Source: an uncultured bacterium (lineage in GTDB: Bacteria; UBP14; UBA6098; B30-G16). From it: a DNA stretch of 64,000 bases. Where the stretch lies: NCBI GenBank assembly GCA_965552135.1, contig CBEVQY010000006.1, forward strand, positions 8,713 to 72,712, given 5' to 3'. Below are positions 1-64,000 of the stretch, one piece after another. Every line of letters begins with the position of its first letter. Positions within the stretch are counted from its first letter, which is position 1. The position numbers were made by a program, and so were the translations under genes. Under the pieces are notes generated by a model. That model saw nothing but the letters and a program-made list of their open reading frames with translations. It made no database searches and had not been told where the DNA came from.

Positions 1-90
1 CGTCGAACGCCCGCGCGATGACGTCGTCCCTATCGGAATCGAACTGTTCGAAGTCGAGGTGTGCGTGGCTGTCGCACAGAAGCGGCTTCG

Positions 91-981
91 TCATCGGAGT
101 CGACCTCCGCGCTTTACCACAACGACCCTCGGCGCGCCGGAGAGGTCGTCGATCACCCTCCAGCGCCAGCCCCTTCCCTCAAGCAGCGCCTCGACTCTGT
201 CGAGCACGTCGGGCGAGATCTCGAACGCGGCGATGACCGGCGATAGTCGCTCGATCTCGTCCACGAGCCTGCGGATGAGCAGGACGCCGTCGTCTCCGCC
301 GTCGATGGCTTCGCGCGGCTCCCAGCGAACCTCGGGCGGAAGTCGCCCAAACTGCGACCTCGGAACATACGGCGGATTGGACACGACGAGGTCGGCTTTC
401 CCAAAGGCTTTTGCCATATCGCACGCGACGGCAAAAAACCTATCTCCAACGCCGTTTTCGCGTGCGTTTTCGCGCGCCAGAGCCAGCGCGCAAGTGGACG
501 TATCGGTCCCTGCGATGCGCCAGCTTCCGCGGTTGCTCAGCAGGGCGACGGCTATTGCGCCGCAGCCCGTGCCCACATCGATGCCAAAGAGCGGCTCGTC
601 GCCAAGCTCATCTAAAACCACGTCGACCAAGACCTCCGTCTCCGGGCGCGGAACGAAGACCCCCTCCCCAAGCTTCAGCGTCAAGCCGTAGAACTCCCAC
701 TCTCCGAGCAGGTACGCCAAAGGCTTTCGGCTTCGGCATCGTCTTTCGACGACCTCGGCGATCCTCTGCGCAAGCTCCCTCGGGAGCGTGGTCTGGGAAT
801 CTGCGGCGCATTGTGCCTCAAGGGCGCCGAGCGAGAGGTTCAGGAAGTGGGCGAGGATCAAGAGCGCCTCCCTGCGCGGCTGCGGGATGCCGGATTCGCC
901 AAGCCTCCCTGCGATGACGTCGACCAGCTCCCTCAGACGCCCTGCGCGTGGAGTTAGCCTGCTTTGGGTTTCATTCGACAT
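91..981 (-). CDS. prmC: Release factor glutamine N5-methyltransferase (PrmC/HemK)
   Basis: NPPY catalytic motif (VVSNPPYVP) and GxGxG SAM-binding motif (IDVGTGCGAIAV). The long ORF 91..1065 was trimmed to an internal ATG (MSNETQ..., verified at 979-981), which gives an 11-bp overlap with ftsY. Confidence 0.8.
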   Translation of the reverse strand: MSNETQSRLTPRAGRLRELVDVIAGRLGESGIPQPRREALLILAHFLNLSLGALEAQCAADSQTTLPRELAQRIAEVVERRCRSRKPLAYLLGEWEFYGLTLKLGEGVFVPRPETEVLVDVVLDELGDEPLFGIDVGTGCGAIAVALLSNRGSWRIAGTDTSTCALALARENARENGVGDRFFAVACDMAKAFGKADLVVSNPPYVPRSQFGRLPPEVRWEPREAIDGGDDGVLLIRRLVDEIERLSPVIAAFEISPDVLDRVEALLEGRGWRWRVIDDLSGAPRVVVVKRGGRLR

Positions 982-1888
982 CGGCGTCGACGGGGGAGAT
1001 GAGGGCGCGAACGTATTCCTCGGGGACGAAGTCCTCGATGTCCTCGATGCCTTCGCCCGTGCCAACGGCGCGGATCGGCAGCCCCAGCTTCTTCTTTATC
1101 GCCACAGCGATCCCGCCGCGCGCAGTGCTGTCGAGCTTGGTGAGAATGATCCCTGTAAGCGATATCGCCTGGTGGAAGACCTCGGCTTGCGTCAGCCCGT
1201 TTTGCCCTGTTGTGGCGTCGATGACAAGCAGCGAGTCGTGCGGTGCACCGTCCGCGGCTTTTCCCGCAACGCGGACTATCTTCCGAAGCTCCTCCATGAG
1301 GTTCTTCTTCGTGTGGAGTCTTCCCGCCGTGTCCGCGATGACGACGTCGTATCCGCGTGCTTTTGCCTTCTGTATTGCGTCGAACACGACGGCGGCGGGG
1401 TCTGCGCCCGGCTGCCCCGAGACGATGTCTGCTCCGGCGCGCTCCGCCCACGCCGCAAGCTGCTCGCCAGCCGCGGCACGGAAAGTGTCGGCAGCCGCAA
1501 CCAAAACGCGACTACCCGAAGACCTAAACCTGTGCGCAAGCTTGCCTATGGTGGTCGTCTTGCCCGTGCCGTTTACGCCGACTATGAGCATCACGTGGGG
1601 CTTGCCGAAAAGCCTTAGCGGTGAAGGCTCCCCGAGAAGGTCCAGGAGATGCTCCTCCAAAAACTTTATGGCGTCTGCGCCGCTTAAGTCGCCCCGCTTG
1701 AGGCGCTCCCTGAGCTCATCGATTATCTCCGTCGTCGCCTCAACGCCAACGTCGGCGCTTATCAAGATCTCCTCCAGAAGCTCGGTGTCCTCCTCGGTGA
1801 GCTTTTTGCCCGCGGGGAGGATCGATCGCAGTGCGCCTAGGAACTTGTCGCGCGTCTTCTGCAGCGAGTTGAAAAGCTTTTGCAGCAT
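971..1888 (-). CDS. ftsY: Signal recognition particle receptor FtsY (short form, NG domain only)
   Basis: SRP GTPase motifs: GVNGTGKTTTIGKLA (G1), DTAGRL (G3), TKLD (G4), and FtsY-type N and G domains. 305 aa. Confidence 0.9.
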   Translation of the reverse strand: MLQKLFNSLQKTRDKFLGALRSILPAGKKLTEEDTELLEEILISADVGVEATTEIIDELRERLKRGDLSGADAIKFLEEHLLDLLGEPSPLRLFGKPHVMLIVGVNGTGKTTTIGKLAHRFRSSGSRVLVAAADTFRAAAGEQLAAWAERAGADIVSGQPGADPAAVVFDAIQKAKARGYDVVIADTAGRLHTKKNLMEELRKIVRVAGKAADGAPHDSLLVIDATTGQNGLTQAEVFHQAISLTGIILTKLDSTARGGIAVAIKKKLGLPIRAVGTGEGIEDIEDFVPEEYVRALISPVDADVE

Positions 1889-1905
1889 CGCTGCGCTCCT
1901 TTGGT

Positions 1906-2934
1906 CTAAAACGTGTGCCTGTAGACGAGTATAACGCCGCCTGTGCCGCCTGCGGAGCGCGCGCCAACGTACAGATATCCGCCCCGGGCGATAAGATCAT
2001 TGGCGTAAACCAAAGTGTCGGCGAAAAAGAGCTCAGGACCCTCAGGCGTTGGGGAGTACACCCGAAGCTCGTAGTCGGGTCCTGTCGTCGGGCGCAGGAG
2101 CATATAGGCGAAGTCGGCTTGCGTGCTTACCGACTTTGCGGAGAATCCAGGCACGTTTTCGGAGAGCACCTCCGTGCCGAGCTCGTCGGTGCTGTAGGCG
2201 ACTATTCGGGCGTTGTTCGTCCCCGGCTCGACCCCGCCGGCGACGTAGACGACCCCGCCTGCGGTCACGTCCACGTCGAGGTTCTGACCGCCGGTGTTGC
2301 AGTAGTCGAGAAGCTGCGGGGCTTCGGGAGTCGAGACGTCGAACATATATAGCCATCCGTCGCTTGATGCTGCGTAGAGATACCCCTCGCGCGCGAAGCA
2401 GCAGGAGAACTTCTGCCCAAGCGACGCCACGACCTGCGGCTCGGCGGGGTTGGAGAAGTCTATCACGTCGCCGTCTGCGGAGGCGCCGTAGCCAACGAAG
2501 ACGTGGCTCCCGGAGACACAGATTCCCAGGGGCGAGCTTGGGAGGGTGATCTCGCCCAGCGTCTGCGGGGATGTAGGCACGCTTACGTCGAAGGCGACGA
2601 CCTTTCTGTACGGGTTGTCGACGGCGACGTAAAGGACGCCATTGTCGGCAGCGATGGACAGTATCTGCGCGGAGAAGCTCTGCGGGCAGTCGGACGTGTA
2701 CTGCGGTCGCGCTGGATCGGACAGCGAGAACAGGGCTACGGAATAGCTCGCGGAGGCGACAAGCACATCGCCGCTTACGACCAGCCGCGCGGGGATCGAC
2801 TCGGTCACAACCGAATCCACGAAGGAGAAGGTCGTATCCACAGGCGACGGTCCGCCGCCATCCTCGCTGCAGCTGCTTAAAGCCAAAACGTCGAAGAGAA
2901 GCAAAAGCGCAAAAAGCCTAAGCCATTTTCCCAT
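1906..2934 (-). CDS. LVIVD-repeat beta-propeller lipoprotein (hypothetical)
   Basis: Signal peptide with lipobox (LALSSC). Repeated units of the form Y-hydrophobic stretch followed by FDVS.P..PQ. Function unknown. Confidence 0.5.
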   Translation of the reverse strand: MGKWLRLFALLLLFDVLALSSCSEDGGGPSPVDTTFSFVDSVVTESIPARLVVSGDVLVASASYSVALFSLSDPARPQYTSDCPQSFSAQILSIAADNGVLYVAVDNPYRKVVAFDVSVPTSPQTLGEITLPSSPLGICVSGSHVFVGYGASADGDVIDFSNPAEPQVVASLGQKFSCCFAREGYLYAASSDGWLYMFDVSTPEAPQLLDYCNTGGQNLDVDVTAGGVVYVAGGVEPGTNNARIVAYSTDELGTEVLSENVPGFSAKSVSTQADFAYMLLRPTTGPDYELRVYSPTPEGPELFFADTLVYANDLIARGGYLYVGARSAGGTGGVILVYRHTF

Positions 2935-2946
2935 CGTACTCTCCTT

Positions 2947-3735
2947 TCAAAGGTCCCGTTCGGGGTAGCGCTTGTTCTTGACGTCGTCAACGTATTCTCG
3001 CGCCGCCTTTATTATCTTTTCCTTGAGGTCGGCGTACTTCTTGACGAAGGGCGGCGTAAACCTGTCGAACAGCCCGAGGATGTCGTTTACGACGAGTATC
3101 TGCCCGTCGCAGTGTGGTCCAGAGCCTATGCCTATCGTCGGTATCTCCAGAGCCTCTGTGATCCTTTTTGCCGTTTTGGGGTAGACCTTTTCGAGCACTA
3201 CGGCGAAGGCACCCGCCTCCTCAAGTGCTGCCGCATCTTCCAAAAGCGCCGCTGCGCTTTCGTCGTCCTTGCCTTGGGTTGTGTAGCCGCCCATTTTGTG
3301 GATCGACTGGGGCAGCATCCCGATGTGTCCGAGGACGGGTATGCCCGAGTCGACGATAGCCTTTACCGTTGGGGCGAACTTCCACCCGCCCTCGAGCTTG
3401 ACGGCGCTTGCGCCCGCCTGAAGCAAAAGACCCGCGTTGTAAACCGCCTCCGAAAGACCGCACTGGTAGCTTAAGAAAGGCATATCAGCCACGACAAGCG
3501 CCCTCTCAACCGCTCTGGCAACGGCCTCGGTGTGGCGGAGCATCGTATCCATGTCGACGCGGAGGGTGGTCGTATCGCCGTAGACGACCATCCCGATGGA
3601 GTCGCCTATGAGTATGAGGTCGACCCCCGCCTGGTCGAGGAACGCCGCGGTGAAGTAGTCGTAAGCCGTCAGCGCGGCTATGGGCTCGCCCTTGCGCTTC
3701 ATCTCGGCAAGCGTCTTTACGGTCACCTTGCCCAC
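2947..3735 (-). CDS. panB: 3-methyl-2-oxobutanoate hydroxymethyltransferase (ketopantoate hydroxymethyltransferase)
   Basis: N-terminus LTAYDY...LIGDSIGMVVYG and DMPFLSY are strongly PanB-like. Length 262 aa. Confidence 0.9.
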   Translation of the reverse strand: MGKVTVKTLAEMKRKGEPIAALTAYDYFTAAFLDQAGVDLILIGDSIGMVVYGDTTTLRVDMDTMLRHTEAVARAVERALVVADMPFLSYQCGLSEAVYNAGLLLQAGASAVKLEGGWKFAPTVKAIVDSGIPVLGHIGMLPQSIHKMGGYTTQGKDDESAAALLEDAAALEEAGAFAVVLEKVYPKTAKRITEALEIPTIGIGSGPHCDGQILVVNDILGLFDRFTPPFVKKYADLKEKIIKAAREYVDDVKNKRYPERDL

Positions 3736-3738
3736 AGC

Positions 3739-4737
3739 TTATTCCCTCACGGCGTCGAGCAGGTGGTCTATGATCTCATCCGGCGTTACGCCCTCAGCTT
3801 CGGCGTTGAACGACGTTATGATCCTGTGCCTGAGCACAGGGTGCGCAATGGCTTTGACGTCCTCGATTGCCGGCGTGAGCCTTCCGTGGAGGACGGCGCG
3901 TGTTTTCGCGCCGAGTATCAGGAACTGGCTCGCCCTCGGACCCGCCCCCCAGCGGACGTAGCGCTTCACAAAGTCGATCTCGCTTCGCTGCGGACGGCTT
4001 GCACCAACAAGCCTTACCGCATACTCCACAAGCCTGTCCGAAACCGGAACGCGCCTTACGAGCTTCTGCAGCGCTATTATGTCCTCGCCGCTTAGCGTGG
4101 GTTCTATCTCAGCCTCGGTTGCGCCGGTCGTCCTCTTTACTATCTCTATCTCCTCGCTTTGGGATGGGTAGTCGATGTTGACGTTGAACATAAATCTGTC
4201 AAGCTGCGCCTCGGGGAGCGGATAGGTCCCCTCCTGTTCGATGGGGTTTTGCGTTGCGAGGACGAAGAAGGGCTCGGGAAGCTTATACGTTTTGTCGCCG
4301 GCTGTGACCTCATGCTCCTGCATTGCCTGCAGAAGCGCCGCCTGCGTTTTGGGCGGCGTGCGGTTGATCTCGTCGGCAAGGATGATGTTGCCGAATATCG
4401 GACCCTTAACGAACCTGAAGAACCGCTCGCCCGTGGCGCGATCCTCCTGGAGGATTTCCGTCCCGGTTATGTCCGAGGGCATGAGGTCGGGGGTGAACTG
4501 AATTCTGGAGAACTCGAGGTCGAGAGCTTCGGCGAGAGTGCTCACCATAAGCGTTTTGGCAAGCCCGGGAACCCCGATAAGCAGCACGTGCCCGCCCGAA
4601 AGAAGCGCTATGAGAAGCTCCTCTATAACTTGCTCCTGACCTATGATCCGCCGCGCTATCTGCTCCTTTATCCTCTCTGCGGCTTCGCCCAAAAGCTCCG
4701 CCGCCTGCGCGTCGTCGCTGAACGCAAGCCTCCTCAT
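3739..4737 (-). CDS. MoxR-family AAA+ ATPase
   Basis: Walker [12 protein letters not shown], Walker B ILADEINR, and a MoxR-like C-terminal helical domain. Start trimmed to the internal ATG (MRRLAFSD...). No adjacent VWA/DUF58 partner. Confidence 0.85.
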
Positions 4738-4820
4738 CGAATCCCTCCGGCTTAACCAAGCCAAAATAAACCCGCCACGTAGCTGTGTCAAACGATATGT
4801 GGTTATCCGGAAAGCTTTGC

Positions 4821-4849
4821 TTGTCACGCAGGGGGCAGAGGCATAAATT
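4821..4849 (+). promoter_or_regulatory. Putative promoter TTGTCA-N17-TAAATT upstream of ffh
   Basis: TTGTCA 4821-4826, 17-nt spacer, TAAATT 4844-4849. ffh ATG at 4878. Lies in the divergent moxR/ffh intergenic region. Confidence 0.3.
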
Positions 4850-4877
4850 GATATGAACGCAGGTTGGGGGCTTGGGT

Positions 4878-6197
4878 ATGTTCGAGCAGTTGACCGAAAG
4901 GCTTTCGGGCGCCTTTAGGTTCTTCACGAGCCGCGGCAAGCTTACCCCGCAGAACATCCGCGAGGGTTTGGCAGCTGTTCGCAGGGCGCTCCTTGAGGCG
5001 GACGTGAACTACAAGGTCGTCAGGGACTTCATTGCGCAGGTCGAGAGGGATGCGGTTGGCGAGCGCGTGCTCAAATCGATCGCGCCGGGGCAGCAGGTGA
5101 TAAAGATAGTTCACGACAGGCTCGTGGAGCTTTTGGGAGGACCTGCACCGCCGCGAATTCAGCTTCCAAAGGCGAACCCGACGATCATAATGCTTGTTGG
5201 TCTTCAGGGCAGCGGCAAGACCACACAGGCAGCCAAGCTTGCGTGCTGGCTTCGGGAGCGTGGCTGGAAGCCTGCTCTCGTCGCCCTCGATGTGTACAGA
5301 CCCGCCGCGGCGCAGCAGCTTGAGGTTTTGGGCAGACAGGCGGCGGTGCCAACGTTTCTGCCGCAGTTTATGGAGACCCCCCTCGCCACGGCGCAGCGCG
5401 CAGTGCAGGAAGCACAAAGGCAGGGCTTGGACCTGCTCATCCACGACACCGCGGGAAGGCTCCAGATAGACGACCAGATGATGCGCGAGCTCGAGATGCT
5501 TCAGCTTCAGCTTCGTCCGCACGCGGTCTTCCTCGTCGTCGACGCTATGACGGGTCAGACCGCCGTCGATGTGGGTCAGGAGTTTGCCCGGCGCGTTGGG
5601 ATCGACGGCTTCATCCTCACCAAGCTCGACGGCGACGCAAAAGGCGGCGCCGCGCTCTCGCTCAGAGCCGTCGTCGGAAAGCCCATCATCTTCGTGGGCG
5701 TGGGGGAGAAGCTCGACGCACTCGAGCCCTTCTACCCCGACAGAATGGCGAAAAGGATCCTCGGCATGGGCGATGTGGTCACCCTCGTCGAGAGGGCGCA
5801 GCGCGCGTTCGACCAGAAACAGGCGCAGAAGATGCGCAAAAAGCTTCTCTCCGCCGAGTTCACACTTGCGGATTTCCTCGAGCAGCTCAAACAGCTTCGC
5901 AAGATGGGTCCTCTGGACGAGCTTGTTAAGCTTATCCCGGGCGCGGGGAAGATGAAGCTTGAGTTCGACGAGAAGGAGCTTGTGCACATCGAGGCGATAA
6001 TAAACTCGATGACGCCCGAGGAACGCGAGCACCCCGAGATAATAGACGGCAGCCGCCGAAAGCGCATCGCACGCGGAAGCGGTACGTCGGTGCAGGAGGT
6101 CAACCGCCTCCTCAAGGAGTTCTTCGCGATGAAGCAGATGTTTAAAAAGCTCGGCAAGCGCAAAGGCGGCGTATTCGGGCTGCCGTTTGGGCTTTGA
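4878..6197 (+). CDS. ffh: Signal recognition particle protein Ffh
   Basis: N, G and M domains: [21 protein letters not shown], and a C-terminal M domain with a Met-rich segment. The track ORF begins at an alternative TTG; ATG at 4878 (MFEQL...). Confidence 0.92.
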
Positions 6198-6199
6198 AG

Positions 6200-7072
6200 A
6201 TGCGAACCTATATCGACTGCATACCTTGCTTCTTCGGTCAGGCGCTCAGGGCTGCGCGGATGGCTGGGATGGCGGAGGAGGATATCTGGTCCCTCCTGCT
6301 CGACGTTGCCGCGGCTGTCCGTGACTTTGCTCCAACCGACCCGCCGCCGAAGTTCGGAAAATTCGTCTACGGGCTTGTTCGAAGGCGAAGCGGCGTCGAT
6401 GATCCCTTCGCCGAGGCAAAGCGCAGACACACAAAGCTTGCCCTCGCCGCACTGGATTTCGTCTACGAATTCATCTCCCACTCCGACGACAAACTCGACT
6501 CCGCCCTTCTTGTCTCCGCGGCGGGGAATGTGCTTGATTTCGGCGCGCACAAAGGGGTCGTCGACCTTGAGGAGACCCTTGAGCGCGTGCTTTCGACGGA
6601 ACAAGCTCTCTGGCAGCTCGACGCCCTGCGTGAAAGGCTGCGCAAGGCGCAGAAGGTGCTCGTTGTTGGCGACAACGCCGGCGAAGCCGTCTTCGACAGG
6701 GTTCTGCTCGAGGTGCTTGGGGAGCTTTTCCCCGCGGCGAGCCTGTTTTACGCTGTCCGCGGCGGCGCGGTCATAAACGACGCCACTCGAAAAGACGCCG
6801 AAGCCGCAGGAATCGACAAGGTGGCCAAGCTTGTCGACACAGGGTCCGATGCGCCAGGGATCCTTATGGATGAGGTGAGCGAGGATTTCGCGCGTATCTT
6901 CCGCTGCGCCGACGTCGTGATCGCGAAGGGACAGGGCAACTACGAAACCCTCGACGGCATAGGCAGGGAGGTATTCTTCGTTATGACGGTGAAGTGCGAG
7001 GTTGTCTCGGGGCACGTCGGCGTGCCGAAGGGGGAGGTCGTGCTTTTTAGGGGAGGGCTTTCGGAGCAATGA
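6200..7072 (+). CDS. DUF89 / ARMT1-like damage-control phosphatase family protein
   Basis: Motifs DNAGE(A)VFD and KGQGNYE are typical of DUF89 metal-dependent phosphatases. The track ORF starts at an alternative TTG, so ATG at 6200 was used. 4-bp ATGA overlap with nfi. Confidence 0.65.
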   Translation: MRTYIDCIPCFFGQALRAARMAGMAEEDIWSLLLDVAAAVRDFAPTDPPPKFGKFVYGLVRRRSGVDDPFAEAKRRHTKLALAALDFVYEFISHSDDKLDSALLVSAAGNVLDFGAHKGVVDLEETLERVLSTEQALWQLDALRERLRKAQKVLVVGDNAGEAVFDRVLLEVLGELFPAASLFYAVRGGAVINDATRKDAEAAGIDKVAKLVDTGSDAPGILMDEVSEDFARIFRCADVVIAKGQGNYETLDGIGREVFFVMTVKCEVVSGHVGVPKGEVVLFRGGLSEQ

Positions 7073-7764
7073 GGATAAAGCGCATCCATAGTTGGGAGGG
7101 TCTCACCATCCCCGAGGCGAAGGCGCTGCAGGAGCGCCTCTCGGAGCAGGTGATAGTTGACGGCGACCCCGGCGACGTGAGGCTCATCGCCTCGGGCGAC
7201 CTCGCGTTCTCGAAAGAAGGAACGGCGTTCGCCGCGGTTGTGCTTATGACGTACCCTGAGATGCGCGTCGTCGAGGTCCATACCGGCAGGGAGCGGGTGA
7301 GGTTTCCGTACGTACCCGGGTATCTCAGCTTTCGCGAGGCGCCTTTGCTGCTTTCGCTCTTCGAGCGGCTCAGCAGAACGCCTGATCTCGTGATGATAGA
7401 CGGTCAGGGCATAGCCCATCCGCGAGGGCTTGGGCTTGCGGCGCATGTGGGGTTGTTCCTCGGGCTGCCCACCATAGGCGTCGCGAAGAGCAGGCTCGTT
7501 GGCGACTACGATGAGCCCGGTCCCCACAAGGGCGATTGGTCGTGGCTTGTTTTTGGGGGAAGGAAGGTCGGTGTTGTGGTTCGCACGAAGGACGGCGTGC
7601 GCCCCGTGTTCGTAAGCCCAGGGAACCTCATCGGCTTCGAGGCGTGCCTCAGGTGGACATTGGCGACGGCGACAAGGTTCCGTCTGCCGGAGCCAACCCG
7701 CGCCGCGCACAACGCCGTGACGCAATTCAAGGGCGAAGCGACCCGCGGAGAGCTCCTGTTCTAA
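7069..7764 (+). CDS. nfi: Endonuclease V (deoxyinosine 3' endonuclease)
   Basis: YVPGYLSFRE, MIDGQGIAHPRGLG and TIGVAKS motifs of the Nfi family. 231 aa. Confidence 0.85.
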   Translation: MRIKRIHSWEGLTIPEAKALQERLSEQVIVDGDPGDVRLIASGDLAFSKEGTAFAAVVLMTYPEMRVVEVHTGRERVRFPYVPGYLSFREAPLLLSLFERLSRTPDLVMIDGQGIAHPRGLGLAAHVGLFLGLPTIGVAKSRLVGDYDEPGPHKGDWSWLVFGGRKVGVVVRTKDGVRPVFVSPGNLIGFEACLRWTLATATRFRLPEPTRAAHNAVTQFKGEATRGELLF

Positions 7765-7772
7765 CACCTAAC

Positions 7773-8978
7773 CTAACGCCGCTGCGAGAAGTATTCCTCG
7801 ACCTTCTTGCGAAGCTCGTCTGGTATCGTCTTCTCGAACGGCAGTATCCTTGCGTTCGCAACAACCTCCACAAGCGCGCACACCGCATCCGCGACCTTAA
7901 GGAGCGCCTCCTGTGCCACCCCGCTGGCGGCATCGAGCGCGGAGTGACCGACGGGGTTCGTTCCCGCTTTTGCAAATGAGACCGACGGAACGCCGTAGCG
8001 CGCAAAGGGCATACCGTCGCTGGAGTATATGTCCTGCTCGACCTCGACGGGATATCCGCGTCCCAGCATCTCGCCCCGGACGAGCTGCGCAAGCTGGTCG
8101 TCTCCCAGCACGCGAGCCTTCGTTGGCGCAAAGGGGTCGCCGCCCACGTCAACGTTGACGACAAGAGCGATCCTTGCAAGCTCATCGATGTGCGCCCTCA
8201 CGTACGCCTTGCTCCCCAAAAGCCCCATCTCCTCTGCGCCGAAGAGCGCGAAACGTATCGTTCTTCGCGGCTTTGCGCTGGCGAGCCTCGATGCGACCTC
8301 AAGGACGGTGGCGACGCCTGCGGCGTTATCCTGTGCGCCCGGCGATGAGGGCACGCTGTCGTAGTGCGCGCAGACGAGAACGACCTCATCCGTCTCGCCC
8401 GCAACGTCGGCGATGATGTTCTCGGACGCCGCCCAAAAGCGCCTCTGCCGCGAGTGGACCGTCACGCGCCTAACCCCATTGTTGACCAAAGCTACTGCGT
8501 CGCTGTAGGGTACGGTGATGATAGGGATCCTTTCGCCGAAGTCTCTCGCTGTGCCCTGCGACAGCGTCAATGCCACATCTGCTTTCTGGTCGGGAACGGC
8601 GATGACGCAGGCTGCGGCGCCGGCGTCGCACAAAAACTCCACCCACTCGTAGCGCGGGAGGTGGCTGAGGAAGGCGATCCTGCCGCGAACGGCGTCTTTT
8701 TCGGCGAGCTTGGGCTTTGGCGCATCGACTATTGCTATCTCCGCGGTGACGTCGCCATCCGCCGAAAGTCCAACCGGCAGCGCAGGCACCTGACCCCCAT
8801 CCGGCAGCTCGAGAAACGCCTCGCCGACGTCGAAGGCTATAAACTCGAACCCCTCCCGCCTTGGGTGCAGACCCATCTCCGAAAGCCACAGGGCTACGAG
8901 TTCTGCCGCACGCCTTTCGGCGTCGCTGCCGGCAGGACGCGGAAAGGAAAGCTCCAAAACCCAGCCAAGCGCATCCAT
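7773..8978 (-). CDS. M28 family zinc peptidase / aminopeptidase
   Basis: VCAHYDSVPSSPGAQDNAAGVA metal-binding motif with PA-like insert. 401 aa. Confidence 0.75.
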   Translation of the reverse strand: MDALGWVLELSFPRPAGSDAERRAAELVALWLSEMGLHPRREGFEFIAFDVGEAFLELPDGGQVPALPVGLSADGDVTAEIAIVDAPKPKLAEKDAVRGRIAFLSHLPRYEWVEFLCDAGAAACVIAVPDQKADVALTLSQGTARDFGERIPIITVPYSDAVALVNNGVRRVTVHSRQRRFWAASENIIADVAGETDEVVLVCAHYDSVPSSPGAQDNAAGVATVLEVASRLASAKPRRTIRFALFGAEEMGLLGSKAYVRAHIDELARIALVVNVDVGGDPFAPTKARVLGDDQLAQLVRGEMLGRGYPVEVEQDIYSSDGMPFARYGVPSVSFAKAGTNPVGHSALDAASGVAQEALLKVADAVCALVEVVANARILPFEKTIPDELRKKVEEYFSQRR

Positions 8979-9059
8979 AACGACCCCCCGAAAAGCTCTG
9001 GACGATCGAAGCGAGTCGATTTAACTTTGATAATGTAGTGAACACGCGGGAGAGGTGCT

Positions 9060-9869
9060 ATGAGGTTTTTCGCCCTTTGTGTGGTTTTCGCTTGGGTTTT
9101 CGCCTCCGCCTTTGGTTTGGGCTGCGCTTTGGACGAGTTTTCGCTTTTGGGCGTTGGCGCCGGGGCGTCGACGGCCTGGGGCGCAGCTTCAGCCTTCGCT
9201 AATCCAGCCGGCGCTGCAGAGGGCGACATGCTCGAGCTGAGGGCTTTGTACCACAGCTTTTGGGGGATATCGCAGTACGGCGCTTACTCCATCGCCGCCT
9301 CGTTCCGGACGAAGTACGTCTCCCTGGGTGCTTTCGCTCACTTCTTCGGCAACGCAGAGCTCTACAGTGAGCTTGGCGCCGGGGTGGTTGCAGCCTCCGA
9401 CATCTGGAGAGGGCTTGCCCTGGGCATCCGCCTTAGGTTCGAGCAGGTAGGTTTCCCCGAGCCTTACGGCAAAGCCTCCACCGTGCTTGCAGACGCGGGC
9501 TTGCGGAAGGCTTTGGGCGAAAAAGCTGCTGTCGGGCTCTTCTGGAACAACGTCGCCGACTTGGGGAAGCTTGTTGACTGCGAGCTTGAGGAGGCTGTGA
9601 CGTTTGGGGTCTCGCTTCGTCCTGCGGAGTGGGCTTATCTTTTTGCGGATGTCCAGTTCCGCAAGGGCGGACCTGGCGAACTGTATCTTGGGCAGATCGT
9701 TCGCCTCTCCGACTGGCTCGCGCTCTCCGGCGGCGTCGGCGGCAGACCCACAAAGCTGTATCTCGGGCTTCGCCTCGCCTGGAGGGGCGCTGCACTCGCC
9801 TGGGAGGGAACGCTACACCCCGAACTCGGAACATCGTACGGCGGCGCGCTTTCGTGGAGCCGAAGGTGA
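9060..9869 (+). CDS. PorP/SprF-like small outer-membrane beta-barrel protein (T9SS-associated, putative)
   Basis: Signal peptide, N-terminal NPA motif (AFANPAG), about 270 aa, amphipathic beta-strand pattern. Lies directly upstream of a T9SS type A cargo gene. Confidence 0.4.
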   Translation: MRFFALCVVFAWVFASAFGLGCALDEFSLLGVGAGASTAWGAASAFANPAGAAEGDMLELRALYHSFWGISQYGAYSIAASFRTKYVSLGAFAHFFGNAELYSELGAGVVAASDIWRGLALGIRLRFEQVGFPEPYGKASTVLADAGLRKALGEKAAVGLFWNNVADLGKLVDCELEEAVTFGVSLRPAEWAYLFADVQFRKGGPGELYLGQIVRLSDWLALSGGVGGRPTKLYLGLRLAWRGAALAWEGTLHPELGTSYGGALSWSRR

Positions 9870-9975
9870 TGCCAAAAGCTCCGCGAACTATGTGCCTGTG
9901 GAATGGCAAAATGTTTTGCCCAAAGCTTTGGGTGAGCGTAATTTTGTCTCGAAAGCGCGAAGAAGGGGGTGAGGC

Positions 9976-11364
9976 ATGATTATCTGTCTTTTGTGTGCTT
10001 TTTTGGCTACGTCTGCGGCGTTTGGTGAGATAGGCTGGTGCGGAAACGTTTGGCCCTTAGATGGCTCCGAGCAGGTCGAGGGCGCTGACCTTGCGGTGTA
10101 CTTCCAGATCTGGAAGGACGGCGTGACCGACGCCGACCCATTCGCCAGGGGCGAGGGTCTTGCGGCGACGCTGTTCTACCGCCTAAGCGGCGAGACCTCG
10201 TGGAACGCCATCCCGATGCACTACAACGTCGACGTCGGCAACAACGATGAGTTTATGGCGACCATCCCCGGCTCGCTCCTTGTGGCTGGAACCGATGTGG
10301 AGGTGTACTGCGAGGGTCTCGACTCCACGGACATGACCACCTGCCAGGGCAACGACCAGAGCGGCAACCCCGCAACCGAGGACGACCCTCTCGTCTATCA
10401 CATCATATCGCCAACGTCGATCGATGTTACGGTGCACTTCTCCGTCAACATGAACGGCGTATCTGAACTGATCGAGCCCGTAAGCGTTGCCGGCACGTTT
10501 ACCGACTGGGGCACAAGCCCTGTGGAGCTCTCCGACCCCGACGAGGACGGCATATACGAAGGCGCTGTGGTCATACCTGCTGGTTCGTCGAGACATCAGG
10601 AGTACAAATACATCATGGGCACCGCCCCAAGCTACGTCTGGGAGGAGATAGGTAACCGGAGCTTCGAGGTCGACGACTCAAACCCTGATCAATACCTGCC
10701 CCTCGATTACTGGAACAACAGGAGCACGAAGCCCATTTGGGTGGTATTTCGCGTCGACATGTCCGCGGAGGAGGTGATTGACCCCTACATAGCCGGCAGT
10801 CAGCCGCCGCTTCACTGGGGCTGGGACGACGGCTGGACCGACGCCGACCGCATATACGACGACGGAACCCACATGGACGAGGTCGCCGGCGACGGTATTT
10901 ACACGACGATAATCGAGTTCCCCGCCGGAACGTACCGCGATATAGAGTATAAGTTCACCACAGACGGCACCGATAACGAGCCGTTGCCACCCTACACAAA
11001 CCACAGGTTCACCCTTACGGAGGATACCGATACGCTCTGGCTGCCCGTTGTGATCTTCGGCGTTCTGGAGGGCGTAGCGGTTGAGCGGCGCGTTCCCACA
11101 AAGCTTTTCGTGCGGAACTATCCCAATCCCTTCAACGCCTCTACGGTCATCGAGTTTGGTTTGACGGAGCCTCCTGCGCAACCCGCAAGGCTTTGCGTGT
11201 ACGACCTCGACGGCAAGCTCGTCGACGTCCTTGTGGACGGGATATCTGCCCCTGGCGTTTATCGCGTCGTTTGGGACGGCGGTGATGCCGCAGCGGGCGT
11301 GTATATATATCGCCTCGAGGGCGAGGGAATAAGTGTGGGTGGGAGGATGATCCTCGTGAAATGA
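9976..11364 (+). CDS. Secreted protein with CBM-like beta-sandwich modules and a T9SS type A C-terminal sorting domain
   Basis: Signal peptide. C-terminus YPNPFNASTVIEF...VYDLDGKLV...GVYRVVWDG...GVYIYRL matches the Por_Secre_tail pattern. Internal module DDGTHMDEVAGDGIYT...YKF resembles the C-terminal module of the GH57 gene at 19591. Confidence 0.6.
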   Translation: MIICLLCAFLATSAAFGEIGWCGNVWPLDGSEQVEGADLAVYFQIWKDGVTDADPFARGEGLAATLFYRLSGETSWNAIPMHYNVDVGNNDEFMATIPGSLLVAGTDVEVYCEGLDSTDMTTCQGNDQSGNPATEDDPLVYHIISPTSIDVTVHFSVNMNGVSELIEPVSVAGTFTDWGTSPVELSDPDEDGIYEGAVVIPAGSSRHQEYKYIMGTAPSYVWEEIGNRSFEVDDSNPDQYLPLDYWNNRSTKPIWVVFRVDMSAEEVIDPYIAGSQPPLHWGWDDGWTDADRIYDDGTHMDEVAGDGIYTTIIEFPAGTYRDIEYKFTTDGTDNEPLPPYTNHRFTLTEDTDTLWLPVVIFGVLEGVAVERRVPTKLFVRNYPNPFNASTVIEFGLTEPPAQPARLCVYDLDGKLVDVLVDGISAPGVYRVVWDGGDAAAGVYIYRLEGEGISVGGRMILVK

Positions 11365-14300
11365 GGGGAAGGGCGATAAAAAGCGTTTTTGTGCTTGCGG
11401 CTTTTGTGTACGCAGCGCCTTACAACACGCCCAGTGTGGACGGCACGATCAATATAGCGCCCGACGACTGGGATGCCGATGAGCTCCTCGTCGACGATCC
11501 TCTCGGCGATTCGTACTGGGGTTCGAACAACGACATCGACGATGTGTTCCTGACTTGGGATGCCCAATACCTTTACCTTGGCATCAGGTTCACCGTCTCC
11601 GACAACGGGATGGTGCTTTATGTTGAGTCGGGTCTTCCGGGGGGCGTCACCGACTTTAGCAGCGCGAGGGGCTACCGCGGCGCCTTCCCGCGGAACATAA
11701 GATTCCCGAGCGACTGCGGCATCGACCTTATGATCGGCAGCTGGAACGGCGAGGGACCTTACGTGTATCTTCTCGCCGACAGCTCGAGCACCGACGTGAC
11801 CTCGTCGTGCATCGTCGCAACGGGGGGAGGTTTTGAGCAGGAGGTAGCCGTTCCGTGGGAGCTTATTTATTCTTCGGCTTCGGGCGTTGTTCAGGCGGGG
11901 GCTGAGCTTAGGGTTGTGTGCGTTATAGTTGGCGGGGACGACTACGGCGGCTGCGACGCCGCCCCCGACAACAGCTCCATCGACGGCGGCGCAGGACCAC
12001 ACGATATAAACCAACTCGCCTCCGTTCTGGTCGATGCCGATGGCGACGGCATACCCGACTACGAAGGAGAGGCGCTTTCGGGGTACATCACCTTTGACGA
12101 TACGCTCTTTGCGGAGCCGCCCTACCCGCAGGCGCTCGTCGAGGTCTTCTCGGAGGCAAGCGGCGAGCTTGTGGCAAGCGCAAGGTCATCAAGCGAGGAC
12201 GGCTCATATTTTCTGGCCGGGCTTGTTGCGGGGCAGATCTACGACGTTGTCGCGAGCGCCAACGGCTTTGCACCCGACACGGCGGCGGGCTTCGTCGCCT
12301 CGGAGGGTGTAAACGAGCTTGACTTCGTTTTGGAGCCCTACGGCGGCTCGATCTACGGGGTCGTAAGCCCGTCCGATTTCCCCACGGTGGTTTACGCCCG
12401 CCAGGGGACGACTGTCGTCGGCTTCGGAGATACGACGGAGGCGGGCAGCGGGGAGTACGAAATCACACACCTTCCTCCGGGCTTCTTCGAGGTTGTTGCG
12501 CAGCCGCAATCGAGCGACTACCTGCCGCAGGTCGTGGAGAGCGTTTGGGTCGGTTTGGACTCTGCGACGCGAGTCGATATAGCGCTCGAGCGCGCCGGCG
12601 TTGTGCGCGAGGTCACCGACGCCACAGGCGACGACTACGGACCGGGATGGTACCAATACCCCACCGACAGGGTCTTCGTCGACGGTGCGTTCGACATAGA
12701 GTTCGTCAAGATCAGGGACCTTGGCGAAAGCTATCAGTTCGAAATCGGTGTGGGCGATATACCTGGTCCCTCCGTCGTCGACTGGAACCCCTACTACCCG
12801 CCGCTCAACCTGCAGAAGATCGATATATATATCGACTGTCACAGGGGCGGTTCACGCGTTGGGCTGCCAAACCGAAACGTCACCTTCGCCGCAACCGACG
12901 CATGGGATTTCGCAATATCCGCCGACGGCTGGTGGGTGGGCTTGCTCGCCTCGAACGGACAAGATATATTCTCCAACTACACCCAAAACACGTCGGACGT
13001 AACGGTCGACGCCGATACTGCGACGGACAGGATGTGGATAACCGTCTCCAAGGATGCGCTCGTCGACCATATGGGGCTTGCCGATACAAGCAAGTTCGAT
13101 CAGTGGGACTTTATCGTTCTTATGCTTGGGCACGATTTTTCGGGTGTTGAGGGCGTCAGGTGGGTGAATTCGGGCACGTCGAATCAGTGGGAGTTCAACA
13201 ACGGCGCCGACGGCGACGTCGACCCCAACGTGATCGACCTGGTCGTCATGCCCGGCCTGGACGCCAGCGGTCAACCCAAAGAGCCCGGTCGAAGCCAGGA
13301 GGAGATGCTCGACTACACGATACAAAGCCCCGTCGTGCTCGAAGCTGCAAGAAGCTACGACATCACTCCGCCCACGATTGAGTATGAGCCGCCCTCCGAG
13401 CTTTTATATCTTTCGGGAAGCGGGGGGGTATATATCGAGGTCTCCGTCGACGACGACGTGGCTGTTGCGGATGTGCGCCTTTATTGGCGAAATATTGGGG
13501 ACGCCGAATGGCATGCTGTCGATATGGGATACCGGGAAAGGGTCGATCGCTTTGTCGGCGATATACCCTTCGAGCAGCTTAAGCCCGATTCTTTCGAGAT
13601 GTTCTTCGAGGCGTTCGATTCGGCGGGCAACGTGGCGTATTTTCCGCAGGATTATCCCGACACCGCGACGCCCTGCGAGCCAACATATCCTCTTTCGACG
13701 TGTTCCCCTGATCCCACGCGTGTGCTGCCCGCAGTCGAGGAGATCGACTCCTTCGCCGAGCGTATCGCAATCAACACGTTCGTGGGCGAAAAGGATATAA
13801 AGTTCCCCGACGGAACGATCCTTGTGTTTGACCGAAGCGCGGTCTTTCCGGATGTCGATACTATTATAATAAGCTTTGCCGCCGGCGATGCTCCCGATGA
13901 GCTTGGCGCGCCTCAAGCCTTTCTGCCCGAGCTGACGCCGCTTGGGATATATCGCCGGCTTCGGGTCTCATCCGAAAAAGGGGACCAGGTTTTCGAGCAG
14001 AGGGCGACGATCTCCCTTCACTACTGCGATTGGAGCACCTCTTTGGGTGATGGCGAGCCTGTTCTTTGTGTTTGGCGGGCGGGTGTGCCGCGGTGGATAT
14101 CCCTTGGGGGCAGCAACGACGCACAATCTAACTCGATGGAAGCCATGTACGACGCAAACGGAACGGTTTTCCTCGGCGTTTTCTACGACTCAACCCTGAA
14201 GCCGCTTGATGAACCTATATCTAACATAATAATAACTCCTAACCCGTTCTCGCCCAACGGCGACGGTTTATACGATGAGACGAATATCACCTTTGACTTA

Positions 14301-14540
14301 GCCTACGACGGTCGTCTCGATGCCGATATATTCGATATGCACGGGCGCTTAATCAAAGTACTTGCGAGGAATCTGCAGGTTTCGGAGGGGAGAAATATCA
14401 ATTTAGTTTGGGATGGTCGCGGCGCTGACGGCAGGACTCAGCCGATGGGTATATATATGCTTTCGGTTCGTTTTACTTATATTTTCGAGGGAAATGAACG
14501 GATTGATAGGCGGAACGAAGCCATCGTGGTGGTGAGATGA
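11361..14540 (+). CDS. Large secreted protein with a glucodextranase-like domain and a T9SS type B C-terminal domain
   Basis: Signal peptide. DDYGPGWYQYPTDRVFVDGAFD resembles the start of a glucodextranase C-terminal-like domain. The extreme C-terminus PNPFSPNGDGLYDE...FDMHGRLIK is the type B (gliding-motility-type) CTD hallmark. The 3' approximately 350 bp are AT-richer. Confidence 0.65.
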   Translation: MRGRAIKSVFVLAAFVYAAPYNTPSVDGTINIAPDDWDADELLVDDPLGDSYWGSNNDIDDVFLTWDAQYLYLGIRFTVSDNGMVLYVESGLPGGVTDFSSARGYRGAFPRNIRFPSDCGIDLMIGSWNGEGPYVYLLADSSSTDVTSSCIVATGGGFEQEVAVPWELIYSSASGVVQAGAELRVVCVIVGGDDYGGCDAAPDNSSIDGGAGPHDINQLASVLVDADGDGIPDYEGEALSGYITFDDTLFAEPPYPQALVEVFSEASGELVASARSSSEDGSYFLAGLVAGQIYDVVASANGFAPDTAAGFVASEGVNELDFVLEPYGGSIYGVVSPSDFPTVVYARQGTTVVGFGDTTEAGSGEYEITHLPPGFFEVVAQPQSSDYLPQVVESVWVGLDSATRVDIALERAGVVREVTDATGDDYGPGWYQYPTDRVFVDGAFDIEFVKIRDLGESYQFEIGVGDIPGPSVVDWNPYYPPLNLQKIDIYIDCHRGGSRVGLPNRNVTFAATDAWDFAISADGWWVGLLASNGQDIFSNYTQNTSDVTVDADTATDRMWITVSKDALVDHMGLADTSKFDQWDFIVLMLGHDFSGVEGVRWVNSGTSNQWEFNNGADGDVDPNVIDLVVMPGLDASGQPKEPGRSQEEMLDYTIQSPVVLEAARSYDITPPTIEYEPPSELLYLSGSGGVYIEVSVDDDVAVADVRLYWRNIGDAEWHAVDMGYRERVDRFVGDIPFEQLKPDSFEMFFEAFDSAGNVAYFPQDYPDTATPCEPTYPLSTCSPDPTRVLPAVEEIDSFAERIAINTFVGEKDIKFPDGTILVFDRSAVFPDVDTIIISFAAGDAPDELGAPQAFLPELTPLGIYRRLRVSSEKGDQVFEQRATISLHYCDWSTSLGDGEPVLCVWRAGVPRWISLGGSNDAQSNSMEAMYDANGTVFLGVFYDSTLKPLDEPISNIIITPNPFSPNGDGLYDETNITFDLAYDGRLDADIFDMHGRLIKVLARNLQVSEGRNINLVWDGRGADGRTQPMGIYMLSVRFTYIFEGNERIDRRNEAIVVVR

Positions 14541-15400
14541 AGGGGCAGATATCGTTCAAATTGCTTTGCGTTCTGTTGTTTGTTGGCTCCGCTTTTGGCT
14601 CGGATCTGGATATTTACGTCAACGGTGGCACCCGCGCTGTGTCGGTGGGCAATGCGTATACGGCTTTGTGTGACGCCGCCGACGCAGTTTTCTGGAACCC
14701 GGCGCGCATGCACTCGGACAAACGGGTAAACTTTGCCGCAAACTACGCGAGGATGTACGGGGTAGGTGGATTATATAACTTTTCCTCTGCTTTTACGCTC
14801 AGTTTCTCGAAGTGGGCGTTGGGGGTAGGTTGGAACGGGAATATATTGAGCGATGTTTACGGTGAAAACGTTGTGCTTCTTGGAGTGTCGCGGTCGGTTT
14901 CGCGCTCCATTTCGCTTGGAGGAGCTGCTAAAGGCATATATATATCTGCCCCGGGTTATCTTAAATATTCTGACCCCAGCTTCAGACGCCGCTGCGTTGC
15001 GCTCACGCTAAGTCTGGCTTTGGATTGTAAGCCTCTGTATAATCTCGACTGCGCGCTTGTCCTCGATGACCTTCTGGAGCCCGAAGTCTCTCTGCTAACA
15101 TCGACTGCAGAAAAAGATAGACTCAGGCGCGAAATTAGATTGGGACTTGCGTATCACTTACAGCAATATTTAGTTCTCAGCGCCGACCTTGCCGGTGGAT
15201 TCGACATGGACGATTGGAGATTTAATATAGGTACGGAAGTCAGGTTTTTCGGGGCGCTGGCGCTCCGCAGCGGTTTTTCCAACGGTAGGTTAGGACTGGG
15301 AGTTGGACTTTTCGCGAAGAACTGGAAAGCCGACTTCGGCGTGTATTCACACCGAGTCCTTGGAAACAGATATCAGTTTTCAATAAAATTAAGACGTTGA
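14537..15400 (+). CDS. PorP/SprF-family T9SS outer-membrane protein (putative cognate partner of the type B cargo)
   Basis: Signal peptide, N-terminal ...AYTALCDAADAVFWNPA motif, 287 aa. 4-bp overlap with the upstream type B CTD gene, the arrangement seen for sprB/sprF-like pairs. Confidence 0.5.
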   Translation: MKGQISFKLLCVLLFVGSAFGSDLDIYVNGGTRAVSVGNAYTALCDAADAVFWNPARMHSDKRVNFAANYARMYGVGGLYNFSSAFTLSFSKWALGVGWNGNILSDVYGENVVLLGVSRSVSRSISLGGAAKGIYISAPGYLKYSDPSFRRRCVALTLSLALDCKPLYNLDCALVLDDLLEPEVSLLTSTAEKDRLRREIRLGLAYHLQQYLVLSADLAGGFDMDDWRFNIGTEVRFFGALALRSGFSNGRLGLGVGLFAKNWKADFGVYSHRVLGNRYQFSIKLRR

Positions 15401-15403
15401 GCT

Positions 15404-16849
15404 ATGACGCAGTTTTATAAATTAGTGGTGCTTCTGCTGCCTTTGATTTGCTACGGCGCTGTTCGGTTGGACGGTTATTTCGAGAACGTCAACCACTGCG
15501 ACTGGAATCTCCGCTGGTATATGAGTGAACCACATAACAACCTTGAGCTCCGTTTCACAGGGACGCCGGCTAAAAATATAGAGGCTTTTATTAAATTTCA
15601 CGCTGAATCCGACAAGTTTTTGAACAATAACCGCGCTTGTCGCTATACGATCTACGATATGCTTGAGATGCACGGTAAGTTTCGCTGGGACAGGGGGTTG
15701 GAGGTGGTTGTGTTCTCCCGCGAAAATCGCTTTTGGTTTCCGCAGGGGCTTATGGAGCTGGTTTCACAATGGGTGGTCAACGACGGCGGCAACGCGCAGG
15801 GCGTTCGGATAGACTTCTGGAACCTGTGGAAATTTTACGGGGTTATCATCCATAGCGATTATTCCCAGTCCTCTGGGGAGGACGCAAACATATTGCGCTG
15901 GAACCTGCCACTTTTTGATAATAAAGTGCGAATATCGTCAACGCTGGCGCGCAAGGATTGGGGAACCGAGAGCGGCAACTATAACGCCATTTACTCACTT
16001 GACGCGCACCTCTCCGTAGGCAGACTCTTGCCGTTCCTGCATCGCTTCGGGAACATAGCGCTGTGGACGGAGGTTGCAAGAAGTCACATTCCGGAGAATC
16101 CCCAGAGGAACCTGGCTTTTGCGGCGGAGGTAAGGAATATTCGCTGGGGTGGACTGGACGCGCAGTTCTCCTATCATAAGGTTCAGGAGAATTTTCGTTC
16201 ATATTTGTCGAGCGACTACGATTGGGGGCAGAAATATAATGAAGAAGGTTTTTCCGTCCAGGGAACCTATTTCTTTCCCATGAAGGCAGTGAACTTTACG
16301 TCGAAATATTCTTACTATGTATCCCCGGTCAATCGGGCATTCCCGGTATGTTCGACTAACCCAAAACGGCGTTATCAGGAGTGGTATAATGAGTTATATA
16401 TCGAGTTTATATACGATGTTAAATGTAAGATTTGGTATCGGTATTACCGTGGCTGGGACATGAATTATGACGCCTATAAAACCTACCCCTCTCTTTTTGG
16501 AGAGATATCCTTCGAGAACTATTTTGCAAAAGTTCGTTTGCAGGCAAAGTGGAAAGACATTGGCACTCCGTATGATTTGCAAGCTTTCGGCATTGAAATA
16601 AACGCTAATATCTCACGCAACTGGAAACTCTATATACGTTCGATGAATGTAAATGAAATTGCGGAGTCGAGACAAACTGTTTTCGCTCAGCTTCAATATC
16701 ACGGCTGGTCTAATACCGATTTCTTTATTGAGTTCGGTAATCCATATGATTCAGACAACGACTTAACTAACGATGACGATTTTGTCGATGTTTCTGCCAA
16801 TCACGGTATAAGCAAGCAACTGAAGACATATATTCGATTTTACTTCTAA
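15404..16849 (+). CDS. Putative outer-membrane beta-barrel protein (hypothetical)
   Basis: Signal peptide, abundant alternating aromatic residues, C-terminal ...YIRFYF (terminal Phe typical of outer-membrane beta-barrels). AT-rich codon usage, within the island. Confidence 0.45.
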   Translation: MTQFYKLVVLLLPLICYGAVRLDGYFENVNHCDWNLRWYMSEPHNNLELRFTGTPAKNIEAFIKFHAESDKFLNNNRACRYTIYDMLEMHGKFRWDRGLEVVVFSRENRFWFPQGLMELVSQWVVNDGGNAQGVRIDFWNLWKFYGVIIHSDYSQSSGEDANILRWNLPLFDNKVRISSTLARKDWGTESGNYNAIYSLDAHLSVGRLLPFLHRFGNIALWTEVARSHIPENPQRNLAFAAEVRNIRWGGLDAQFSYHKVQENFRSYLSSDYDWGQKYNEEGFSVQGTYFFPMKAVNFTSKYSYYVSPVNRAFPVCSTNPKRRYQEWYNELYIEFIYDVKCKIWYRYYRGWDMNYDAYKTYPSLFGEISFENYFAKVRLQAKWKDIGTPYDLQAFGIEINANISRNWKLYIRSMNVNEIAESRQTVFAQLQYHGWSNTDFFIEFGNPYDSDNDLTNDDDFVDVSANHGISKQLKTYIRFYF

Positions 16850-16856
16850 GGAGGCT

Positions 16857-19169
16857 TTGATGAGGCAAGATTTATATATCATATTAGTGTTCTTCATCTT
16901 CTTTTCAGCAAGCCATGCGAAATACATTGTCAAAGGCGACAGCGTTACCTTCGTTTATGCTGACTCCAGCGCGCGCGAGGTTTACGTAGCCGGAGATTTC
17001 AATAACTGGGATCCTCGCGACATTAGGCTGGAGCGTAGCGATGGCATCTTTACTATTACGATCTTCGTTTCCCCGGGGCGTCATGAGTATAAATTTATAG
17101 TCGATGGTATTTGGAAGGAGGATCCAGATAATCCCGAAACTGTTCCCGACCCGTATGGAGGCAAAAATTCCGTCTTGTGGGTCGGGCGTAGATCAAAGGA
17201 TATTGAACTGCAGTCCGTAAAGATTGGTGGTAAAGCTTTATTTACGTATTATAATCCAAGTGCACGGGAAGTATACCTTGCGGGCGAGTTCAATAATTGG
17301 AATCCCCGTCAGCTATTAATGGAGAATCACGACGGCACTTGGGAAATTAGGCTTGACTTGCCCCCGGGTGAATATGAATATAAATTTGTGGTTGACGGTG
17401 TTTGGACTGCTGATCCATTGAATCCGGTTACACGCGGTCCAATGGGAAATTCTGTCATAAAAATAAACCCCGACGGCACGGCGACATATCCTCGAGGTGC
17501 GCGCCTTTTGGCTAATTCCATTGCGTCGTCGCGGATTTTGTTCGGTGGTTTGTTTACGTCGCATCTTGTTACCTATCACGATCGTGATCTGCCGGGCGAT
17601 TATAACGGCGACGGGCGCCTAAAGCTGTATAAACCAGCGATCTTGGCGGCTGTAGATTTGAGGGTTCATATAAGTGAAGGAGTCTCTTTGACGACATCGT
17701 TTGATGTCAACGCTTTTGATGCCGAGAAGATTTACGAAGCGCACTTTCGGATCGACTCAATTGGCGCTTCATTTGAGTCGGATAATTTTAATTTACGACT
17801 TTTTTATAACATGGACGTGTTTTCCACCGACGATCCTTTGAGGGCTGTGGGTGGCATGAAGTATCCCGAACCGACTTTCGAGCCTTGCAGGTCGCTGGGG
17901 TTGGGATATGCAGGGCTTTATTTGCGGAAGCAGTGGGCTGAGGGTATCTTGCGAGGAACAGCTTTTGATATATTGTTCGCAAATCTATTCAAGGATTGGA
18001 GCTTCAGTCCGGACTCTTTTGATTTCATAAACATGCTTCGAAGACGTGCGGTGGGTTTTTGGCGCTCGGATATAATTAGCACCAGTGAACCTCGCGATTT
18101 TTCCGATTACGGCACCGATATGTTGATCGCGCGCATAACGCGCTCGTTGCAGTTTGGTAAGCTTGGTCTTACCGTGCGATTTGACAAGAATGGATGGTGG
18201 CTGCCTTTGTCAGAAATTACCTATGAAAACATTGATTCAATTTATGAAGCCTATGAGCTCCATTCCGATTGGCTGGAGCTTGGCTCGTATGAGTTAGGAA
18301 CGGGGGTTGATTTGTTAATCTCACCATTGAAAGGCTGGGATTTTTCGGGTGAGTATATGTTGTGGAGCTATCGTTCTTCTATCGATGCAGGCAATCGCGA
18401 GAACAGTGATCATACAGGGGATTCAACAATCAACATCACACTTGGCGCACAAACTGGTTATTTAGCGTCGGGGTGTGTGAATGTGAACATATATGAGCCA
18501 ATTACTATCGGTCTTACTTATTTGCTTGAACGCTATGATAGTATGGCGCGAGAAGATGTTTATATATATCCTATGTCTAACGATGGTTCTACTGGAAGGC
18601 CTACATTGGCGTACTTGCATATGCCCAACTATAATCGTTCGCGTATAGAAGGATCGCTGCGGGTGACCACAGCTGCTTTTAGCTCTGCCGTGCACATCGG
18701 TTGGGATAAGTCGACCGAATGGAATACGTTTTTTGCTGATTTGAATGGAAATTGCTCGCCTTTTCGAAGGATAAGAATTAAGAGCAAGGGTTTCTATGCC
18801 AGGGGTAATGCCAATGCGTACGATTTCTGTGACGCAGGCGGTGTTGTGAATGTACAATTTGAGATACTGCGTGATTGGGGATTGGAGTTTGATCTATTTG
18901 GTCGGTGGCTCAGAGTTCGGAGCGACACCAGCGAAAGCGTAACTGGTCTTGTTTTGGCGCCTTATTGCGCATTTTTATATGAGCCAGTTCCTCATACACG
19001 GCTTGAGATTTCATATGGGGTAAGACCCTATAATGTGATAGGTCAATATGTCGGCAGAACGGAATGGGTATACAACACAATGCGGCAGAATTCGCTGAGT
19101 TTTATTACTGCACTGCAACGTCTCGAGGCTTATCGATGTGTTAACTTGTACGCAAGCGTGAGGTTTTGA
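16857..19169 (+). CDS. Secreted protein with tandem CBM48 / AMPK-beta-type glycogen-binding domains fused to a putative outer-membrane beta-barrel
   Basis: Signal peptide. Two repeats of (F/Y)..AREVY(V/L)AG(D/E)FNNW(D/N)PR...(E/H)Y(K/E)YKF(I/V)VDG(I/V)W..DP.NP match the AMPK-beta glycogen-binding domain. The C-terminal approximately 550 aa are beta-rich and end in ...LYASVRF. Confidence 0.6.
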   Translation: MMRQDLYIILVFFIFFSASHAKYIVKGDSVTFVYADSSAREVYVAGDFNNWDPRDIRLERSDGIFTITIFVSPGRHEYKFIVDGIWKEDPDNPETVPDPYGGKNSVLWVGRRSKDIELQSVKIGGKALFTYYNPSAREVYLAGEFNNWNPRQLLMENHDGTWEIRLDLPPGEYEYKFVVDGVWTADPLNPVTRGPMGNSVIKINPDGTATYPRGARLLANSIASSRILFGGLFTSHLVTYHDRDLPGDYNGDGRLKLYKPAILAAVDLRVHISEGVSLTTSFDVNAFDAEKIYEAHFRIDSIGASFESDNFNLRLFYNMDVFSTDDPLRAVGGMKYPEPTFEPCRSLGLGYAGLYLRKQWAEGILRGTAFDILFANLFKDWSFSPDSFDFINMLRRRAVGFWRSDIISTSEPRDFSDYGTDMLIARITRSLQFGKLGLTVRFDKNGWWLPLSEITYENIDSIYEAYELHSDWLELGSYELGTGVDLLISPLKGWDFSGEYMLWSYRSSIDAGNRENSDHTGDSTINITLGAQTGYLASGCVNVNIYEPITIGLTYLLERYDSMAREDVYIYPMSNDGSTGRPTLAYLHMPNYNRSRIEGSLRVTTAAFSSAVHIGWDKSTEWNTFFADLNGNCSPFRRIRIKSKGFYARGNANAYDFCDAGGVVNVQFEILRDWGLEFDLFGRWLRVRSDTSESVTGLVLAPYCAFLYEPVPHTRLEISYGVRPYNVIGQYVGRTEWVYNTMRQNSLSFITALQRLEAYRCVNLYASVRF

Positions 19170-19171
19170 AA

Positions 19172-19573
19172 ATGGCGGAAAGAACTATGCAACTTATGGT
19201 TTGCATTTGGATTTTGTTTGTCATTTCATGTATCGGTTGTGCACATCTTATAAAAAATAGATTACCCCCACCGCATAAGGTTGATGGCGGGATACTTTTT
19301 CAATATGAAAACAAAGCCGCCCATTCCGTCAACCTTGCGGGAAACTTCAACGGCTGGTGCGGCACAAAGGAGTACGGTAGATTTGATCCGTCGATAGGTG
19401 TAATGCACGATGATGATGGGGATGGAATATGGGAAATTATTGTTCCATTGCCGCCCGGACGGTATCAATATAAATTCGTCATCGATAACGGAGCTAGTTG
19501 GGTCCTTGATCCCAATAATCCATTGACTGACTATGAAGATGGTATTGAAAACTCTCTCTTAATTGTGGAATAA
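19172..19573 (+). CDS. Small CBM48 (glycogen-binding domain) lipoprotein
   Basis: Lipobox (FVISC), then a single domain: VNLAGNFNGW...GIWEIIVPLPPGRYQYKFVIDNG.WVLDPNNP. About 134 aa. Confidence 0.6.
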   Translation: MAERTMQLMVCIWILFVISCIGCAHLIKNRLPPPHKVDGGILFQYENKAAHSVNLAGNFNGWCGTKEYGRFDPSIGVMHDDDGDGIWEIIVPLPPGRYQYKFVIDNGASWVLDPNNPLTDYEDGIENSLLIVE

Positions 19574-19590
19574 TAACATGAGGAGTCATT

Positions 19591-22167
19591 ATGATGGTAT
19601 GGAGGGATGCAAGGATGTTGTTTTGGGCGTCGTTATTGTACGTGTCTCTTCTCGTTGCGCAGCCTGTGAAACATGGTGATAATGTTCTATTTCGCTTTTG
19701 GGCTCCACAGGCTAGGATTGTTTACCTTGCTGGCGAGTTCAACAGCTGGAACCCTCGCGCGCTGCCAATGCAGAGAGACTCATCAGGTATGTGGATAGTT
19801 GAGTTGCAGCTTGAGCCCGGCGTTTATCAATATAAGTTTGTAATAGATGGAATCGATTGGCGCGAGGATCCAAATAATCCCTATAAAGTCGATGACAACT
19901 TCGGAGGTTACAATTCCGTTTTGACGATAACTGCTGATGGTGATGTTGTACTGGGAGAACTTCCATATACGGGTCCTTTGTCCGACGAATATGTGGTTAA
20001 TGGGAAGTTGTATTTAAATATAATTTGGCACCAGCATCAGCCGTTGTATCTCGATCCAGAAGATGATAAATTAATAGGTCCTTGGGTTCGTGCACACGCT
20101 ACAAAGGATTATTACGATATGGCGGCAATGCTCGAGAAATTTCCCAACGTTCACTGTACGATCAATTTAACTTCAGTTCTGTTATTCCAATTGCAGGAAT
20201 ATTATGTAAAGCGCCTAGGAGAGTGCGTTGACTTAAGTGCGAATAGAGTTGATACTGCAAAATACTGGGCGAAATGGGGTGGGCGCGTAGATCCCTGGAT
20301 CGACCTTGCGTTGAAACCTACCGAGCTTTTTACTGCGGAGGACGATGCGTACCTTTATAAAAATGCGTGGAATGCTTTTGGAATTTCGGATGTTATGATT
20401 GAACGATTTCCTGAATATAAAGCGCTGAAAGAGAAGGGCGGGAATTATAGTATTGACGAAAAGCGTCAGATCAAGTTCTGGCACTATCTTGCTTGGTTCG
20501 ATCCCGATTTTCTGCGAGGACCCGTGAAGCTCGCCACCGGTTATGTTTGCGATCTATCGGACTTAGTCGAAGAGCGAGACGGCAAATTTTATCTCCGCCA
20601 TCCGGTAACTGAAGATGATTGTAATAGAATCATTGCCGAAGTTTATAAAGTATGTGCCGCGATTATCCCGATTCATAAGAAACTAATGTACGATCCAGAC
20701 ACACATCAGGGTCAGATCGAAATTATAACAACACCGTATTATCACCCTATTCTTCCTTTAATATGTTCAACGGATATAGCTCGCGTTTGTCAACCTGGCG
20801 CGCCGCTGCCCAAGCTTTTCTCATACCCTGAAGATGCGCAAGCGCAGGTCGCTAAAGCTGTTGCATATTATAAGTCTATTTTCGGAAAGGCACCGTATGG
20901 AATGTGGCCGGCTGAAGGAGCTGTTGCAGAAAACATTTTGTCCGTGTTGGCTTTGAATAATATATTATGGATGGCAACTGGCGACGGCGTTCTTTACCGT
21001 TCTCTTCCTGGAGCTCCTTTCTACTTTCCCTATCGGGTTGACACCGACACTATCCCAGGCTTTTCGGAAAATGCCCTTGCCATTGTTTTTAGGAATACTG
21101 AGCTGTCAGACAAAATAGGGTTTAGGTATCAGCGAAAAACGGGTGAGCAAGCTGCGGATGACTTTATTCGTTCTATTATAAAATACGCTTCCCCGGACGA
21201 GGACAGGTTGCTGACGGTGATTCTCGACGGCGAGAACGCATGGGAGTGGTATCGACTTGACAATGATGGTAAACAGTTTCTTCACGCGTTATATCGTAAA
21301 TTGTCGAAGCTGACTGAGGAAGGGAAGGTTATAACGGTGACACCTATCGAGTATATAATGGGTAATCCAGCCCGAGGCGTTCCCCCTCATCCCGTAACTG
21401 CGATGCCAGAGATAGAGCCTCTTTGGCCTGGTTCGTGGATCAACGCCAACTTCGATACTTGGATCGGTGAAGACGAAGAGAATCGCGCCTGGGAGTACTT
21501 GCTTCAAACTCGGCAGGACTTGGGCACGTCTGGGATTGCGCCACCGGATCCCGCTGAAAGTTGTCCAGATGCTGGTTCGCCGGCCTACTGCAGATATATG
21601 GCGTGGGAGGAAATGTATGCGGCCGAGGGAAGCGACTGGTTCTGGTGGTATGGGCAGGACCAAGGAGCCCCCGGCGGGGACAAGCCGTTTGAACGTATAT
21701 TCTTGACTCATCTTAAAAGCGTGTATAGTTTTATGAAGGAGTGCGGTTGGAAAGGGGAGATGCCGCAGTTTGAGCCGATCCTTACCGGCCTCGCCGGTGG
21801 AGGCGGTGTTATGGCAGAGTCCAGCAAAATGGTAAAAGTTATATTTACCTGTGATGCGCGTGCGATAAATGTACCCGATGCTATATATATAGCGGGTGAA
21901 TATCCCGAGCTTGGTTCTTGGGTACCTAATAAAGTACGCATGTATGACGACGGCACTCACGGTGACGAAGTTGCAGGCGATGGGATATGGACCATAACCT
22001 TCGAGTTCCCTGTTGGCACATCCGTTCAGTATAAATATACTAACTCCGGCAAAATCGGTGTTTGGAGCCCGAGCGAGGAGTTTCCGGCGATAAATCGGAA
22101 AATATATGTTCGTGACGAAGGAAATGGCACGATGATCGTTCGAGATATTTTTGGGAAAATGGACTAA
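19591..22167 (+). CDS. Glycoside hydrolase family 57 alpha-glucan-active enzyme with N-terminal CBM48 and C-terminal CBM-like module, secreted
   Basis: Signal peptide. N-terminal CBM48 (YLAGEFNSWNP...GVYQYKFVIDGIDWREDPNNP). GH57 conserved regions IIWHQHQPLY, GQIEIITTPYYHPILPL, WPAEGAV, VILDGENAWEW, AEGSDWFWWYG. C-terminal module DDGTHGDEVAGDGIWT...YKY. Confidence 0.75.
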   Translation: MMVWRDARMLFWASLLYVSLLVAQPVKHGDNVLFRFWAPQARIVYLAGEFNSWNPRALPMQRDSSGMWIVELQLEPGVYQYKFVIDGIDWREDPNNPYKVDDNFGGYNSVLTITADGDVVLGELPYTGPLSDEYVVNGKLYLNIIWHQHQPLYLDPEDDKLIGPWVRAHATKDYYDMAAMLEKFPNVHCTINLTSVLLFQLQEYYVKRLGECVDLSANRVDTAKYWAKWGGRVDPWIDLALKPTELFTAEDDAYLYKNAWNAFGISDVMIERFPEYKALKEKGGNYSIDEKRQIKFWHYLAWFDPDFLRGPVKLATGYVCDLSDLVEERDGKFYLRHPVTEDDCNRIIAEVYKVCAAIIPIHKKLMYDPDTHQGQIEIITTPYYHPILPLICSTDIARVCQPGAPLPKLFSYPEDAQAQVAKAVAYYKSIFGKAPYGMWPAEGAVAENILSVLALNNILWMATGDGVLYRSLPGAPFYFPYRVDTDTIPGFSENALAIVFRNTELSDKIGFRYQRKTGEQAADDFIRSIIKYASPDEDRLLTVILDGENAWEWYRLDNDGKQFLHALYRKLSKLTEEGKVITVTPIEYIMGNPARGVPPHPVTAMPEIEPLWPGSWINANFDTWIGEDEENRAWEYLLQTRQDLGTSGIAPPDPAESCPDAGSPAYCRYMAWEEMYAAEGSDWFWWYGQDQGAPGGDKPFERIFLTHLKSVYSFMKECGWKGEMPQFEPILTGLAGGGGVMAESSKMVKVIFTCDARAINVPDAIYIAGEYPELGSWVPNKVRMYDDGTHGDEVAGDGIWTITFEFPVGTSVQYKYTNSGKIGVWSPSEEFPAINRKIYVRDEGNGTMIVRDIFGKMD

Positions 22168-22186
22168 CTAACCTAAGGAGGTAACA

Positions 22187-23422
22187 ATGCGTATTATAAG
22201 AATACTCCTACTTCTGACGGCAGCTTTGGCGATTTTGACGTCCTGCGGCAGGAAACAGAATAGGGTCACGACCATAACGATTTGGCACCAGATGCAAGTC
22301 GAAGGGCGCAGTGTACTTAGGAAATTATGCGATGAGTATCAAAAACTACATCCAAATGTTAAAATTGAACTTTTGTATAAAGAAACGGAGGAGCTGCGTT
22401 CAGCGTTCCAAACTGCTGCTCTGGCTGGCTCGGGACCTGAACTTGTGTATGGTCCTGCTGATCAAATTGGACCTTTTGCTAAAATGAAGATTATATTGCC
22501 TCTTGACACACTGTTCTCATCGGATACATTAAAGCATTTTGATCCTAAGTCATTAACCTACTTTGAGGGTCATCTGTATCAAATAGGTGATAGAGTCGGC
22601 AACCATTTAGCGCTAGTTTACAATAAAGGGCTTGTTTCTACCCCTCCTCAAACATCGGAAGAGCTTATTAAAATAGGTGGGCAATTAACCAAAGACATCG
22701 ACGGCGATGGACGGATAGACCAATATGCTCTTGTCTGGAATTACACTGAACCTTATTTCTTTGTTCCGTTCATAGGGGGTTTTGGAGGCTGGATTATGGA
22801 CGAAAATGCCCGTCCAACTCTGAATACACCAGCTGTCGTAAACGCATTTAAGTTTATCGTGGCGCTTCGCGACAGCTACAAGATTATTCCGAAGGAATGT
22901 GATTATGATATGGCTGATGCTCTTTTCAAGGAAGGGCGAGCTGCCATGATTATAAACGGTCCTTGGTCGTGGGGTGGATATATTAAAGCGGGGATCGATA
23001 TTGGTATTGCTCGCATTCCTAAAATGTCTGAGACTGGACTATGGCCAACACCTATGTTCTCGCCTAAAGGGTATTCAATAAACGAAAATATTTCTGCGAG
23101 CAAACTGAAGCAAGTCGTTGAGTTACTGTATTATCTCACCTCACCGCGTTCTGAGCTTGAGTTTACTAAGGTGCTCGGGACGATACCATCGAGGCTGGAG
23201 GCACAAAAGGATACGGTTGTTGTGAATAATCCGATTATAAAAGCCTCCAAGGAGCAGCTTGAGGTTTGTAAGCCTATGCCTGTTGTGCCGGAGCTGCGCG
23301 CGATCTGGGACGCGATGAGACCGGCTTATCAAGCGGTCTTAGCGGGTACGATGACCCCTGAGGATGCAGCCAAAGCTATGCAAAAAGAAGCCATTAAAAA
23401 AATAAAGGAGATGTATGAATAA
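22187..23422 (+). CDS. ABC transporter substrate-binding lipoprotein, maltose/maltodextrin-type (MalE-like)
   Basis: Lipobox LTSC and family 1 solute-binding-protein features (ITIWHQMQ..., GPWSWGGY). 411 aa. Confidence 0.8.
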   Translation: MRIIRILLLLTAALAILTSCGRKQNRVTTITIWHQMQVEGRSVLRKLCDEYQKLHPNVKIELLYKETEELRSAFQTAALAGSGPELVYGPADQIGPFAKMKIILPLDTLFSSDTLKHFDPKSLTYFEGHLYQIGDRVGNHLALVYNKGLVSTPPQTSEELIKIGGQLTKDIDGDGRIDQYALVWNYTEPYFFVPFIGGFGGWIMDENARPTLNTPAVVNAFKFIVALRDSYKIIPKECDYDMADALFKEGRAAMIINGPWSWGGYIKAGIDIGIARIPKMSETGLWPTPMFSPKGYSINENISASKLKQVVELLYYLTSPRSELEFTKVLGTIPSRLEAQKDTVVVNNPIIKASKEQLEVCKPMPVVPELRAIWDAMRPAYQAVLAGTMTPEDAAKAMQKEAIKKIKEMYE

Positions 23423-24317
23423 AATGAAGGGAAGTTTACACAAGAGCGAAGCATTTTTTAAGTATATATTCCTCACTCCAGCGCTTTTGGTTATTTTTGC
23501 CGTAGTCGTTTATCCGTTCGTATATAATATCGTGTTATCACTATCTAACATGAGCATGACCCACTTCCGCGACTGGAGGCTCGTCGGTTTTGCTCAATAT
23601 AAAAAGGTTTTTACGGAACCAATATTTTACTCTGTCTTCCTGAAAACGGTGATTTGGACGGTTGTCAACGTATTTTTCCATGTCGTCATAGGCGTTTTTT
23701 TGGCTGTTTTGCTCAACCGCAATCTTCCTGGGAAAAGCGTGTACAGAACGTTGCTTATCATTCCCTGGGCTGTTCCGCAGTATATTACTGCTCTGACCTG
23801 GCGCGGAATGTTTAACTATGAGTACGGCGCTGTCAACCTCTTCCTGTCCAAATTCCTGCATCTACCTATGATCCAATGGCTCAAACATCCGTTTTATGCT
23901 TTTGTCGCATGTATAATAACGAACGTTTGGCTTGGTTTTCCGTTTATGATGGTTATCGCCTACGGTGGGCTTCAAGCAATACCGCGCGAGCTCTACGACG
24001 CCGCTGAGGTCGATGGCGCAACTGCTTGGCAGAAGTTCTGGAAAATAACTGTGCCTTACCTTAAACCTGTTATGACGCCTGCCATTATCTTGGGCATCAT
24101 ATGGACGTTCAACAACCTGAACGTGGTCTGGCTTGTGTCGAACGGCGGAGAACCTTCAGATAAAACGCATATTCTCGTCTCATATGTATATAAAGCGGCT
24201 TTTAACCTGTATCGTTACGGCTACGCTGCGGCGTTGTCGATGGTTATATTCCTAATTCTGCTTATATTCGCTGTGCTTTTCATAAAGCAGACTAAGGCGA
24301 CGGAAAGCATATATTGA
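23415..24317 (+). CDS. Carbohydrate ABC transporter permease (MalF-like)
   Basis: Six-TM permease with EAA-type loop (GATAWQKFWKITVPYLKP). 8-bp overlap with the upstream binding-protein gene. Confidence 0.8.
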   Translation: MNKMKGSLHKSEAFFKYIFLTPALLVIFAVVVYPFVYNIVLSLSNMSMTHFRDWRLVGFAQYKKVFTEPIFYSVFLKTVIWTVVNVFFHVVIGVFLAVLLNRNLPGKSVYRTLLIIPWAVPQYITALTWRGMFNYEYGAVNLFLSKFLHLPMIQWLKHPFYAFVACIITNVWLGFPFMMVIAYGGLQAIPRELYDAAEVDGATAWQKFWKITVPYLKPVMTPAIILGIIWTFNNLNVVWLVSNGGEPSDKTHILVSYVYKAAFNLYRYGYAAALSMVIFLILLIFAVLFIKQTKATESIY

Positions 24318-25162
24318 GAGGTTCGGCCATGAAGAGGCGACGACGAATAGTAGATGCCCTTATTTATGTATTTCTAACCTGCTTTACGGCTGCAACCCTT
24401 TATCCCGTTGTGCGGGTTGTGTCGATATCGCTTCGACCTGGCGACAGACTTCTGTCCACATCGCTGCGGATAATACCCAAGGACGCGACCTTAGAGGCAT
24501 ATAGACGCCTTTTCACCGAAACACCCTTCTTGCGCTGGATGTTAAACTCCCTCATCGTCTCAGCTGCCGTAACTTTAACCGGTGTTGTGCTTGCTGCGAC
24601 CGCTGGTTATATTTTCTCTAAGCACGATTTTATTGGAAAAAAACTCAGCCTAACGGCAATTCTGACGACGCAGATGTTCCCCGCTACTATGTTGCTTCTG
24701 CCCATGTATATTATGTTGTCTAAGCTTGGGCTGATCAACAGTTACTTAGGATTGATTATAGTTTACACTGCCACAGCTCTGCCGTTTTGCATATGGCAGA
24801 TGAAGGGTTATTACGATACCATCCCAAACTCGCTCTACGAGGCTGCCATAATCGATGGGTGTTCCCACTTCCAGGCGTTTTATAAGGTTATTCTGCCCCT
24901 TGCTGCTCCAGCGCTCGTTATAACGGCTTTGTTCTCGTTTATGTCTGCGTGGTCGGAATATATTGTTGCTGCGCAGATACTACAGCAGCCCGATATGTTT
25001 ACTCTCCCCCTCGGGTTGAAGCAGTTTCAGTCCAACATGACGACGCAGTGGGGGCTTTATGCCGCTGGCGCCGTCGTTGTGTCGATTCCCGTCGTCGTGC
25101 TTTTTATAATCTTGAGCCGATGGCTCATAAGCGGCTTGACGCTTGGCAGCGTTAAGGAATAA
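24314..25162 (+). CDS. Carbohydrate ABC transporter permease (MalG-like)
   Basis: Permease with EAA motif ([25 protein letters not shown]). 4-bp overlap with the upstream permease. Confidence 0.8.
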
Positions 25163-25182
25163 AAAGCACAGCGAGGTGCAGT

Positions 25183-26238
25183 ATGGCGGAGGTCGTTCTG
25201 AAAAAGGTAAATAAAATATATCCCGGCGGCGTGCATGCCATAAAGGACGTTTCGCTCGAGGTAGAGGACGGTGAGTTTCTCGTTCTCGTCGGTCCTTCCG
25301 GGTGTGGAAAGTCGACGCTTCTTAGGCTCATCGCCGGTCTTGAGGAGGCTACGTCGGGCGAGATCATAATAGGCGGCAGGGTTGTAAACGACGTTGCGCC
25401 GAAGGACAGGGATATATCGATGGTCTTTCAGAACTACGCCCTCTACCCGCACATGACGGTCTACGAGAACATGGCGTTCGGACTTAAGATACGCAAGTTC
25501 CCGAAGGATGAGATCGACAGGCGTGTGAGGGAGGCGGCGGAGATGCTGGGTCTGACGGACCTTCTGGATCGCAAGCCCAAGGCTCTCTCCGGCGGGCAGA
25601 GGCAGCGTGTTGCGCTCGGCAGAGCCATCGTGCGAAAGCCCAAGGTGTTCTTGTTCGACGAGCCTTTGTCAAATCTCGACGCAAAGCTTAGGGTGCACAT
25701 GAGGACCGAGATAAGCAAGCTCCACCAGAGGCTTGGGACCACGATGATATACGTAACCCACGACCAGGTCGAGGCGATGACGATGGGCGACAGGATCGCC
25801 GTCCTCAAGGATGGCGTCATCCAGCAGCACGACACGCCGATGAAGCTTTACAACGATCCCGTGAACATGTTCGTTGCGGGTTTCATAGGCTCCCCCGCAA
25901 TGAACTTCATCGATGGGTCGGTTTCGGGCGAGGTCATAACGCTTGGTGAGGTCTTATTGCCGAAGCCCAGGCAGGTTGAGCCGCCCGGTGGGGAGCTTGT
26001 GGTCGGGATAAGACCGGAGCACTTCGTCGTCGATCCGGAGGCTCCGCATCTTTCCGCCGTCGTCGAGGTTGTGGAGCCTATGGGGAACGAGACCTTCATC
26101 TACTTCCAGCTCGGCGGGAGGCAGGTTGTGGCTCGCATACCCGCAAGCTACGCCGTCCGCGTGGGCGATAAAGTCCCCATCCGCATCGACACAGAGAGGA
26201 TAAAGTTCTTCGACCCCAAAACGGGTCTTAGGCTTTAG
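25183..26238 (+). CDS. Sugar ABC transporter ATP-binding protein (MalK/UgpC-like)
   Basis: Walker [11 protein letters not shown]-loop, [14 protein letters not shown] signature, Walker [11 protein letters not shown], and a C-terminal TOBE-like regulatory domain. GC-rich codon usage again. Confidence 0.9.
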
Positions 26239-27107
26239 CCTTTGGGTCCGTCTCCGAAGAGTTCTGGGCGTTGTCGTCGCAGAGCCTTGTAGCCTTCGGT
26301 GAAGTAGTGTTTCGCCGCCTGTTTGTCTCCGGCAAACTCCATAACCTGCCCCATGGCGTACCAGTGGGCGGGTGTATCGGGGTCGATGTCTATGGCGCGC
26401 CCGACGAAGTCTGCGGCACGCTCGTAGTCTCCATCGGCGGCGATAAGCAGCCCCAGCGCTGCCCAGGCGGGGGCGAAGCTCGAGTCGAGCGCCAGCGCCG
26501 CGCTGAACTCGTCCTTCGCGGCGTCGTAATCGCCAACGGCGTTGTGGCAAAGACCGAGGTTGAAGTGCACAAAGGGCACATCAAGCCCCATCGTTTGGGC
26601 GACGTCTATGGCGCGCCGGAACGACTCCTGTGCGCGCTCATACTGCTCAAGCTGGTAGTAGAGCGTCCCGAGGTCGTTCCACACGTCCCAAGAGCCCTCC
26701 GGGTTGTCGAGGGCGTAGGTCGTAAGGAGCTCCAGAGCCTGCTCGAGCTTTCCCTCCTCCATGAGTATCGCCGCCTCGACCCTCGGGATTCGTTCGTCCG
26801 ATGCGTCGAGTTCGCGCGCCGTCGCCAGAAACTCCTGCGCCTCGCGCGGACGATGAAGTTTGGCGAGCGCAAGGGCAATGAGGAGGTGTATCCTGCCTAT
26901 CTCGGGGCGCATCTCGGCTGCGCGAAGCAAAAGATCAAGCGCTTTCTCGTAGTCGGCGCAGTGCATCCTGAGCGTAGCAAGCCCGAGCACAACGTCACAG
27001 TTTGAGGGGTCCTTTGCGTGCAAAACCTCCAGAAGTAGCTCCGCGTCGGAGAAAAGCCCCTTCGCCAAAAGGGAGAACGCCCGCGATATTTCCTCCTCGA
27101 CCGCCAT
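26235..27107 (-). CDS. Tetratricopeptide repeat protein
   Basis: Multiple TPR units (e.g. ...[30 protein letters not shown]...). Start trimmed to the internal ATG (MAVEEE...). Convergent 4-bp overlap with the ABC ATPase stop. Confidence 0.55.
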
Positions 27108-27156
27108 CTTTGTATAAAGATGTCGCGTGTTGTTGCGCTGTTCAAGGCTTTTTTGT

Positions 27157-27843
27157 TCAGGGTCTTTGGGGCGGGCGGTCGCCCACAAGGATCCCGTCCG
27201 AAAGCTCGAGCACCCTGAAGCCAAACCGCTCCACCAGATCAACGTCGTGGGTCGCCATAAGGACCGCCGTCCCCTGGCGGTTTATGTCCAGAAGGAGCTC
27301 CATTATCTCCTCCGTGGCGTGCGGGTCGAGGTTGCCCGTGGGCTCATCCGCAAGGAGCAGCAGGGGTGAGTGCACAAGCGCCCTCGCTATTGCCACGCGC
27401 TGACGCTCGCCGCCCGAAAGCTCCTGGGGGTATGAGCGCGCCTTGTGCAAAAGCCCAACGCGCGAAAGAAGCTCCCGGGATCTTTCCTTCACAAGCTTCG
27501 GCGGATATCCGCACACGCGCAGCGCAAACTCCACGTTGCCCAGCGCTGTCATATCGTCCAAAAGCCTGAAGTCCTGAAAGACTACGCCAAGCTTGCGCCT
27601 TAAAAACGGGATCTCGTCTTTTGAGATGTCGTTCAAACACTTTCCGGCAAACTCTATCCGTCCGGTGTCGGGGCGCTCCTGCACAAGAACAAGCTTTATT
27701 AATGTCGATTTCCCCGCCCCGGAGGGACCAACCAAAAACGCAAACTCGCCCTCCTCGAGGACGAACGACACCTCTGAGAGCGCAACCCACCTGTCGTCGT
27801 ATATCTTCCCGACCTTTTCGAACACAAGGAGCGGCATACGCAA
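27157..27843 (-). CDS. FtsE/LolD-family ABC ATP-binding protein
   Basis: GPSGAGKST, LSGGERQRVAIARAL, LLLADEPTGNLD. 228 aa with no TM domain. No adjacent FtsX-like permease. Confidence 0.7.
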   Translation of the reverse strand: MRMPLLVFEKVGKIYDDRWVALSEVSFVLEEGEFAFLVGPSGAGKSTLIKLVLVQERPDTGRIEFAGKCLNDISKDEIPFLRRKLGVVFQDFRLLDDMTALGNVEFALRVCGYPPKLVKERSRELLSRVGLLHKARSYPQELSGGERQRVAIARALVHSPLLLLADEPTGNLDPHATEEIMELLLDINRQGTAVLMATHDVDLVERFGFRVLELSDGILVGDRPPQRP

Positions 27844-27850
27844 CCTCGTT

Positions 27851-29848
27851 TTACTTTATGTACAAAAGCTTCGTCGTCTTTCTTTCCCCTCCGAGGCTTA
27901 GGGCCGCGATGTAGATTCCCTGGGGCAGCTTGTGCGGTGGACTCCACGTGATCGTGCTTGTGCGGCTCTTGCGCTTAGCGGGCGCCTCGGCGCGGTAGAC
28001 AAGCCTTCCGGTGTGGTCGTATATGCTCAGGCAAGCCCCGGACGGCACGTTGAAACTGCACGATGTCTTGAAGGGGTTTGGGGACGCGGTCAGGGTGACT
28101 TTGGGGGCATCTTTCCGTCCGATTCCCGCGTTTGGCGCAAGATAGACGGTGCTTGTAAGCGGCACGCTGTCGCGCGCTCCGTAGGCGCTGAAGATGTACC
28201 AAAGCCTGATCACATAACTACCCGGCTCAAGCCCCAAGGTTGGGAAGCAACACAGCGTGTCGTTGTGGACGGGGTGCTCGATCGTCCCCGTGAGGGGGGT
28301 GAAGTGGCTTGTGTCGCCTTCGGGCGCGTACTCGATGCGGTAGCCTTCGTATTCAAAGGGGGAGAGGTCGGTTCGCACGTCTCTTGCCGTGCCGGTTATG
28401 TAGATCGAGTCGTCCACGCGGGTTGGAGCAGGCAGGTTCAGACTTGCCTCGAAGACCGCAGCAGAGTCGTAAACCAGGATCGGGTCGGGAACGACCGAGT
28501 TGTACAAAAGGGCGAGCGCTCTGTCGCAGGCTATGAGGTTGCCCCAAACGAAGTTCGTGTAGAAAAGGAGCGACACAGACCTCCCTCCAAGCAGCGCCTC
28601 GGAGAAGAGGGTTGACTGAAGCACGGTCATCACGGACGACCCGTTTGCGCCGATGTGACCTCCTGTGCCGTCGCAGGTGGCGTTAAGTATGGTTGCGCTG
28701 CTTGTGCTGTCTGCCAGACATTCGCCGAATATGCAGCTTTGGAGGACTATATCGGCGTTTTCGAAGGCGTAGAAGTTCCAGGTTCGCACCGATGAGTTGA
28801 CGAGGTGCAGCGACCGCGCCGGCAGTGGGGCGAAAAAGTCGTCGTAGTAGGCTCCGTTGACTATGCCGCGTATCGTGTCGCCCGAGGCGCTGAGGAATAT
28901 GTTGCCGCACCCGAATATGTCGGCGTCGTGCGCCTCCACCTCGGCTCCGTCCTCGACCATAAGCGCCCACAGCGGGTCGTTGAGGCTGTCGAGGCGCACA
29001 ACGTAGCCTATGCCCCCGCAGAGCGTGTCGGGAAAGACGAACGATTCCACAAATCCAGCTTCGCCGAATGGGTTGTGCAGTTCGCAGCGTGAGCCGTCCG
29101 CGAAGCCAAGCCAAATGAGGATGGAGTCGCTTTTTTTCGCCACAAGGCTGCAGGAGTCGCACAAAAGGACGAACTCTCCCGCCCTGTCGGCGCATCGGAC
29201 GTCCACTGAGGCGTTGTCGAACATTCCGAACGTGATGAACGCGCCGTCCATCTCGACGGTGTCCATCGAAAACTGCGCCCTCGCCGCCACAGCCGCCGTG
29301 ATCGGAAAGTTCGAGCTGTTGAGAACGCAGCCTCTGAAGGCAATGCAGGCACTGTCGACGGCAAGAAGCGTCCGCTGGTATATGTGCTCCTGGAATATGG
29401 TGACTTCGGCTTCTTCGAAGCTTGCGGTGGAGTTTCCCGTTGCGCACAGGTCGCCCAAAAGCCCGAAGTTGCAGCGGCGAACTATAAGCTGGGCGTTGGC
29501 CGTAAGGTATATGTCGCCCGTTATCGTCGTGTCGTGCTCGATGACGAGGACCGTGTCGGGGTTTATCTCCCCGAGGACGAGCCCATCTTCGTGTGTATGG
29601 ACGAGCTCTTTCGCCTTCTTTCCGCGGTAACCGAACCTTGCGAGGAGCGAGCCGCAGCCCGTGCTGGGATCGTCGGCTCTGGTTTGAACCTCAGCCGCAC
29701 TTGCCCGGGGATTTTCGCGCACAAACGGAACGCCACCCGGAAGCGGTAGAAGCTGCCCCCACGCAAAGCTGAAGGCAAGCGCGAAAAGCAAAGCCGTCGG
29801 GAAAACCCTTTTCCACGTTGCGTTTACCTTTCCCATTTCCTCTTCCAT
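27851..29848 (-). CDS. Secreted hypothetical protein with a T9SS type A C-terminal sorting domain
   Basis: Signal peptide. C-terminus ASPNPFKTSCSF...LSIYDHTGRLVYR...GIYIAAL...LLYIK. Confidence 0.55.
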   Translation of the reverse strand: MEEEMGKVNATWKRVFPTALLFALAFSFAWGQLLPLPGGVPFVRENPRASAAEVQTRADDPSTGCGSLLARFGYRGKKAKELVHTHEDGLVLGEINPDTVLVIEHDTTITGDIYLTANAQLIVRRCNFGLLGDLCATGNSTASFEEAEVTIFQEHIYQRTLLAVDSACIAFRGCVLNSSNFPITAAVAARAQFSMDTVEMDGAFITFGMFDNASVDVRCADRAGEFVLLCDSCSLVAKKSDSILIWLGFADGSRCELHNPFGEAGFVESFVFPDTLCGGIGYVVRLDSLNDPLWALMVEDGAEVEAHDADIFGCGNIFLSASGDTIRGIVNGAYYDDFFAPLPARSLHLVNSSVRTWNFYAFENADIVLQSCIFGECLADSTSSATILNATCDGTGGHIGANGSSVMTVLQSTLFSEALLGGRSVSLLFYTNFVWGNLIACDRALALLYNSVVPDPILVYDSAAVFEASLNLPAPTRVDDSIYITGTARDVRTDLSPFEYEGYRIEYAPEGDTSHFTPLTGTIEHPVHNDTLCCFPTLGLEPGSYVIRLWYIFSAYGARDSVPLTSTVYLAPNAGIGRKDAPKVTLTASPNPFKTSCSFNVPSGACLSIYDHTGRLVYRAEAPAKRKSRTSTITWSPPHKLPQGIYIAALSLGGERKTTKLLYIK

Positions 29849-32436
29849 TCGGCGAGTATCTGCAGGGCTTGAAGCGGCGTAATGTTGTCGAGGTCCATTT
29901 CCTTGAGGGCGATGACGAGCGGATGGTACTCCGGGTCGAAGAGGGATATCTGATACCCGGCGTAGCGCTCGACCTTCCCCTTTCTGCCGCCAAGCTTGCG
30001 CACCTTTCGGAGCGGCGTTTCGCCCGATTCGAGCGTGTCGAGGATCTCCTGAGCCCGCACGATGACCTCATCGGGCACGCCGGCAAGCTTTGCGACCTGG
30101 ATGCCGTAAGAGTCGTCGCAGCCGCCGGGGACTATCTTGTGCAGGAAAACTATGTTCCCGTCTCTCTCCCGGACAGCCACCTGGAAGTTCCTCACGCGGC
30201 GCAGGTAGCTGGCAAGCTCTGTGAGCTCGTGGTAGTGCGTGGCGAAGATCGTCTTCGCCCTGTGTCCCCGGGCGTCGTGGAGGTACTCCGCGACTGCCCA
30301 CGCGATGGAGAGCCCGTCGTATGTGCTTGTGCCCCTTCCGATCTCGTCGAGGAGGACGAGGGAGCGGTCGGTGGCGTTGCGCAGGATGTTCGCCGTCTCG
30401 AGCATCTCCACAAGGAAGGTCGACTGACCCCGCGCGATGTAGTCGGTTGCGCCAACGCGGGTGAATATCCGGTCCACCGGCGTTATGCGGGCATACTCCG
30501 CGGGAACGAACGACCCGATCTGCGCCATAAGCACTATAAGCCCGTTTTGTCGCAGGTAGGTCGATTTGCCTGCCATGTTGGGTCCTGTGAGGATTATGAT
30601 CTGCTGTTCGTTGTCGAGTTTGAGGTCGTTTGGGACGAAGGCTGGGCGCCCCATGATGTCCTCGAGCACGGGATGCCTCCCGCCGCGGATCTCTATGACG
30701 CCGTCGTCGGATATCTCCGGGCGGACGTAGCGCTTTTTTATCGCCACATGCGCGAAGTTCGCAAGCACGTCGAGCTCCGCCGCTGCCGAAGCAACGTCGG
30801 CAAGCTTGCCCGCCAAAACCGAAAGCTCCGCCACAAGGCTGAGGAAGTACTCCCGCTCGATGTACTTTATCCTTTCGTCGGCGGCAAGGAGTTTGGTCTC
30901 AAGCTCCTTGAGCTGCGGCGTTATGTAGCGCTCCGCGTTCACAAGCGTTTGCTTGCGGACAAAGTCGGGCGGAACCCTCTTGACCTGAGCCTTCGTAACC
31001 TCGATGTAGTACCCGAAGACCTTGTTGTAGCCTATCCTGAGCTTCTCGATCCCCGTGCGCCTCCGCAGGCTCTGTTCGATCTCCCTTAGGACCTCCTGGG
31101 AGTTCTCCTTAAGCCTTCGGAGCTCGTCGAGCTCTGGTATCACGCCGGGCTTTATTATGCCGCCTTCGTTTATCTGCGCCGGCGGGTCTGGGACGATGGT
31201 TTGCTCGATGCGTTCCCTCACTTCTGGCATCGGGTCGAGTCTTGCGCGAAGCTCCGAGAGGAGCGGCGAGGTGAAGACCTCAAGCTTCCTTATCTCCTCC
31301 ACGGCTTTCAGCGCCTGTGCGCAGTGGACGAGGTCCTTCGGCGAGGCTTTGTGCCCCCCGATTTTGCCGGCGATGCGTTCGAAATCGCCCATTTGGGCGA
31401 GGAGCTCCCGCAGCCTCGTCAGGTTCGCGCCGCTTTTTATGAGCGCCTCTACCGCCTCGAGGCGCTGCCGGATCTTTATGGGATCGACCAGCGGGAGGAG
31501 GATCCACCTGCGCAGGGTGCGCTTGCCCATGGGCGTCACGGTCTCGTCGAGGGACCACAAAAGCGTTCCGCGTTTGCCGCCGTCGGCGATGGACGCGACA
31601 AGCTCGAGGTTTCGAACGGTCGCCTCATCGAGCTCCATGACGTCTCCTCGCCTTTCGCGCGAAAGCCCGCGGATGTGGCAGAGCCTGCCTTTCTTAAGCT
31701 GGCGCAGGTACTCGATGATCGCCCCCGCAGCACCTATCTCCTCGTCCGTGAAGCTTCCGAAGCCCTCAAGCGTTGTTACGCCGAAGTGTTCGACAAGCGC
31801 CTTTCGGGCGCGCTCCGCGCCAAAGCTCCACGGGTCAAAAAGGGAGACGCGGACGTCTGGAAAGCGCCCCTTAAGCTTTTTCAAAAGCCCCTCGGGGATG
31901 TCGTCGGGAACGAGGATCTCCTTGGGCTCGAGTTTAACGAGTTCGTCCCAAAGGCTTTGCGCCGTGCATGTCAGCGTGAAGAACTCGCCGGCGAGTATAT
32001 CTATTGCTGCCAGCGCAAAACCCTCCTTTGTGGGCGAGAGCGCCACCAGGAACTGGTTTCTGTCGCTTTCGGCTCCCGCCTCCACAGTTATCGTGCCGGG
32101 TGTCATCACCTCGACCACGTCGCGCTTGACGAGCCCCTTGGCGAGCTTAGGGTCCTCGAGCTGCTCGCAGATGGCAACCTTGAAGCCCGCGCGCAAAAGC
32201 TTGGCAAGATACCTTTCCGCGGAGTGATACGGCACGCCGGCAAGGGGCGTCCGCTTGCCCTGACCGTGATCCCGCGACGTTAGCGCTATGCCCAAAACCT
32301 CCGAGGCTATCTTGGCGTCCTCGTCGAACATCTCGTAAAAATCGCCCATCCGGAAGAAGAGTATCGCGTCGGGGTAGCGGGCTTTGATGGCGTAGTATTG
32401 CTCCATAAGCGTCGTTTTTTTGCCCTTGCCTTTCAT
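29824..32436 (-). CDS. mutS: DNA mismatch repair protein MutS
   Basis: N-terminal mismatch-binding motif (TPMMQQY-like LMEQYYAIK...GDFYEMF), Walker A GPNMAGKST, 870 aa. Confidence 0.92.
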   Translation of the reverse strand: MKGKGKKTTLMEQYYAIKARYPDAILFFRMGDFYEMFDEDAKIASEVLGIALTSRDHGQGKRTPLAGVPYHSAERYLAKLLRAGFKVAICEQLEDPKLAKGLVKRDVVEVMTPGTITVEAGAESDRNQFLVALSPTKEGFALAAIDILAGEFFTLTCTAQSLWDELVKLEPKEILVPDDIPEGLLKKLKGRFPDVRVSLFDPWSFGAERARKALVEHFGVTTLEGFGSFTDEEIGAAGAIIEYLRQLKKGRLCHIRGLSRERRGDVMELDEATVRNLELVASIADGGKRGTLLWSLDETVTPMGKRTLRRWILLPLVDPIKIRQRLEAVEALIKSGANLTRLRELLAQMGDFERIAGKIGGHKASPKDLVHCAQALKAVEEIRKLEVFTSPLLSELRARLDPMPEVRERIEQTIVPDPPAQINEGGIIKPGVIPELDELRRLKENSQEVLREIEQSLRRRTGIEKLRIGYNKVFGYYIEVTKAQVKRVPPDFVRKQTLVNAERYITPQLKELETKLLAADERIKYIEREYFLSLVAELSVLAGKLADVASAAAELDVLANFAHVAIKKRYVRPEISDDGVIEIRGGRHPVLEDIMGRPAFVPNDLKLDNEQQIIILTGPNMAGKSTYLRQNGLIVLMAQIGSFVPAEYARITPVDRIFTRVGATDYIARGQSTFLVEMLETANILRNATDRSLVLLDEIGRGTSTYDGLSIAWAVAEYLHDARGHRAKTIFATHYHELTELASYLRRVRNFQVAVRERDGNIVFLHKIVPGGCDDSYGIQVAKLAGVPDEVIVRAQEILDTLESGETPLRKVRKLGGRKGKVERYAGYQISLFDPEYHPLVIALKEMDLDNITPLQALQILAEWKRKWER

Positions 32437-32562
32437 AACGAAGTCAAGTTAAGCACGATCCCGTTGTGGCGCAACCGATAAGGGGCTCGGGCGCCCCAAA
32501 AAGGACTTGATTAGTTCCGAGGGCGGCGGTTATTTTTGTGGAAAGGCAAGGAGGTGCCGGGT

Positions 32563-34836
32563 ATGGTCAGGCGGTGTTTTTGGATTTGTCTATCGTTGGC
32601 TTTTGGTCTTTGTTTTGGCGCAAGCGGCGGTCCGGATGAGTTCGGGTACCGCTGGGTCGACTCCGATGAGCCCGGAGGACCCGCCTTCGAGTGGATCGAG
32701 ATAAGCTCCACGGGCGAGGTTCTGTCGCTCCACTGCGACGACTGCACCGACGAAATAACCCTGTCTGCGCCGTTCGAGTTCTATGGCGACGAATACACCC
32801 ACGCGAAGGTTTCGTCCAACGGATACATAAGCTTTGACCTTTCGATGACGTGGTATCCGATAACCGTGGGTCCGTTTCCTGATCCGTTCTCGCCCAACCT
32901 CGTCATTGCGCCCTACAATATGGACCTGAACCCGAGCTTAAGCCCGGGCGACATCTACTTCCAAGATTTCGGCGACAAGGCGGTGATAGAGTGGAAGGAG
33001 ATAAGGGAGTATGGGAGCTCGGCGACGGGGACGTCCACTTTCGAGGTCATTCTGCACTACGGCAGGAGGGAGATCATCTTTCAGTACCTCGAGACGCGCG
33101 TAGCCACCCACACCGCATACGTTGGGATAGAGGACGCCTCGGGCTCGGTCGGTCTCAACGTCTGGAGCTGGAGCAGCGATCCACCCGACAGCTACGCGAT
33201 CCGTTTGCGCGCAACGCCTGTGGCAACTCCGCCCTACGGCTGCAACTTCGAAATCGGGTGCGATGACTTTTCGTTCCCCGGAACGACCGGCTGGGAGTGG
33301 GGGATATTGCCCACAAGCTCGCCCGCCTTCCCGCCGTCGACGGGCGTGAAGTGCGTTGCCACCGTCCTTGCGGGCGACTACTCGAACAACGCCGACTGGG
33401 TGTTCGAAACGCCACACATCGACGCAACCACAATAACCTGGCCCATCGTGGACTTTTGGCACTACTACGACTGCGAGGAGGGTCACGACGGGGGCGTTGT
33501 GGAGGTTTCCACCGACGACGGCGCAAGCTGGGTTATAGTTGAGCCCGAGGACGGTTACCCGACGACGATGACCACAGGTCCTCTCGCCGGCATGAACGCG
33601 TTTTCGGGCTCAAGCGGCGGATGGCATAAGGTCTCCTTCGACCTCTCGGACTACGCGGGGCAGGAGTTTGTGATGCGGTTCCACTTCATCTCCGACGATG
33701 CAAACACAGGCCCCGGGTGGTACATAGACGACTTCGGCTATCATCAGGCCTACGGCTTCCTCCACGGCTACGTCGACCTTGGCTACTTCGAGCCCGATTC
33801 CGGCGCGCTCGTGGAGATCGTCGATCTGGGGCGGTCGACCCTCACCGACACAAGTGGCTACTTCGTCTTCGACTCCGTCGACGTCGGTGAGCACTATCTG
33901 CGCATCTCAAGACCCCACTTCGTAACGCGCGACTCCATATACTTCTCCATGGCGAGGTTCGACACGGTGTATTTGGAGGTTCTGCTTGCGCCCGAGCTTT
34001 ACTCCGAGGATTTCGAGGAGGGCAACGGCGATATGGCTGCTGATCCCGTCGACGGCTGGCAGTGGGGCAGACCCGACTCACTCTTCGAAACCGGTCCGGC
34101 GGTGGCTCACTCGGGAACGCTTTGTTGGGGGACCAACCTCGCGGGGAACTACTCCAACAACGCCGACTGGAAGCTTGTCGTTCAGGTTCCGCTTTATGAG
34201 GTTCGCTGGCCGCTACTCAGCTTCTACACGTGGTATAAATTCAACGGCGAGTGGGCGGGCATGCTTTACGACGGCGGCAACGTGAAGGTTTCCGTCGACA
34301 GCGGCGCGACCTGGCAGATAGTCTACCCTGTTGAGGGTTACGATGGCATCGTCGGCGCCCACAACGACTACCTCGGCAGCGAGCCCGCCTTTGGCGGAAT
34401 GGAGAACGGCAACTACTGGCACGAGGTTCACTTCCCGCTTTACGATTTTGCGGGGTCACCTGTGATCTGGGTGATGTTCGAGCTTGGCAGCGACGGCGCA
34501 GGCACCGCGGCGGGATGGTACATCGACGATGTGCGCCTCGCCGAGGATTCGACCTACGCGGGCGTTTTCGAAGGGACGGCGGTTCCCGCCAAGCCTTTGC
34601 TTGCGGTGGCGCCCAATCCGTTCAACGCAGCGTGTCGAATAAGCTACGTAGCGCGCGGCGGCGTCATCTCGATCCTTGATCTTACGGGGCGGTGTGTGGC
34701 TCGCTTCGAGCTGTCTGGGAAGTCAGGCAGGGGCTACGTCGTGTGGGATGCGGCGGGTTGCCCCAGCGGCGTATACACGGTTAAGCTTTCGGCGCAGGGC
34801 GCAGAGACGGCAAAGCGGGTCATCCTCGTTAGATGA
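32563..34836 (+). CDS. Secreted protein with two jelly-roll (MAM / choice-of-anchor-like) domains and a T9SS type A CTD
   Basis: Signal peptide. Two copies of ...VS.D.GA(S/T)W..V.P.(D/E)GY...W....F.L.D(Y/F)AG...GWYIDD. C-terminus APNPFNAACRISY...ILDLTGRCV...GVYTVKL. Confidence 0.55.
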   Translation: MVRRCFWICLSLAFGLCFGASGGPDEFGYRWVDSDEPGGPAFEWIEISSTGEVLSLHCDDCTDEITLSAPFEFYGDEYTHAKVSSNGYISFDLSMTWYPITVGPFPDPFSPNLVIAPYNMDLNPSLSPGDIYFQDFGDKAVIEWKEIREYGSSATGTSTFEVILHYGRREIIFQYLETRVATHTAYVGIEDASGSVGLNVWSWSSDPPDSYAIRLRATPVATPPYGCNFEIGCDDFSFPGTTGWEWGILPTSSPAFPPSTGVKCVATVLAGDYSNNADWVFETPHIDATTITWPIVDFWHYYDCEEGHDGGVVEVSTDDGASWVIVEPEDGYPTTMTTGPLAGMNAFSGSSGGWHKVSFDLSDYAGQEFVMRFHFISDDANTGPGWYIDDFGYHQAYGFLHGYVDLGYFEPDSGALVEIVDLGRSTLTDTSGYFVFDSVDVGEHYLRISRPHFVTRDSIYFSMARFDTVYLEVLLAPELYSEDFEEGNGDMAADPVDGWQWGRPDSLFETGPAVAHSGTLCWGTNLAGNYSNNADWKLVVQVPLYEVRWPLLSFYTWYKFNGEWAGMLYDGGNVKVSVDSGATWQIVYPVEGYDGIVGAHNDYLGSEPAFGGMENGNYWHEVHFPLYDFAGSPVIWVMFELGSDGAGTAAGWYIDDVRLAEDSTYAGVFEGTAVPAKPLLAVAPNPFNAACRISYVARGGVISILDLTGRCVARFELSGKSGRGYVVWDAAGCPSGVYTVKLSAQGAETAKRVILVR

Positions 34837-34905
34837 ACGCTCAGGAAGGCTTGTGCGTTTGAGGGGTTAGGAGTGCATTCGCTCGGTGTGGCGCAGGTAA
34901 GGTGT

Positions 34906-35265
34906 TTAGGTCAGATCCTTGAGGCTGTCCAGTAGGGCTTTGAGGGTTTTCCTGACCACATGCCTTTTGTCGGAGGGGAGGGATCTGTAAGCTGCCAAAA
35001 GTTTTGAGATTTCCTCCTCCTTCTGCCAGTCGGCTCTTCCGTGTTGGGGTATCTCTTCGAAGACCTCGGCCAGGTGCACGCCGAGGGCTTTAGTTATTGC
35101 GAAGAGGACCCCGAGTGAGGGGTTTGTTGCGCCTCGCTCGATGTCGCTTATGTGGCTTGCGTTTACTCCCGCCTCGAGTGCGAGGTCGAGTTGGCTTATC
35201 CCCCTCGCCTTGCGCAGCGAACGAATCCGCTCACCGACTATTCGGAGAAATTCTGATTTTTCCAT
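34906..35265 (-). CDS. XRE-family helix-turn-helix transcriptional regulator
   Basis: HTH_XRE motif LRKARGISQLDLALEAGVNASHISDIERG. Start trimmed to MEKSEF... (ATG verified at 35263-35265). Confidence 0.7.
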   Translation of the reverse strand: MEKSEFLRIVGERIRSLRKARGISQLDLALEAGVNASHISDIERGATNPSLGVLFAITKALGVHLAEVFEEIPQHGRADWQKEEEISKLLAAYRSLPSDKRHVVRKTLKALLDSLKDLT

Positions 35266-35288
35266 GGTCAGTTTGTATCTTAGCGAAA

Positions 35289-35352
35289 TTTGTCTTTGTG
35301 AAAATCGACTAAAGACAAAATTTTTCTTGACAATATCGACTGTAGACAAAAT
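35289..35352. promoter_or_regulatory. Putative operator: inverted repeat TTTGTCTTT-N13-AAAGACAAA plus two direct repeats ATCGACTnnAGACAAAAT spaced 31 bp apart
   Basis: Read directly from the sequence: inverted repeat at 35289-35319; direct repeats at 35304-35321 and 35335-35352. They overlap the -35/spacer of the predicted promoter for the 35396 gene, in the divergent region beside the XRE gene. Confidence 0.45.
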
Positions 35353-35355
35353 ATT
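35327..35355 (+). promoter_or_regulatory. Putative sigma70-type promoter TTGACA-N17-AATATT for the 35396 gene
   Basis: TTGACA at 35327-35332, 17-nt spacer, AATATT at 35350-35355. ATG lies 40 nt downstream, preceded by the RBS GAGGAGGTG. Confidence 0.4.
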
Positions 35356-35395
35356 TGAAACGAGTGATCGTTTGATCGTTTCGAGGAGGTGAAGC

Positions 35396-37027
35396 ATGAG
35401 GCACGTACGCGTTTGGGTGGTCTTTCTTCTCTGTGGGTGCGTTTTTGGGCAGGTGCCGCGGACTCTGTCATTTCAAGGGAAGTTGGTGGGGGTGTCCTCA
35501 CCGGTAGATATGTATTTTTACATCTACGACACAGAGACCGGTGGCACGCCATTGTGGACAGAGTATCATCCGGATGTGGTTTTGAGCGGCGATGGGTTGT
35601 TTAATGTAATTCTCGGCGAGACGAACCCGATAGATCTTGATTTTTCTGCTCAATATTGGCTTGAAGTCAGGGTTGACATGACTGTTCTTCCGAACCGTTT
35701 CAAGCTTACCGCTGGCGCTTACTCCATTCACGCAATTCTTTCTGACACGGCAAAATATACCGTTTATGCTGATACTGCCGTGTATGCTTTATCCTGTGCT
35801 GATGGCGGAAGCGCACAGGATACATTTGTCGCATACTGGGATAGCCTAAGGAATGTTCCGGCCGGTTTCGCGGATGGAACTGACGACATTGGCAACGACG
35901 TTCTCGATGATCTTTCGGATAATTCGATAAACGACCTCTCCGATGTAAACACAAGCGGTGTTAGCATAGGTCAGGTCTTGAAGTGGGATGGAACAAACTG
36001 GATACCGGCGAACGATAGTGTAGGCAGTGGGGGAAGTAGCATAAGCATTTCCCAAGGAACTGGGATTTCTTGTTCGCCAAACCCTATAACCTCAACTGGT
36101 GTGGTTTCCTTTGATCAGAGTTGGGGGGATTCTCGGTATGTAAATGAAGGGCAGTCCGCCGGCGGTGATTTGACGGGAAGTTATCCTAACCCGACAGTAT
36201 CCAAGATTCAAGGTAGGCCGGTTTCAAGTAATGCACCGTCGGTTGGTCAGGTTCTTAAATGGGATGGTTCACAATGGGCTCCCGGGACGGATGAAACAGG
36301 AGGTAGTGGCAATTGGTATTTGTCAGGCGATAAGCTTCGCCCTAACAGTTCGAGTTGGAGAGTTGTCGTTGGAAACGATTTTGACTTTGGGGAAATAATG
36401 CTTATGACCCGAAATGAAAATAGTGGAGGAGCGGCAATAGGGGGTTATGCATACGGCAGTTCTGTTGTAGGTGTTTTTGGGTATTGCGATAATGAATTTG
36501 CGGGGGTTCAAGGCAATGCAGGTGGGGGCAATTACGGCGTTTATGGATTTAACGGTGATTATGGTGTGTATGCTTCAGGTGATATGGGGTGTTCTGGCAG
36601 TAAATCAGCTGTTGTTAGAATTGGTGACGATGCTTATGAATTTTACACGGTGGAGTCGCCCGAGATATGGTTTGAAGATTTTGGTGAGGCAAAGCTTGAA
36701 AATGGTAGGGCTCATATTGAATTAGAGGAACTTTTCTTGCAGGCTTGCACAATTGATGAGGATCATCCTATGCAAGTTTTTATAACGCCCTATAGTCCTC
36801 TAGGGGAGTATTACATTGTAAGGCAAGCAACGGGTTTTGATGTAATACAAGTGGCTGGAGGAGAAAAAGATGCATCTTTCGGCTATCGCGTAATTGCAAA
36901 AAGAAAAGGCTATGAGAATATTCGAAATAGACGGGTGACGGAGACAGTGAAAGCTGATCCTGTTTTATATCCAGAACTTAGAAATGGTATGCCTAAATGG
37001 ATGAATCCCAGGTTTTCGGGGAGGTGA
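35396..37027 (+). CDS. Secreted tail-fibre-like repeat protein (hypothetical)
   Basis: Signal peptide. N-terminal motif LSFQGKL...YFYIYDTETGGTPLWTE...GLFNVILGE, repeated (S/A)(I/V)GQVLKWDG..W.P motifs, a Gly/Tyr-rich segment and a conserved C-terminal domain. AT-richer codon usage. Confidence 0.55.
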   Translation: MRHVRVWVVFLLCGCVFGQVPRTLSFQGKLVGVSSPVDMYFYIYDTETGGTPLWTEYHPDVVLSGDGLFNVILGETNPIDLDFSAQYWLEVRVDMTVLPNRFKLTAGAYSIHAILSDTAKYTVYADTAVYALSCADGGSAQDTFVAYWDSLRNVPAGFADGTDDIGNDVLDDLSDNSINDLSDVNTSGVSIGQVLKWDGTNWIPANDSVGSGGSSISISQGTGISCSPNPITSTGVVSFDQSWGDSRYVNEGQSAGGDLTGSYPNPTVSKIQGRPVSSNAPSVGQVLKWDGSQWAPGTDETGGSGNWYLSGDKLRPNSSSWRVVVGNDFDFGEIMLMTRNENSGGAAIGGYAYGSSVVGVFGYCDNEFAGVQGNAGGGNYGVYGFNGDYGVYASGDMGCSGSKSAVVRIGDDAYEFYTVESPEIWFEDFGEAKLENGRAHIELEELFLQACTIDEDHPMQVFITPYSPLGEYYIVRQATGFDVIQVAGGEKDASFGYRVIAKRKGYENIRNRRVTETVKADPVLYPELRNGMPKWMNPRFSGR

Positions 37028-37029
37028 AG

Positions 37030-37530
37030 ATGAATCTCACGGTGATGATAGGAATCTTGCTGTTGATTATTTCCGCTGGGGCTCAATCTCTCCCCTGGTG
37101 GGTTTTCGACAACGGTGGCGGGATGCAAATTCTCGGCAGCGATGATACAGCCTATGTCTCTATTGGGCAGACTGCTATCGGTGAGAAAAGCACCGAAACA
37201 CTTTACCTCGGCGCAGGTTATCTTTACATCGAAGCTGCGTCTATGCGGGCAAAAGAAAATTCTGTCAGCCCTCAGTTACCGTTCATCCGTATAACCCCTA
37301 ATCCGTTTAACACGTCGTGCTTAATTGTAGTGGGGTCCGGCACCAACCGCACCGTGCAGGTCGAAGTGTACGATGTGCTTGGCAAAAGTGTTGCATCCTG
37401 GCAGCTATTTCCTCGTGCCGGAGTCCATACGATAAAATGGAATCCTAGTAACCTGCCCTCCGGAATCTACGTGGTTAAGATAAGCACTGATAACGGGTCG
37501 GTCACAAAAACGGCTGCTCTTGTAAGATAA
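37030..37530 (+). CDS. Mini secreted protein consisting of a signal peptide, a short domain and a T9SS type A CTD
   Basis: Start chosen at the ATG (37030) immediately after the upstream stop, with the RBS GAGGTGAAG. C-terminus ITPNPFNTSCLIVV...VEVYDVLGKSV...GIYVVKIS...AALVR. Confidence 0.5.
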   Translation: MNLTVMIGILLLIISAGAQSLPWWVFDNGGGMQILGSDDTAYVSIGQTAIGEKSTETLYLGAGYLYIEAASMRAKENSVSPQLPFIRITPNPFNTSCLIVVGSGTNRTVQVEVYDVLGKSVASWQLFPRAGVHTIKWNPSNLPSGIYVVKISTDNGSVTKTAALVR

Positions 37531-37579
37531 CGAAAGCTTGAATGCCTGGGCTCCTGCGTAAGCTTGCTTTTAGTGCGTT

Positions 37580-39136
37580 TTACCTCACACACAAGACCCT
37601 CGTCGTTGCGGCAAAGGGGTCTGCCCTGAGTATGTAGAGACCTGACCGCAGCGTGCTCAGTTCGACTTCGACGCTAGTTGCGCCGGCGGGAACGGAGATC
37701 CTTGTCACGAGCTCTCCCTTGCTGTTGAACACTGAAAGTGCCCGCGCTCCGGGAGGAAGTTTAACCACACATCCCGAGTTGAACGGGTTTGGCGATGCCG
37801 AAAGCATCGTTTTGGGCTTATGTGTGCGCGTCTCGGCGACGGCCCAGATGCTGTCTGTGGGGGCGATTATAAGGGGTTCCGGCGTGAGCACCACGCTATC
37901 GCAGGAGACAATGGATGTGTCGCCAAGCCCGTTTTCTGTGAGGAGCCAGCCCGCCGCGTGCGGGCAGAAGTCCACCGTTGTTTCGCCCGTCCAGCGCCAC
38001 GCAACGAAAACGGTATCGCGCGGCACCATAGCCTCGTCGCGCCTCACGAACCTAAAGCACACGCATCCCGCGCCGATGTCCACGTTCGAGTCGAACTCCG
38101 TTCCCCAGAGGAAGCGGCGCAGGGTGGGGTAGGTGTACGGATATGGTCCTCCCGGGGTGAAGTTGAAGGATGATGCCGATGGGTTTGCGCTGCGCCAGGC
38201 GTAGTACTCTTGTGCTACATCAGCTGCCGAGGCGAAGCGGGCTATGGTATCGCCGAAGGGGGTGGTGTGTCCGACGAAGTTTTCCGAGAGCCACTGCAGG
38301 ATTTCGGTGTGGTCGTCGTGGCGGTATTGTATGGCTCTTGGGTGCGCAAGCCAGCTTATCACCCACACCTTCTGCGGCGTGCCGTGGCGTATCTGCGCAA
38401 GCCACTCGATGTAAAGCATAAGGAAGCGTCTCTTCCAGAACGGTGGATCCGTCGGGCACCACGGATGCGCCTCGGGCAAAAGCGGGATCTGGACGTAGGG
38501 TTGCGATAGGTTCTCGCGGAGGAGGTCGTCGAGGTCGAGGGGGTCGAGGCGAACCTGCCACGGGTTCCAGGGGTAGTGGTAAAGAACCGACTCCGCCTCT
38601 ATCTCCTGATTGAGCTCCATTATGGCTATCTGGTAGAAGCCGAATGAGTCCATAATCTCCGGCAGGAACTCGCGGAAGAACGGGGCGATGGTTCTGTTGT
38701 TTTCGGCACCAATGGCCGAGTCGACGCAGACCTTATTCATTTGTATGACCTGCCAGACGGTCTCGGGGTCGGCGGTGTAGATGTACTCCACCGGCGCAAA
38801 AAGCCTCCAGTCGTGGCGGGCGTAGCGCCAGTAGTTGGGGTGCACGTGTGTGCCTATGTCTCCGCCGAGGGCGAGGATGCTCACAAGCTCGCCCTGGTCG
38901 GATGAGTCGACGACGTATTCCATAAACTCGCCCGTGCTCTGCACCGAAAGCGGAGCGCCGTAAGAGGCGGCAACGTCCCTGAGCCAGCAAAGCTCCCTTA
39001 TGCGCGTTGTGTAAGAGACTGTGTCCCCAAGCTCCGTCTCGAACGGCTCGATGTGGACGTTGACTATGACGTTTATAGGCGGCTGATGCGCAAGGACAGC
39101 CCCAAAAAGCGACGCCAAAAGCGCTGCAACAACCAT
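37580..39136 (-). CDS. Secreted hypothetical protein with a T9SS type A CTD
   Basis: Signal peptide. C-terminus ASPNPFNSGCVVKL...LSVFNSKGELV...GLYILRA...VLCVR. Central region of unknown function. Confidence 0.55.
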   Translation of the reverse strand: MVVAALLASLFGAVLAHQPPINVIVNVHIEPFETELGDTVSYTTRIRELCWLRDVAASYGAPLSVQSTGEFMEYVVDSSDQGELVSILALGGDIGTHVHPNYWRYARHDWRLFAPVEYIYTADPETVWQVIQMNKVCVDSAIGAENNRTIAPFFREFLPEIMDSFGFYQIAIMELNQEIEAESVLYHYPWNPWQVRLDPLDLDDLLRENLSQPYVQIPLLPEAHPWCPTDPPFWKRRFLMLYIEWLAQIRHGTPQKVWVISWLAHPRAIQYRHDDHTEILQWLSENFVGHTTPFGDTIARFASAADVAQEYYAWRSANPSASSFNFTPGGPYPYTYPTLRRFLWGTEFDSNVDIGAGCVCFRFVRRDEAMVPRDTVFVAWRWTGETTVDFCPHAAGWLLTENGLGDTSIVSCDSVVLTPEPLIIAPTDSIWAVAETRTHKPKTMLSASPNPFNSGCVVKLPPGARALSVFNSKGELVTRISVPAGATSVEVELSTLRSGLYILRADPFAATTRVLCVR

Positions 39137-39156
39137 CGCACGCCTCCTTGCAAAGA

Positions 39157-41367
39157 CTAAAGCCCCCTTCTTCGCTTTCGCTGGCGGTTGATCTGGTCTA
39201 TGTTGGCGGGTGGGACGGAATCCTGCGTGCCGCGGCGGAGGAGTTTTGGCGAAGAAGCCTCTTCGCCACTGTGCGAAAGCGGGCAGTACTGCGTGGGGAC
39301 GGGGTTTTTGCGCAGGAAGACCTCGTGCAGGACCTGCGGGCAGCGCTGCGTTGCGAGCAAGCCCGACTGCGCGCAGATATCGAGGAAGACGACCTCGTCG
39401 TAGGGTACCTCGAAGCTGTCGGCTTTTGTGGGTCCGAGGGGGTATGCGGCGAGCATAAGCTTAGTCCACACGGGCAGGGCGGCGCGCGAGCCGGTCATAC
39501 CCTCGCCTATGGGGGTCAGGTCGTCGAAGCCAACGCGAACGCCCGCCGTGATCTTCTTGGTGAAGCCAATAAACCACGCGTCGGTGTAGTCGTTTGTCGT
39601 GCCGGTTTTTCCGCCGCATGGGTGCAGGAAGCCGAACTTGCGCGCCGCATAGCCCGTACCGTGATCGACAACGCTTTGGAGCATCGACGTCATAACGTAC
39701 GCCGTCCCCTTCGAGAGGACCTCGACCTTTTTCGTCTTACCCTCGTATATGACCGTTCCGTCGCGGTCGACGATGCGGTCGATGTAGACGGGTGTGACGC
39801 GGACGCCTTGGTTCGGGAAGACGGAGTAGGCGACGACCATATCCCAAAGCCTCACCCCGCTTGATCCCATCGCGATGGAGAGCACAGGGTCAAGCGGCGT
39901 CGTTATGCCCATCCTGCGGGCGTACTTTATCACGTTTGCGGGTCCGACGGCTTCGCAAAGCCTTATCGACGCAAGGTTCCGGGATTTCGCAAGCGCCTCG
40001 CGCAGCGTTATCTTGCCGAGGTACTTGTGGTCGTAGTTGTGTGGTCGCCAGATCCTGCCGTCCGCCATGTCCCAAACGCCGGGGGTGTCCTCGATAATGT
40101 CTGAGGGCTGCCAGCCGTTGTCGATGGCGGCTGTGTAGACGAAAGGCTTAAACGCAGACCCCGGCTGCCTGACAGCCTGCGTGACGCGGTTGAACTGGCT
40201 CTGCTGAAAGTCCTTGCCGCCCACCATAACCAAAATCCTGCCCGTCTCGTTTTCGATGGCGAAGACCGCGCCGTTTATCTCTTTCCAAACCCTGACCGAG
40301 TCGTGCGATGTGCTGTCCCAGACGACCTTGGTGTAGATGGGGTCGTCTTTGTGGTGGGTTACCTCGATTCGTCGCTGAAGCATGCGCAGGCGTCCGCGGA
40401 GCGTGTCCTCGGCAACCTTCTGGAGGGCGTAGTTGAGTGTTGTGTAGATGGTCACGCCCTGGGTGTAGAGCCAGTCGTCGCCGTATTCGTCGGCGAGCCT
40501 TTGGCGCACGAAGTCGACGAAGTAGGGTGCCTTCCAGCCGATGCCCCGTCGCCGCGGCTTGAAGCGCAGCGGGATGCTCTGCAGCGAGTCGAGGTTTTCG
40601 GCGCACACAACGCAGGTGTCGGAGAGAAAATCGGTCTCCGACATGAGCCTGAGCACAAGGTTTCTGCGCATAAGCGCCCTTTTGGGGTTTCGGATGTACG
40701 CCGCCGGCGCACGGAGTATCCCGACCAAAAACGCCGCCTCCTCCGGTCCAAGCTCCGACGCGTCTTTGCCGAAAAACGCCTGCGAGGCAGCCTCAACGCC
40801 GTAGCCCCGACCCATGTAGTTCTGATTTATGTAGAGCTCCAGTATCTCGTTTTTGGAGTACTTTTTCTCCAGCCGAATTGCTGTGAGCGCTTCCTTTATC
40901 TTCCTGGTCAGGACCTTTTCGCGGCTCAGGAAGAGGTTTCGTGCAAGCTGCTGCGTTATCGTGCTTCCGCCCTGAACTATTCGCCCCGCGCGGATGTTGG
41001 CAACCATCGCGCCGAGGATGCGCCAGGGGTCTATGCCCCAGTGGCTGTAGAAGCGCCTGTCTTCGGTGGCGATGAGCGCCTTTATGAAGCACGGCGAGAC
41101 CTCGTCGAGGGAGACCCATATCCGCTTTTCGCCGGCGAACTCGGCGAGGAGCACGCCGTCGGCGGAGTACATCTGGCTCACAAGCGGCGGGCGGTACTCC
41201 TCGAGCACCTCAGGATCGGGAAGCTGCGGCAGGTAGAGCAGATACACGACGAACAGTATCACGCCGGGACCGATGAGCCCGCACAAAAAGCCCAAAAGCG
41301 CGAAGGTGCCGGCGTAAAGCCAGCTGAAGGGTCTGCGAACCGCAACAACTATCGATGTCCTGTTCAT
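39157..41367 (-). CDS. mrcA: Penicillin-binding protein 1A (bifunctional glycosyltransferase/transpeptidase)
   Basis: GT51 motifs EDRRFYSHWG, GGSTITQQLARNL, RKIKE; transpeptidase SxxK (GSAFKP), SxN, KTGT. Confidence 0.88.
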   Translation of the reverse strand: MNRTSIVVAVRRPFSWLYAGTFALLGFLCGLIGPGVILFVVYLLYLPQLPDPEVLEEYRPPLVSQMYSADGVLLAEFAGEKRIWVSLDEVSPCFIKALIATEDRRFYSHWGIDPWRILGAMVANIRAGRIVQGGSTITQQLARNLFLSREKVLTRKIKEALTAIRLEKKYSKNEILELYINQNYMGRGYGVEAASQAFFGKDASELGPEEAAFLVGILRAPAAYIRNPKRALMRRNLVLRLMSETDFLSDTCVVCAENLDSLQSIPLRFKPRRRGIGWKAPYFVDFVRQRLADEYGDDWLYTQGVTIYTTLNYALQKVAEDTLRGRLRMLQRRIEVTHHKDDPIYTKVVWDSTSHDSVRVWKEINGAVFAIENETGRILVMVGGKDFQQSQFNRVTQAVRQPGSAFKPFVYTAAIDNGWQPSDIIEDTPGVWDMADGRIWRPHNYDHKYLGKITLREALAKSRNLASIRLCEAVGPANVIKYARRMGITTPLDPVLSIAMGSSGVRLWDMVVAYSVFPNQGVRVTPVYIDRIVDRDGTVIYEGKTKKVEVLSKGTAYVMTSMLQSVVDHGTGYAARKFGFLHPCGGKTGTTNDYTDAWFIGFTKKITAGVRVGFDDLTPIGEGMTGSRAALPVWTKLMLAAYPLGPTKADSFEVPYDEVVFLDICAQSGLLATQRCPQVLHEVFLRKNPVPTQYCPLSHSGEEASSPKLLRRGTQDSVPPANIDQINRQRKRRRGL

Positions 41368-41415
41368 ACTACGAAGATACGCTCGTCCTCGGCTTTTTTC
41401 AACAAGCTTAGCGGT

Positions 41416-43974
41416 TCACTCGCTCAGCCGACCGATGAGGCTTTCTATTTGCTTGTCTATGTTGAGGTTGATGCCCTCCGTCCAGAGGAGGGGTTTTGCG
41501 TCCACAAGGAGCAGTATCGACGGGAGCCTCTTGAACTTAACGACCGACTTAAGCCTTTCCTCCGTCCCGAAGAAGATTCTGCCCTTAAGCCCGTTTTGCC
41601 GGCAGAACCTCTTTGCCTCCCCGGCGCTTTCGGTCTCGACGAAGATGAGCTTCCTCACGCCCTCGACCTTTGCGAGCCTTTTGGCTGTGGATATTGAGCT
41701 TTCGTGCTTCGTTTCGAAGAACGCGACGACGACCTTTCCTTCCCGCCAGTCGACCTCGCGCAGCCTGCGGCGTGAGATGTCCCTGAGGTTTTCTGTGTTG
41801 AGCCCTCTAAACTTTCTCACAACCAGGTCGCCGGGCTCAACGGCTTCGACAGGTGGAAGCCCTGTTGGCACAACGACGCCCTCGGTCGGCACCGCAAACG
41901 GCGTGATCCTTACGAATGCGTCCCCCTTCGCGTTCCGCCAGCCGGTTACGAAGGCGTAGCTCCCCTCAGGAACGTCCTTGAACACGACGACCGAGTCGCG
42001 CGCCTCCTTGGGCGGGGTTATGTCGACCATCCTGCCCTCGGGCGAGAGCTTCACCAAAGCGAAGTCGTCGTAGTAATCGAGCTGCGTGCGCGGGAACCCG
42101 CCGTCGGAGAAGAGGACATCCACCGAGCTTGTTCTCCTTCGCTCTTCCTTTTTCTGCGAGAGGGCGACGCGCCTCCACTCTTTGCCGTCGAAGTACTCAG
42201 CTGCCTCGTAGTCCCATGCGATTCGCGCCGGCACGCCGTGGAGTCTCATCGCTGCGACGAAGACGCCAAGCCTCTCAAGTCGGCTACCCGTGCGGGCTCT
42301 TAGAACCTGCGCAGGGTTCATAACGCCGCCGAAGTAGCTTTTGTCCGAAAGGGTATCGAGCTTGAGGACGACCTTTTCGAGCACCTTTTGCGCAAGCTCA
42401 TCGGGTTTGCCCGAAAAGCGCCTCACCTTGCGCCAAACCGTGCTCTGCCAGAAGCCGAAGTTCTCCCAGAGGATTCTCGGGTTTGCGACGTAATTCCAGA
42501 AGAGGGAGTCGGGCACGTCGAGCTTTGCCGACCTCTCCCGCATCTCGCGGATGTTCGACCAGAGGACCTCCCAGCCCGCCGAGTCGGGGACGAGCAGGTC
42601 CTTGTCCGACATAGCCTCCCAGAGGTCGAGTATGTCTTTGTGGTCGTTGGGGTGCGCCCTCCAGAAGGACAAGAGGCTTTCACGATTTCCTCTGGCGCGG
42701 TTGATGCAGGTAAGGAAGCGCGCGGCGAGGGATGAGTCGTCGATGCAGCTTAACACCTCCTTCGGCACCGCCTCGAGCCTCTCCTGCACGAGGTCGTGGC
42801 GAAGGTACGCGGTCTTGGGGGGCTTGTAGGTCGTGTCCCTTTCGACCTCGATCCTTTCGCGGACGCGAAGCCAAAACGCCGTGTCGGGAAGCTCCCTTCG
42901 CGAAAGCACAAGCGTCACATTCTCAACGCCGTCGCCAACGGTGAAGGGTACTATCTGGAAATCCCACGCCGAGTCCTTTCCTGCCGACACGAAAAGGTCC
43001 GCCTTCCCAACGACGAAGTGAGCCTTGCCCGCGGAGTCGGTGTAGTGGTGCGCCACGGGTCGCAGCGATGAGAAGTTGAAGACCGAGATCCACACGTCCG
43101 CGCTTTCGGCGGGCTCGCCCGCGCTGTCGAAAACCGTTACGAAAAGACCCGTGGTGTCGGTGTAGTTCGCCGTTAGGTTGAGTATCGTGAATCCATCGTT
43201 CGCGAAGTAGACGGGCTCGCTTGGGTCTTCGACCTTCCCCCACGCGATCCCTTTTATCACAGCTGCCCGCTTCGATGCCTTGTCGAACCAGGCATTGTCG
43301 AGCGGTGTCATTTCGGCGCCGCCGAGGAAGTGCCAGCCGTCGCCGGTCCAAACCTCAACCCACGCGTGGTTCGAGTTCGTGAAGGGCCAGTAGGGGGTGT
43401 ATACGTCTCTGGCGGGTATCCCCACTGCTCGGCACGCCTTTATAAAAAGCATCGCCATCTCCTCGCACCTGCCGATGCCGCGGCGCAGCGTCTGCTCAGC
43501 TGTCTGGTCCCAGCGGGAAGTCGGCTCGTACTTCATCTGCTCATACGCCCACTCGTTCAGCCTGTAGACCGCGCAGCGCAGGTCGGAACAGTCCTTTACG
43601 CGCTCCCATACCTCGCGCCAGTGGTTCTTCCGAAAATACTCCAAAGGCTCCTGCGAGACCCTGTAGGGCAGCACGTAGTGCATAAAGAGGTTTTCGGGAA
43701 CCTCCTTTGTCCACGGCGCCAAAGCGAGGGCTGAGTCAAGGGCGGTAAGCTCCGCCAAAAGGGAGTCGGCGTTCAGCGAGACGAGGTCTGTGGTAGGCAT
43801 CGATCTTAGCAAGAACTTGACCCACTTGCGCTTCCTGCCTTTAGCCTTCCTCAAAAGCTTTGCCACCTGTGGGTTGCGCTTTTTCGCCTGCGCCAGCGTA
43901 AGTGCCCGCCAGTCGGCAGATGCCACAGCGCACAGCAGAGCCAGAAGCACAACGATCACCCGTCTTTGTGCCAT
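41416..43974 (-). CDS. Transglutaminase-like domain protein with a C-terminal thioredoxin-like region, secreted
   Basis: Signal peptide (MAQRRVIVVLLALLCAVASA). GIGRCEEMAMLF...NSNHAWVEVW..DGWHFLGG transglutaminase core Cys-His-Asp. Start trimmed to an internal ATG. Confidence 0.65.
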   Translation of the reverse strand: MAQRRVIVVLLALLCAVASADWRALTLAQAKKRNPQVAKLLRKAKGRKRKWVKFLLRSMPTTDLVSLNADSLLAELTALDSALALAPWTKEVPENLFMHYVLPYRVSQEPLEYFRKNHWREVWERVKDCSDLRCAVYRLNEWAYEQMKYEPTSRWDQTAEQTLRRGIGRCEEMAMLFIKACRAVGIPARDVYTPYWPFTNSNHAWVEVWTGDGWHFLGGAEMTPLDNAWFDKASKRAAVIKGIAWGKVEDPSEPVYFANDGFTILNLTANYTDTTGLFVTVFDSAGEPAESADVWISVFNFSSLRPVAHHYTDSAGKAHFVVGKADLFVSAGKDSAWDFQIVPFTVGDGVENVTLVLSRRELPDTAFWLRVRERIEVERDTTYKPPKTAYLRHDLVQERLEAVPKEVLSCIDDSSLAARFLTCINRARGNRESLLSFWRAHPNDHKDILDLWEAMSDKDLLVPDSAGWEVLWSNIREMRERSAKLDVPDSLFWNYVANPRILWENFGFWQSTVWRKVRRFSGKPDELAQKVLEKVVLKLDTLSDKSYFGGVMNPAQVLRARTGSRLERLGVFVAAMRLHGVPARIAWDYEAAEYFDGKEWRRVALSQKKEERRRTSSVDVLFSDGGFPRTQLDYYDDFALVKLSPEGRMVDITPPKEARDSVVVFKDVPEGSYAFVTGWRNAKGDAFVRITPFAVPTEGVVVPTGLPPVEAVEPGDLVVRKFRGLNTENLRDISRRRLREVDWREGKVVVAFFETKHESSISTAKRLAKVEGVRKLIFVETESAGEAKRFCRQNGLKGRIFFGTEERLKSVVKFKRLPSILLLVDAKPLLWTEGINLNIDKQIESLIGRLSE

Positions 43975-44080
43975 GTCGAATCCTCCCAAGCAAGCCCTTG
44001 TCTTGGCGATTTTAACCACAAAAGCGCTTGTGCGAAAGCTCTTTTTCTAAGCTTGCCCTTCGAAACTCCGCCGATTTGAG

Positions 44081-44109
44081 TTGACTTGCTGGTGTGGGCG
44101 TTTCATATT
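44081..44109 (+). promoter_or_regulatory. Putative promoter TTGACT-N17-CATATT upstream of the SPFH gene
   Basis: TTGACT 44081-44086, 17-nt spacer, CATATT 44104-44109. ATG at 44141 with the RBS GGTAGGAGGGAG. Confidence 0.35.
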
Positions 44110-44140
44110 GTTCGAAACCGCCAAGGTAGGAGGGAGCTTT

Positions 44141-44908
44141 ATGGGGATCGCTATTCTCATCGTCGTCGGCGTCATAATCCTTTTTAGCGCGATAAGGGTT
44201 TTGAGGGAGTATGAGCGCGGGGTTGTTTTCAGGCTGGGGCGGCTCGTCGGCGCCAAGGGACCCGGGCTTATAATCCTCATCCCCATCATCGACAAGATGG
44301 TGAAGGTGAGCCTCAGGACCTACGTCCTCGACGTCCCGCCGCAGGATATCATAACGCGCGACAACGTCTCGGTTCAGGTAAACGCGGTGGTGTACTTTCG
44401 CGTCATAGAGCCGACGAAGGCTGTGGTAGAGGTGGAAAACTACCTCTACGCCACAAGCCAGCTTGCCCAAACCACCCTTCGCTCCGTTTTGGGCGAGGTC
44501 GAGCTCGACGACCTCTTAAGCTCCCGCGAGGCTATAAACAAAAAGCTCCAGGAGATCATAGACCGCGAGACTGATCCCTGGGGCATAAAGGTTTCGATGG
44601 TTGAGATAAAGCACGTTGATCTTCCGGAGGAGATGCGCCGTGCGATGGCGGCTCAGGCTGAGGCTGAGCGCGAGAGGCGGGCGAAGGTTATATCGGCGCA
44701 GGGCGAGTATCAGGCGGCGGAGAAGCTGCGGGAGGCGGCAAAGATTATGAGCGAGTTCCCGGCGGCGCTGCAGCTGCGATATCTGCAGACTCTAAACGTC
44801 ATTGCCGCGGAAAACAACTCCACCATAGTCTTCCCGCTGCCTCTGGATATACTCAAGGCTTTCGTCGAGGGCTACATCCGAAGCTCACAGACGGCGCCAG
44901 GGGAGTAA
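44141..44908 (+). CDS. SPFH/band-7 (stomatin/slipin-like) membrane protein
   Basis: N-terminal TM helix then SPFH domain ([19 protein letters not shown]..., [15 protein letters not shown]). The track ORF starts at an alternative TTG; ATG at 44141. Confidence 0.8.
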
Positions 44909-44988
44909 GGATTTGCGGTTGACAGAACGGAAAATTTATTTAGACTTTTAGGTCGTTCGGAACGCAAGAAGGAGGTAAGGGCGAAAAA

Positions 44989-45594
44989 GTGCACAGACGA
45001 AATGCGCCTCGCCGCGACTGGGGGAACCGCCCCAGGGTGAACGAGATGATAAGGGTAAGGCAGGTAAGGCTCATAGGTCCCGACGGGAGGCAGCTTGGGA
45101 TAGTTCCCACAGAGGAAGCCCTGAGGCGCGCATACGAGCTCGACCTCGACCTGGTCGAAATCGCTCCAAAGGAAAATCCCCCGGTCTGCAAGATAATGGA
45201 CTACGGCAAGTACCTCTACGAGCTCAAGAAGAAGGAGAAGGAGGCGAAGAAACACCAGGCAGTAACGCAGCTTAAGGAGATACGCCTCACCGCCAGGATC
45301 GGCGAGCACGACTATCAGGTCAAGCTGCGGCGGATAAGGGAGTTTTTGGAGCAGGGACATAGGGTTAGGGTCTCCCTGCGCTTCAGGGGTAGGGAGATAA
45401 CCCACAAAGAGCTTGGTGAGCGCATAATGCAGCGCATCGTGGATGAGACCGGCGACCTTGGGAAGGTCGAGTTCGGTCCGAAGTTCGAGGGAAGGTTTAT
45501 GGTGATGCAGCTTGTTCCGACTGGGGGCAGGAAGAAGACGAGCAAAGCCTCGAAGCTCGAAGCCGCCGCCGTCGAGGAGAAGAAGGGGGGTTGA
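44989..45594 (+). CDS. infC: Translation initiation factor IF-3
   Basis: IRVRQVRLIGPDGRQLGIV...LVEIAP...PVCKIMDYGK and C-domain. Begins with GTG (44989) eight nt after the strong RBS GAAGGAGGTAAGG, consistent with the non-AUG starts typical of infC. Confidence 0.85.
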   Translation: MHRRNAPRRDWGNRPRVNEMIRVRQVRLIGPDGRQLGIVPTEEALRRAYELDLDLVEIAPKENPPVCKIMDYGKYLYELKKKEKEAKKHQAVTQLKEIRLTARIGEHDYQVKLRRIREFLEQGHRVRVSLRFRGREITHKELGERIMQRIVDETGDLGKVEFGPKFEGRFMVMQLVPTGGRKKTSKASKLEAAAVEEKKGG

Positions 45595-45597
45595 CAT

Positions 45598-45795
45598 ATG
45601 CCCAAGCTCAAGACCAAAAGGGGCGTTCGCAGGCGGTTTAAGATAACCGCCACGGGCAAGGTCATGGCCTATCGTGCGGGCAAGATCCACCTCAAGCGCA
45701 AGAAGAGCTCGGTACGCAAGAGGCGGCTCAGGCAGAAGCAGGTTTTGTGCACAAGCGACGCCCGCAAGGCGAAGAAGATGCTTCCTTACGGTTGA
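45598..45795 (+). CDS. rpmI: 50S ribosomal protein L35
   Basis: [22 protein letters not shown]..., 65 aa. Confidence 0.9.
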
Positions 45796-45859
45796 AGTTC
45801 TTCGGGCACCGCAAGAGGGTGCTTTGCACCCCGCCCGGGGATTTTTAGGGAGGTGAGCT

Positions 45860-46216
45860 ATGCGCAACATTCCGAAGGTTCCGGCGCACCGCAGGAGGCG
45901 CAAGTACGTCAAGGCTGCGAAGGGGTACTTCGGCGGCAGACACAGGCTCTATCGCACCGCCCGCGAGGTTGTCGAGCGCGCGTGGCAGTTCCAGTACATC
46001 CACCGCAAACTGCGCAAACGCGACTTCCGCAGGCTTTGGATCGTGCGCATAAACGCCGCCGCAAGGCTCAACGGAACGACCTACTCCAAGCTCATGGGCG
46101 CGCTTAAGCAAAAGAACATCCGCATCGACCGCAAGATGCTCGCCATGCTTGCGGTGGAGGACCCCAAGGCGTTCTCGCGGGTGGTTCAGGTTGCGATGGG
46201 GACTGAGGCATCTTAA
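45860..46216 (+). CDS. rplT: 50S ribosomal protein L20
   Basis: ...[39 protein letters not shown]..., 118 aa. Confidence 0.9.
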
Positions 46217-46225
46217 CCCCGCGCT

Positions 46226-47242
46226 ATGGACCTCGCCGAGATCAAAAGCCGCCTTACCGAGATTCTCCGTGAGGCGGAGGAAAGGCGCAAGCTCGCTGCC
46301 GAGGAGGAGCTCCCCAAGCTTAAGGCTAAGTTTTTGGGGAGGAAGGGTGAGCTTTCCTCGCTGATGAGGCTTTTGGGCACGCTTCCGCCGCAGCAGCGCC
46401 CCGAGGCGGGAAGACTCGCCAACGAGGTTAAGCGGAAGCTTGAGGCTCTCTTCGCCGACGTCGGCGTCAGACCAAAGCCAAAAGCCCCCTCCTTCGATCC
46501 AACGCTCCCCGGCAGAAAGCCCGTGGTGGGCGGGCTGCACCCCATAAGGATGGTTTTGCGCGAGATTGTCGACATCTTCTACGGGATGGGTTTCTCCGTC
46601 GTGGGCGGTCCGGAGATCGAGACGGAGTACTACAACTTCGATGCCCTAAACACGCCCGAGGACCATCCCGCAAGGGACATACAGGATACCTTTTACCTTC
46701 CCCGGCGCGGCTGGCTTTTGCGGACGCAGACGTCGCCTGTGCAGATAAGGGTGATGGAGAGCCGCAAGCCGCCCATAAGGATCATAGCGCCCGGCAGGTG
46801 CTTCCGCAGGGATGCCATCGACGCAACCCACTACTACACCTTCCATCAGGTCGAGGGGCTTTACGTCGACAGGGACGTTACCTTTGCCGACCTTAAGGGC
46901 GTTTTGACCGCGTTTGCCAAAAGGCTTTTGGGCGAAAGCGCGCAGGTGCGCTTCAGACCCCACTTCTTCCCCTTCACCGAGCCATCGGTGGAGTACGACT
47001 TTTCGTGTCCCGTCTGCGGGGGCGCGGGCTGCAGACTGTGCAAAAACACCGGCTGGATCGAGATCTCGGGCGCGGGAATGGTGGCACCGGAGGTCTTCAG
47101 AGCCGTCGGATACGACCCCGAGGAAGTTCAGGGCTACGCCTTCGGCATGGGCGTGGAGAGGATCGCTATGGTCAAGTTCGGGATAGACGACATAAGGCTT
47201 TTTTACGAAAACGACCTCGCCTTCCTTGAGCAGTTTCGATAG
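46226..47242 (+). CDS. pheS: Phenylalanine--tRNA ligase alpha subunit
   Basis: Class II aaRS motifs (FRPHFFPFTEPS, GAGMVAPEVF, GMGVERIAM). pheT does not follow. Confidence 0.92.
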   Translation: MDLAEIKSRLTEILREAEERRKLAAEEELPKLKAKFLGRKGELSSLMRLLGTLPPQQRPEAGRLANEVKRKLEALFADVGVRPKPKAPSFDPTLPGRKPVVGGLHPIRMVLREIVDIFYGMGFSVVGGPEIETEYYNFDALNTPEDHPARDIQDTFYLPRRGWLLRTQTSPVQIRVMESRKPPIRIIAPGRCFRRDAIDATHYYTFHQVEGLYVDRDVTFADLKGVLTAFAKRLLGESAQVRFRPHFFPFTEPSVEYDFSCPVCGGAGCRLCKNTGWIEISGAGMVAPEVFRAVGYDPEEVQGYAFGMGVERIAMVKFGIDDIRLFYENDLAFLEQFR

Positions 47243-47260
47243 TCTGCTTTTGCGACGTTC

Positions 47261-49498
47261 TCAGCGCACGAGGGCAAGCTTTTTGTGCACGACCTTGCCG
47301 TCTGTGGTGTGGACCACCGCGATGTAGACCCCCGAGGTGATGCCCTCCTCGGGCTGCCAGATCCATCTCCCTACGCACTCCTGAGGGACGTTGACCAGCC
47401 TGCCCAGAACATCGCATATCTCGACGGTGGAACCTCGGGGCGCAGCGATAACGCACGACGAGTTGAACGGATTCGGGTATACGGAGATTTCCATTGCCTT
47501 CGGCTTGTTTTGGCTGTGTTCAGCGATTATTGACGAGCCGTATTCGTCTGCGCCGATGTCCCAGCCGGCGCCTTGGGGTCGATCGCCGCCTTCGAAATCG
47601 TAACCCGGTGCGTATATAACTGTGCCCCAGATTGGGACATAAATGGATTCCGCCCCCGCATCTATGCAGGGGGAGGTTTCGGAGAGGTGGAAAAGTGAAT
47701 CAGCAAAAAGCGGGTCGGCGTTTATGTTCCCGGGACCCCAGATGATTTCGGATCCAGTCTCGATATAGCATTCGCTGGAATCTATGTCCGTGTATGCAAC
47801 GAAGAGAGTGCAGGGATAGGGTGTGCCACCGGATTCATCGTATCTTACATAAACCTCATTTCCCGAACTGGCGGTATTTTGCCATAGGATGGTGTTGAAG
47901 ATTATTAGCTTAGAGTCTTCCCAGCAGTAAATCCCGCCGCCCTTGTTGCCTGCCGAGTTTCCGCATATTGTGTTGTTCATTATTGTTGGGTTGGACTCCT
48001 CCCAGCAGGAAATCCCGCCGCCATGGAGGTCTGCCGAGTTTCCGCATATTGTGTTATTCGCTATCGTCGCATTGCCGCAGGAAATCCCGCCGCCGTAATT
48101 TGCCGTGTTTCCGCTTATTGTGTTATTCGCTATCGTCGCGCTGTCGCAGTAAATCCCGCCGCCGGTCCAATCTGCTAAGTTTCCGTTTATTATATTGCTC
48201 ACTATTGTGGGGTTGTCCTCATCACGCCGGCAGTAAATCCCGCCGCCGTATTCTGCCGAGTTTCCGCTTATTGTGTTGTTCTCTATTGTCGGGCTGGAAT
48301 TATTATAGCAGTAAATTCCGCCGCCTTTGCTTGCCGAGTTTTCGCTTATTGTGTTGCCTGTTATTGTCGGGCTGGAGCTCCAGCAGTGAATCCCGCCGCC
48401 ATATTCTGCCGTGTTTTCATTTATTGTGTTATCTTCTATTGTTGGGGTGGAGCAGTAACAGTAAATCCCGCCGCCGTAGTTTTCTGCTGTGTTTCTGCTT
48501 ATTGTGTTGCTTTCTATCGTCGGATTGGACTCATCGCGGCAGTAAATTCCGCCGCCATGGAGGCCTGCCGAGTTTACGCTCATCGTGTTGCCTGTTATCG
48601 TCGGGCTGGAATTATTGCAGGAAATCCCGCCGCCACGGAATGCCGAGTTTCCGCTTATTATGTTGTTCGCTATTATTGGGTTGGATTCATAATAGCAGTA
48701 AATCCCGCCTCCGAGACTGTCCGCCCAGTTCCCGCTTATTGTGTTGTTTTCTACTGTCGGGCTGGAGTGGTCGCAGTAAATCCCGCCGCCATGGAGGCCT
48801 GCCGAGTTTACGCTCATCATGTTGCCTGTTATCGTCGGGCTGGAATTGTCGCAGGAAATCCCGCCGCCGTAATCTGCCGTGTTTCCGCTTATCATGTTGT
48901 TTGCTATTGTCGGGTTGGAAGAATATAAGCAGCCAATCCCACCGCCGTGGTCTGCTGAGTTTTTGCTTATTGTGTTGTTTTCTATCATCGGGCTGGAGTA
49001 TTCACAGTAAATCCCACCGCCGCAGTTATCAGGATGATCGCCAAACGCATTCCCATATTCAATTCTGCAGTACATCAGCGTGCAGCCCTCCGCCGCGTGA
49101 TAAAACCTTATGCCGTGATGACCGCCAGTGGAATCCGTCAAAACTGTATCCTGAGCCGTGAAGACTATGCTATCGGTCGGGGTGCCTATAGCCTTCAGCA
49201 CAGCATTACTGTCCACGCAGAACTTGTAGTGGCCGGTGAAGATTATCGAGCATCCAGGCTCTATCACGAGCATGCTGTCGGTGGGGATGTGGATTTCGCA
49301 ATCTACGTAGTACGGTGAGCACTCTACTGTCCACACGCCAAAAACGTCGCCACAGACGTGGGTGCCGTCTGTGGCAGTTGTTGAGGTCGTTTTGCGCGCT
49401 TTGGCATCGGCATCGGCGGTGCGCTCAAAAGAACCCGAAAAAGACTGGGGAAAACAGAAAGAGAAAATGACGGAGAAAACCAGAATCACTCTCCTCAT
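47261..49498 (-). CDS. Secreted right-handed parallel beta-helix repeat protein with T9SS type A CTD (paralog A)
   Basis: Start trimmed to MRRVILVFSVIFSFCF (ATG verified at 49496-49498). More than 15 tandem approximately 22-aa units NNTISGNSA..GGGIYC. C-terminus VYPNPFNSSCVIAAP...ICDVLGRLV...GVYIAVV...KLALVR. Confidence 0.7.
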   Translation of the reverse strand: MRRVILVFSVIFSFCFPQSFSGSFERTADADAKARKTTSTTATDGTHVCGDVFGVWTVECSPYYVDCEIHIPTDSMLVIEPGCSIIFTGHYKFCVDSNAVLKAIGTPTDSIVFTAQDTVLTDSTGGHHGIRFYHAAEGCTLMYCRIEYGNAFGDHPDNCGGGIYCEYSSPMIENNTISKNSADHGGGIGCLYSSNPTIANNMISGNTADYGGGISCDNSSPTITGNMMSVNSAGLHGGGIYCDHSSPTVENNTISGNWADSLGGGIYCYYESNPIIANNIISGNSAFRGGGISCNNSSPTITGNTMSVNSAGLHGGGIYCRDESNPTIESNTISRNTAENYGGGIYCYCSTPTIEDNTINENTAEYGGGIHCWSSSPTITGNTISENSASKGGGIYCYNNSSPTIENNTISGNSAEYGGGIYCRRDEDNPTIVSNIINGNLADWTGGGIYCDSATIANNTISGNTANYGGGISCGNATIANNTICGNSADLHGGGISCWEESNPTIMNNTICGNSAGNKGGGIYCWEDSKLIIFNTILWQNTASSGNEVYVRYDESGGTPYPCTLFVAYTDIDSSECYIETGSEIIWGPGNINADPLFADSLFHLSETSPCIDAGAESIYVPIWGTVIYAPGYDFEGGDRPQGAGWDIGADEYGSSIIAEHSQNKPKAMEISVYPNPFNSSCVIAAPRGSTVEICDVLGRLVNVPQECVGRWIWQPEEGITSGVYIAVVHTTDGKVVHKKLALVR
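47441..47800. repeat. Near-identical approximately 360-bp block shared with 49783-50142 (C-proximal coding region of the two beta-helix paralogs)
   Basis: Identical nucleotide strings read in both copies (e.g. gcgcagcgataacgcacgacgagttgaacggattcgggtatacggagatttccattgcc). Boundaries approximate. Confidence 0.7.
48890..49498. repeat. Near-identical approximately 600-bp block shared with 50830-51444 (5' coding region of the two beta-helix paralogs)
   Basis: Identical strings (e.g. ttgctattgtcgggttggaagaatataagcagccaatcccaccgccgtggtctgctgagt) and N-terminal approximately 200 aa identical except for a few substitutions. Boundaries approximate. Confidence 0.7.
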
Positions 49499-49581
49499 AA
49501 CTCCCTCCTTTGGTAAGCTCTTTGTAAAAATTAGCCGAGGTTCGAAGATGCGCAAGAGGGAAGTGATCTTTTGTGGGGATG

Positions 49582-51444
49582 TCATTTCAGATAGACGATT
49601 CGTTTTGCGCAGATGGCCGTAGTTGCTCGCTGCGGCGTTGTCGCGCAAACGAGATATATCCCCGCCGGAATGGATTTGTCGGGCTGCCAGATGTATCGCC
49701 TCATCCCGCGGTCTTTCGCGCTGGAGGGGAATTTTTTCACCACCTTTCCCAGCAGGTTGCAGATTTCTATGGTTGCTTCTGCAGGCGCAGCGATAACGCA
49801 CGACGAGTTGAACGGATTCGGGTATACGGAGATTTCCATTGCCTTCGGCTTGTTTTGGCTGTGTTCAGCGATTATTGACGAGCCGTATTCGTCTGCGCCG
49901 ATGTCCCAGCCGGCGCCTTGGGGTCGATCGCCGCCTTCGAAATCGTAACCCGGTGCGTATATAACTGTGCCCCAGATTGGGACATAAATGGATTCCGCCC
50001 CCGCATCTATGCAGGGGGAGGTTTCGGAGAGGTGGAAAAGTGAATCAGCAAAAAGCGGGTCGGCGTTTATGTTCCCGGGACCCCAGATGATTTCGGATCC
50101 GGTCTCGATATAGCATTCGCTGGAGTCTATGTCCGTGTATGCCACAAAGAGGATGCAGGGACGATCTCCAGAGTGTCTAACAAAAATCTCACTTCCTAAG
50201 CTGGCAGTATTTTGCCATAGGATGGAATTGAAGACCGTTAGGTTAGATTCGCGGCAATAGATGCCACCGCCACCATCTGCCGAGTTTTCGCTTATTGTGT
50301 TGTTCACTAACACCGGGCTAGAATACCATTCACAGCAAATTCCGCCGCCAATCCACGCCGAATTTCTGTTTATCGCATTGTTGATTACTGTTGGATTGGA
50401 GGCTAAGCAATAAATTCCACTACCGCCGATTGCCGAGTTTCTGCTTATTATGTTGCTTATTATCGTGGGGTTGGAGTTATGGCGGCAGAAAATTCCGCCC
50501 CCGTTAACCGCTGAGTTTTCAGTTATTATATTATTTGATATTATCGGCCTGGAATTATCACACCAAACTCCGCCGCCGCGCTGTGCTGAATTTCTACTTA
50601 TTGTGTTGTTTGCTAGCGTTGGGTTGGAGATCAAACAACAAATCCCGCCACAATCATCCGCCGCTGTGTTTTCGTCGATTTGGTTGTTTGTTATTGTTAG
50701 ATTGGAGTACCATTCGCAGTAAATTGCTCCCCCGCGGTGATTCGCTGAGTTTCTAAATATGGTGTTGTTCACTACTTCCGGGCTGGAACGGTTGCAGTAG
50801 ATTCCGCCGCCGCTGGATCTTGCTAAATCTCCACTTATCGTGTTGTTTGCTATTGTCGGGTTGGAAGAATATAAGCAGCCAATCCCACCGCCGTGGTCTG
50901 CTGAGTTTTTGCTTATTGTGTTGTTTTCTATCATCGGGCTGGAGTATTCACAGTAAATCCCACCGCCGCAGTTATCAGGATGATCGCCAAACGCATTCCC
51001 ATATTCAATTCTGCAGTACATCAGCGTGCAGCCCTCCGCCGCGTGATAAAACCTTATGCCGTGATGACCGCCAGTGGAATCCGTCAAAACTGTATCCTGA
51101 GCCGTGAAGACTATGCTATCGGTCGGGGTGCCTATAGCCTTCAGCACAGCGTTGCTGTCCACGCAGAACTTGTAGTGTCCGGTAAAGATTATCGAGCAGC
51201 CCGGCTCTATCAGGAGCATGCTGTCTGTGGGGATGTGGATTTCGCAGTCCACGTAGTAGGGTGAGCACTCTGCTGTCCATATGCCGGAAACGTTGCCGCA
51301 GACGTGGGTGCCGTCTGTGGCGGTTGTTGGGGTCGTTTTGCGCGCTTTGGCGCCGGCATCGGCGGTGCGCTCAAAAGAACTCGAAAAAGACCGGGGAAAA
51401 CAGAAAGAGAAAATGACGGAGAAAACCAGAATCACTCTCCTCAT
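49582..51444 (-). CDS. Secreted right-handed parallel beta-helix repeat protein with T9SS type A CTD (paralog B)
   Basis: Start MRRVILVFSVIFSFCF (ATG verified at 51442-51444). The N-terminal approximately 200 aa and an approximately 125-aa C-proximal block are near-identical to paralog A. Repeat core and the last approximately 65 aa differ. Confidence 0.7.
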   Translation of the reverse strand: MRRVILVFSVIFSFCFPRSFSSSFERTADAGAKARKTTPTTATDGTHVCGNVSGIWTAECSPYYVDCEIHIPTDSMLLIEPGCSIIFTGHYKFCVDSNAVLKAIGTPTDSIVFTAQDTVLTDSTGGHHGIRFYHAAEGCTLMYCRIEYGNAFGDHPDNCGGGIYCEYSSPMIENNTISKNSADHGGGIGCLYSSNPTIANNTISGDLARSSGGGIYCNRSSPEVVNNTIFRNSANHRGGAIYCEWYSNLTITNNQIDENTAADDCGGICCLISNPTLANNTISRNSAQRGGGVWCDNSRPIISNNIITENSAVNGGGIFCRHNSNPTIISNIISRNSAIGGSGIYCLASNPTVINNAINRNSAWIGGGICCEWYSSPVLVNNTISENSADGGGGIYCRESNLTVFNSILWQNTASLGSEIFVRHSGDRPCILFVAYTDIDSSECYIETGSEIIWGPGNINADPLFADSLFHLSETSPCIDAGAESIYVPIWGTVIYAPGYDFEGGDRPQGAGWDIGADEYGSSIIAEHSQNKPKAMEISVYPNPFNSSCVIAAPAEATIEICNLLGKVVKKFPSSAKDRGMRRYIWQPDKSIPAGIYLVCATTPQRATTAICAKRIVYLK

Positions 51445-52053
51445 AACTTCCTCTTTCAGATGAGCCCTCGACAGAAAAATCAAATGAGAAGCCCAAAGCG
51501 GTGCAAGAGCGAAAAGCAAGCGCGTTGCATTTGGTCCTTCGCGATGTGAGGGGAGCGTTGTTTTATATTTGCGCTTCAAGTCGAGCGGGCTGCGGTGCAC
51601 GAAGAGATCTTTTGGCGTCTTAGCGGCATCCGCGTGCCGTGCTGGCGTCGAGTTTGCTTTCGCTTCGGTTAGGCGCTTTCGCGGCGTTCGCCCGCTTTCC
51701 CTTGACGCAGCTTTAGGGGAAGGTTATGTTCGTTTTGCTTCGGCACAGACGGCTATGCAGCGGTGAACTTGTGATCCGCGGCGCCGCACTCGAGCGGGGA
51801 ATCGGGATCAGGAAGGCGAGGGTCGCCCTCTTCGCCTCGGGGACACAGGGGTCTACAGCGCGGGCTGCGGATGCTCGCAGGGGGAGGGCGATTTCTGCAG
51901 TTCGGCGTCGCGAATGCGTCCCTGGCGCTGAAACCGCCTGAGGGCGTCTCGTTTACCACAGGGCGTCGTGCTCGGACATCAAAGGCGCAGAGGGGGGACG
52001 CGGTTGTTTTGCCTTCTAAGCGCCTTCGAGTTCTAAAAAGGAGGCAGGTTGGT

Positions 52054-52596
52054 ATGGACGTGATCTGGTCGAGGCTGCCACACCTGGAGCAGATCTCCGA
52101 CGATAGGCTCAGGTCCGGCGTTAAGGCGTGCTTCGAGGCGGCGATAGAGCGGGGCGGATGGACGGAGGAGGAGGCTTTACGGATACCGTTCACACTCCTT
52201 ATCCCCAACTGCCCCGTCTCGCTTGTCGATCACACGGCTGCGGTGACGGAGATAGCCCTAAGAAGCGCCGAGTCCGTCGCGAAGATGTATCCGCGCTTCT
52301 CATACGACAGGGATGCGCTTATCGCCGGTGCGATACTGCACGACGTTGGCAAGTTCCTCGAATACACGCGCACCGACGAGGGCTTCGTCAAAAGCGACTT
52401 CGGCAAGCTTCTGCGCCACCCGTTCAGCGGGGCGGCGCTTGCCTATGAGTTCGGGCTACCGCCGAAGGTCGTTCACATAATCGCCGTCCACGCGAAGGAG
52501 GGCGACTCGGGCTACAGGTGCCCCGAAGCCGTCATCGTAAACAAAGCCGATTTCATAACATTCGAGAGCCTTAAGGCTGCGCTCGGTATAAAGTGA
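52054..52596 (+). CDS. HD-domain phosphohydrolase
   Basis: HD motif ...AGAILHDVGKFLEY... The track ORF is N-terminally over-extended; ATG at 52054 is preceded by the RBS AAAAGGAGG. Confidence 0.65.
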   Translation: MDVIWSRLPHLEQISDDRLRSGVKACFEAAIERGGWTEEEALRIPFTLLIPNCPVSLVDHTAAVTEIALRSAESVAKMYPRFSYDRDALIAGAILHDVGKFLEYTRTDEGFVKSDFGKLLRHPFSGAALAYEFGLPPKVVHIIAVHAKEGDSGYRCPEAVIVNKADFITFESLKAALGIK

Positions 52597-52608
52597 TATC
52601 TTAACTAA

Positions 52609-53049
52609 ATGAGCTATCATATTGAGCGACAAGTTGTTATTACAAACAGCTCCGACGAAACCGAGGCTGAGGGTGAGCGCCTTGGGAGGACGCTTTCTCC
52701 GGGGGATGTGGTGCTCCTCTTCGGGGAACTTGGCGCGGGGAAGACGACATTCGCTAAGGGCGTCTGTCGCGCACTCGGGGTGAAGTGGGCTCGAAGCCCT
52801 TCGTTTGTCATCGTGAACGTCTACTGCGGAGATGTGCCCGTATACCACATAGACCTCTACAGAACCAAGGAGCTTGACCAGGTCACCGCAGCCGAGATAG
52901 CCGAGCACATCTGGGACAGCGATGCCGTAAAGATTGTGGAGTGGGCGGAGAGACTTCCGGAGGAGATCGTTCCGCAGAGTTTCGTCGCTGTGAGGTTCGA
53001 AAGGGTTGGGGAGCAGGTGCGGCGAATAACGATCGAAAGGGCGAAATGA
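52609..53049 (+). CDS. tsaE: tRNA threonylcarbamoyladenosine biosynthesis protein TsaE
   Basis: Walker A LFGELGAGKTTFAKG, YjeE family, 146 aa. Confidence 0.85.
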   Translation: MSYHIERQVVITNSSDETEAEGERLGRTLSPGDVVLLFGELGAGKTTFAKGVCRALGVKWARSPSFVIVNVYCGDVPVYHIDLYRTKELDQVTAAEIAEHIWDSDAVKIVEWAERLPEEIVPQSFVAVRFERVGEQVRRITIERAK

Positions 53050-54566
53050 CCCGCATAGTCGTAAACGTTCAGCTCCACGAAAGGCGCGTGGCAATTCTTG
53101 AGGGTGGCAAGCTCGTGGAGCTTTTGATAGAGCGCTCCGATCAGCGCAGAACGGTGGGGAATATATATAAGGGCGTCGTCGAGGATATCGTTCCGGGTCT
53201 TCAGGCAGCCTTCGTGAACATCGGCCTGCCCAAAAAGGCTTTCCTGCACATATCCGATATATCCCGCTTTGATCCCTTCGCCGACGCCGAGACCGACGAC
53301 GAACAGGACTTTCAGCAGCCCCACGTTGAGCAGGGGCACGAGCAGATCCAAAACGTCCTTCGGCGCGGGCAGGAGATACTGGTTCAGATAATCCGCGAGG
53401 GCATAGGCACGAAGGGTCCCCGCTGCACGACGCAGCTTGCGCTTGCTGGGCGTTACGTTGTCCTTATCCCCGGGGCTCGGCACGTTGGCGTCTCGCGCAA
53501 GATAAGGGACCGCTCCGAGCGCGCAAGACTCAGGAGCATCGTCAAAGCCCTTCTCCCCGAGGGTTTCGGCGCCATCGTGAGAACGCTTGCCAGGGGCAGA
53601 AGCGCCGAGGTGCTTCAGCAGGACTTCATCCAGCTCAAGAAGGCGTGGGATAAAGTTGTTCAGCGTGCGAAGTCTTTGCCGCCGGGCTCCCTCGTCTTCC
53701 GCGACGCGGGGATGATACCCGCCCTCATAAGGGACCAGATGTCGCCCGACGTGCACGAGCTTGTGGTCGACTCCGAACAGGAATACCGCCGCATAGTCGA
53801 CTACACCCGCTCGGTCGCACCCGAACTTGCCGAACGCATAAAGCTCTACAGGGGGCAAAAACCCATCTTCGACGCCTTCGGCATCGAGAAGCAGATAGAC
53901 GAGATGACCGAGCGCGTCGTTCGCCTGCCCAGCGGCGGCGAGATCGTCATAGACCAGACCGAAGCGCTCACCGCAATCGACGTAAACACGGGGAGATTCA
54001 CGGGCGGCGGAAGCTACGAGGACACGGTGTTTAAGGTGAACCTCGAGGCTGCCGAGGAGGCTGCGCGGCAGATCAGACTGCGTGACATAGGCGGACTCAT
54101 CGTCGTCGACTTCATCGATATGAAGGACGCCAGCCGCATCTCGCGTGTGGAGCAAACGTTCAGGGATGCGCTCCGCAACGACCGCGCCACAACGTGGGTC
54201 CTGCCGATGAACCAGTTCTCCGTTATCATGATGACCCGAAAGCGCGTGCAGCAGTCGGTGATGTCGCAGATAACGGAGCGCTGCCCCACATGCGGCGGCG
54301 TGGGAAGAGTGTACTCACCGGGGACTGTGGTCGCCAGAATCGAACGCTGGCTCATTCGAAACCCAAGCCACAAAGGGAAAAGGCTTGTGCTTTTGGTTCA
54401 TCCCGCCGTGGCTGAGGAGCTCCTCTTCGACAACGCGGAAAGACTTAAGGACTTCGAGAGGACCTACGGGGTAAAACTCGACGTCTTTGCCGATGTGGCT
54501 TTGTCGCCGAATTCGTTCTGCATCTTCGACGCCAAAACGGGCGAAAGGCTTCCCACTATGCCCTGA
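53046..54566 (+). CDS. rng: Ribonuclease G/E family endoribonuclease
   Basis: S1 domain (GNIYKGVVEDIVPGLQAAFVNIG), DNase-I-like catalytic core (IDVNTGRFTGG, LIVVDFIDM), Zn-link CPTCGG. ATG at 53046 overlaps the tsaE stop (ATGA). Confidence 0.85.
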   Translation: MTRIVVNVQLHERRVAILEGGKLVELLIERSDQRRTVGNIYKGVVEDIVPGLQAAFVNIGLPKKAFLHISDISRFDPFADAETDDEQDFQQPHVEQGHEQIQNVLRRGQEILVQIIREGIGTKGPRCTTQLALAGRYVVLIPGARHVGVSRKIRDRSERARLRSIVKALLPEGFGAIVRTLARGRSAEVLQQDFIQLKKAWDKVVQRAKSLPPGSLVFRDAGMIPALIRDQMSPDVHELVVDSEQEYRRIVDYTRSVAPELAERIKLYRGQKPIFDAFGIEKQIDEMTERVVRLPSGGEIVIDQTEALTAIDVNTGRFTGGGSYEDTVFKVNLEAAEEAARQIRLRDIGGLIVVDFIDMKDASRISRVEQTFRDALRNDRATTWVLPMNQFSVIMMTRKRVQQSVMSQITERCPTCGGVGRVYSPGTVVARIERWLIRNPSHKGKRLVLLVHPAVAEELLFDNAERLKDFERTYGVKLDVFADVALSPNSFCIFDAKTGERLPTMP

Positions 54567-54670
54567 GCCGAAGCGTTGGCTCCTTTGGCTTTTGGTTCTG
54601 CGCGCCAAAAAGTGTTTGCGTCGGTCCGCCTCAGGCTTATCTTTAGCAAAACGGAGCAAACCATGAGGAG

Positions 54671-55186
54671 GTGACTATGAGGAAGCGCTCGTCGGCACTG
54701 CTTGTGGGCTTGCTTGTGGCTCTTGCGATTTTTATGTGGGGTTGTCCGAAGAAGACTCCGCCTCCGCCGCTGCCGCCCCCCGCTGAGGAAAAGCCCGTGG
54801 AGAAGCCAAAGGTCGAAGAGCCAGTCGTAAAGCCGAAGCCGAAACCAACGCTCAACCTTAAGCCGATATACTTCGACTTCGACAAATACGACATAAAGCC
54901 CGAGATGGAAGCGGTTCTCACCGATAACGCGAAGCAGCTTTTGGATAACCCTACGGTTCGTGTCAGGCTTGAGGGCAACTGCGACGAGCGCGGCACGAAC
55001 GCCTATAACCTCGCTTTGGGCGAGAAGCGCGCCAACGCGGTCAAGGACTTCCTGGTAAAATACGGCATATCTCCCGACAGGATCGAGACGGTAAGCTACG
55101 GCGAGGAGCGCCCCGTCTGCAGGGAGCACAACGAGAACTGCTGGTGGCGCAACAGGCGCGTCGACTTCGTGATAATCTCGCAATAG
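54671..55186 (+). CDS. pal: Peptidoglycan-associated lipoprotein (OmpA-family)
   Basis: Lipobox MWGC, Pro-rich linker, OmpA-like domain (IYFDFDKYDI...NLALGEKRANAVKDFLV...RVDFVI). Confidence 0.8.
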   Translation: MTMRKRSSALLVGLLVALAIFMWGCPKKTPPPPLPPPAEEKPVEKPKVEEPVVKPKPKPTLNLKPIYFDFDKYDIKPEMEAVLTDNAKQLLDNPTVRVRLEGNCDERGTNAYNLALGEKRANAVKDFLVKYGISPDRIETVSYGEERPVCREHNENCWWRNRRVDFVIISQ

Positions 55187-55214
55187 CCCGGGCTTTTGGG
55201 CTTCGACCTGCGCT

Positions 55215-55991
55215 ATGTCGGTGCGGCAAGGCGATATAGTTCGGCTTGGTGTGGCTGCGGCATTCGTCCTTGCGTGTGTCGGTTGCGCCACAAGGAGCGA
55301 GATAAAGCGCTTCCAGCAACAGCTCGACTACCTCACGCAGTCCAACGCCTCGCAGGAGCGGCGACTTGCCGAAATCGACTCCCTCTTGCGCGCACAACAG
55401 TACATGCTGCGCCAAATAAGCGCAACCCAACAGTACAACATGGAGCAGCTGCAGAGGGAGATGCAGATCGTGGAGAACATCCTGCGCGAAAGCGGCTTTA
55501 GGGTTTCGGAGCTCACGGAGCAGATAAAGAGGATCCAGAGCGAGATGGCGTCGGCATCGACGCCGCAGGCTGAGGATACGTCCGATACGGCTTCATCTGT
55601 CCCCGCTTCGACGGTGAACCCAAAGCAGCTCTACGAGACGGCAAGTCTCGACTTCAACAGGGGCAAGTTCGAGCTTGCGCGGATGGAGTTTGCGCAGTTT
55701 ATAGAACTTTTCCCAAAAAGCGCCCTCGCCGACGACGCCCAATACTACCTTGCCGAGTGCCTGAACCAGCTGGGCAAGTACGAGCAGGCAAAGCGCGAGT
55801 ACCTCAAGGTCAGGTCGAACTATCCGGAAAGTGATCTCGTTCCCGCTGCGCTCTACAACGCGGGCAACGTTTGCCTGAAGCTCGACGATATAGACTGCGC
55901 AAAAAGGCTTTTTGAGGAGGTCGTAAGAAGCTATCCGAAGTCCGAGGAAGCCGCATTGGCGAAGGAGAAGCTTGCAAGGCTGGGGCGATGA
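55215..55991 (+). CDS. Tol-Pal system protein YbgF/CpoB-like (coiled-coil plus TPR)
   Basis: N-terminal coiled-coil (QQLDYLTQSN...QLQREMQ) and C-terminal TPR repeats (YYLAECLNQLGKYEQAKREY...). Immediately downstream of pal. Confidence 0.65.
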   Translation: MSVRQGDIVRLGVAAAFVLACVGCATRSEIKRFQQQLDYLTQSNASQERRLAEIDSLLRAQQYMLRQISATQQYNMEQLQREMQIVENILRESGFRVSELTEQIKRIQSEMASASTPQAEDTSDTASSVPASTVNPKQLYETASLDFNRGKFELARMEFAQFIELFPKSALADDAQYYLAECLNQLGKYEQAKREYLKVRSNYPESDLVPAALYNAGNVCLKLDDIDCAKRLFEEVVRSYPKSEEAALAKEKLARLGR

Positions 55992-56959
55992 GGAGAAGGG
56001 CGGCGGTGATAAGGCTTTCGTCTTTAGGTGACGTTGTTTTGGCGACCGCGGCGGTCGAAGCCCTCGCACAAAACGGCTTCGAGACGGTGTTCGTCACAAA
56101 AAGCGAGTATGCCCCGCTGTTTTCTGAGGACCCGCGCATAAGCGAGGTTGTCGTCTTCGACGGAGTGCTCTCGACGGCGCGCAGGGTGCGTCGCCTAAAA
56201 CCCGACTACGTCATCGACCTGCACGGAACAGCGAGGACCTTTGTCATATCCGCGCTCGTTGGTCGGAGGGTGCTTAGGGTGCGCAAGAGGTCGATAAGAA
56301 GGCGCGCGCTCGTCCATCTTGGGATCGGAGATAGAACCCCGCGCTCCGTGGTCGACGACATCATCGCTGTGCTTAAGCGATTGCCCGCAGCTTTCAGCGG
56401 CAACCTCGTGCCAAAGCTCTTCCCAACCAAGGCGGGGGTCTCCAAGGCGAAGAAGCTTTTGGGGGATCTTCCAAGACCGATAGCGCTTTTGCACCCCGGC
56501 GCGAAGCATCCGCTTAAGAACTGGGGGCGTGAGCGCTTCGTCGCACTCGCCTCCCTCCTGCGCGAAAGGGGCATAAGCGTTGCGATGATCAGCGACGGCA
56601 AAGCCGCGGACGAAAGCTTTCGATGCACGGGTGAGCTTACGCTCGAGGAGCTTGTTGGCGTTATCTCGTTTGTCGATGTTTTCGTTGGCAACGACAGCGG
56701 TCCGAGCCACATCGCCGCCGCCCTGGATGTGCCATCGGTGACTATATTCGGTCCCACGCACCCGGCACTTGGTTTTGTGCCCCGCGGCAGGTTCGCGGAG
56801 TACATCTTCGCTGATGCGCCGTGCTCGCCCTGCACCCTCCACGGCGAGGGGAAGTGCCGTACGGGCGATATGAGGTGCTTCGAGGCTATAACCCCGAAGA
56901 TCGTCTGCGAGAGGGTTTTGGGCATAATTGAGCGCACACTGCAGAGGGTTTCGGCATGA
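55988..56959 (+). CDS. Glycosyltransferase family 9 (LPS heptosyltransferase-like)
   Basis: IRLSSLGDVVLATAAVEAL N-terminus and C-terminal GNDSGPSHIAAAL motif. 4-bp overlap with the upstream gene. Confidence 0.8.
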   Translation: MRRRAAVIRLSSLGDVVLATAAVEALAQNGFETVFVTKSEYAPLFSEDPRISEVVVFDGVLSTARRVRRLKPDYVIDLHGTARTFVISALVGRRVLRVRKRSIRRRALVHLGIGDRTPRSVVDDIIAVLKRLPAAFSGNLVPKLFPTKAGVSKAKKLLGDLPRPIALLHPGAKHPLKNWGRERFVALASLLRERGISVAMISDGKAADESFRCTGELTLEELVGVISFVDVFVGNDSGPSHIAAALDVPSVTIFGPTHPALGFVPRGRFAEYIFADAPCSPCTLHGEGKCRTGDMRCFEAITPKIVCERVLGIIERTLQRVSA

Positions 56960-57438
56960 AGGGGGGTTCAAAAAGGCTTTGCGAGATCTGCGGCGTTCGC
57001 GAGGCTGAGTTCGCTGTGGTTCAGCGCATTGGCGGCAAGAGCAAAAGGATATGGGTTTGCTCCAAGTGCGCCCTTTCAGTTGGCGTAAAGGAGCAGCTTG
57101 GCGACGAAAGACCGCAGGTTGTGGTCCGCCAGGACCTCGACTATCCCTGCCCCGTCTGCGGGTGGACGCTTAAGGACCTGCTCGATACGAGCATGCTCGG
57201 CTGCCCGCACTGCTACGATGCCTTCGCCCAAGAGGTGAAAACCATAATCGAGCACATCCACAGGGTTCGCCTTTGGGAGGACGACGAGTCGATTTCGCTT
57301 CAGCGCAGGCTTTCGGTTTTGGAGTGGCAGCTTAAGCGCGCGGTTGAGGAGGAGCGCTTTGAGGACGCCGCCAGCCTCCGCGACATGATAAAGAAGCTTC
57401 GCGCGCAGCTCAAAGGCGGGGGTGATGCTGGGTCGTGA
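56956..57438 (+). CDS. mcsA: Protein-arginine kinase activator McsA-like (four CxxC zinc fingers plus UVR domain)
   Basis: CEIC, CSKC, CPVC, CPHC motifs followed by a UVR motif (EERFEDAASLRDMIKKLRAQL). 4-bp overlap with the GT9 gene. Confidence 0.7.
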   Translation: MKGGSKRLCEICGVREAEFAVVQRIGGKSKRIWVCSKCALSVGVKEQLGDERPQVVVRQDLDYPCPVCGWTLKDLLDTSMLGCPHCYDAFAQEVKTIIEHIHRVRLWEDDESISLQRRLSVLEWQLKRAVEEERFEDAASLRDMIKKLRAQLKGGGDAGS

Positions 57439-58483
57439 CGGACAGGTGCTTCGACCGCCCGGCTGGGTCGGTGCGCTCTCCGAGTGGAGCGACGTCGTCT
57501 TGGGCGTTGAGGTCTCCGCCTTCAGGAACCTGAGCGGTCGACCCTTCGGCAACCACCTTACGCCCGACGACCGCGACGAGATCGCCGAGACGATGCTCGA
57601 AGCCGCGGGCTACGACGTATCGGAGGCAACACGCCTGGGGAGCCTCTCTGTGGTGCAGCGGCGCTGCCTCGTGGAAAGACTAACTCTGCCGTCGTATCTT
57701 ACGAAGGGCTACGACGGCGCAGCTGTCATGGTGGACGAGGACGAGAGGTTCGTCGTCGTCGCGGGAGGGCTTGACCACCTGTTCGTGCGGGCAACGGCAG
57801 GACCGCTGGCGTTCGATGAGTCGTACGCTGGCGTGACCAGGTTCGTGGGGCTTGTCGACCGGCAGTTTAGTTGGGCTCGACACGAAAGCTACGGATATCT
57901 CTCCCCAAACCCCGCCGCGTGCGGCGCTGGTGTTATGGCCTCCGCTATGTGTCACGTTCCGGCTTTGTTCATAACGCGCAAGGTGGGTGATCTTGAGCTT
58001 TTGCTCGAGCCGTTCGGTGCGGGCATGCAGAGCCTTTGGCGCGAGGAGGTCGTTGCCACAAGCGCGTTTGTGAGGATTTACTCCCGCGCCCTTGTGGGCA
58101 AGCGCCCTGACGACGTCATAAAGAGTGTGGAGCGGGCGGCAAGGGCTGTAGTCAGCATGGAGCGCGACGCGCGGAACGAGCTTGCCGAAAAAAGCGAGCT
58201 CGCCCTGAAGGACAAGATTCACCGCGCGTTCGGCGTCGCGACGAACGCTGTGGTCATCGAGCTTTGGGAGATGTTTTCCCTCCTCTCCGTCCTGCGGCTT
58301 GGAGCGGCGATGGAGCTTTTGGATATCCCCCTCCACAGGATCGACGAGCTTTTGTTCGTGGCGCAGCCGGCGCACATAATGAGCGCCCACGGCGAGGCGT
58401 TAGATCCCTCCGAGGTCGCCCAGCTTCGCGCAAAAATCCTCCGCGAGGGACTTGAGGAGTCGCAGGAGGGCTTTGAGGTTTAG
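57425..58483 (+). CDS. mcsB: Protein arginine kinase McsB-like (ATP:guanido phosphotransferase domain)
   Basis: Phosphagen-kinase-like core (YLSPNPAACGAGVMASAMCHVPAL aligns to the McsB CP.N(V/L)GTG.RAS motif region). Overlaps mcsA by 14 bp. Confidence 0.7.
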   Translation: MLGRDGQVLRPPGWVGALSEWSDVVLGVEVSAFRNLSGRPFGNHLTPDDRDEIAETMLEAAGYDVSEATRLGSLSVVQRRCLVERLTLPSYLTKGYDGAAVMVDEDERFVVVAGGLDHLFVRATAGPLAFDESYAGVTRFVGLVDRQFSWARHESYGYLSPNPAACGAGVMASAMCHVPALFITRKVGDLELLLEPFGAGMQSLWREEVVATSAFVRIYSRALVGKRPDDVIKSVERAARAVVSMERDARNELAEKSELALKDKIHRAFGVATNAVVIELWEMFSLLSVLRLGAAMELLDIPLHRIDELLFVAQPAHIMSAHGEALDPSEVAQLRAKILREGLEESQEGFEV

Positions 58484-58663
58484 CCGTTGCGGGTGCATCT
58501 GGTTGGTCGACGGGCGGCGTTGGCGCGGGCTTTTGGGTTCACTGCGATGCGCGCGAGCACGATCACCCGTTGCATCGATGCGGATGCAGCGCCGCACGCC
58601 CTCCCTGCTTCGGGGCGCCGCCTCGGAGTTGGCGGGCTCGGGCAGACGCGAGGAACGGAGCGG

Positions 58664-59146
58664 TCATCCGTCGCCCTGAGCCGCAAGAAGTGCCACTGCA
58701 AGGCACGCGATAGCCTCGCCCGCGCCTGTGGCGCCTATGCCCTCGTTCGTCTTCGCCTTCACGGACACAGCCTCGGCCCCAACGCCCATGGCGTCCGCTA
58801 AAGCCATCCGCATGGCTTCGACGTAGGGCGCGAGTCTTGGCTTCTCCGCGACGACCGTGGCGTCCACGTTTACCACGCGAAAGCCCTTTTGGTGGATCAC
58901 GCTGGTGGCGGCGCGCAAAAGCTCAAGCGAGTTCGCATCTTTGTATCTTTCGTCTGTGTCGGGGAAGAGGGTTCCTATATCGCCGCATGCTGCCGCGCCC
59001 AGGAGGGCGTCGATCACGGCGTGTGCGAGTGCATCGCCGTCGGAGTGACCCAAAAGACCCTTCTCGAACGGTATCTCCACGCCCCCCAGAACGAGCCTCC
59101 TTCCCCGGACGAGCCTGTGGATGTCGTACCCTATTCCGATCCGCAT
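58664..59146 (-). CDS. ispF: 2-C-methyl-D-erythritol 2,4-cyclodiphosphate synthase
   Basis: MRIGIGYDIHRL...GHSDGDALAHAVIDALLGAA motifs. Start trimmed to MRIG (ATG verified). Confidence 0.9.
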   Translation of the reverse strand: MRIGIGYDIHRLVRGRRLVLGGVEIPFEKGLLGHSDGDALAHAVIDALLGAAACGDIGTLFPDTDERYKDANSLELLRAATSVIHQKGFRVVNVDATVVAEKPRLAPYVEAMRMALADAMGVGAEAVSVKAKTNEGIGATGAGEAIACLAVALLAAQGDG

Positions 59147-59153
59147 GGTGCGC

Positions 59154-61154
59154 TCAGCGTGCAAGCTTTGCGAGCATCGGCGCGATGACCAAAGAGACGA
59201 CGGACATAAGCTTTATGAGTATGTTCATCGACGGTCCGGCGGTGTCCTTGAATGGGTCGCCGACGGTATCGCCGACCACGGCGGCTTTGTGCGCCTCCGA
59301 GCCCTTTCCGCCAAGGTTTCCCGCCTCGATGTATTTTTTGGCGTTGTCCCATGCGCCGCCGCCGTTCGCCATAAAGAGCGCTATCATAACGCCCGAGAGG
59401 GTTGCTCCCGCAAGAAGCCCGCCCAAAGCCTCCGGACCGAGGAGGAACCCAACCAGGATGGGCGCAAGGACGGCTATAAGCCCCGGGAGGATCATTTCCC
59501 CCAGCGCGCCCTTGGTGGCGATGTCGACGCAGCGCTCAACGTCGGGCTCCGCCTCGCCCGCAAGAAGCCCCTTGATCTCCCTGAACTGGCGGCGGATCTC
59601 GACCACCATCTTGTCGGCGGTTCTGCCCACGGCGCGCATCGCAAGCGAGGCGATAAGGTAGGGCACAAACCCGCCCACAAGAAGCCCTATTACCACAACG
59701 GGCTTTGTGAGGCTTATGGTTGCAAGTCCAGCGGCTTTGGAGAACGCGGAGAAGAGCGCCAGCGCCGTAAGCGCCGCCGAGCCTATGGCAAAGCCCTTCC
59801 CTATGGCTGCCGTCGTGTTCCCGAGGGCGTCGAGGCGGTCGGTTATCCTGCGCACGTCGTCGCCAAGACCCGACATCTCCGTTATGCCGCCGGCGTTGTC
59901 GGCAACGGGACCGTAAGCGTCGACGCTCATCGTTATCCCAACCGTGGCAAGCATACCCACGGCGGCTATGCCTATGCCGTACATTTCAGCGAGGTGGTAC
60001 GACAGCCACATCCCAAGCGCGATGGTAATAACGGGGGCGGCAACGCTCTCAAGACCTATGGCAAGCCCCATGATGATGTTCGTTGCCGTGCCCGACTGCG
60101 ACGCCTCGGCTATCTTCCTTATGGGCGACGATGAGGTGTAGTACTCCGCCAAAAGCCCGATGGCAACGCCCACCAGATTGCCCACGATTATCACCCAGAA
60201 GACGTTGGTCGATACCCCCATAAGCTTTGTTGCCACGAACGTTCCGACGAAAAGCAGGACGCTTGCGGTGTACGTTGCGGAGTTGAGCGCTGCCGCAAGC
60301 CCTATCCGCTCGAAAAGCCTCATCGAGAGTATCCCAACGAGGGACGACACAAGCCCGATCGCGGCGACGACCAGCGGGAACGCCATATAGCTTCCGACCT
60401 TATCGCCGTAGGTTGCCGCCGACGCGGCCGCGATGGAGACCGTTGCAACCATCGCGCCTATGTAGCTTTCGAACAGGTCAGCTCCCATGCCGGCTACGTC
60501 GCCCACGTTGTCGCCCACGTTGTCGGCGATGACGCCGGGGTTTCTGGGGTCGTCTTCGGGGATGCCAGCCTCGACTTTTCCAACGAGGTCGGCGCCGACG
60601 TCGGCGCTTTTGGTGTTTTTTACGCCGCCCACGCGGGGGAAGAGCGCGATGGAGCTTGCGCCCATGGCAAATACGGAGAGAACCCTTGCCGAGGCGGTGT
60701 TGCCGAAGAAGTAGAAGAACACCCCGAGCCCCACAAGCCCGAGGGATGCCACAGCCAGTCCCATCACCGCGCCTCCGAGGAACGCGACGCGCAGCGCAAG
60801 TGGCTGACCACCCGTTTTTGCCGCCCAGCTTGTGCGCACGTTCGCGGTCGTCGCCGCAACCATCCCCAAAAACCCCGCAAGAACGGAGCACGTCGCACCC
60901 GAAAGGAAGGCTATCGCCGTCTGCCAGCGGTACTGGTCGAGCCCAAAGAGAAGAAGCAGAAACACCACGGCGACGAAGATCGAAAGCACCGAATACTCAC
61001 GGCGGAGGAAAGCCATAGCACCCCTGCGGATGAGGTCCGAGATCGCCCGCATCTTGTCCGTTCCCGTTGGGCGAGAGCGGACGTAAAGGTAGATGACCAA
61101 AGCCACGACGATCCCCACAACGCCAACAAGCGGGATCAAGAGCAGCTTGCTCAT
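59154..61154 (-). CDS. hppA: Membrane-bound proton/sodium-translocating pyrophosphatase
   Basis: Multi-TM. Motifs [18 protein letters not shown], acidic motifs ([12 protein letters not shown]). Start trimmed to MSKLLLIP. Confidence 0.9.
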
Positions 61155-61286
61155 TCCCACGACCTCCCTGAGCAGGCTGTGCGTTTGCGCCCAAATAACG
61201 GAGGGTTTTGGCACAAGTCAAGGACTTTCGCCCCGGTGCGAAAACAGCTTGACACAGCGGCTTTTGTCGTTAAGATAAAGAAACTG

Positions 61287-61360
61287 CGGGGCGTGGCGCA
61301 GTCTGGAAGCGCACCTGGTTTGGGTCCAGGGGGTCGGAGGTTCAAATCCTCTCGCCCCGA
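61287..61360 (+). tRNA. tRNA-Pro (anticodon UGG)
   Basis: Hand-folded cloverleaf: acceptor CGGGGCG/CGCCCCG (C1:G72, typical of bacterial tRNA-Pro), D-arm GCGC-AGTCTGGAA-GCGC, anticodon stem CCTGG/CCAGG with loop TTTGGGT, T-arm GGAGG-TTCAAAT-CCTCT. 74 nt. CCA not encoded. Confidence 0.8.
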
Positions 61361-61384
61361 GGAAAGTTCTTCGGGAGGGAAGAG

Positions 61385-61591
61385 ATGTCGAGGGTTTGTG
61401 AGATCTGCGGCAAGCGCCCGGGCGTTGGCAACAGAGTGAGCCACTCCGCCCACAAGACCAAGCGGCGCTTTCTGCCAAATCTGCAGAAGGTCCGCGCCCT
61501 CCTGCCGAACGGCAAGGTCAAAAAAATACTTGTGTGCACCCGCTGCATAAAGGCGGGCAAGGTCCAAAAGGTGGTGCGGATAAAGGAATAG
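61385..61591 (+). CDS. rpmB: 50S ribosomal protein L28
   Basis: [28 protein letters not shown], 68 aa. Confidence 0.9.
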
Positions 61592-61704
61592 CACATGACG
61601 TTGAAACTCAACATGTTGCGCGGCTCTGCTTTGGTGGACTGTATCTTCATGCGCCCTGCCTTCACGCAAAACTTGTTGAAACACAATGTGTTATAAATTA
61701 AACC

Positions 61705-61733
61705 TTGACAATTAGCTTTGAGGGGTTCATATT
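61705..61733 (+). promoter_or_regulatory. Putative promoter TTGACA-N17-CATATT upstream of the 61785 gene
   Basis: TTGACA 61705-61710, 17-nt spacer, CATATT 61728-61733. RBS AAGGAGGTAGG before the ATG at 61785. Confidence 0.35.
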
Positions 61734-61784
61734 GATAAATGGAAGTTCAGGATGTTCCCCATAAACCTCACAAGGAGGTAGGAA

Positions 61785-62312
61785 ATGAGGGTTGGTAGGG
61801 TTGTTGCTTTGTTTTTGGCGGTGGGGGCGGTGCTCTTCGTTTCGGGTTGCGCCTGCAGGACCGTCTGCGAGCAGGAGGAGAGGTACGCTGATCTTATGGT
61901 CTGCATCAAAGTCAGCCAGCCCCTAAGCTACCTCTACGATGGGTGCGGCATCCTCGAGGTTTGGGGTCCCGAAGGAACTTACATGACCAAAGAGATCCCG
62001 ATGTATATGGGGACGCAGGTTGTTATCTTCCGCGAGGTTCCTGTTGGGCGCTATGTTTTGACGCTTACCTATGCGGGCATGGTCGTTACCAAGTGTGCGG
62101 TTTTGTGCGGCAGTGGCGAGGCTCAGTGGCGTGCTCAGTGCATGCAGGGGCTCAAGGAAATGCTCAAAGGAAAGCGCAAAGGCGGTGGCTGGAGACCGCT
62201 TGTGGAGGAGGAGTTCTGTTCCTCGCCCTCTCCCGCCGTGGGCTTTCAGGAGAACTGTCAGGGTGTCGTTTGCTTCAACATCCCCGAGGACGTTCTCAGG
62301 GTTGACCCGTAG
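61785..62312 (+). CDS. Hypothetical lipoprotein (Cys-rich)
   Basis: Signal peptide plus lipobox (FVSGCAC), 175 aa, no recognisable family. Confidence 0.4.
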   Translation: MRVGRVVALFLAVGAVLFVSGCACRTVCEQEERYADLMVCIKVSQPLSYLYDGCGILEVWGPEGTYMTKEIPMYMGTQVVIFREVPVGRYVLTLTYAGMVVTKCAVLCGSGEAQWRAQCMQGLKEMLKGKRKGGGWRPLVEEEFCSSPSPAVGFQENCQGVVCFNIPEDVLRVDP

Positions 62313-62392
62313 GCTCTGGAACTTCCCTATGGCGCTGCCTTAGGACAATAAGGCGGCGCCCCACCCTTTCCCCTCCAGCGGCGGAGGTCTAC

Positions 62393-63682
62393 ATGTTTCT
62401 GCCCGTGCACGCCCTTGCGGTGCTTGCTTTTCTTGCTCAGTGTGCACACTGCCCTGGCGTTGCGAAGGATAATCCGACGGCGCAGCACGAAGAGCAAAGG
62501 CTCCCGTACCAGTTCGTCATATCCCGTTCGTCCGACGACTTCACCCCCGCGGTTTCGGGTGCGACTTTCGCCATCGCGAGCCTTGCCCAGGACGAGCTTG
62601 ACATCGAGCTTGTCTTTCGCGTGGGGCGCAGGTTCACCTACTCGAAGCTCACGGAGGATGCCGCCCTCGATTTCCGTCCGGTTTGGTCGCCCGACGGGCA
62701 GGCGGTTGTGTTCGATTCTAACCGCAACCGCAGCGTTGCGCTTTGGGAGCTTGCCCTCTCCGAAAGCGAGCCAAAGCCCCTTGTCTACAGCGACGAGCAC
62801 AGCTTCTTCGGCGCATCCTTTTCGCCGGACGGCAGGGAGCTTGCCTACACGCAGGCGCCGCCGCTTGGAGCAGATTGGTGGACGAACTACCTGATCCCGC
62901 CGCGGGGCATAGGCGAAGGCGACCTCCTCGTCGTCGTAAGGGATCTTTCGAGCCAGAAGGAGCGCGTTCTGGCGCGCGGGATGCTACCGGCTTGGTCGCC
63001 GGACGGACGCCTCATTGCCTACTCGACCTTCGACGGGACGAGCTGGAACATCGCTGTAGTCGACGTTCGTTCGCGCAGCGTTCGCCGCCTGACGTCGCAG
63101 CGCGCATGGGACGACTTCTACCCGGCCTGGTCGCCCGATGGGAGGTGGATCGCGTTCTGCCGTCAGGACAGGTCGAGCAGGCGGAGCGACATATGGGCGA
63201 TCTCGTTGGATGGCGCCAAGCTCGTCCAGCTCACGAACACCCCCGACCGCGACGAGGGCGGTCCGTGCTGGACGAAGGACGGAATATACATCCACGCCGA
63301 CTCCGGCGAAAACACACCGTACGATATCGCCCTGATTCCCAACGAGCTTTTGCCCCTCGCCGCCGTCGCGGCGGAGAGCGCTCAAGCTGAGGAGCGCCCC
63401 AAGCTCGAGAGGGTGACGATACAGGTCCTAAATTCGACCCGAATACCAAAGCTTGCCGCGCGCACAGCGAAGCTTTTGGAGAAACACGGGTTTAAGGTTT
63501 CGGACGTGGGCAACTCTAAGCACGAAAGGAACCTTCGGCACGGCAAGATATACTACCGCCCCGGGCTGCGCGACGTGGCAGAACGGATCGCAAAGATCAT
63601 ACCGGGAACGCAGTACCTCCGCCAGAGTACCGCCTTCCGATACGATATCGTCGTGGTTTTAGGGAGGGACACGCGCTATTAG
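62393..63682 (+). CDS. TolB-like PD40 beta-propeller repeat protein with C-terminal LytR_C-like domain
   Basis: Repeated WSPDG(Q/R)..(V/I)(A/V)F PD40 units. C-terminal approximately 90 aa (VTIQVLNSTRIPKLAARTAKLLEKHGFKV...) resembles a LytR_C domain. Signal peptide. Confidence 0.55.
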   Translation: MFLPVHALAVLAFLAQCAHCPGVAKDNPTAQHEEQRLPYQFVISRSSDDFTPAVSGATFAIASLAQDELDIELVFRVGRRFTYSKLTEDAALDFRPVWSPDGQAVVFDSNRNRSVALWELALSESEPKPLVYSDEHSFFGASFSPDGRELAYTQAPPLGADWWTNYLIPPRGIGEGDLLVVVRDLSSQKERVLARGMLPAWSPDGRLIAYSTFDGTSWNIAVVDVRSRSVRRLTSQRAWDDFYPAWSPDGRWIAFCRQDRSSRRSDIWAISLDGAKLVQLTNTPDRDEGGPCWTKDGIYIHADSGENTPYDIALIPNELLPLAAVAAESAQAEERPKLERVTIQVLNSTRIPKLAARTAKLLEKHGFKVSDVGNSKHERNLRHGKIYYRPGLRDVAERIAKIIPGTQYLRQSTAFRYDIVVVLGRDTRY

Positions 63683-64000
63683 GGCTCTTTGCAGCACCAA
63701 ACCTTCTGCTTGTGGTTGCAGAGGGCGTCGAGGCTGTCTTGGATGCCGTACAGCGTGCCCGACGTTGAGTCAAATCTTATCCTCAACCGGGCTATAAAGC
63801 CGTCGCAAAAGCCGCACGTCCAGTCTTCGCAGTCGTCGACGTCGTTGTCCACCCAACCCCACTCGGACACGAAAAAGTTATCCCATACAGTCGTATCGAC
63901 GCATCCATATAGGAACGCGATGGCAAGCTCCCTGTGCGAGCACATATGGTATCCTTCGGGGCAGCATGTTGATGGGTTGTCGTCGCAGTTATGGTCGCCG
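63679..64000 (-). CDS. Cys-rich hypothetical protein, 5' end beyond the window (partial)
   Basis: The reading frame stays open upstream of the annotated ATG to the window edge. Many Cys/Asp/Trp residues. No family recognised. Confidence 0.25.
   Translation of the reverse strand, partial: GDHNCDDNPSTCCPEGYHMCSHRELAIAFLYGCVDTTVWDNFFVSEWGWVDNDVDDCEDWTCGFCDGFIARLRIRFDSTSGTLYGIQDSLDALCNHKQKVWCCKEP

Follow-up and report, generated by a model that had tools for sequence, protein, structure and literature searches.

The starch-utilisation system (Sus) of Bacteroides thetaiotaomicron, formed by SusCDEFG together with SusAB, is the model for polysaccharide-utilisation loci. The maltose/maltodextrin system of Escherichia coli (LamB, MalS, MalE and MalFGK2) combines an outer-membrane channel with an amylase in the periplasm, a binding protein and an importer of the ABC type. 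In the SprB-SprF and PG1035-PorP pairs, a type B cargo is bound to an adjacent PorP-like barrel (PMC9143113), and the conserved regions of GH57 enzymes have been described together with their Glu256/Asp352 dyad (PMC12106739). We compared these systems with an operon found in a stretch of 64,000 nucleotides from an uncultured bacterium (hereafter, the window).

The operon consists of eleven genes on one strand (9976–26238), which overlap by 4 to 8 nt or are separated by at most 20 nt, and terminator-like hairpins are found on either side (9915–9936 and 26297–26317). These genes form a single operon, of which the AT-rich stretch is only the centre (Table 1). A462 and B1059 upstream and the MalK-type gene downstream have the GC content of the host, and all three are syntenic in the relative L002. 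The preliminary description of this DNA had omitted the two upstream, glucan-related genes (9976–14540) from its gene list. Our reading, to which we give a probability of about 0.6, is that the operon serves alpha-glucan use and that its centre was replaced in place by the allele of a lower-GC relative.

Table 1. Features of the operon and of the AT-rich segment (window coordinates)
Feature	Coordinates	Strand	Description
A462, secreted starch-binding protein	9976..11364	+	signal peptide, CBM20, X25-like domain, T9SS type A CTD
B1059, large secreted non-catalytic glucan-binding protein	11361..14540	+	CarboxypepD_reg, Glucodextran_C, type-B-like T9SS CTD
C287, outer-membrane barrel	14537..15400	+	PorV/PorQ/PorP (FadL-like) T9SS superfamily, from HMM and orthologues
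D481	15404..16849	+	signal peptide, beta-barrel of ~24 strands in the outer membrane, family undescribed, C-terminus RFYF
E770	16857..19169	+	signal peptide, two CBM48 (~18-108, ~126-202), 22-strand barrel (~225-769), C-terminus VRF
F135, small CBM48 lipoprotein	19166..19573	+	lipobox Cys followed by conserved IKxRLPPPH motif
G858, GH57, amylopullulanase type	19591..22167	+	Sec signal, N-terminal CBM48, C-terminal CBM20
MalE-like solute-binding lipoprotein	22187..23422	+	lipobox LTSC; SBP_bac_8 2.5e-33
MalF-like ABC permease	23415..24317	+	BPD_transp_1 4.7e-20
MalG-like ABC permease	24314..25162	+	BPD_transp_1 6e-22
MalK/UgpC-type ABC ATPase, last operon gene	25183..26238	+	MalK OB and TOBE domains
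AT-rich segment, putative replaced tract	14210..24985	.	begins in the CTD-coding end of B1059, stops close to the malG 3′ end

Like Sus, the operon is a single locus encoding candidate surface glycan-binding proteins with starch-binding CBMs, a barrel of the size of a TonB transporter, a small CBM-bearing lipoprotein and a presumably periplasmic alpha-glucan hydrolase. However, HMM searches gave no match to SusC, SusD or GH13 in the operon, as had been claimed from first inspection, and a plug, a TonB box and a TonB_dep_Rec match are all absent. The predicted surface proteins carry CTDs as cargo of the T9SS and are not lipoproteins, the hydrolase belongs to GH57, and the inner membrane would be crossed via a MalEFGK-type ABC transporter. 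The operon also has counterparts to the channel, amylase, binding protein and importer of E. coli, but its outer-membrane proteins are unrelated to the 18-strand LamB trimer, its MalE is a lipoprotein, its enzyme is a GH57 protein with CBMs instead of GH13_19, and the T9SS-displayed binding proteins are additional. On the whole, it is reasonable to see here, as proposed earlier, a Sus-like function assembled from other components.

A462 matched Pfam CBM_20 (28.2 bits, cut-off 23.3), NCBIfam Por_Secre_tail (TIGR04183; 30.6, cut-off 23) and choice_anch_X (3e-9). Its GC3 of 0.74 is that of the host, and the L002 orthologue, 61% identical, occupies the same position. B1059 carries a Glucodextran_C domain (1.5e-36); in the PDB it is related only to the C-domain of glucodextranase (1ug9, 3.6e-13), and the searches detected no catalytic domain in it. 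Its type-B-like CTD begins with PNPFSPNGDG at about residue 960; the last 130 amino acids score below threshold with both CHU_C (24.2, cut-off 27) and TIGR04131 (20.6, cut-off 35), and the C-termini of all 29 B1059 orthologues analyzed match the two models. These orthologues end at the gene for the C287 orthologue or overlap it, and the start of C287 overlaps the B1059 stop by 4 nt. The pair, which is kept in 39 to 57 loci, resembles SprB-SprF and PG1035-PorP in that the gene of a large cargo with a type-B-like CTD lies directly upstream of, and overlaps, that of a FadL-like barrel. C287 had been described as PorP/SprF-like; the superfamily holds, but PorV/PorQ fits better. C287 matched NCBIfam PorV_fam (4e-8; 33 bits, cut-off 90), its profile matched the PDB structure of PorV (6h3i, 2.6e-6), and among 30 orthologues PorV_fam was matched by all (best 5e-26), PorVQ2 by 27, PorQ by 26, PorV by 24 and PorP/SprF by 20. 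The pair differs from the described ones in further respects: C287 is shorter (~290 aa), it and the B1059 CTD remain below the curated cut-offs, a PorE-like gene is absent, and the hosts belong to phyla outside those in which the T9SS has been studied by experiment. Given the published precedent, C287 is a putative cognate anchor or shuttle for B1059.

AlphaFold2 models both D481 and E770 as beta-barrels (pLDDT 85 and 76), in agreement with what had been proposed. No family match to D481 was found by HMM, and neither its barrel nor that of E770 belongs to any described family. The E770 barrel is TonB-transporter-sized and has no plug domain in the model. Unlike FhuA and other TonB-dependent transporters, E770 lacks a TonB box and has the CBM48 tandem (AMPK1_CBM 8e-35) as its N-terminal region; its identity to these transporters is 6–10%, and the sequence models of the family give no match. 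Weak matches to SusE/SusF domains were obtained with 7 of 12 E770 orthologues. F135 matched AMPK1_CBM (7.6e-10) and CBM_48 (1.2e-6), and its lipobox Cys and RLPPPH motif are kept in orthologues across phyla. HMM searches and the lipobox bear out the two CBM48 domains of E770 and the CBM48 lipoprotein of the preliminary description. C287, D481, E770 and F135 together constitute a nearly invariant, undescribed outer-membrane module, in which a barrel of 22 to 24 strands without plug would need some occluding element. Loop-length parity, in a model whose confidence is moderate, indicates that the CBM48 tandem of E770 probably faces the periplasm. This argues against surface capture by these domains; capture is more plausibly ensured by the T9SS cargo pair A462/B1059.

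G858 matched Glyco_hydro_57 (9e-57), CBM_20 (1e-14) and CBM_48 (2e-12), and its C-terminal CBM-like module, already noticed, is now identified as CBM20. Among solved structures, it is closest to AaApu, the Aquifex aeolicus amylopullulanase (8zyi/9iht, 5e-48). The motifs HQHQP, WPAEGA (Glu nucleophile), DGENAW (Asp acid/base) and AEGSDW are all kept and match the published GH57 regions. G858 has the Glu/Asp dyad in common with AaApu (PDB 8ZYI), as well as all five conserved regions. However, AaApu is a catalytic domain only (477 aa), whereas G858 (858 aa) also includes a signal peptide, CBM48 and CBM20, and its catalytic domain is interrupted by a large insertion. We considered G858 as a surface enzyme like SusG and rejected this assignment: it carries a Sec signal but neither a lipobox nor a T9SS CTD, and would thus be periplasmic by default. 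No surface hydrolase was recognisable in the operon. Among the NCBIfam models, those of the Mal proteins rank first for all transport proteins but one, and each of the four stays below the equivalog cut-off: MalE 4e-42 (144 bits, cut-off 291), MalF 2.4e-57 (195, cut-off 392), MalG 7e-56 (190, cut-off 261) and MalK 431 bits (cut-off 568). The ATPase scored 502 bits with the UgpC-subfamily model (cut-off 432) and matched ABC_tran (3.6e-38), OB_MalK (1.4e-11) and TOBE_2 (4.5e-11). The CBM48, GH57 and MalE/F/G content claimed earlier was confirmed by these searches.

A search for synteny in relatives, which the preliminary description had called for, showed that the cassette is conserved. The core B-C-D-E-F, usually with MalEFG nearby, was found in the genomes of 79 species, all of them metagenome-assembled. 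These species belong to Zixibacteria, Eisenbacteria, Krumholzibacteriota and allied groups and represent at least five lineages of the FCB group. Among the loci in which the neighbours could be assessed, C immediately precedes D in 57 of 62, and F follows E in 43 of 44. D co-occurs with E (60/61), B (39/45) and, in long loci, MalE (27/30) and MalF (26/30). Of the 30 long loci, only 11 have a GH57 gene close to the cassette, which indicates that the enzyme partner is variable. Throughout the relatives, the GC of the cassette is the local host GC (0.41–0.72) and its GC3 (0.37–0.99) tracks the genome. The cassette is ancestral in non-Bacteroidota FCB-group phyla.

We propose that the operon uses extracellular alpha-glucan, namely glycogen, starch or pullulan. 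A462, by its CBM20 and type A CTD, and B1059, by its Glucodextran_C domain and type-B-like CTD, would be exported by the T9SS and displayed on the cell surface, B1059 being held or shuttled by C287 as SprF holds SprB. Glucan chains would traverse the outer membrane via D481, the plug-less E770 and F135; in the periplasm, the Sec-exported GH57 would cleave alpha-1,4 and alpha-1,6 bonds, and the lipoprotein MalE with MalFGK2 would import the maltodextrins. The outer-membrane module would thus most likely take up alpha-glucan for periplasmic GH57 and ABC import. Domain identities, barrel folds, synteny and conservation are results of this analysis, whereas localisation, the direction of transport, the substrate and contacts between the proteins are inferred. 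It is rather unlikely that D481 and/or E770 are instead devices for export or assembly, forming for example a dedicated pore or sheath by which F135, the CBM48 tandem or GH57 would be presented at the cell surface (an LptD-LptE- or MtrB-like plug-and-barrel), or acting as T9SS accessory barrels. They do always travel with the T9SS-type barrel C287 and the small lipoprotein F135, and GH57 has no evident surface route in an operon without another extracellular hydrolase. However, the structural matches are those of generic barrel similarity (4–14% identity), D481 and E770 resemble no known T9SS component, and the tight linkage to MalEFG in the long loci argues that something enters the periplasm.

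The compositional shift noted at ~14.2–25.2 kb is real. The GC background of the window is 0.57–0.64, against 0.44–0.51 for the 1-kb bins at 14–25 kb, and GC3 is 0.40–0.56 in the eight genes within 14537–25162, against 0.69–0.75 in the flanking genes (9976–14540, 25183–26238, 26235–27242 and 27851–29848). The MalK-like gene, with a GC3 of 0.75, is back at the host value as had been stated. A two-change-point likelihood fit on the third codon positions of the operon placed the boundaries at 14,210 (2-logL support 13,790–14,216) and 24,985 (24,967–25,018), with a GC3 of 0.485 within the tract and 0.724 beyond; compared with a model without change points, the log-likelihood ratio is 145. Of the edges given before (14,200 and 25,180), the left one stands; the right one is not at the end of malG but ~180 nt inside it, within its last ~60 codons. 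Both change points fall within intact genes and the change is graded, without a step: GC3 drops in B1059 from ~13.5 kb onward, and its last ~110 codons are below host GC. GC1, GC2 and amino-acid composition are also shifted in the tract. When set against their L002 orthologues, proteins of the flanks show a GARP enrichment of +0.045 to +0.058, which those of the interior lack (−0.009 to −0.066). Further AT-rich stretches of the window likewise code for secreted or envelope proteins.

The tract had been viewed as a foreign island. This does not hold for the whole system, because the cassette is ancient, occurs at local GC in the 79 species genomes, and the operon exceeds the tract on both sides; only the centre of a resident operon looks acquired. 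The junctions within ORFs, and the lack of a tRNA, an integrase, flanking repeats or other mobile-element marks at the tract, point to allelic replacement and not to the gain of a new function. The segment from the B1059 CTD to the end of malG would most likely have been replaced in an event specific to this genome, after the drift of its lineage to 0.60 GC, the source being the orthologous tract of a relative with ~0.43–0.46 GC. The closest relatives have a GC of 0.41–0.49; the best non-self matches are 47% for E770 and 66% for D481, and no donor is sampled.

A rival explanation is chimeric assembly or binning, in which reads of a co-occurring lower-GC Zixibacteria population with the orthologous operon were joined into the contig of the 0.60-GC population. 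We consider this unlikely, even though the sequence is a metagenome contig (80,312 bp), low-GC relatives with the same operon exist, and both junctions fall in coding sequence that is orthologous between the populations, which could share k-mers there. Two in-frame junctions with all ORFs intact would need long exact matches despite a GC3 gap of ~0.25, the left-junction region of B1059 is poorly conserved (orthologues are 56–58% identical overall), and the transition is graded across the edge genes. Furthermore, a second, Logan-derived member of the GH57 cluster is on a contig of 20,863 bp, which exceeds the 10.8-kb tract and, if collinear with the window, should cross at least one junction.

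Still less probable is a native tract, without transfer, whose GC was lowered by a mutational or selective bias acting locally, for example if the envelope proteins have to be expressed weakly or under tight control. The graded composition and the envelope-related content of the other AT-rich stretches would fit this explanation, as would the fact that the genes of the tract and of the flanks are equally distant from L002 and L008. However, the boundaries cut through genes, ignoring gene and operon limits, and the amino-acid composition is off the host trend, which codon-level selection would not cause. Moreover, the dip is absent from all of the ~25 high-GC relatives, where the GC3 of the same cassette (0.7–0.99) equals that of the host, showing that it is not intrinsic to the locus.

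Eleven genes on the + strand, from 9976 to 26238, overlap by 4 to 8 nt or are separated by gaps of at most 20 nt. They join CBM20, CBM48, Glucodextran_C and GH57 domains, all related to alpha-glucans, and thus show the co-localisation of glycan-binding and hydrolase functions by which PULs are recognised. HMM searches confirmed the genes listed in a preliminary description, made from the sequence alone, with three corrections: the C-terminal module of the GH57 enzyme is a CBM20, the first outer-membrane barrel fits PorV/PorQ better than PorP/SprF, and two upstream genes of host GC (A462 and B1059), which had been left out, belong to the same glucan operon. The same searches bore out that the operon proteins contain no SusC, SusD or GH13 domain. 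Two terminator-like hairpins, in themselves weak evidence, bracket the operon; surplus promoter-like sites found by the scan were discounted because they are expected from AT-rich DNA alone.

Genes of the alpha-glucan operon; proteins are named by a letter followed by their length in amino acids, and assignments are from HMM searches
Protein	Coordinates	Strand	Assignment
A462	9976-11364	+	CBM20, X25-like domain, T9SS type A C-terminal sorting domain (CTD) above cut-off
B1059	11361-14540	+	CarboxypepD_reg, Glucodextran_C (1.5e-36), weak type-B-like CTD
C287	14537-15400	+	weak match to PorV/PorQ family
D481	15404-16849	+	no match
E770	16857-19169	+	two CBM48, then ~550 residues without match
F135	19166-19573	+	CBM48
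G858	19591-22167	+	signal peptide, CBM48, GH57 (9e-57), CBM20
MalE	22187-23422	+	MalE-like lipoprotein
MalF, MalG	23415-25162	+	MalF-like and MalG-like permeases
MalK	25183-26238	+	MalK/UgpC-type ATPase, OB and TOBE domains

The outer-membrane core of the operon is made of undescribed protein families. D481 is modeled as a barrel of about 24 strands and E770 as two CBM48 modules followed by a 22-strand barrel without a plug; both folds are predictions only. Searches with the D and E orthologues gave no Pfam family link for either barrel at E≤1, and homology between the two barrels was rejected (hhalign probability 10%). Domains TonB_dep_Rec, Plug, CarbopepD_reg-Plug and SusD were detected neither in 10 operon proteins (E≤0.01) nor in 12 E and 33 D orthologues (E≤1), and E770 falls outside the definition of a TonB-dependent transporter, namely a 22-strand barrel with an N-terminal plug and a TonB box. 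The E orthologues all end in an aromatic residue, a trait of outer-membrane beta-signals. Because the long loops come after the odd-numbered strands in the D and E models, the usual rule would place the barrel N-terminus, and hence the CBM48 tandem of E770, on the periplasmic side.

Three proteins of the operon scored above the Pfam gathering thresholds of CBM_48 and AMPK1_CBM (26.8 and 22.4 bits): E770, which has two copies, with 119 and 67.5 bits, F135 with 39.3 and 29.1, and G858 with 51.6 and 47.9. A 34-nt DNA repeat family in four copies (17072-17105, 17363-17396, 19453-19486 and 19815-19848) matches the 'PGxYEYKF(I/V)VD' core shared by the CBM48 modules: two in E770 and one each in F135 and the GH57 enzyme. 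F135 is a lipoprotein, and in its orthologues from several phyla the lipobox Cys is followed by a near-invariant 'xxIKxRLPPPH' stretch, which may serve in sorting or docking. C287 reached 33.2 bits on PorV_fam for a cut-off of 90. Its orthologues match this model in 30/30 cases (best E 5e-26), most of them also match PorQ, PorV and PorP/SprF, and a profile of the C family matches the solved PorV structure 6h3i at 2.6e-6. By these profile matches C287 likely belongs to the PorV/PorQ/PorP superfamily.

Both proteins encoded upstream of C287 resemble T9SS cargo. The type A CTD of A462 occupies residues 382-453 of 462, the extreme C-terminus (TIGR04183, 30.6 bits against a cut-off of 23). The C-terminus of B1059 stays below the cut-offs of the type B models (TIGR04131, 20.6 versus 35; CHU_C, 24.2 versus 27), as do the C-termini of its orthologues, 29 of 29 of which match both models with best E values of 4e-6 and 1.3e-8. 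The proteins whose genes directly precede C have strongly conserved C-termini, and these genes end a few bases from the C gene or overlap it. The B-C gene pair mirrors the published arrangement in which a type B cargo is anchored by an adjacent PorP-like barrel, as for SprB-SprF and PG1035-PorP (PMC9143113). Surface capture is probably the role of A462 and B1059, which the preliminary description had left out. T9SS substrates are unusually dense in the window: two further cargo proteins of host GC are encoded at 27851-29848 on the - strand (665 aa, type A CTD only) and at 32536-34836 on the + strand (766 aa, InhA-like MAM domain and CTD).

G858 was assigned to GH57 on the Pfam gathering score (Glyco_hydro_57, 193 bits versus 21.2), the five conserved sequence regions (CSRs) and the catalytic dyad formed by Glu in CSR-3 and Asp in CSR-4. 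Its motifs HQHQP, GQIEI, WPAEGA, DGENAW and AEGSDW align with 11-HMHQP, 187-GKGSV, 253-WPPEAS, 352-DGENCW and 442-LVAEGSDW of the Aquifex aeolicus amylopullulanase. As this enzyme is the nearest solved relative, and for that reason only, G858 may be regarded as a putative amylopullulanase. Glucan export or capsule synthesis was rejected as the function of the operon, since it has no glycosyltransferase, its ABC system is of the importer type and the GH57 protein keeps the hydrolase-type dyad. G858 carries a Sec signal peptide only; with its C-terminus taken up by CBM20, there is no space for a T9SS CTD. A conserved 'A|QP' closes the GH57 signal peptides (window 19591-19680; relatives L002, L004 and L038), so the mature enzyme would begin with Gln, in a manner reminiscent of the 'Q-rule' that applies to signal peptidase I substrates in Bacteroidota. 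In the ENA assembly of another relative (L003, 12657-15228) a stretch of unknown bases divides the orthologue into two ORFs; the gene is whole in L002, and the break is due to a gap in the assembly and does not mark a pseudogene.

The ABC system is read as an importer because it includes a solute-binding protein. Its four components score below the NCBIfam equivalog cut-offs (MalE 144 versus 291, MalF 195 versus 392, MalG 190 versus 261, MalK 431 versus 568). They fall within the wider CUT1 family of sugar ABC transporters, where MalEFGK is their best or near-best model, and are not equivalogs.

Full-length homologues of E770 are rare, with only about a dozen in 5.8 billion clustered proteins, and the contigs encoding them show the same gene order. 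In the relative L002 (GC 0.49) the whole set of eleven genes is present and in the window's order, with 44-88% identity and a uniform composition. A scan with the D481 alignment of one genome per GTDB species yielded 79 loci labelled as Zixibacteria, Eisenbacteria, Krumholzibacteriota, Latescibacterota, 'Fibrobacteraceae' and Gemmatimonadota. The neighbours of D were then counted by tblastn mapping of the eleven window proteins, using only testable loci as denominators. C lies upstream of D in 57 of 62 loci and B in 39 of 45; E follows immediately downstream in 60 of 61, and F comes after E in 43 of 44. Within 10 kb of D, MalE was present in 27/30 loci and MalF in 26/30, and GH57 in 11/30. The counts show that C-D-E-F and a sugar ABC importer occur together almost invariably; the domain identities and the operon structure are likewise shown. 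Variants exist at L004/L005 (5331-18763), with unrelated genes interleaved in L004 (PNP_UDP_1, a 4Fe-4S protein and Na_Ca_ex). In Eisenbacteria (L021, L023 and others) the order is F-MalF-MalG-MalE-GH57 and the protein upstream of C reaches 1800-2500 aa. In Krumholzibacteria (L048-L067) malEFG are divergent and upstream, and GH57 is usually absent within 10 kb. No account of this cassette turned up in literature searches.

To our knowledge, only the SusCD systems of Bacteroidota and the porin-based systems of Proteobacteria have been worked out in detail as routes of glycan capture and import across the outer membrane. The cassette occurs in candidate phyla that abound in sediments, soils and anoxic waters, and whose role in polymer turnover has been inferred mostly from counts of carbohydrate-active enzymes. 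We propose tentatively, with a probability of about 0.3, that C287, D481, E770 and F135 form an unrecognised glycan-uptake machine of the outer membrane that replaces SusC/SusD in MAGs labelled Zixibacteria, Eisenbacteria, Krumholzibacteriota, Latescibacterota and Gemmatimonadota. It would be TonB-independent, built on plug-less barrels of 22 and 24 strands and coupled to capture proteins displayed by the T9SS, and a periplasmic CBM48 ratchet (E, F and GH57) would haul in whole alpha-glucan chains for 'selfish' degradation. The mechanism proposed for the operon is more general and more probable than this reading. A and B would be displayed on the surface by the T9SS and bind alpha-glucan, with C holding B in place. 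Large maltodextrins or glucan chains would pass the outer membrane through D and/or E, while F, and possibly the CBM48 tandem or loop helices of E, may gate or occlude these wide barrels. The CBM48 modules of E, F and GH57 would hold the chain in the periplasm, GH57 would cut alpha-1,4 and alpha-1,6 bonds, and MalE-MalFGK2 would import the products.

Uptake by this route has weak points: the operon is without a surface hydrolase, a plug-less barrel needs closing, and the enzyme partner varies among relatives. The main rival gives D and E an export or sheath role, in the manner of LptD-LptE or MtrAB, by which F, the CBM48 tandem or GH57 would be exposed at the surface; we consider it the less likely of the two. 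Read as an uptake system, the operon resembles in function a hybrid of the Sus and E. coli maltodextrin logics and is a member of neither. With the Bacteroides Sus system it shares CBM-bearing surface proteins, a large barrel, a small lipoprotein with a CBM and a hydrolase in the periplasm, but the SusC/SusD pair was tested for and is absent from the operon. It shares with the E. coli system the sequence of channel, periplasmic amylase and MalEFGK2, whereas its ABC parts lie below the MalEFGK equivalog cut-offs and its outer-membrane proteins are unrelated to LamB. The Sus-like function initially suggested was about right, unlike the reading of the locus as an island. A conserved SusCD-free alpha-glucan locus would yield a concrete, testable feeding model for these lineages. 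It comprises two unannotated families of large barrels, a CBM48 lipoprotein and a PorV/PorP-like barrel specific to the locus. Structural work would gain two new families of outer-membrane proteins, and T9SS cargo/anchor pairs would be exemplified beyond Bacteroidota. The C-D-E-F module, conserved in several little-known phyla, is a lead that is both testable and worth following.

The preliminary description had also proposed that the AT-rich DNA at 14200-25180 was acquired horizontally as an island. The compositional anomaly is real. In 1-kb bins the GC content is 0.57-0.64 across most of the window versus 0.44-0.51 at 14-25 kb, and the GC3 of the eight genes at 14537-25162 is 0.40-0.56 versus 0.69-0.75 in the flanking genes; GC1 and GC2 are also reduced in these eight genes. 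A likelihood fit of two change points, restricted to the third codon positions of the operon, placed the edges at 14,210 (support 13,790-14,216) and 24,985 (24,967-25,018), so that the proposed coordinates were essentially correct. GC3 is 0.485 within the tract versus 0.724 outside, with a log-likelihood ratio of 145 over no change. Both edges lie inside intact ORFs, in the last ~110 codons of the B1059 gene and the last ~60 codons of malG, and the overlapping start and stop codons of the operon are intact across the left junction. The left support interval corresponds to residues 810-952 of B and stops just short of PNPFSPNGDG, an invariant motif of the CTD; the putatively replaced tract therefore takes in both the CTD of B and C, its putative partner.

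The foreign-island reading did not hold as stated: L002 keeps the full gene order and the core cassette recurs in the 79 species-level loci, which makes the locus ancient and resident. In every relative the GC3 of the cassette equals that of the host, over a range of 0.37 to 0.99, and the AT-richness thus belongs to this genome's copy and not to the locus. Marks of a mobile island were lacking, as both edges are within ORFs, no flanking repeats were found at the tract, HMM searches detected no integrase among the operon proteins, and no tRNA is near, the sole tRNA of the window being at 61287. The best reading is that a lower-GC relative supplied the orthologous tract, which replaced the centre of the operon in place. 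All of the nearest relatives lie at 0.41-0.49 GC, so that the host is a GC outlier and the tract looks to have missed its GC rise. Compared with the L002 orthologues, the flank proteins A, B and MalK show a GARP-over-FYMINK enrichment of +0.045 to +0.058, as would follow from drift of the lineage to high GC; the interior proteins from D to MalF lack this enrichment (-0.009 to -0.066), and the edge proteins C and MalG show an intermediate bias toward the host.

Taken alone, the compositional anomaly is a modest one and may reflect an artefact of assembly. A chimeric metagenome contig is an alternative to be reckoned with, though of low probability. A search of JGI metagenome contigs with a 30-mer taken immediately inside the left junction gave no exact match. 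A chimera does not predict the host-leaning bias of C and MalG or the graded GC3, which passes without a step from 0.53-0.56 in the four edge genes to 0.40-0.46 in the four central ones. A single clean replacement does not predict these features either. No donor emerged from the search, in which the best non-self matches were 47% (E) and 66% (D). Percent identities for the pairs window-L002, window-L008 and L002-L008 were 58, 56 and 58 for flank gene B, and 63/65/66 (D), 48/46/50 (E) and 40/40/44 (C) for island genes. Island and flank genes do not conflict in these matrices, and because the window is equidistant from both relatives in both gene sets, phylogeny is uninformative on transfer. If the anomaly is real, the middle of an operon was swapped in place between relatives of very different GC, an event easily misread as the gain of a foreign island.

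Two other stretches of lower GC were seen in the window. One, at 35000-37100 (GC 0.45-0.49), contains an ORF on the + strand (35396-37027) whose 543-aa product has no Pfam or NCBIfam match, and may be another import or replacement. The other, at 47261-51600 on the - strand (GC 0.47-0.53), encodes two adjacent beta-helix/PMP-repeat proteins of 846 and 672 aa, both with a T9SS Por_Secre_tail. The annotatable products of the AT-rich patches of the window are all secreted or envelope proteins.

What the first reader, a model, noticed from the sequence alone, without database searches (positions are those of the whole stretch)
16857..19169. Tandem CBM48 glycogen-binding domains fused to a putative outer-membrane beta-barrel
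Residues about 25-205 contain two clear AMPK-beta-type glycogen-binding domains: AREVY(V/L)AG(D/E)FNNW(D/N)PR...(H/E)YKF(I/V)VDG(I/V)W..DP.NP.

The remaining approximately 550 aa are aromatic-rich and beta-strand-like. The protein ends in Phe (...LYASVRF), as outer-membrane beta-barrels do.

CBM48 normally decorates soluble GH13 enzymes. A glucan-binding porin or capture protein of this kind would be a new architecture. It could act as the surface receptor and channel for alpha-glucans in this locus.
Basis: partly seen in the sequence, partly recalled or inferred. Interest (0 to 1): 0.8.

Follow-up and report, generated by a model that had tools for sequence, protein, structure and literature searches.

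The report
Starch-binding outer-membrane barrel, new family
This gene encodes an outer-membrane barrel protein with two starch/glycogen-binding modules fused to its front end; it belongs to an undescribed protein family that always sits in the same starch-utilisation gene cluster in several uncultured bacterial phyla, which points to a way of taking up starch unlike the textbook systems.

Summary

A profile of the barrel alone finds only 41 cluster representatives among 1.84 billion proteins. All 29 checked carry CBM48 or CBM20 at the N-terminus, and 31 of 32 full-length ones end in Phe.

In 8 of 9 loci where the upstream DNA is available, the gene lies in a fixed module:
- a PorV-like small barrel;
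- a second new barrel of about 24 strands;
- this protein;
- a small CBM48 lipoprotein.

Around the module are T9SS-displayed binding proteins, GH57/GH13 enzymes and a MalEFGK-type importer. Labelled relatives come from Zixibacteria, Eisenbacteria and Krumholzibacteriia.

The "new architecture" and "alpha-glucan uptake" readings are supported. The "surface receptor" reading is doubtful: strand parity puts the CBM48s on the periplasmic side. My best model is TonB-independent passage of glucan chains with periplasmic capture. Topology and transport are inferred, not shown.

The parts
16860..19169 (+). Target gene g5: CBM48-CBM48-barrel protein. It is 769 aa from the ATG at 16860; the ORF tool starts it at the TTG at 16857, giving 770 aa. 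Residue numbers in this report use the 770-aa frame.
16857..16919 (+). Signal peptide (residues 1-21, cleavage after SHA)
   Evidence: Read directly from the sequence. All homologues have a hydrophobic N-terminus.
16920..17186 (+). Distal CBM48 (residues 22-110), with W51, K79, W86 and N104 present
17232..17468 (+). Barrel-proximal CBM48 (residues 126-204). W148, W162, Y175, K176, W183 and N198 are invariant in 32 of 32 family representatives.
17469..17537 (+). Conserved linker of fixed length (residues 205-227, ...DGTAxYPxGAxxxxNSTASSR)
17538..19166 (+). Predicted 22-strand outer-membrane beta-barrel (residues 228-770). It has conserved long loops (e.g. SIDAGNRENxDxTGDST, NDGSTGRPTL, GVRPYN..GR) and a terminal Phe.
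19166..19573 (+). g6: 135-aa CBM48 lipoprotein with an invariant lipobox Cys25. Its start overlaps the g5 stop by 4 nt. It is adjacent to the target in every one of the 14 related loci that reach the target's 3' side (L001-L009, L011-L016).
15404..16849 (+). g4: 481-aa second outer-membrane barrel of about 24 strands with very short loops. It ends in YF and belongs to its own family without any Pfam match.
14537..15400 (+). g3: 287-aa PorV/PorQ/PorP-like small outer-membrane barrel
11361..14540 (+). g2: 1059-aa surface protein with a Glucodextran_C domain, a CarboxypepD_reg domain and a weak T9SS type-B-like C-terminal domain
9976..11364 (+). g1: 462-aa protein with CBM20/X25-like modules and a T9SS type A sorting domain
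19591..22167 (+). g7: GH57 enzyme with N-terminal CBM48, C-terminal CBM20 and a signal peptide. It has no lipobox and no T9SS C-terminal domain.
22187..26238 (+). g8-g11: MalE-like binding protein, two permeases and a MalK-like ATPase

Best explanation
g5 is a BAM-inserted outer-membrane protein. It has a signal peptide, two sugar-binding-competent CBM48 modules, a linker of fixed length, and a plugless 22-strand beta-barrel from an undescribed sequence family. The barrel's long loops are unusually conserved and probably fold into the lumen.

It is the signature subunit of a conserved envelope module: a PorV-like barrel (g3), a barrel of about 24 strands (g4), this protein (g5) and a CBM48 lipoprotein (g6). 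The module sits inside an alpha-glucan utilisation operon.

Proposed mechanism:
1. T9SS-displayed proteins g1 and g2 hold starch or glycogen at the cell surface.
2. Glucan chains pass the outer membrane through the g5 barrel, possibly together with g4, without TonB energy.
3. The barrel-proximal CBM48 sits at the periplasmic mouth. Helped by the distal CBM48 and the g6 lipoprotein, it captures the emerging chain, biases its movement inward like a ratchet, and presents it to the periplasmic GH57, which itself carries CBMs.
4. The products are imported by the MalEFGK-type transporter.

Shown: the domain architecture, the predicted barrel fold, the obligate CBM-barrel fusion, the conserved synteny and the intact sugar-contact residues.

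Inferred: membrane location, topology of the CBMs, channel activity, direction of transport and independence from TonB.
For: Architecture and fold:
- CBM48 x2, Pfam E 8e-35.
- The proximal CBM48 aligns with the AMPK beta-1 CBM (1z0n) and conserves FNNW, YKF, DGxW and N. These positions are invariant in 32 of 32 representatives.
- The AlphaFold model has pLDDT 72 overall and 84-91 over most of residues 530-690, with 22 long strands.
- The terminal residue is Phe in 31 of 32 representatives and Tyr in the last one. All have signal peptides.

No plug or known family: no family match beyond the CBM48 region, at Pfam E <= 0.1 and NCBIfam E <= 0.01 on the whole protein, and none at all at Pfam E <= 10 on the barrel alone.

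Obligate fusion: a barrel-only profile finds 41 representatives, and all 29 scanned carry CBM48 or CBM20.

Synteny: the core g3-g4-g5-g6 plus GH57/GH13/GDE and ABC importer genes appears in the window and in L002, L003, L006, L007, L008, L012, L013, L014, L015 and L016. The genes are tightly packed or overlapping.

Topology:
- All long loops lie on the side away from both termini.
- The long loops are more conserved (0.54-0.86 identity) than the strands (0.15-0.59).
- The linker keeps a length of 29-44 residues, mode 32, across the family.
- g6 has an invariant lipobox Cys followed by a basic stretch rather than an acidic one. It is the best conserved envelope component, at 61-88% identity in the close loci.
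- GH57 has a signal peptide and CBMs but no lipobox or T9SS C-terminal domain.
- Surface binding is already provided by the T9SS cargo proteins g1 and g2.
Against: - No coordinates could be inspected, so barrel closure, lumen occlusion and the position of the CBM48s in the model were not verified. pTM is only 0.58, and the N-terminal third of the barrel has pLDDT 41-76.
- Strand parity does not exclude a linker threaded through the pore, as in autotransporters. Its 24 residues would be long enough.
- In the Sus paradigm, starch-binding modules are on the cell surface.
- g4 is a large plugless barrel and may be the real conduit.
- Lipoprotein sorting rules for these phyla are unknown.
- No expression or binding data exist.
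Confidence: 0.5

Rival explanations
1. The tandem CBM48s are exposed on the cell surface and act as the starch receptor, and the same protein's barrel is the channel. The linker would reach the surface through the barrel lumen or through g4.
For: - The CBM48s look competent to bind sugar.
- The Sus paradigm places binding modules outside the cell (general knowledge).
- The 24-residue linker is long enough to span a barrel.
- g5 diverges faster than the neighbouring periplasmic and inner-membrane genes: 43-46% identity against 64-82%.
Against: - The even strand count and the loop pattern place the N-terminus on the periplasmic side.
- In every well-studied barrel with a globular domain directly before strand 1 (BamA, LptD, TonB-dependent transporters and SusC, ushers, BcsC/PgaA), that domain is periplasmic (own knowledge).
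- The lumen is probably filled by the conserved loops.
- The proximal CBM48 and the linker are among the most conserved parts (0.66 and 0.65 identity), which is unlike surface-exposed regions.
- Surface binding proteins are already encoded by g1 and g2.
Confidence: 0.25
2. Scaffold or gate model. The g5 barrel is self-plugged and does not conduct glucan. It anchors the CBM48s next to g4, and the plugless g4 barrel of about 24 strands is the real conduit. The g5 CBMs, the g6 lipoprotein, or both would gate or feed that pore.
For: - g4 is more conserved than g5 (58-65% against 43-46%) and is nearly always adjacent to it.
- The conserved g5 loops may occlude its lumen.
Against: - L001 keeps g5 and g6 with no g3 or g4 next to them, so the pair can apparently work without an adjacent g4.
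- A 22-strand barrel is far larger than a mere anchor needs to be.
- No contact between the proteins has been shown.
Confidence: 0.15
3. Degenerate TonB-dependent transporter. The barrel descends from a TonB-dependent transporter, and the proximal CBM48 replaces the plug inside the lumen. Transport would still be energised.
For: - The best structural matches are TonB-dependent transporter barrels with the same strand number.
- The domain lies directly before strand 1, as a plug does.
Against: - No Plug or TonB_dep_Rec match was found at Pfam E <= 0.1 on the whole protein, or at E <= 10 on the barrel alone.
- No TonB box was recognised.
- Sequence identity to transporter barrels is 7-12%.
- An 80-residue CBM48 is about half the size of a plug.
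Confidence: 0.06
4. Export porin. A periplasmic polysaccharide-binding domain plus an outer-membrane barrel exports a self-made alpha-glucan, such as a capsule or biofilm polymer, by analogy with BcsC, PgaA or AlgK/AlgE.
For: - The architecture resembles export porins: a periplasmic binding domain followed by a barrel.
Against: - No glycosyltransferase or synthase is present in any locus.
- The partner genes are catabolic or for import: GH57, GH13, GDE, and a binding-protein-dependent ABC importer with MalE-like and MalK-like subunits.
Confidence: 0.04

Closest known systems
TonB-dependent transporters, including SusC of the Bacteroides starch utilisation system
   Different: There is no plug, no recognisable TonB box and no sequence-profile match. 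No SusD-like gene is present. The N-terminal domains are CBM48s fused covalently. Two further barrels (g3, g4) belong to the module.
Sugar-specific porins: maltoporin LamB, ScrY, CymA, chitoporin
   Same: These are TonB-independent outer-membrane passages for oligo- and polysaccharide chains, with loops folded into the lumen. They feed a MalEFGK-type importer. By my recollection ScrY has a periplasmic N-terminal extension.
LptD-LptE
   Same: An N-terminal periplasmic beta-sandwich domain is followed by a very large barrel, and a small lipoprotein encoded alongside is required with it.
Atypical polysaccharide utilisation locus chu_1276-chu_1280 of Cytophaga hutchinsonii
   Same: It is a glycan-utilisation cluster without SusC/D. 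Its outer-membrane protein CHU_1276 is predicted to be a barrel resembling TonB-dependent transporters, and it works with surface glycan-binding proteins and an endoglucanase (PMC12016534).
   Different: It acts on cellulose, not alpha-glucan. No CBM-barrel fusion is reported. Sequences could not be compared here.
CBM9-like domain + DUF5916 proteins (recalled from memory, not tested)
   Same: As I recall, they have an N-terminal carbohydrate-binding-like domain followed by a large predicted barrel of about 600 aa, and they are uncharacterised.
   Different: No Pfam match of any kind was obtained for the g5 barrel at E <= 10. The binding domain is of a different family. No paper was found.

Membership tests
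CBM48 / AMPK-beta glycogen-binding module | Profile match above the curated threshold | tested here: met
   PF16561 scores 119 bits (cut-off 26.8) and PF02922 scores 67.5 bits (cut-off 22.4), each with two stretches.
CBM48 / AMPK-beta glycogen-binding module | Sugar-contact residues. By my recollection of the AMPK beta-1 CBM-cyclodextrin structure these are W100, K126, W133 and N150. | tested here: met
   The alignment to 1z0n conserves FNNW, YKF, DGxW and N. W148, K176, W183 and N198 are invariant in 32 of 32 representatives. W51, K79, W86 and N104 are present in the distal copy.
CBM48 / AMPK-beta glycogen-binding module | Binding to glycogen, amylopectin or cyclodextrin | not testable with these tools
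   This needs purified protein.
BAM-assembled outer-membrane beta-barrel proteins | Sec signal peptide and a C-terminal strand that ends in an aromatic residue | tested here: met
   The N-terminus is hydrophobic with SHA|K. The terminal residue is F in 31 of 32 representatives and Y in one.
BAM-assembled outer-membrane beta-barrel proteins | Closed antiparallel barrel with short periplasmic turns and long outer loops | tested here: met
TonB-dependent transporter | N-terminal plug domain (PF07715) | tested here: not met
   No match at E <= 0.1 on the whole protein. The N-terminus is occupied by the CBM48s.
TonB-dependent transporter | Barrel profile (PF00593) | tested here: not met
   There were zero Pfam matches at E <= 10 for nine family members.
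TonB-dependent transporter | TonB box | tested here: inconclusive
   No convincing motif was seen. The mature N-terminus runs straight into the first CBM48 strand.
SusC/SusD-type polysaccharide utilisation locus | Adjacent SusC-like and SusD-like genes | tested here: not met
   No SusD or TonB-dependent transporter domains were found in any gene between 9060 and 29848.
Maltoporin (LamB) family | LamB profile and an 18-strand barrel | tested here: not met
Autotransporter | 12-strand C-terminal barrel profile with a helical linker | tested here: not met
   There is no profile match. The model has 22 strands, and the linker is modelled as coil.
Synthase-dependent exopolysaccharide export porins (BcsC, PgaA, AlgE) | A TPR or partner domain, a 16-18-strand barrel and synthase genes in the locus | tested here: not met
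   No TPR domain or synthase was found. The locus is catabolic.

The most novel reading that the evidence does not exclude
The g3-g6 module is a previously unrecognised class of outer-membrane polysaccharide importer. It would be TonB-independent and built from plugless large barrels. Carbohydrate-binding modules fused to the barrel, plus a CBM lipoprotein, would work on the periplasmic side or inside the lumen as a Brownian ratchet or sugar-binding gate that pulls whole alpha-glucan chains into the periplasm. That would be the functional counterpart of SusCD in Zixibacteria, Eisenbacteria and related T9SS-bearing phyla.
Probability: 0.35. Interest if true: 0.88.

Novelty: new variant of a known kind. 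Interest (0 to 1): 0.72.

Why it matters
Known routes for glycans across the outer membrane are of two kinds: TonB-dependent transporters (SusCD and its relatives) and small sugar-specific porins. This locus offers a third design. A large plugless barrel is fused covalently to starch-binding modules. It always comes with a second large barrel, a PorV-like barrel and a CBM48 lipoprotein, and it is conserved across several uncultured phyla that are common in sediments.

If confirmed, it would explain how these organisms feed on starch and glycogen without SusCD. It would give a sequence marker for alpha-glucan use in metagenomes. It would also provide a tractable system for asking how a polymer can be moved across an unenergised membrane. 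Two new barrel families (g4 and g5) would merit family definitions.

Tried and rejected
Searches and jobs that failed or gave nothing:
- The afdb50 fold search is not installed on the machine, so AlphaFold-database relatives could not be checked.
- An exact look-up of P0001 to recover the source contig found nothing on record.
- A PDB sequence search with the barrel profile gave zero hits at E <= 10.
- A Pfam scan at E <= 10 on nine barrels gave zero hits.
- hhalign of the g5 barrel against g4 showed no homology (probability 2%). The two barrels are not paralogues.
It was redone with database homologues.
It added only the NCBI name 'glycogen-binding domain-containing protein' for P0011.
- Literature searches found no description of the family. 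The terms tried were CBM48 with outer membrane, PF09985, Zixibacteria with starch, AMPK1_CBM, CBM with porin, DUF5916 and TonB-independent uptake.

Ideas considered and rejected:
- Soluble propeller or sandwich fold for the C-terminal region. Rejected because of the strand pattern and the barrel-only structural matches.
- A TonB-box reading of the N-terminal 'DSVTFVYA'. Rejected because this is simply the first strand of the CBM48 fold.
Full report
**1. The observation**

The ORF 16857..19169 (+) is real. A GGAGG lies 5 nt upstream of the ATG at 16860, and the public copy P0001 has 769 aa, so the gene most likely starts at 16860. Residue numbers below use the 770-aa frame.

Pfam finds two stretches each of AMPK1_CBM (E 8.3e-35) and CBM_48 (E 1.3e-18). 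Nothing else matches at E <= 0.1. NCBIfam only matches the CBM48 part, through GlgB models. The N-terminus (MMRQDLYIILVFFIFFSASHA|KY) is a type I signal peptide, and the protein ends ...NLYASVRF. 'Aromatic-rich' is only moderately true: 14.2% F+W+Y.

**2. The C-terminal 565 residues**

An AlphaFold2 model was built on the nine-sequence family alignment A1. It has mean pLDDT 72 and pTM 0.58, with 84-91 over most of residues 530-690. It shows two small beta domains followed by 22 long antiparallel strands between residues 228 and 769.

At the sequence level the barrel is an orphan:
- no PDB chain matches at E <= 10 with the family profile;
- no Pfam family matches at E <= 10 for any of nine members;
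- no plug domain is present.

The connections between strands alternate. Those on the side of the two termini are short (2-8 residues). Those on the other side include all the long ones (13-41 residues), which is the classical pattern for outer-membrane proteins.

Unusually, the long loops are the best conserved parts of the barrel. Mean pairwise identity is 0.54-0.86 in the long loops, 0.15-0.59 in the strands and 0.11-0.50 in the short turns. The loop GNRENSDHTGDST reaches 0.86. Loops conserved like this are expected to fold into the lumen as a constriction or self-plug, rather than to be freely exposed. This is inference, because I could not inspect coordinates.

**3. The family**

A word-indexed search of 5.8 billion proteins with the barrel alone finds nine proteins of 40-47% identity. 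Every full-length one has the same CBM48-CBM48-barrel architecture.

An exhaustive HMMER search of 1.84 billion cluster representatives with the barrel-only profile finds 41 hits at E <= 1e-3, of which 21 are at E <= 1e-10. The family is therefore rare. I scanned 29 of them against Pfam. All 29 carry one or two N-terminal CBM48 modules, or CBM20 in the case of P0024. Because the query contained no CBM, this shows the fusion is obligate and ancient.

In an alignment of 32 full-length representatives:
- the barrel-proximal CBM48 keeps W148, W162, Y175, K176, W183 and N198 invariant;
- these align with the FNNW / YKF / DGxW / N positions of the AMPK beta-1 CBM (1z0n, E 6e-15), which I recall as the glycogen-contact residues W100, K126, W133 and N150;
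- 31 of 32 end in Phe and one ends in Tyr;
- the segment from the last CBM strand to the first barrel strand is 29-44 residues long (mode 32) with a conserved pattern. This suggests a defined docking of the CBM on the barrel, not a loose tether.

All source names are 'hypothetical protein' or 'glycogen-binding domain-containing protein'. Labelled relatives come from Zixibacteria and Eisenbacteria for g5, and from Zixibacteria, Eisenbacteria and Krumholzibacteriia for g4.

**4. The surroundings**

The gene sits in a tightly packed operon. The gaps from g1 to g11 are -4, -4, 3, 7, -4, 17, 19, -8, -4 and 20 nt.

| Gene | Coordinates | Product |
|---|---|---|
| g1 | 9976-11364 | CBM20/X25-like modules plus a T9SS type A sorting domain above cut-off |
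| g2 | 11361-14540 | Glucodextran_C and CarboxypepD_reg domains, weak type-B-like sorting domain; matches glucodextranase 1ug9 only in residues 774-882 |
| g3 | 14537-15400 | PorV/PorQ-like barrel, E 4e-8; homologues in other loci reach E 4e-20 and also match PorP/SprF |
| g4 | 15404-16849 | 481 aa, no family match, ends in YF |
| g5 | 16857-19169 | the target |
| g6 | 19166-19573 | 135-aa CBM48 protein |
| g7 | 19591-22167 | GH57 with CBM48 and CBM20; signal peptide, no lipobox, no T9SS sorting domain |
| g8-g11 | 22187-26238 | MalE-like binding protein (E 4e-42), two permeases, MalK-like ATPase |

g6 has an invariant Cys within a lipobox (L-[ST]-G-C) in all nine loci aligned. The Cys is followed by a conserved basic stretch, IKxRLxPPH. 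g6 is therefore a lipoprotein. It lacks the acidic export signal that I recall for surface lipoproteins of Bacteroidota.

**5. Synteny**

- g6 follows g5 in every locus that reaches the 3' side of the target: L001-L009 and L011-L016.
- The block g3-g4-g5-g6 is present wherever upstream DNA is available, in the window and in L002, L003, L006, L007, L008, L012, L013, L014, L015 and L016. The only exception is L001.
- L007 and the Zixibacteria contig L008 show the window's gene order as far as they extend: g1-g11 in L007, and from the end of g2 to g11 in L008.
- Even the distant members P0018, P0022, P0024, P0029 and P0034 keep the core next to GH13, GH57 or GDE enzymes, CBM20 proteins and ABC importer genes.

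These points rest.

Across the close loci, g5 (43-46% identity) and g3 (41-44%) diverge fastest. g4 (58-65%), g6 (61-88%), GH57 (64-70%) and the ABC genes (67-82%) are more conserved.

**6. How it most likely works**

Shown:
- a secreted protein with sugar-binding-competent CBM48s fused to a predicted large outer-membrane barrel;
- obligate coupling of the CBM to the barrel;
- obligate pairing with a CBM48 lipoprotein;
- constant association with alpha-glucan catabolic and import genes.

Inferred: the protein takes part in moving alpha-glucan across the outer membrane.

The topology argument runs as follows. With 22 strands, and with the C-terminus periplasmic as in all BAM substrates, the start of strand 1 is periplasmic. 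Every long loop then falls on the opposite side, which is self-consistent. In all well-studied barrels with a globular domain directly before strand 1 (BamA, LptD, TonB-dependent transporters and SusC, ushers, BcsC/PgaA), that domain is periplasmic (own knowledge).

Four further observations fit this:
- the proximal CBM48 and the linker are highly conserved;
- the g6 tether is basic;
- GH57 carries CBMs yet appears to be periplasmic, which implies that long chains reach the periplasm;
- two T9SS-sorted surface binders are already present.

I therefore favour CBM48s at the periplasmic mouth, or partly within the lumen. There they would capture incoming chains and bias their movement inward, then hand them to GH57 and on to MalE. 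g2 and g3 probably form a cargo-anchor pair. This rests on my own knowledge that type-B T9SS cargo associates with PorP-like barrels.

The role of g4 is open: co-channel, main channel or a conduit for something else. An export function is unlikely, given the catabolic and import context. Descent from a TonB-dependent transporter cannot be excluded, but no sequence evidence supports it.

**7. Comparison and novelty**

Functionally this is a polysaccharide utilisation locus. Mechanistically it is not SusCD, not a recognisable TonB-dependent transporter and not a LamB-type porin; the membership table gives the tests. The nearest published analogue I found is the atypical, SusCD-independent cellulose locus chu_1276-1280 of Cytophaga hutchinsonii. 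Its CHU_1276 protein is predicted to be a barrel resembling TonB-dependent transporters (PMC12016534). No CBM fusion is reported there. From memory, CBM9-like + DUF5916 proteins share the 'binding domain + big barrel' layout, but they do not match here.

I rate this as a new variant of a known kind. The task is known (outer-membrane glycan uptake within a utilisation locus). It is carried out by two undescribed barrel families and by a domain architecture that I could not find described.

**8. Limits**

- The models could not be inspected as coordinates.
- The g5 alignment is shallow (nine sequences).
- The AFDB library was unavailable.
- The taxon of the window itself is not known. I infer it is a T9SS-bearing relative of Zixibacteria, from L007 and L008 and from the T9SS sorting domains in the window.
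- There are no experimental data.

Noticed in passing
window 14537-25162, compared with 9060-14540 and 25183-26238: The operon is mosaic in base composition. g3-g10 have GC 42-50% (GC3 40-56%). g0-g2 and g11 have GC 57-62% (GC3 69-75%), close to the window as a whole (56.5%). Related loci are uniform in GC. This suggests the middle 10.7 kb or so of the operon was replaced by recombination with a lower-GC relative.
   Followed up: partly
window 15404-16849 (g4): g4 is a second undescribed outer-membrane barrel family: about 24 strands, very short loops, no plug and no Pfam match. A search found 37 relatives, among them Zixibacteria, Eisenbacteria and Krumholzibacteriia. A plugless barrel this large needs an explanation of its own.
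   Followed up: partly
window 9060-9869 (g0): This 269-aa ORF has no family match, but in tblastn it resembles the g3 (PorV-like) homologue of L002 (26% identity over 230 aa, E 5e-8). The two T9SS cargo genes g1 and g2 are therefore flanked by two PorV-like small barrels.
   Followed up: no
L001 10001-12915: In this contig the g5-g6 pair stands alone, between a UvrD-like helicase gene and unrelated genes. No g3, g4 or glycoside hydrolase gene is nearby. The pair may therefore be the minimal functional unit.
   Followed up: no
L008 1220-2621: In the Zixibacteria 4484_93 contig the g4 homologue is split into two ORFs of 417 and 136 aa. The database entry P0074 is 391 aa. This is either a frameshift or assembly error, or a pseudogene.
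   Followed up: no
window 47261-51600 (-): Two adjacent large proteins (846 and 672 aa) carry right-handed beta-helix and Chlamydia-PMP repeats. They lie in a stretch of lower GC (0.52).
   Followed up: no
window 35396-39136: Two ORFs of 543 and 518 aa have no Pfam match. They lie in another lower-GC stretch (0.50-0.55).
   Followed up: no
window 19591-22167 (g7), residues 783-807; also g1 residues 294-320: Both the GH57 enzyme and g1 contain a short 'choice-of-anchor X' motif (NF041940, E about 1e-9) inside their starch-binding modules. Its significance is unknown.
   Followed up: no
L013 19244-22459 and 13276-14055: In the relative that is probably from Eisenbacteria (an Eisenbacteria-labelled protein shares P0024's 90% cluster), the GH57 enzyme is fused to a Glucodextran_C domain, and a separate 259-aa Glucodextran_C protein sits among the ABC genes. 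This links that domain functionally to the alpha-glucan system.
   Followed up: no

What the first reader, a model, noticed from the sequence alone, without database searches (positions are those of the whole stretch)
19591..22167. Secreted GH57 enzyme carrying CBMs on both ends
All five GH57 conserved regions are visible (HQHQP; GQIEIITTPYYHPILPL; WPAEGAV; LDGENAWEW; EGSDWFWWYG).

They sit behind a signal peptide and an N-terminal CBM48. A C-terminal approximately 100-aa module (DDGTHGDEVAGDGIWT...YKYTNSG) follows, and the same module also occurs in the T9SS cargo at 9976-11364.

Most characterised GH57 enzymes are cytoplasmic archaeal or thermophile enzymes. An exported, CBM-flanked GH57 in a T9SS-bearing bacterium is uncommon.
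Basis: partly seen in the sequence, partly recalled or inferred. Interest (0 to 1): 0.55.

Follow-up and report, generated by a model that had tools for sequence, protein, structure and literature searches.

The report
Exported starch-cutting GH57 enzyme, common type
This gene encodes an apparently active starch/glycogen-cutting enzyme with a starch-binding module at each end and an export signal, sitting in a starch-uptake operon; the description is correct, but hundreds of uncultured bacteria carry the same enzyme, so it is uncharacterised, not rare.

Summary
ORF 19591-22167 (+) encodes an 858-aa protein: a Sec-type signal peptide, CBM48, a GH57 catalytic domain and CBM20. All five GH57 conserved regions are present. 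The catalytic Glu442 and Asp546 are invariant in 35 homologues. Sequence fingerprint and predicted fold both place it in the amylopullulanase group. The nearest solved structure is Aquifex aeolicus AaApu (TM 0.85-0.89).

The C-terminal module is a true CBM20. It carries the short 'choice-of-anchor X' motif, and a related module occurs in the T9SS cargo at 9976-11364.

- The architecture is not uncommon. All 120 listed homologue clusters carry GH57+CBM20, and 111 of them the full architecture. At least 593 species-level genomes encode a relative.
- Exported GH57 amylopullulanases are well known in archaea.
- Neither this protein nor any of 34 aligned homologues has a T9SS C-terminal domain, although neighbouring genes do. 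It is therefore most likely periplasmic, not secreted.

The gene lies in a tight 11-gene cluster ending in a MalEFGK-like importer. The GH57-MalE-permease linkage is conserved across phyla.

Side observations are more unusual. One is a very rare outer-membrane-barrel-like protein fused to two CBM48 modules. The other is a roughly 10-kb low-GC island covering the enzyme.

The parts
19580..19585 (+). Shine-Dalgarno-like GAGGAG, 5 nt upstream of the ATG
   Evidence: Read directly from the sequence
19591..22167 (+). Whole gene: 858-aa pre-protein, signal peptide-CBM48-GH57-CBM20
19591..19659 (+). Sec (SPase I-type) signal peptide, aa 1-23, predicted cleavage LVA|QP; no lipobox Cys
   Evidence: Hydropathy and charge layout. 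32 of 35 homologues have the same layout, mostly with the A|QP junction. Heuristic only; no SignalP was run
19675..19938 (+). CBM48 (glycogen/starch-binding), aa 29-116; W53, K82, W89 and N108 align with AMPK beta1 W100, K126, W133 and N150
   Evidence: Pfam CBM_48 47.9 bits and AMPK1_CBM 51.6 bits; alignment to 1z0n; W53 and N108 invariant, K82 in 32 of 35
20005..21750 (+). GH57 catalytic (beta/alpha)7-barrel, an inserted subdomain (aa ~217-359) and the C-terminal helical bundle, aa 139-720
   Evidence: Pfam PF03065 E 9e-57; phmmer to AaApu E 5e-48; AF2 model pLDDT 85.8; Foldseek TM(target) 0.85-0.89 to AaApu
20914..20916 (+). Codon of Glu442, predicted catalytic nucleophile (CSR-3 WPAEGA)
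   Evidence: Aligns with AaApu Glu256 (mutant-tested in PMC12106739); invariant in 35 of 35
21226..21228 (+). Codon of Asp546, predicted acid/base catalyst (CSR-4 ILDGENAWEW)
   Evidence: Aligns with AaApu Asp352; invariant in 35 of 35
21751..21825 (+). Flexible Gly-rich linker, aa 721-745 (…LTGLAGGGGVMAESS)
   Evidence: pLDDT below 50 for aa 734-745
21826..22164 (+). CBM20 starch-binding module, aa 746-858; W777, W800, K815 and W825 conserved
   Evidence: Pfam CBM_20 E 1e-14, 54.6 bits; aligns with the CBM20s of Novamyl, maltotetraohydrolase, glucoamylase and CGTases; conservation
21937..22011 (+). 'Choice-of-anchor X' motif (RMYDDGTHGDEVAGDGIWTITFEFP) inside the CBM20, shared with ORF 9976
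   Evidence: NCBIfam NF041940, 37.5 bits against a cut-off of 25, in this protein, and 36.5 bits in ORF 9976
9976..11364 (+). First gene of the cluster: T9SS cargo with two CBM20-like modules (aa 152-234 and 250-365) and a type A CTD
   Evidence: syntenic in L003
11361..14540 (+). 1059-aa protein with a Glucodextran_C domain and a weak, sub-threshold CHU_C-type T9SS hit (19.2 bits against a cut-off of 27); a likely T9SS cargo
   Evidence: Pfam; syntenic in L003 and L013
14537..15400 (+). Weak PorV/PorQ-family outer-membrane protein
   Evidence: NCBIfam NF033709, 33 bits, below the cut-off of 90
15404..16849 (+). 481-aa exported protein of unknown family, ends …YIRFYF (beta-signal-like)
   Evidence: syntenic in L003, L013 and L032
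16857..19169 (+). 770-aa protein: signal peptide, 2x CBM48, then a ~545-aa all-beta outer-membrane-barrel-like domain ending …YASVRF
19166..19573 (+). 135-aa CBM48 lipoprotein (lipobox VISC)
   Evidence: 87% identical in L003
22187..23422 (+). MalE-like solute-binding lipoprotein (lipobox LTSC)
   Evidence: Pfam SBP_bac_8/1; NCBIfam MalE model E 4e-42, below its equivalog cut-off; N-terminus read
23415..25162 (+). Two ABC permease genes (MalF/MalG-like), 23415-24317 and 24314-25162
   Evidence: Pfam BPD_transp_1
25183..26238 (+). MalK-like ABC ATPase with OB_MalK/TOBE domains
   Evidence: Pfam

Best explanation
The gene encodes a catalytically competent, retaining alpha-glucan endo-hydrolase of the GH57 amylopullulanase group. 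It is exported across the inner membrane by a cleavable Sec signal peptide.

Proposed mechanism:
- CBM48 at the N-terminus and CBM20 at the C-terminus, the latter on a flexible Gly-rich linker, hold the enzyme on starch- or glycogen-like chains.
- The GH57 core cuts alpha-1,4 bonds, and probably also alpha-1,6 bonds, using Glu442 as nucleophile and Asp546 as acid/base.
- The protein lacks a T9SS C-terminal domain and a lipobox, while the same cluster encodes T9SS-tagged cargo. It therefore most likely stays in the periplasm.
- There it trims incoming glucan chains to maltodextrins. These are captured by the adjacent lipoprotein MalE homologue and imported by the MalFGK-type transporter.
- T9SS-exported CBM proteins probably act on the polymer outside the cell first. 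In Ignavibacteria-type relatives a T9SS-exported GH13 amylase fills that position.

Shown: domain architecture, active-site residues, fold, export-signal layout, operon linkage and its conservation.
Inferred: enzyme activity, dual bond specificity (about 0.5), periplasmic residence (about 0.55) and the order of steps.
For: Domains are above curated cut-offs. The five conserved regions and the motif coordinates are confirmed.

Active site: E442 and D546 align with AaApu Glu256 and Asp352. Those residues were verified by mutagenesis in AaApu, which cleaves pullulan to maltotriose and also degrades glycogen, starch and raw starch (PMC12106739). E442, D546 and all five regions are invariant in 35 sequences of 53-70% identity.

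Subfamily: the fingerprint HQHQP/GQIEII/WPAEGA/ILDGENAWEW/AEGSDWFWW, with WW at logo positions 35-36, matches the amylopullulanase group (PMC6037648).

Fold: the AF2 model has pLDDT 85.8. Its best Foldseek match is AaApu at E 1e-30 and TM(target) 0.85-0.89, against 0.60 or less for other GH57 structures. AaApu pocket residues R306, S311, D312, W449 and W451 are kept as R501, S506, D507, W683 and W685.

CBM ligand residues are conserved.

Export: the signal-peptide layout is conserved in 32 of 35, and no homologue has a CTD. In contrast, ORF 9976 passes the T9SS CTD cut-off and ORF 11361 has a weaker hit. GH13 amylases directly upstream of homologues carry T9SS CTDs.

Operon: the 11 genes are co-directional with gaps of -8 to +20 nt. 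GH57-MalE-permease-permease recurs in most of the 45 loci inspected, and the whole cluster is syntenic in L003 and L013.
Against: - No biochemical data exist for any member of this clade (literature searches).
- Two AaApu secondary-pocket residues differ, invariantly across the clade (K308 to T503, C356 to A550). Alpha-1,6 activity is therefore uncertain.
- Two starch-binding modules suit an enzyme that attacks insoluble or polymeric substrate, which is more typical of surface or extracellular enzymes.
- Export beyond the outer membrane by a route without a recognisable tag (T2SS, vesicles) cannot be excluded. Only 64 kb of the genome was seen.
- The signal peptide was judged by rule of thumb, not by a trained predictor.
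Confidence: 0.7

Rival explanations
1. The enzyme has the same activity but acts outside the cell. After Sec export it crosses the outer membrane by a route other than T9SS (type II secretion, vesicles, lysis). It then attacks starch granules or glycogen directly, and its two CBMs serve as granule anchors.
For: Tandem starch-binding modules (CBM48 and CBM20) are typical of enzymes that attack insoluble starch. AaApu degrades raw starch. The characterised archaeal GH57 amylopullulanases are extracellular.
Against: This lineage marks its extracellular proteins with T9SS CTDs: at least 7 ORFs in the window have CTD hits, and at least one lies in the same operon. Neither this protein nor any of 34 homologues has one. 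In relatives, the adjacent GH13 amylase carries the CTD and the GH57 does not. No T2SS genes were seen in the window, although the window is a small sample of the genome.
Confidence: 0.25
2. It is an exported GH57 with a different specificity: a plain alpha-amylase or maltogenic enzyme without debranching activity, or a transglycosylase (4-alpha-glucanotransferase or branching-type) that remodels glucans.
For: Two of the five residues that hydrogen-bond ligand in AaApu's secondary pocket are replaced (K to T503, C to A550). Identity to AaApu is only 26%. The authors of PMC6037648 state that fingerprint positions are 'not unambiguous'. The inserted subdomain (aa ~217-359) is larger than AaApu's non-conserved region 75-175.
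Against: The conserved-region fingerprint and the WW pair fit the amylopullulanase group. They do not fit the FF, FW, YY or F-x pairs of non-specified amylase, maltogenic amylase, alpha-amylase or branching enzyme. Fold similarity to branching enzymes, AmyC and 4-alpha-glucanotransferase is much lower (TM 0.44-0.58). Linkage to a maltodextrin importer points to a degradative role.
Confidence: 0.3
3. It is a non-catalytic glucan-binding protein, a GH57 '-like' protein that has lost its catalytic residues.
For: [quoted passage not shown] The protein carries two binding modules.
Against: Both catalytic residues and all five conserved regions are present and invariant in 35 homologues.
Confidence: 0.02
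4. It is a cytoplasmic enzyme whose apparent signal peptide is an artefact of a mis-called start codon.
For: Many bacterial members of the amylopullulanase group in the 2018 CAZy table are short, single-domain proteins.
Against: A Shine-Dalgarno sequence lies 5 nt upstream of the ATG at 19591. The ORF opens only 17 nt after the preceding gene. The hydrophobic N-terminus and the A|QP junction recur in 32 of 35 homologues. All neighbouring genes encode envelope proteins.
Confidence: 0.03

Closest known systems
Aquifex aeolicus GH57 amylopullulanase AaApu (PDB 8ZYI, 9IHT, 9JLQ and related entries; PMC12106739)
   Same: All five GH57 conserved regions and the Glu/Asp dyad are shared (Glu256/Asp352 correspond to E442/D546). 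Both have the (beta/alpha)7 barrel plus helical bundle. It is the best sequence match (E 5e-48) and fold match (TM 0.85-0.89). The aromatic platform W449/W451 and pocket residues R306, S311 and D312 are conserved.
   Different: AaApu is a 477-aa protein consisting of the catalytic domain only, without CBMs, from a hyperthermophile. Identity is only about 26%. K308 and C356 are replaced by T503 and A550. The query has a longer inserted subdomain, a signal peptide, CBM48 and CBM20.
Extracellular archaeal GH57 amylopullulanases (Thermococcus hydrothermalis, Pyrococcus furiosus, Sulfolobus acidocaldarius)
   Same: They are exported, multi-domain GH57 enzymes of the same fingerprint group (HQHQP … AEASDWFWW). 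Their products are taken up by maltodextrin ABC transporters.
   Different: They are 1000-1350 aa long with other accessory domains. From general knowledge, these include SLH and Glucodextran_C-type regions, not CBM48 or CBM20. The archaeal envelope has no periplasm or outer membrane.
E. coli maltodextrin system (LamB, periplasmic alpha-amylase MalS, MalEFGK)
   Same: The proposed logic is the same: an outer-membrane channel, a periplasmic endo-amylase that shortens dextrins, a binding protein and an ABC importer. A MalE-like binding protein, two permeases and MalK are encoded next to the gene.
   Different: MalS is GH13_19, not GH57 (PMC10223318 abstract). Here the candidate outer-membrane proteins are unrelated to LamB, and one is fused to two CBM48 modules.
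Bacteroides starch utilisation system (Sus) and other PULs
   Same: Both are FCB-group organisms. Both would combine surface glucan binding and degradation with periplasmic trimming. In relatives, a surface or extracellular GH13 is paired with this GH57.
   Different: Pfam and NCBIfam scans of every cluster gene found no SusC- or SusD-like model. Import uses an ABC transporter. Surface proteins are T9SS cargo, not SusDEF-type lipoproteins.

Membership tests
CAZy GH57 | Match to the family profile above the curated threshold | tested here: met
   Pfam PF03065: 193 bits against a cut-off of 21.2, aa 144-597
CAZy GH57 | Five conserved sequence regions (Zona/Janecek CSR-1 to CSR-5) | tested here: met
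   HQHQP 147-151, GQIEII 374-379, WPAEGA 439-444, ILDGENAWEW 544-553, AEGSDWFWW 678-686; invariant in 35 homologues
CAZy GH57 | Catalytic nucleophile Glu in CSR-3 and proton donor Asp in CSR-4 | tested here: met
   E442 and D546 align with AaApu Glu256 and Asp352; 35 of 35 conserved
CAZy GH57 | (beta/alpha)7-barrel followed by a helical bundle | tested here: met
   AF2 model pLDDT 85.8. Top Foldseek hits are all GH57 structures: AaApu TM 0.85-0.89, then SmApu, branching enzymes, AmyC and 4-alpha-glucanotransferase
GH57 amylopullulanase group | Sequence fingerprint of the group, including two Trp at logo positions 35-36 | tested here: met
   CSR-5 ends …DWFWW. The pattern matches entries of the amylopullulanase block of Table S1 in PMC6037648
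GH57 amylopullulanase group | [quoted passage not shown] | not testable with these tools
   This needs an enzyme assay. The indirect test is inconclusive: 3 of 5 AaApu secondary-pocket residues are kept and 2 replaced
CBM48 | Profile match above threshold and conservation of the glycogen-binding residues | tested here: met
   CBM_48 47.9 bits (cut-off 22.4) and AMPK1_CBM 51.6 bits (cut-off 26.8). W53, K82, W89 and N108 align with AMPK beta1 W100, K126, W133 and N150. The identity of those AMPK residues as ligand contacts comes from general knowledge
CBM20 | Profile match above threshold and conservation of the site-1 and site-2 aromatic residues | tested here: met
   CBM_20 54.6 bits (cut-off 23.3), covering model positions 2-90 of 97. 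The LGSW (W777), GIW (W800) and YKY (K815) motifs align with the CBM20 of Novamyl. W777, K815 and W825 are invariant. Binding itself was not tested
T9SS cargo | C-terminal sorting domain (type A TIGR04183/PF18962 or type B CHU_C) | tested here: not met
   No CTD hit in Pfam or NCBIfam. The protein ends about 5 residues after the last CBM20 strand. None of the 34 aligned homologues has a CTD
Sec/SPase I secreted pre-protein | Positively charged n-region, hydrophobic h-region, small residues at -3 and -1, no lipobox | tested here: met
   MMVWRDAR + 15 hydrophobic residues + LVA|QP; conserved in 32 of 35 homologues. Heuristic only; a trained predictor was not available
Sus-like polysaccharide utilisation locus | Adjacent SusC-like TonB-dependent transporter and SusD-like lipoprotein | tested here: not met
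   Pfam and NCBIfam scans of all 11 cluster genes found no SusC/TonB-receptor or SusD model. The barrel of ORF 16857 shows only generic fold similarity to TBDT barrels (TM 0.26-0.43) and no plug domain

The most novel reading that the evidence does not exclude
The conserved cluster 9976-26238 may be a previously undescribed, SusCD-independent alpha-glucan uptake machine of Zixibacteria-like bacteria.

Proposed steps:
- T9SS-displayed CBM20/Glucodextran_C proteins capture the polymer.
- A very rare outer-membrane barrel fused to two CBM48 modules (ORF 16857), perhaps together with ORF 15404, threads glucan chains into the periplasm.
- A CBM48 lipoprotein and the CBM-flanked GH57 hold and cut the incoming chain, acting as a ratchet-and-cut device.
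- The MalEFGK importer takes up the products.

On this reading, the two CBMs on a periplasmic enzyme keep hold of a chain that is being reeled in, not of a starch granule.
Probability: 0.2. Interest if true: 0.65.

Novelty: new member of a known kind. Interest (0 to 1): 0.35.

Why it matters
Every biochemically studied GH57 amylopullulanase I found comes from hyperthermophilic archaea or Aquifex. This gene belongs to a large, uncharacterised bacterial clade found in Ignavibacteriota/Bacteroidota, Zixibacteria, Eisenbacteria, Gemmatimonadota and Kryptonia MAGs. Public annotation mostly calls its members 'hypothetical protein' or 'CBM20 domain-containing protein', and no NCBIfam GH57 model hit it.

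Characterising one member would allow hundreds of genes to be annotated. It would show how many uncultured sediment and soil bacteria consume starch or glycogen. It might also yield a modular one-step starch-saccharifying enzyme.

The finding itself is a correct annotation and not a surprise. The system-level context is where something new may lie: the rare CBM48-fused barrel, and the pairing of a T9SS-tagged partner with an untagged GH57.

Tried and rejected
- T9SS-cargo reading of the GH57: rejected. Neither the query nor its homologues has a CTD.
- Non-catalytic '-like' protein: rejected.
- Sus-type PUL: rejected. No SusC or SusD.
- C-terminal module as CBM25, CBM26 or CBM41: not supported. 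Only CBM_20 passes its threshold. X25 and CBM53 hits are sub-threshold and fall on the N-terminal module or on neighbouring proteins.
- Inferring the donor of the low-GC island from percent identity to L003: rejected as unreliable. Per-gene identities (43-87%) track protein type. The closest MutS relatives (70-75%) are about as close as the closest GH57 relatives (68-73%).
- Retrieving the source contig, or the independent 20.9-kb Logan contig, to test the island junctions: six look-ups found nothing on record.
- Promoter and terminator scan of the cluster: uninformative. Terminator-like sites are fewer than in shuffles, and sigma-70 consensus may not apply to this lineage.
- Literature searches for a characterised CBM48-GH57-CBM20 enzyme found none. 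The library excludes most subscription journals, so absence is not proof.
Full report
**1. Observation.** The window contains an 858-aa ORF at exactly 19591..22167 on the + strand. A GAGGAG Shine-Dalgarno sequence lies 5 nt upstream of its ATG. The preceding gene ends only 17 nt before it.
- HQHQP, aa 147-151
- GQIEIITTPYYHPILPL, aa 374-390
- WPAEGAV, aa 439-445
- LDGENAWEW, aa 545-553
- EGSDWFWWYG, aa 679-688
- DDGTHGDEVAGDGIWT, aa 786-801
- YKYTNSG, aa 814-820

Pfam assigns three domains, all far above their curated cut-offs: CBM_48/AMPK1_CBM (aa 29-116), Glyco_hydro_57 (aa 144-597, E 9e-57) and CBM_20 (aa 748-843, E 1e-14).

**2. Catalytic domain.** The best match among solved structures is the Aquifex aeolicus GH57 amylopullulanase AaApu (E 5e-48).
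- Its authors list the five conserved regions (11-HMHQP, 187-GKGSV, 253-WPPEAS, 352-DGENCW, 442-LVAEGSDW).
- They show by mutagenesis that Glu256 and Asp352 are the catalytic pair.
- They show that the enzyme cuts pullulan to maltotriose and also degrades glycogen, soluble starch and raw starch (PMC12106739).

In the phmmer alignment, the query's E442 and D546 sit on Glu256 and Asp352. In an alignment of the query with 34 homologues of 53-70% identity, E442, D546 and all five conserved regions are invariant.

The combined fingerprint is HQHQP/GQIEII/WPAEGA/ILDGENAWEW/AEGSDWFWW. It matches the amylopullulanase block of Martinovicova and Janecek's table of 1602 GH57 sequences. It includes the two tryptophans at logo positions 35-36 that those authors give as the amylopullulanase mark. 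Other specificities have YY, FF, FW or F-x at those positions (PMC6037648).

**3. Structure.** An AlphaFold2 model built on that alignment is confident (mean pLDDT 85.8, pTM 0.74). Only the Gly-rich linker (aa 734-745) and one loop fall below 50. Foldseek against the PDB gives:

| Structure | TM (target-normalised) | Note |
|---|---|---|
| AaApu | 0.85-0.89 | E about 1e-30, 26% identity |
| Staphylothermus amylopullulanase | 0.60 | |
| Branching enzymes and AmyC | 0.56-0.58 | |
| 4-alpha-glucanotransferase | 0.42-0.45 | |

Of the AaApu residues described as lining the +2 subsite and the secondary pocket, R306, S311 and D312 are kept as R501, S506 and D507. K308 and C356 are replaced by T503 and A550. 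The platform tryptophans W449 and W451 are kept as W683 and W685. All of these positions are invariant in the clade. The evidence therefore supports an active endo-acting alpha-glucan hydrolase of the amylopullulanase type. Whether it also cuts alpha-1,6 bonds remains an inference.

**4. Binding modules.**
- The N-terminal module aligns with the AMPK beta1 glycogen-binding domain across the FNxW, YKF, DGxW and N motifs, giving W53, K82, W89 and N108.
- The C-terminal module aligns with the CBM20s of Novamyl, maltotetraohydrolase, glucoamylase and CGTases, including the LGxW tryptophan. W777, K815 and W825 are invariant and W800 is nearly so.
- The conspicuous DDGTHGDEVAGDGIW stretch is a known short NCBIfam domain, 'choice-of-anchor X' (NF041940). 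It is hit above cut-off both here (aa 783-807) and in ORF 9976-11364 (aa 294-320).
- The whole module is 38% identical over 122 residues to aa 250-365 of that ORF. That ORF also has a second CBM20-like module and a T9SS type A sorting domain.

**5. Export and location.** The N-terminus has two arginines, a 15-residue hydrophobic core and LVA|QP. It has no cysteine, so no lipobox. 32 of the 35 aligned proteins have the same layout, and most share the A|QP junction. The three exceptions look like truncated or mis-started gene calls.

The protein ends just after the last CBM20 strand, and so do all 34 aligned homologues. None carries a T9SS C-terminal domain. This lineage does use T9SS heavily. 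At least seven ORFs in the window have CTD hits, some below Pfam's gathering cut-off. At least one, and probably two, of them lie in the same operon. In seven of eight Ignavibacteria/Bacteroidota-type loci examined, the gene immediately upstream of the GH57 homologue is a 900-1080-aa GH13 alpha-amylase. In six of these seven, Pfam finds a T9SS CTD.

These organisms therefore tag the outer enzyme and leave the GH57 untagged. This is the main argument that the GH57 stays in the periplasm. It is an inference. A type II system or vesicle release cannot be excluded from a 64-kb sample.

**6. Genomic context.** The gene is the seventh of eleven co-directional genes (9976-26238), separated by -8 to +20 nt:
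1. A T9SS cargo with CBM20-like modules.
2. A Glucodextran_C protein with a weak, sub-threshold CHU_C-type T9SS hit.
3. A weak PorV/PorQ-like protein.
4. A 481-aa exported protein of unknown family.
5. A 770-aa protein with two CBM48 modules and a barrel-like C-terminal region.
6. A 135-aa CBM48 lipoprotein.
7. The GH57.
8. A MalE-like lipoprotein.
9. and 10. Two permeases.
11. MalK.

The whole cluster is syntenic in a hydrothermal-vent MAG (L003) and a Guaymas Zixibacteria MAG (L013), and partly in another Zixibacteria MAG (L032). GH57 followed by MalE and two permeases recurs in most of the 45 loci inspected, across several phyla. This conserved linkage supports a degradative role feeding a maltodextrin importer. 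The same logic is described for secreted archaeal GH57 amylopullulanases (PMC11046441) and, with unrelated enzymes, for the E. coli Mal system.

**7. How common it is.**
- All 120 listed clusters (at 90% identity) of 3451 significant hits carry GH57+CBM20. 111 of them carry the full CBM48/AMPK-CBM-GH57-CBM20 set, and the other 9 lack an N-terminal CBM hit or are partial.
They come from Ignavibacteriota/Bacteroidota, Zixibacteria, Eisenbacteria, Gemmatimonadota and Kryptonia MAGs.
- Among the 80 best loci, 44 have CBM48-GH57-CBM20, 28 have GH57-CBM20, 4 have CBM48-GH57 and 4 are cut by contig ends. The CBMs are therefore gained and lost within the clade.

None of these proteins appears to have been characterised. 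Four literature searches found no paper on such an enzyme (passages read). Neither the exact CSR-4 string nor Ignavibacterium or Melioribacter entries occur in the held text of the 2018 CAZy-based table. Public names are 'hypothetical protein', 'CBM20 domain-containing protein' or the generic JGI 'alpha-amylase/alpha-mannosidase (GH57 family)'.

**8. Host and compositional island.** MutS places the host in an unnamed lineage. Its nearest named relatives are Zixibacteria at 50-57% identity, and unnamed MAGs reach 70-75%. The window comes from an 80,312-bp NCBI/ENA contig.

The background is about 60% GC with GC3 of 0.69-0.78. Genes from 14537 to 25162 have GC3 of 0.40-0.56. The first two genes of the same cluster, and MalK, have host-like composition. 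The left edge is gradual, spread over about 2.5 kb. The right edge is sharper. The syntenic clusters in L003 and L013 are uniformly 48-50% GC.

This looks like replacement of the middle of the operon by DNA from a lower-GC relative. An assembly chimera between related populations is not excluded. I could not retrieve the contig or the separate 20.9-kb Logan contig that carries a near-identical gene.

**9. Side finding.** ORF 16857-19169 models as two CBM48 sandwiches followed by about 20 long antiparallel strands, and it ends in …YASVRF (pLDDT 72.5). Foldseek gives only generic similarity to large outer-membrane barrels such as TonB-dependent transporter barrels, MtrB, LptD and FimD (TM 0.26-0.43, 7-10% identity). 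The barrel part has only 15 relatives at E of 1e-3 or better among 1.84 billion representative proteins. A starch-binding module fused to a rare outer-membrane barrel, directly upstream of a periplasmic CBM48 lipoprotein and the CBM-flanked GH57, suggests a dedicated glucan-chain import route. This is the most novel reading the data allow, and it is untested.

**10. Verdict.** The finding is a correct and well-observed annotation: an intact, Sec-exported GH57 of the amylopullulanase type, flanked by CBM48 and CBM20, in a starch/maltodextrin uptake operon. It is a new, uncharacterised member of a known kind of enzyme. It is not rare, and it is probably periplasmic, not secreted. I score interest at 0.35. 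The value lies in the size of the unannotated clade and in the unusual neighbouring envelope proteins. The enzyme's existence is not itself surprising.

Noticed in passing
window 16857-19169 (+): A 770-aa protein with a signal peptide and two CBM48 modules. These are followed by a ~545-aa all-beta region that models as a large outer-membrane-type barrel and ends …YASVRF. The barrel part has no Pfam or NCBIfam family. It has only 15 relatives among 1.84 billion representative proteins. It is syntenic with the GH57 in L003, L013 and L032.
   Followed up: yes
window ~14537-25162: A low-GC island inside the 11-gene operon. GC3 is 0.40-0.56 there, against 0.69-0.78 in the flanking genes, including the operon's own first two genes and MalK. 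The left edge is gradual and the right edge sharper. Syntenic relatives are uniformly 48-50% GC. This is either recombination with a lower-GC relative or an assembly chimera; unresolved.
   Followed up: partly
window 19166-19573 (+): A 135-aa lipoprotein (lipobox VISC) that is little more than a single CBM48. It is 87% identical in L003 and is the most conserved gene of the cluster.
   Followed up: partly
window 9976-11364 and 11361-14540 (+): Two cluster proteins with T9SS CTD hits (TIGR04183 above its cut-off in the first, a sub-threshold CHU_C hit in the second) and starch-related binding modules (two CBM20-like modules with the choice-of-anchor X motif; Glucodextran_C). Neither has a recognisable catalytic domain. 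aa 1-415 of the second protein has no family hit.
   Followed up: partly
window 14537-15400 and 15404-16849 (+): A weak PorV/PorQ-like protein (33 bits against a cut-off of 90). Next to it is a 481-aa exported protein with no family hit that ends …YIRFYF, possibly a second outer-membrane protein. Both are syntenic in L003 and L013.
   Followed up: partly
L008, L012, L034, L037, L056, L057, L072 (gene directly upstream of the GH57 homologue): In Ignavibacteria/Bacteroidota-type loci, the GH57 homologue is preceded by a 900-1080-aa GH13 alpha-amylase that ends in a T9SS sorting domain. Pfam detects the sorting domain in 6 of the 7. The GH57 itself has none. L074 instead has a GlcNAc-2-epimerase-like T9SS protein.
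   Followed up: partly
window 34906-37530: A second GC dip (about 50%). It covers a 543-aa ORF with no family hit (35396-37027) and a 177-aa protein with a T9SS sorting domain (36997-37530). A divergent HTH_3 regulator lies next to them (34906-35397, minus strand).
   Followed up: no
window 27851-29848(-), 32536-34836(+), 37580-39136(-), 47261-49801(-), 49582-51600(-): A high density of T9SS-tailed proteins: InhA-like MAM, beta-helix/PMP-repeat and others. Several of the CTD hits are below Pfam's gathering cut-off. The two beta-helix ORFs overlap by about 220 nt on the same strand, so one start codon is probably mis-called.
   Followed up: no
window 19591-22167 and its homologues: No NCBIfam GH57 model hit this protein; only choice-of-anchor X and fragments of GlgB models did. 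Most public homologues are named 'hypothetical protein' or 'CBM20 domain-containing protein'. The clade is therefore systematically under-annotated.
   Followed up: no
window 56956-58483 (+): An adjacent UVR-motif protein and an ATP:guanido phosphotransferase. This is a McsA/McsB-like protein-arginine-kinase pair, better known from Firmicutes. A membrane H+-pyrophosphatase lies at 59154-61214 (minus strand).
   Followed up: no
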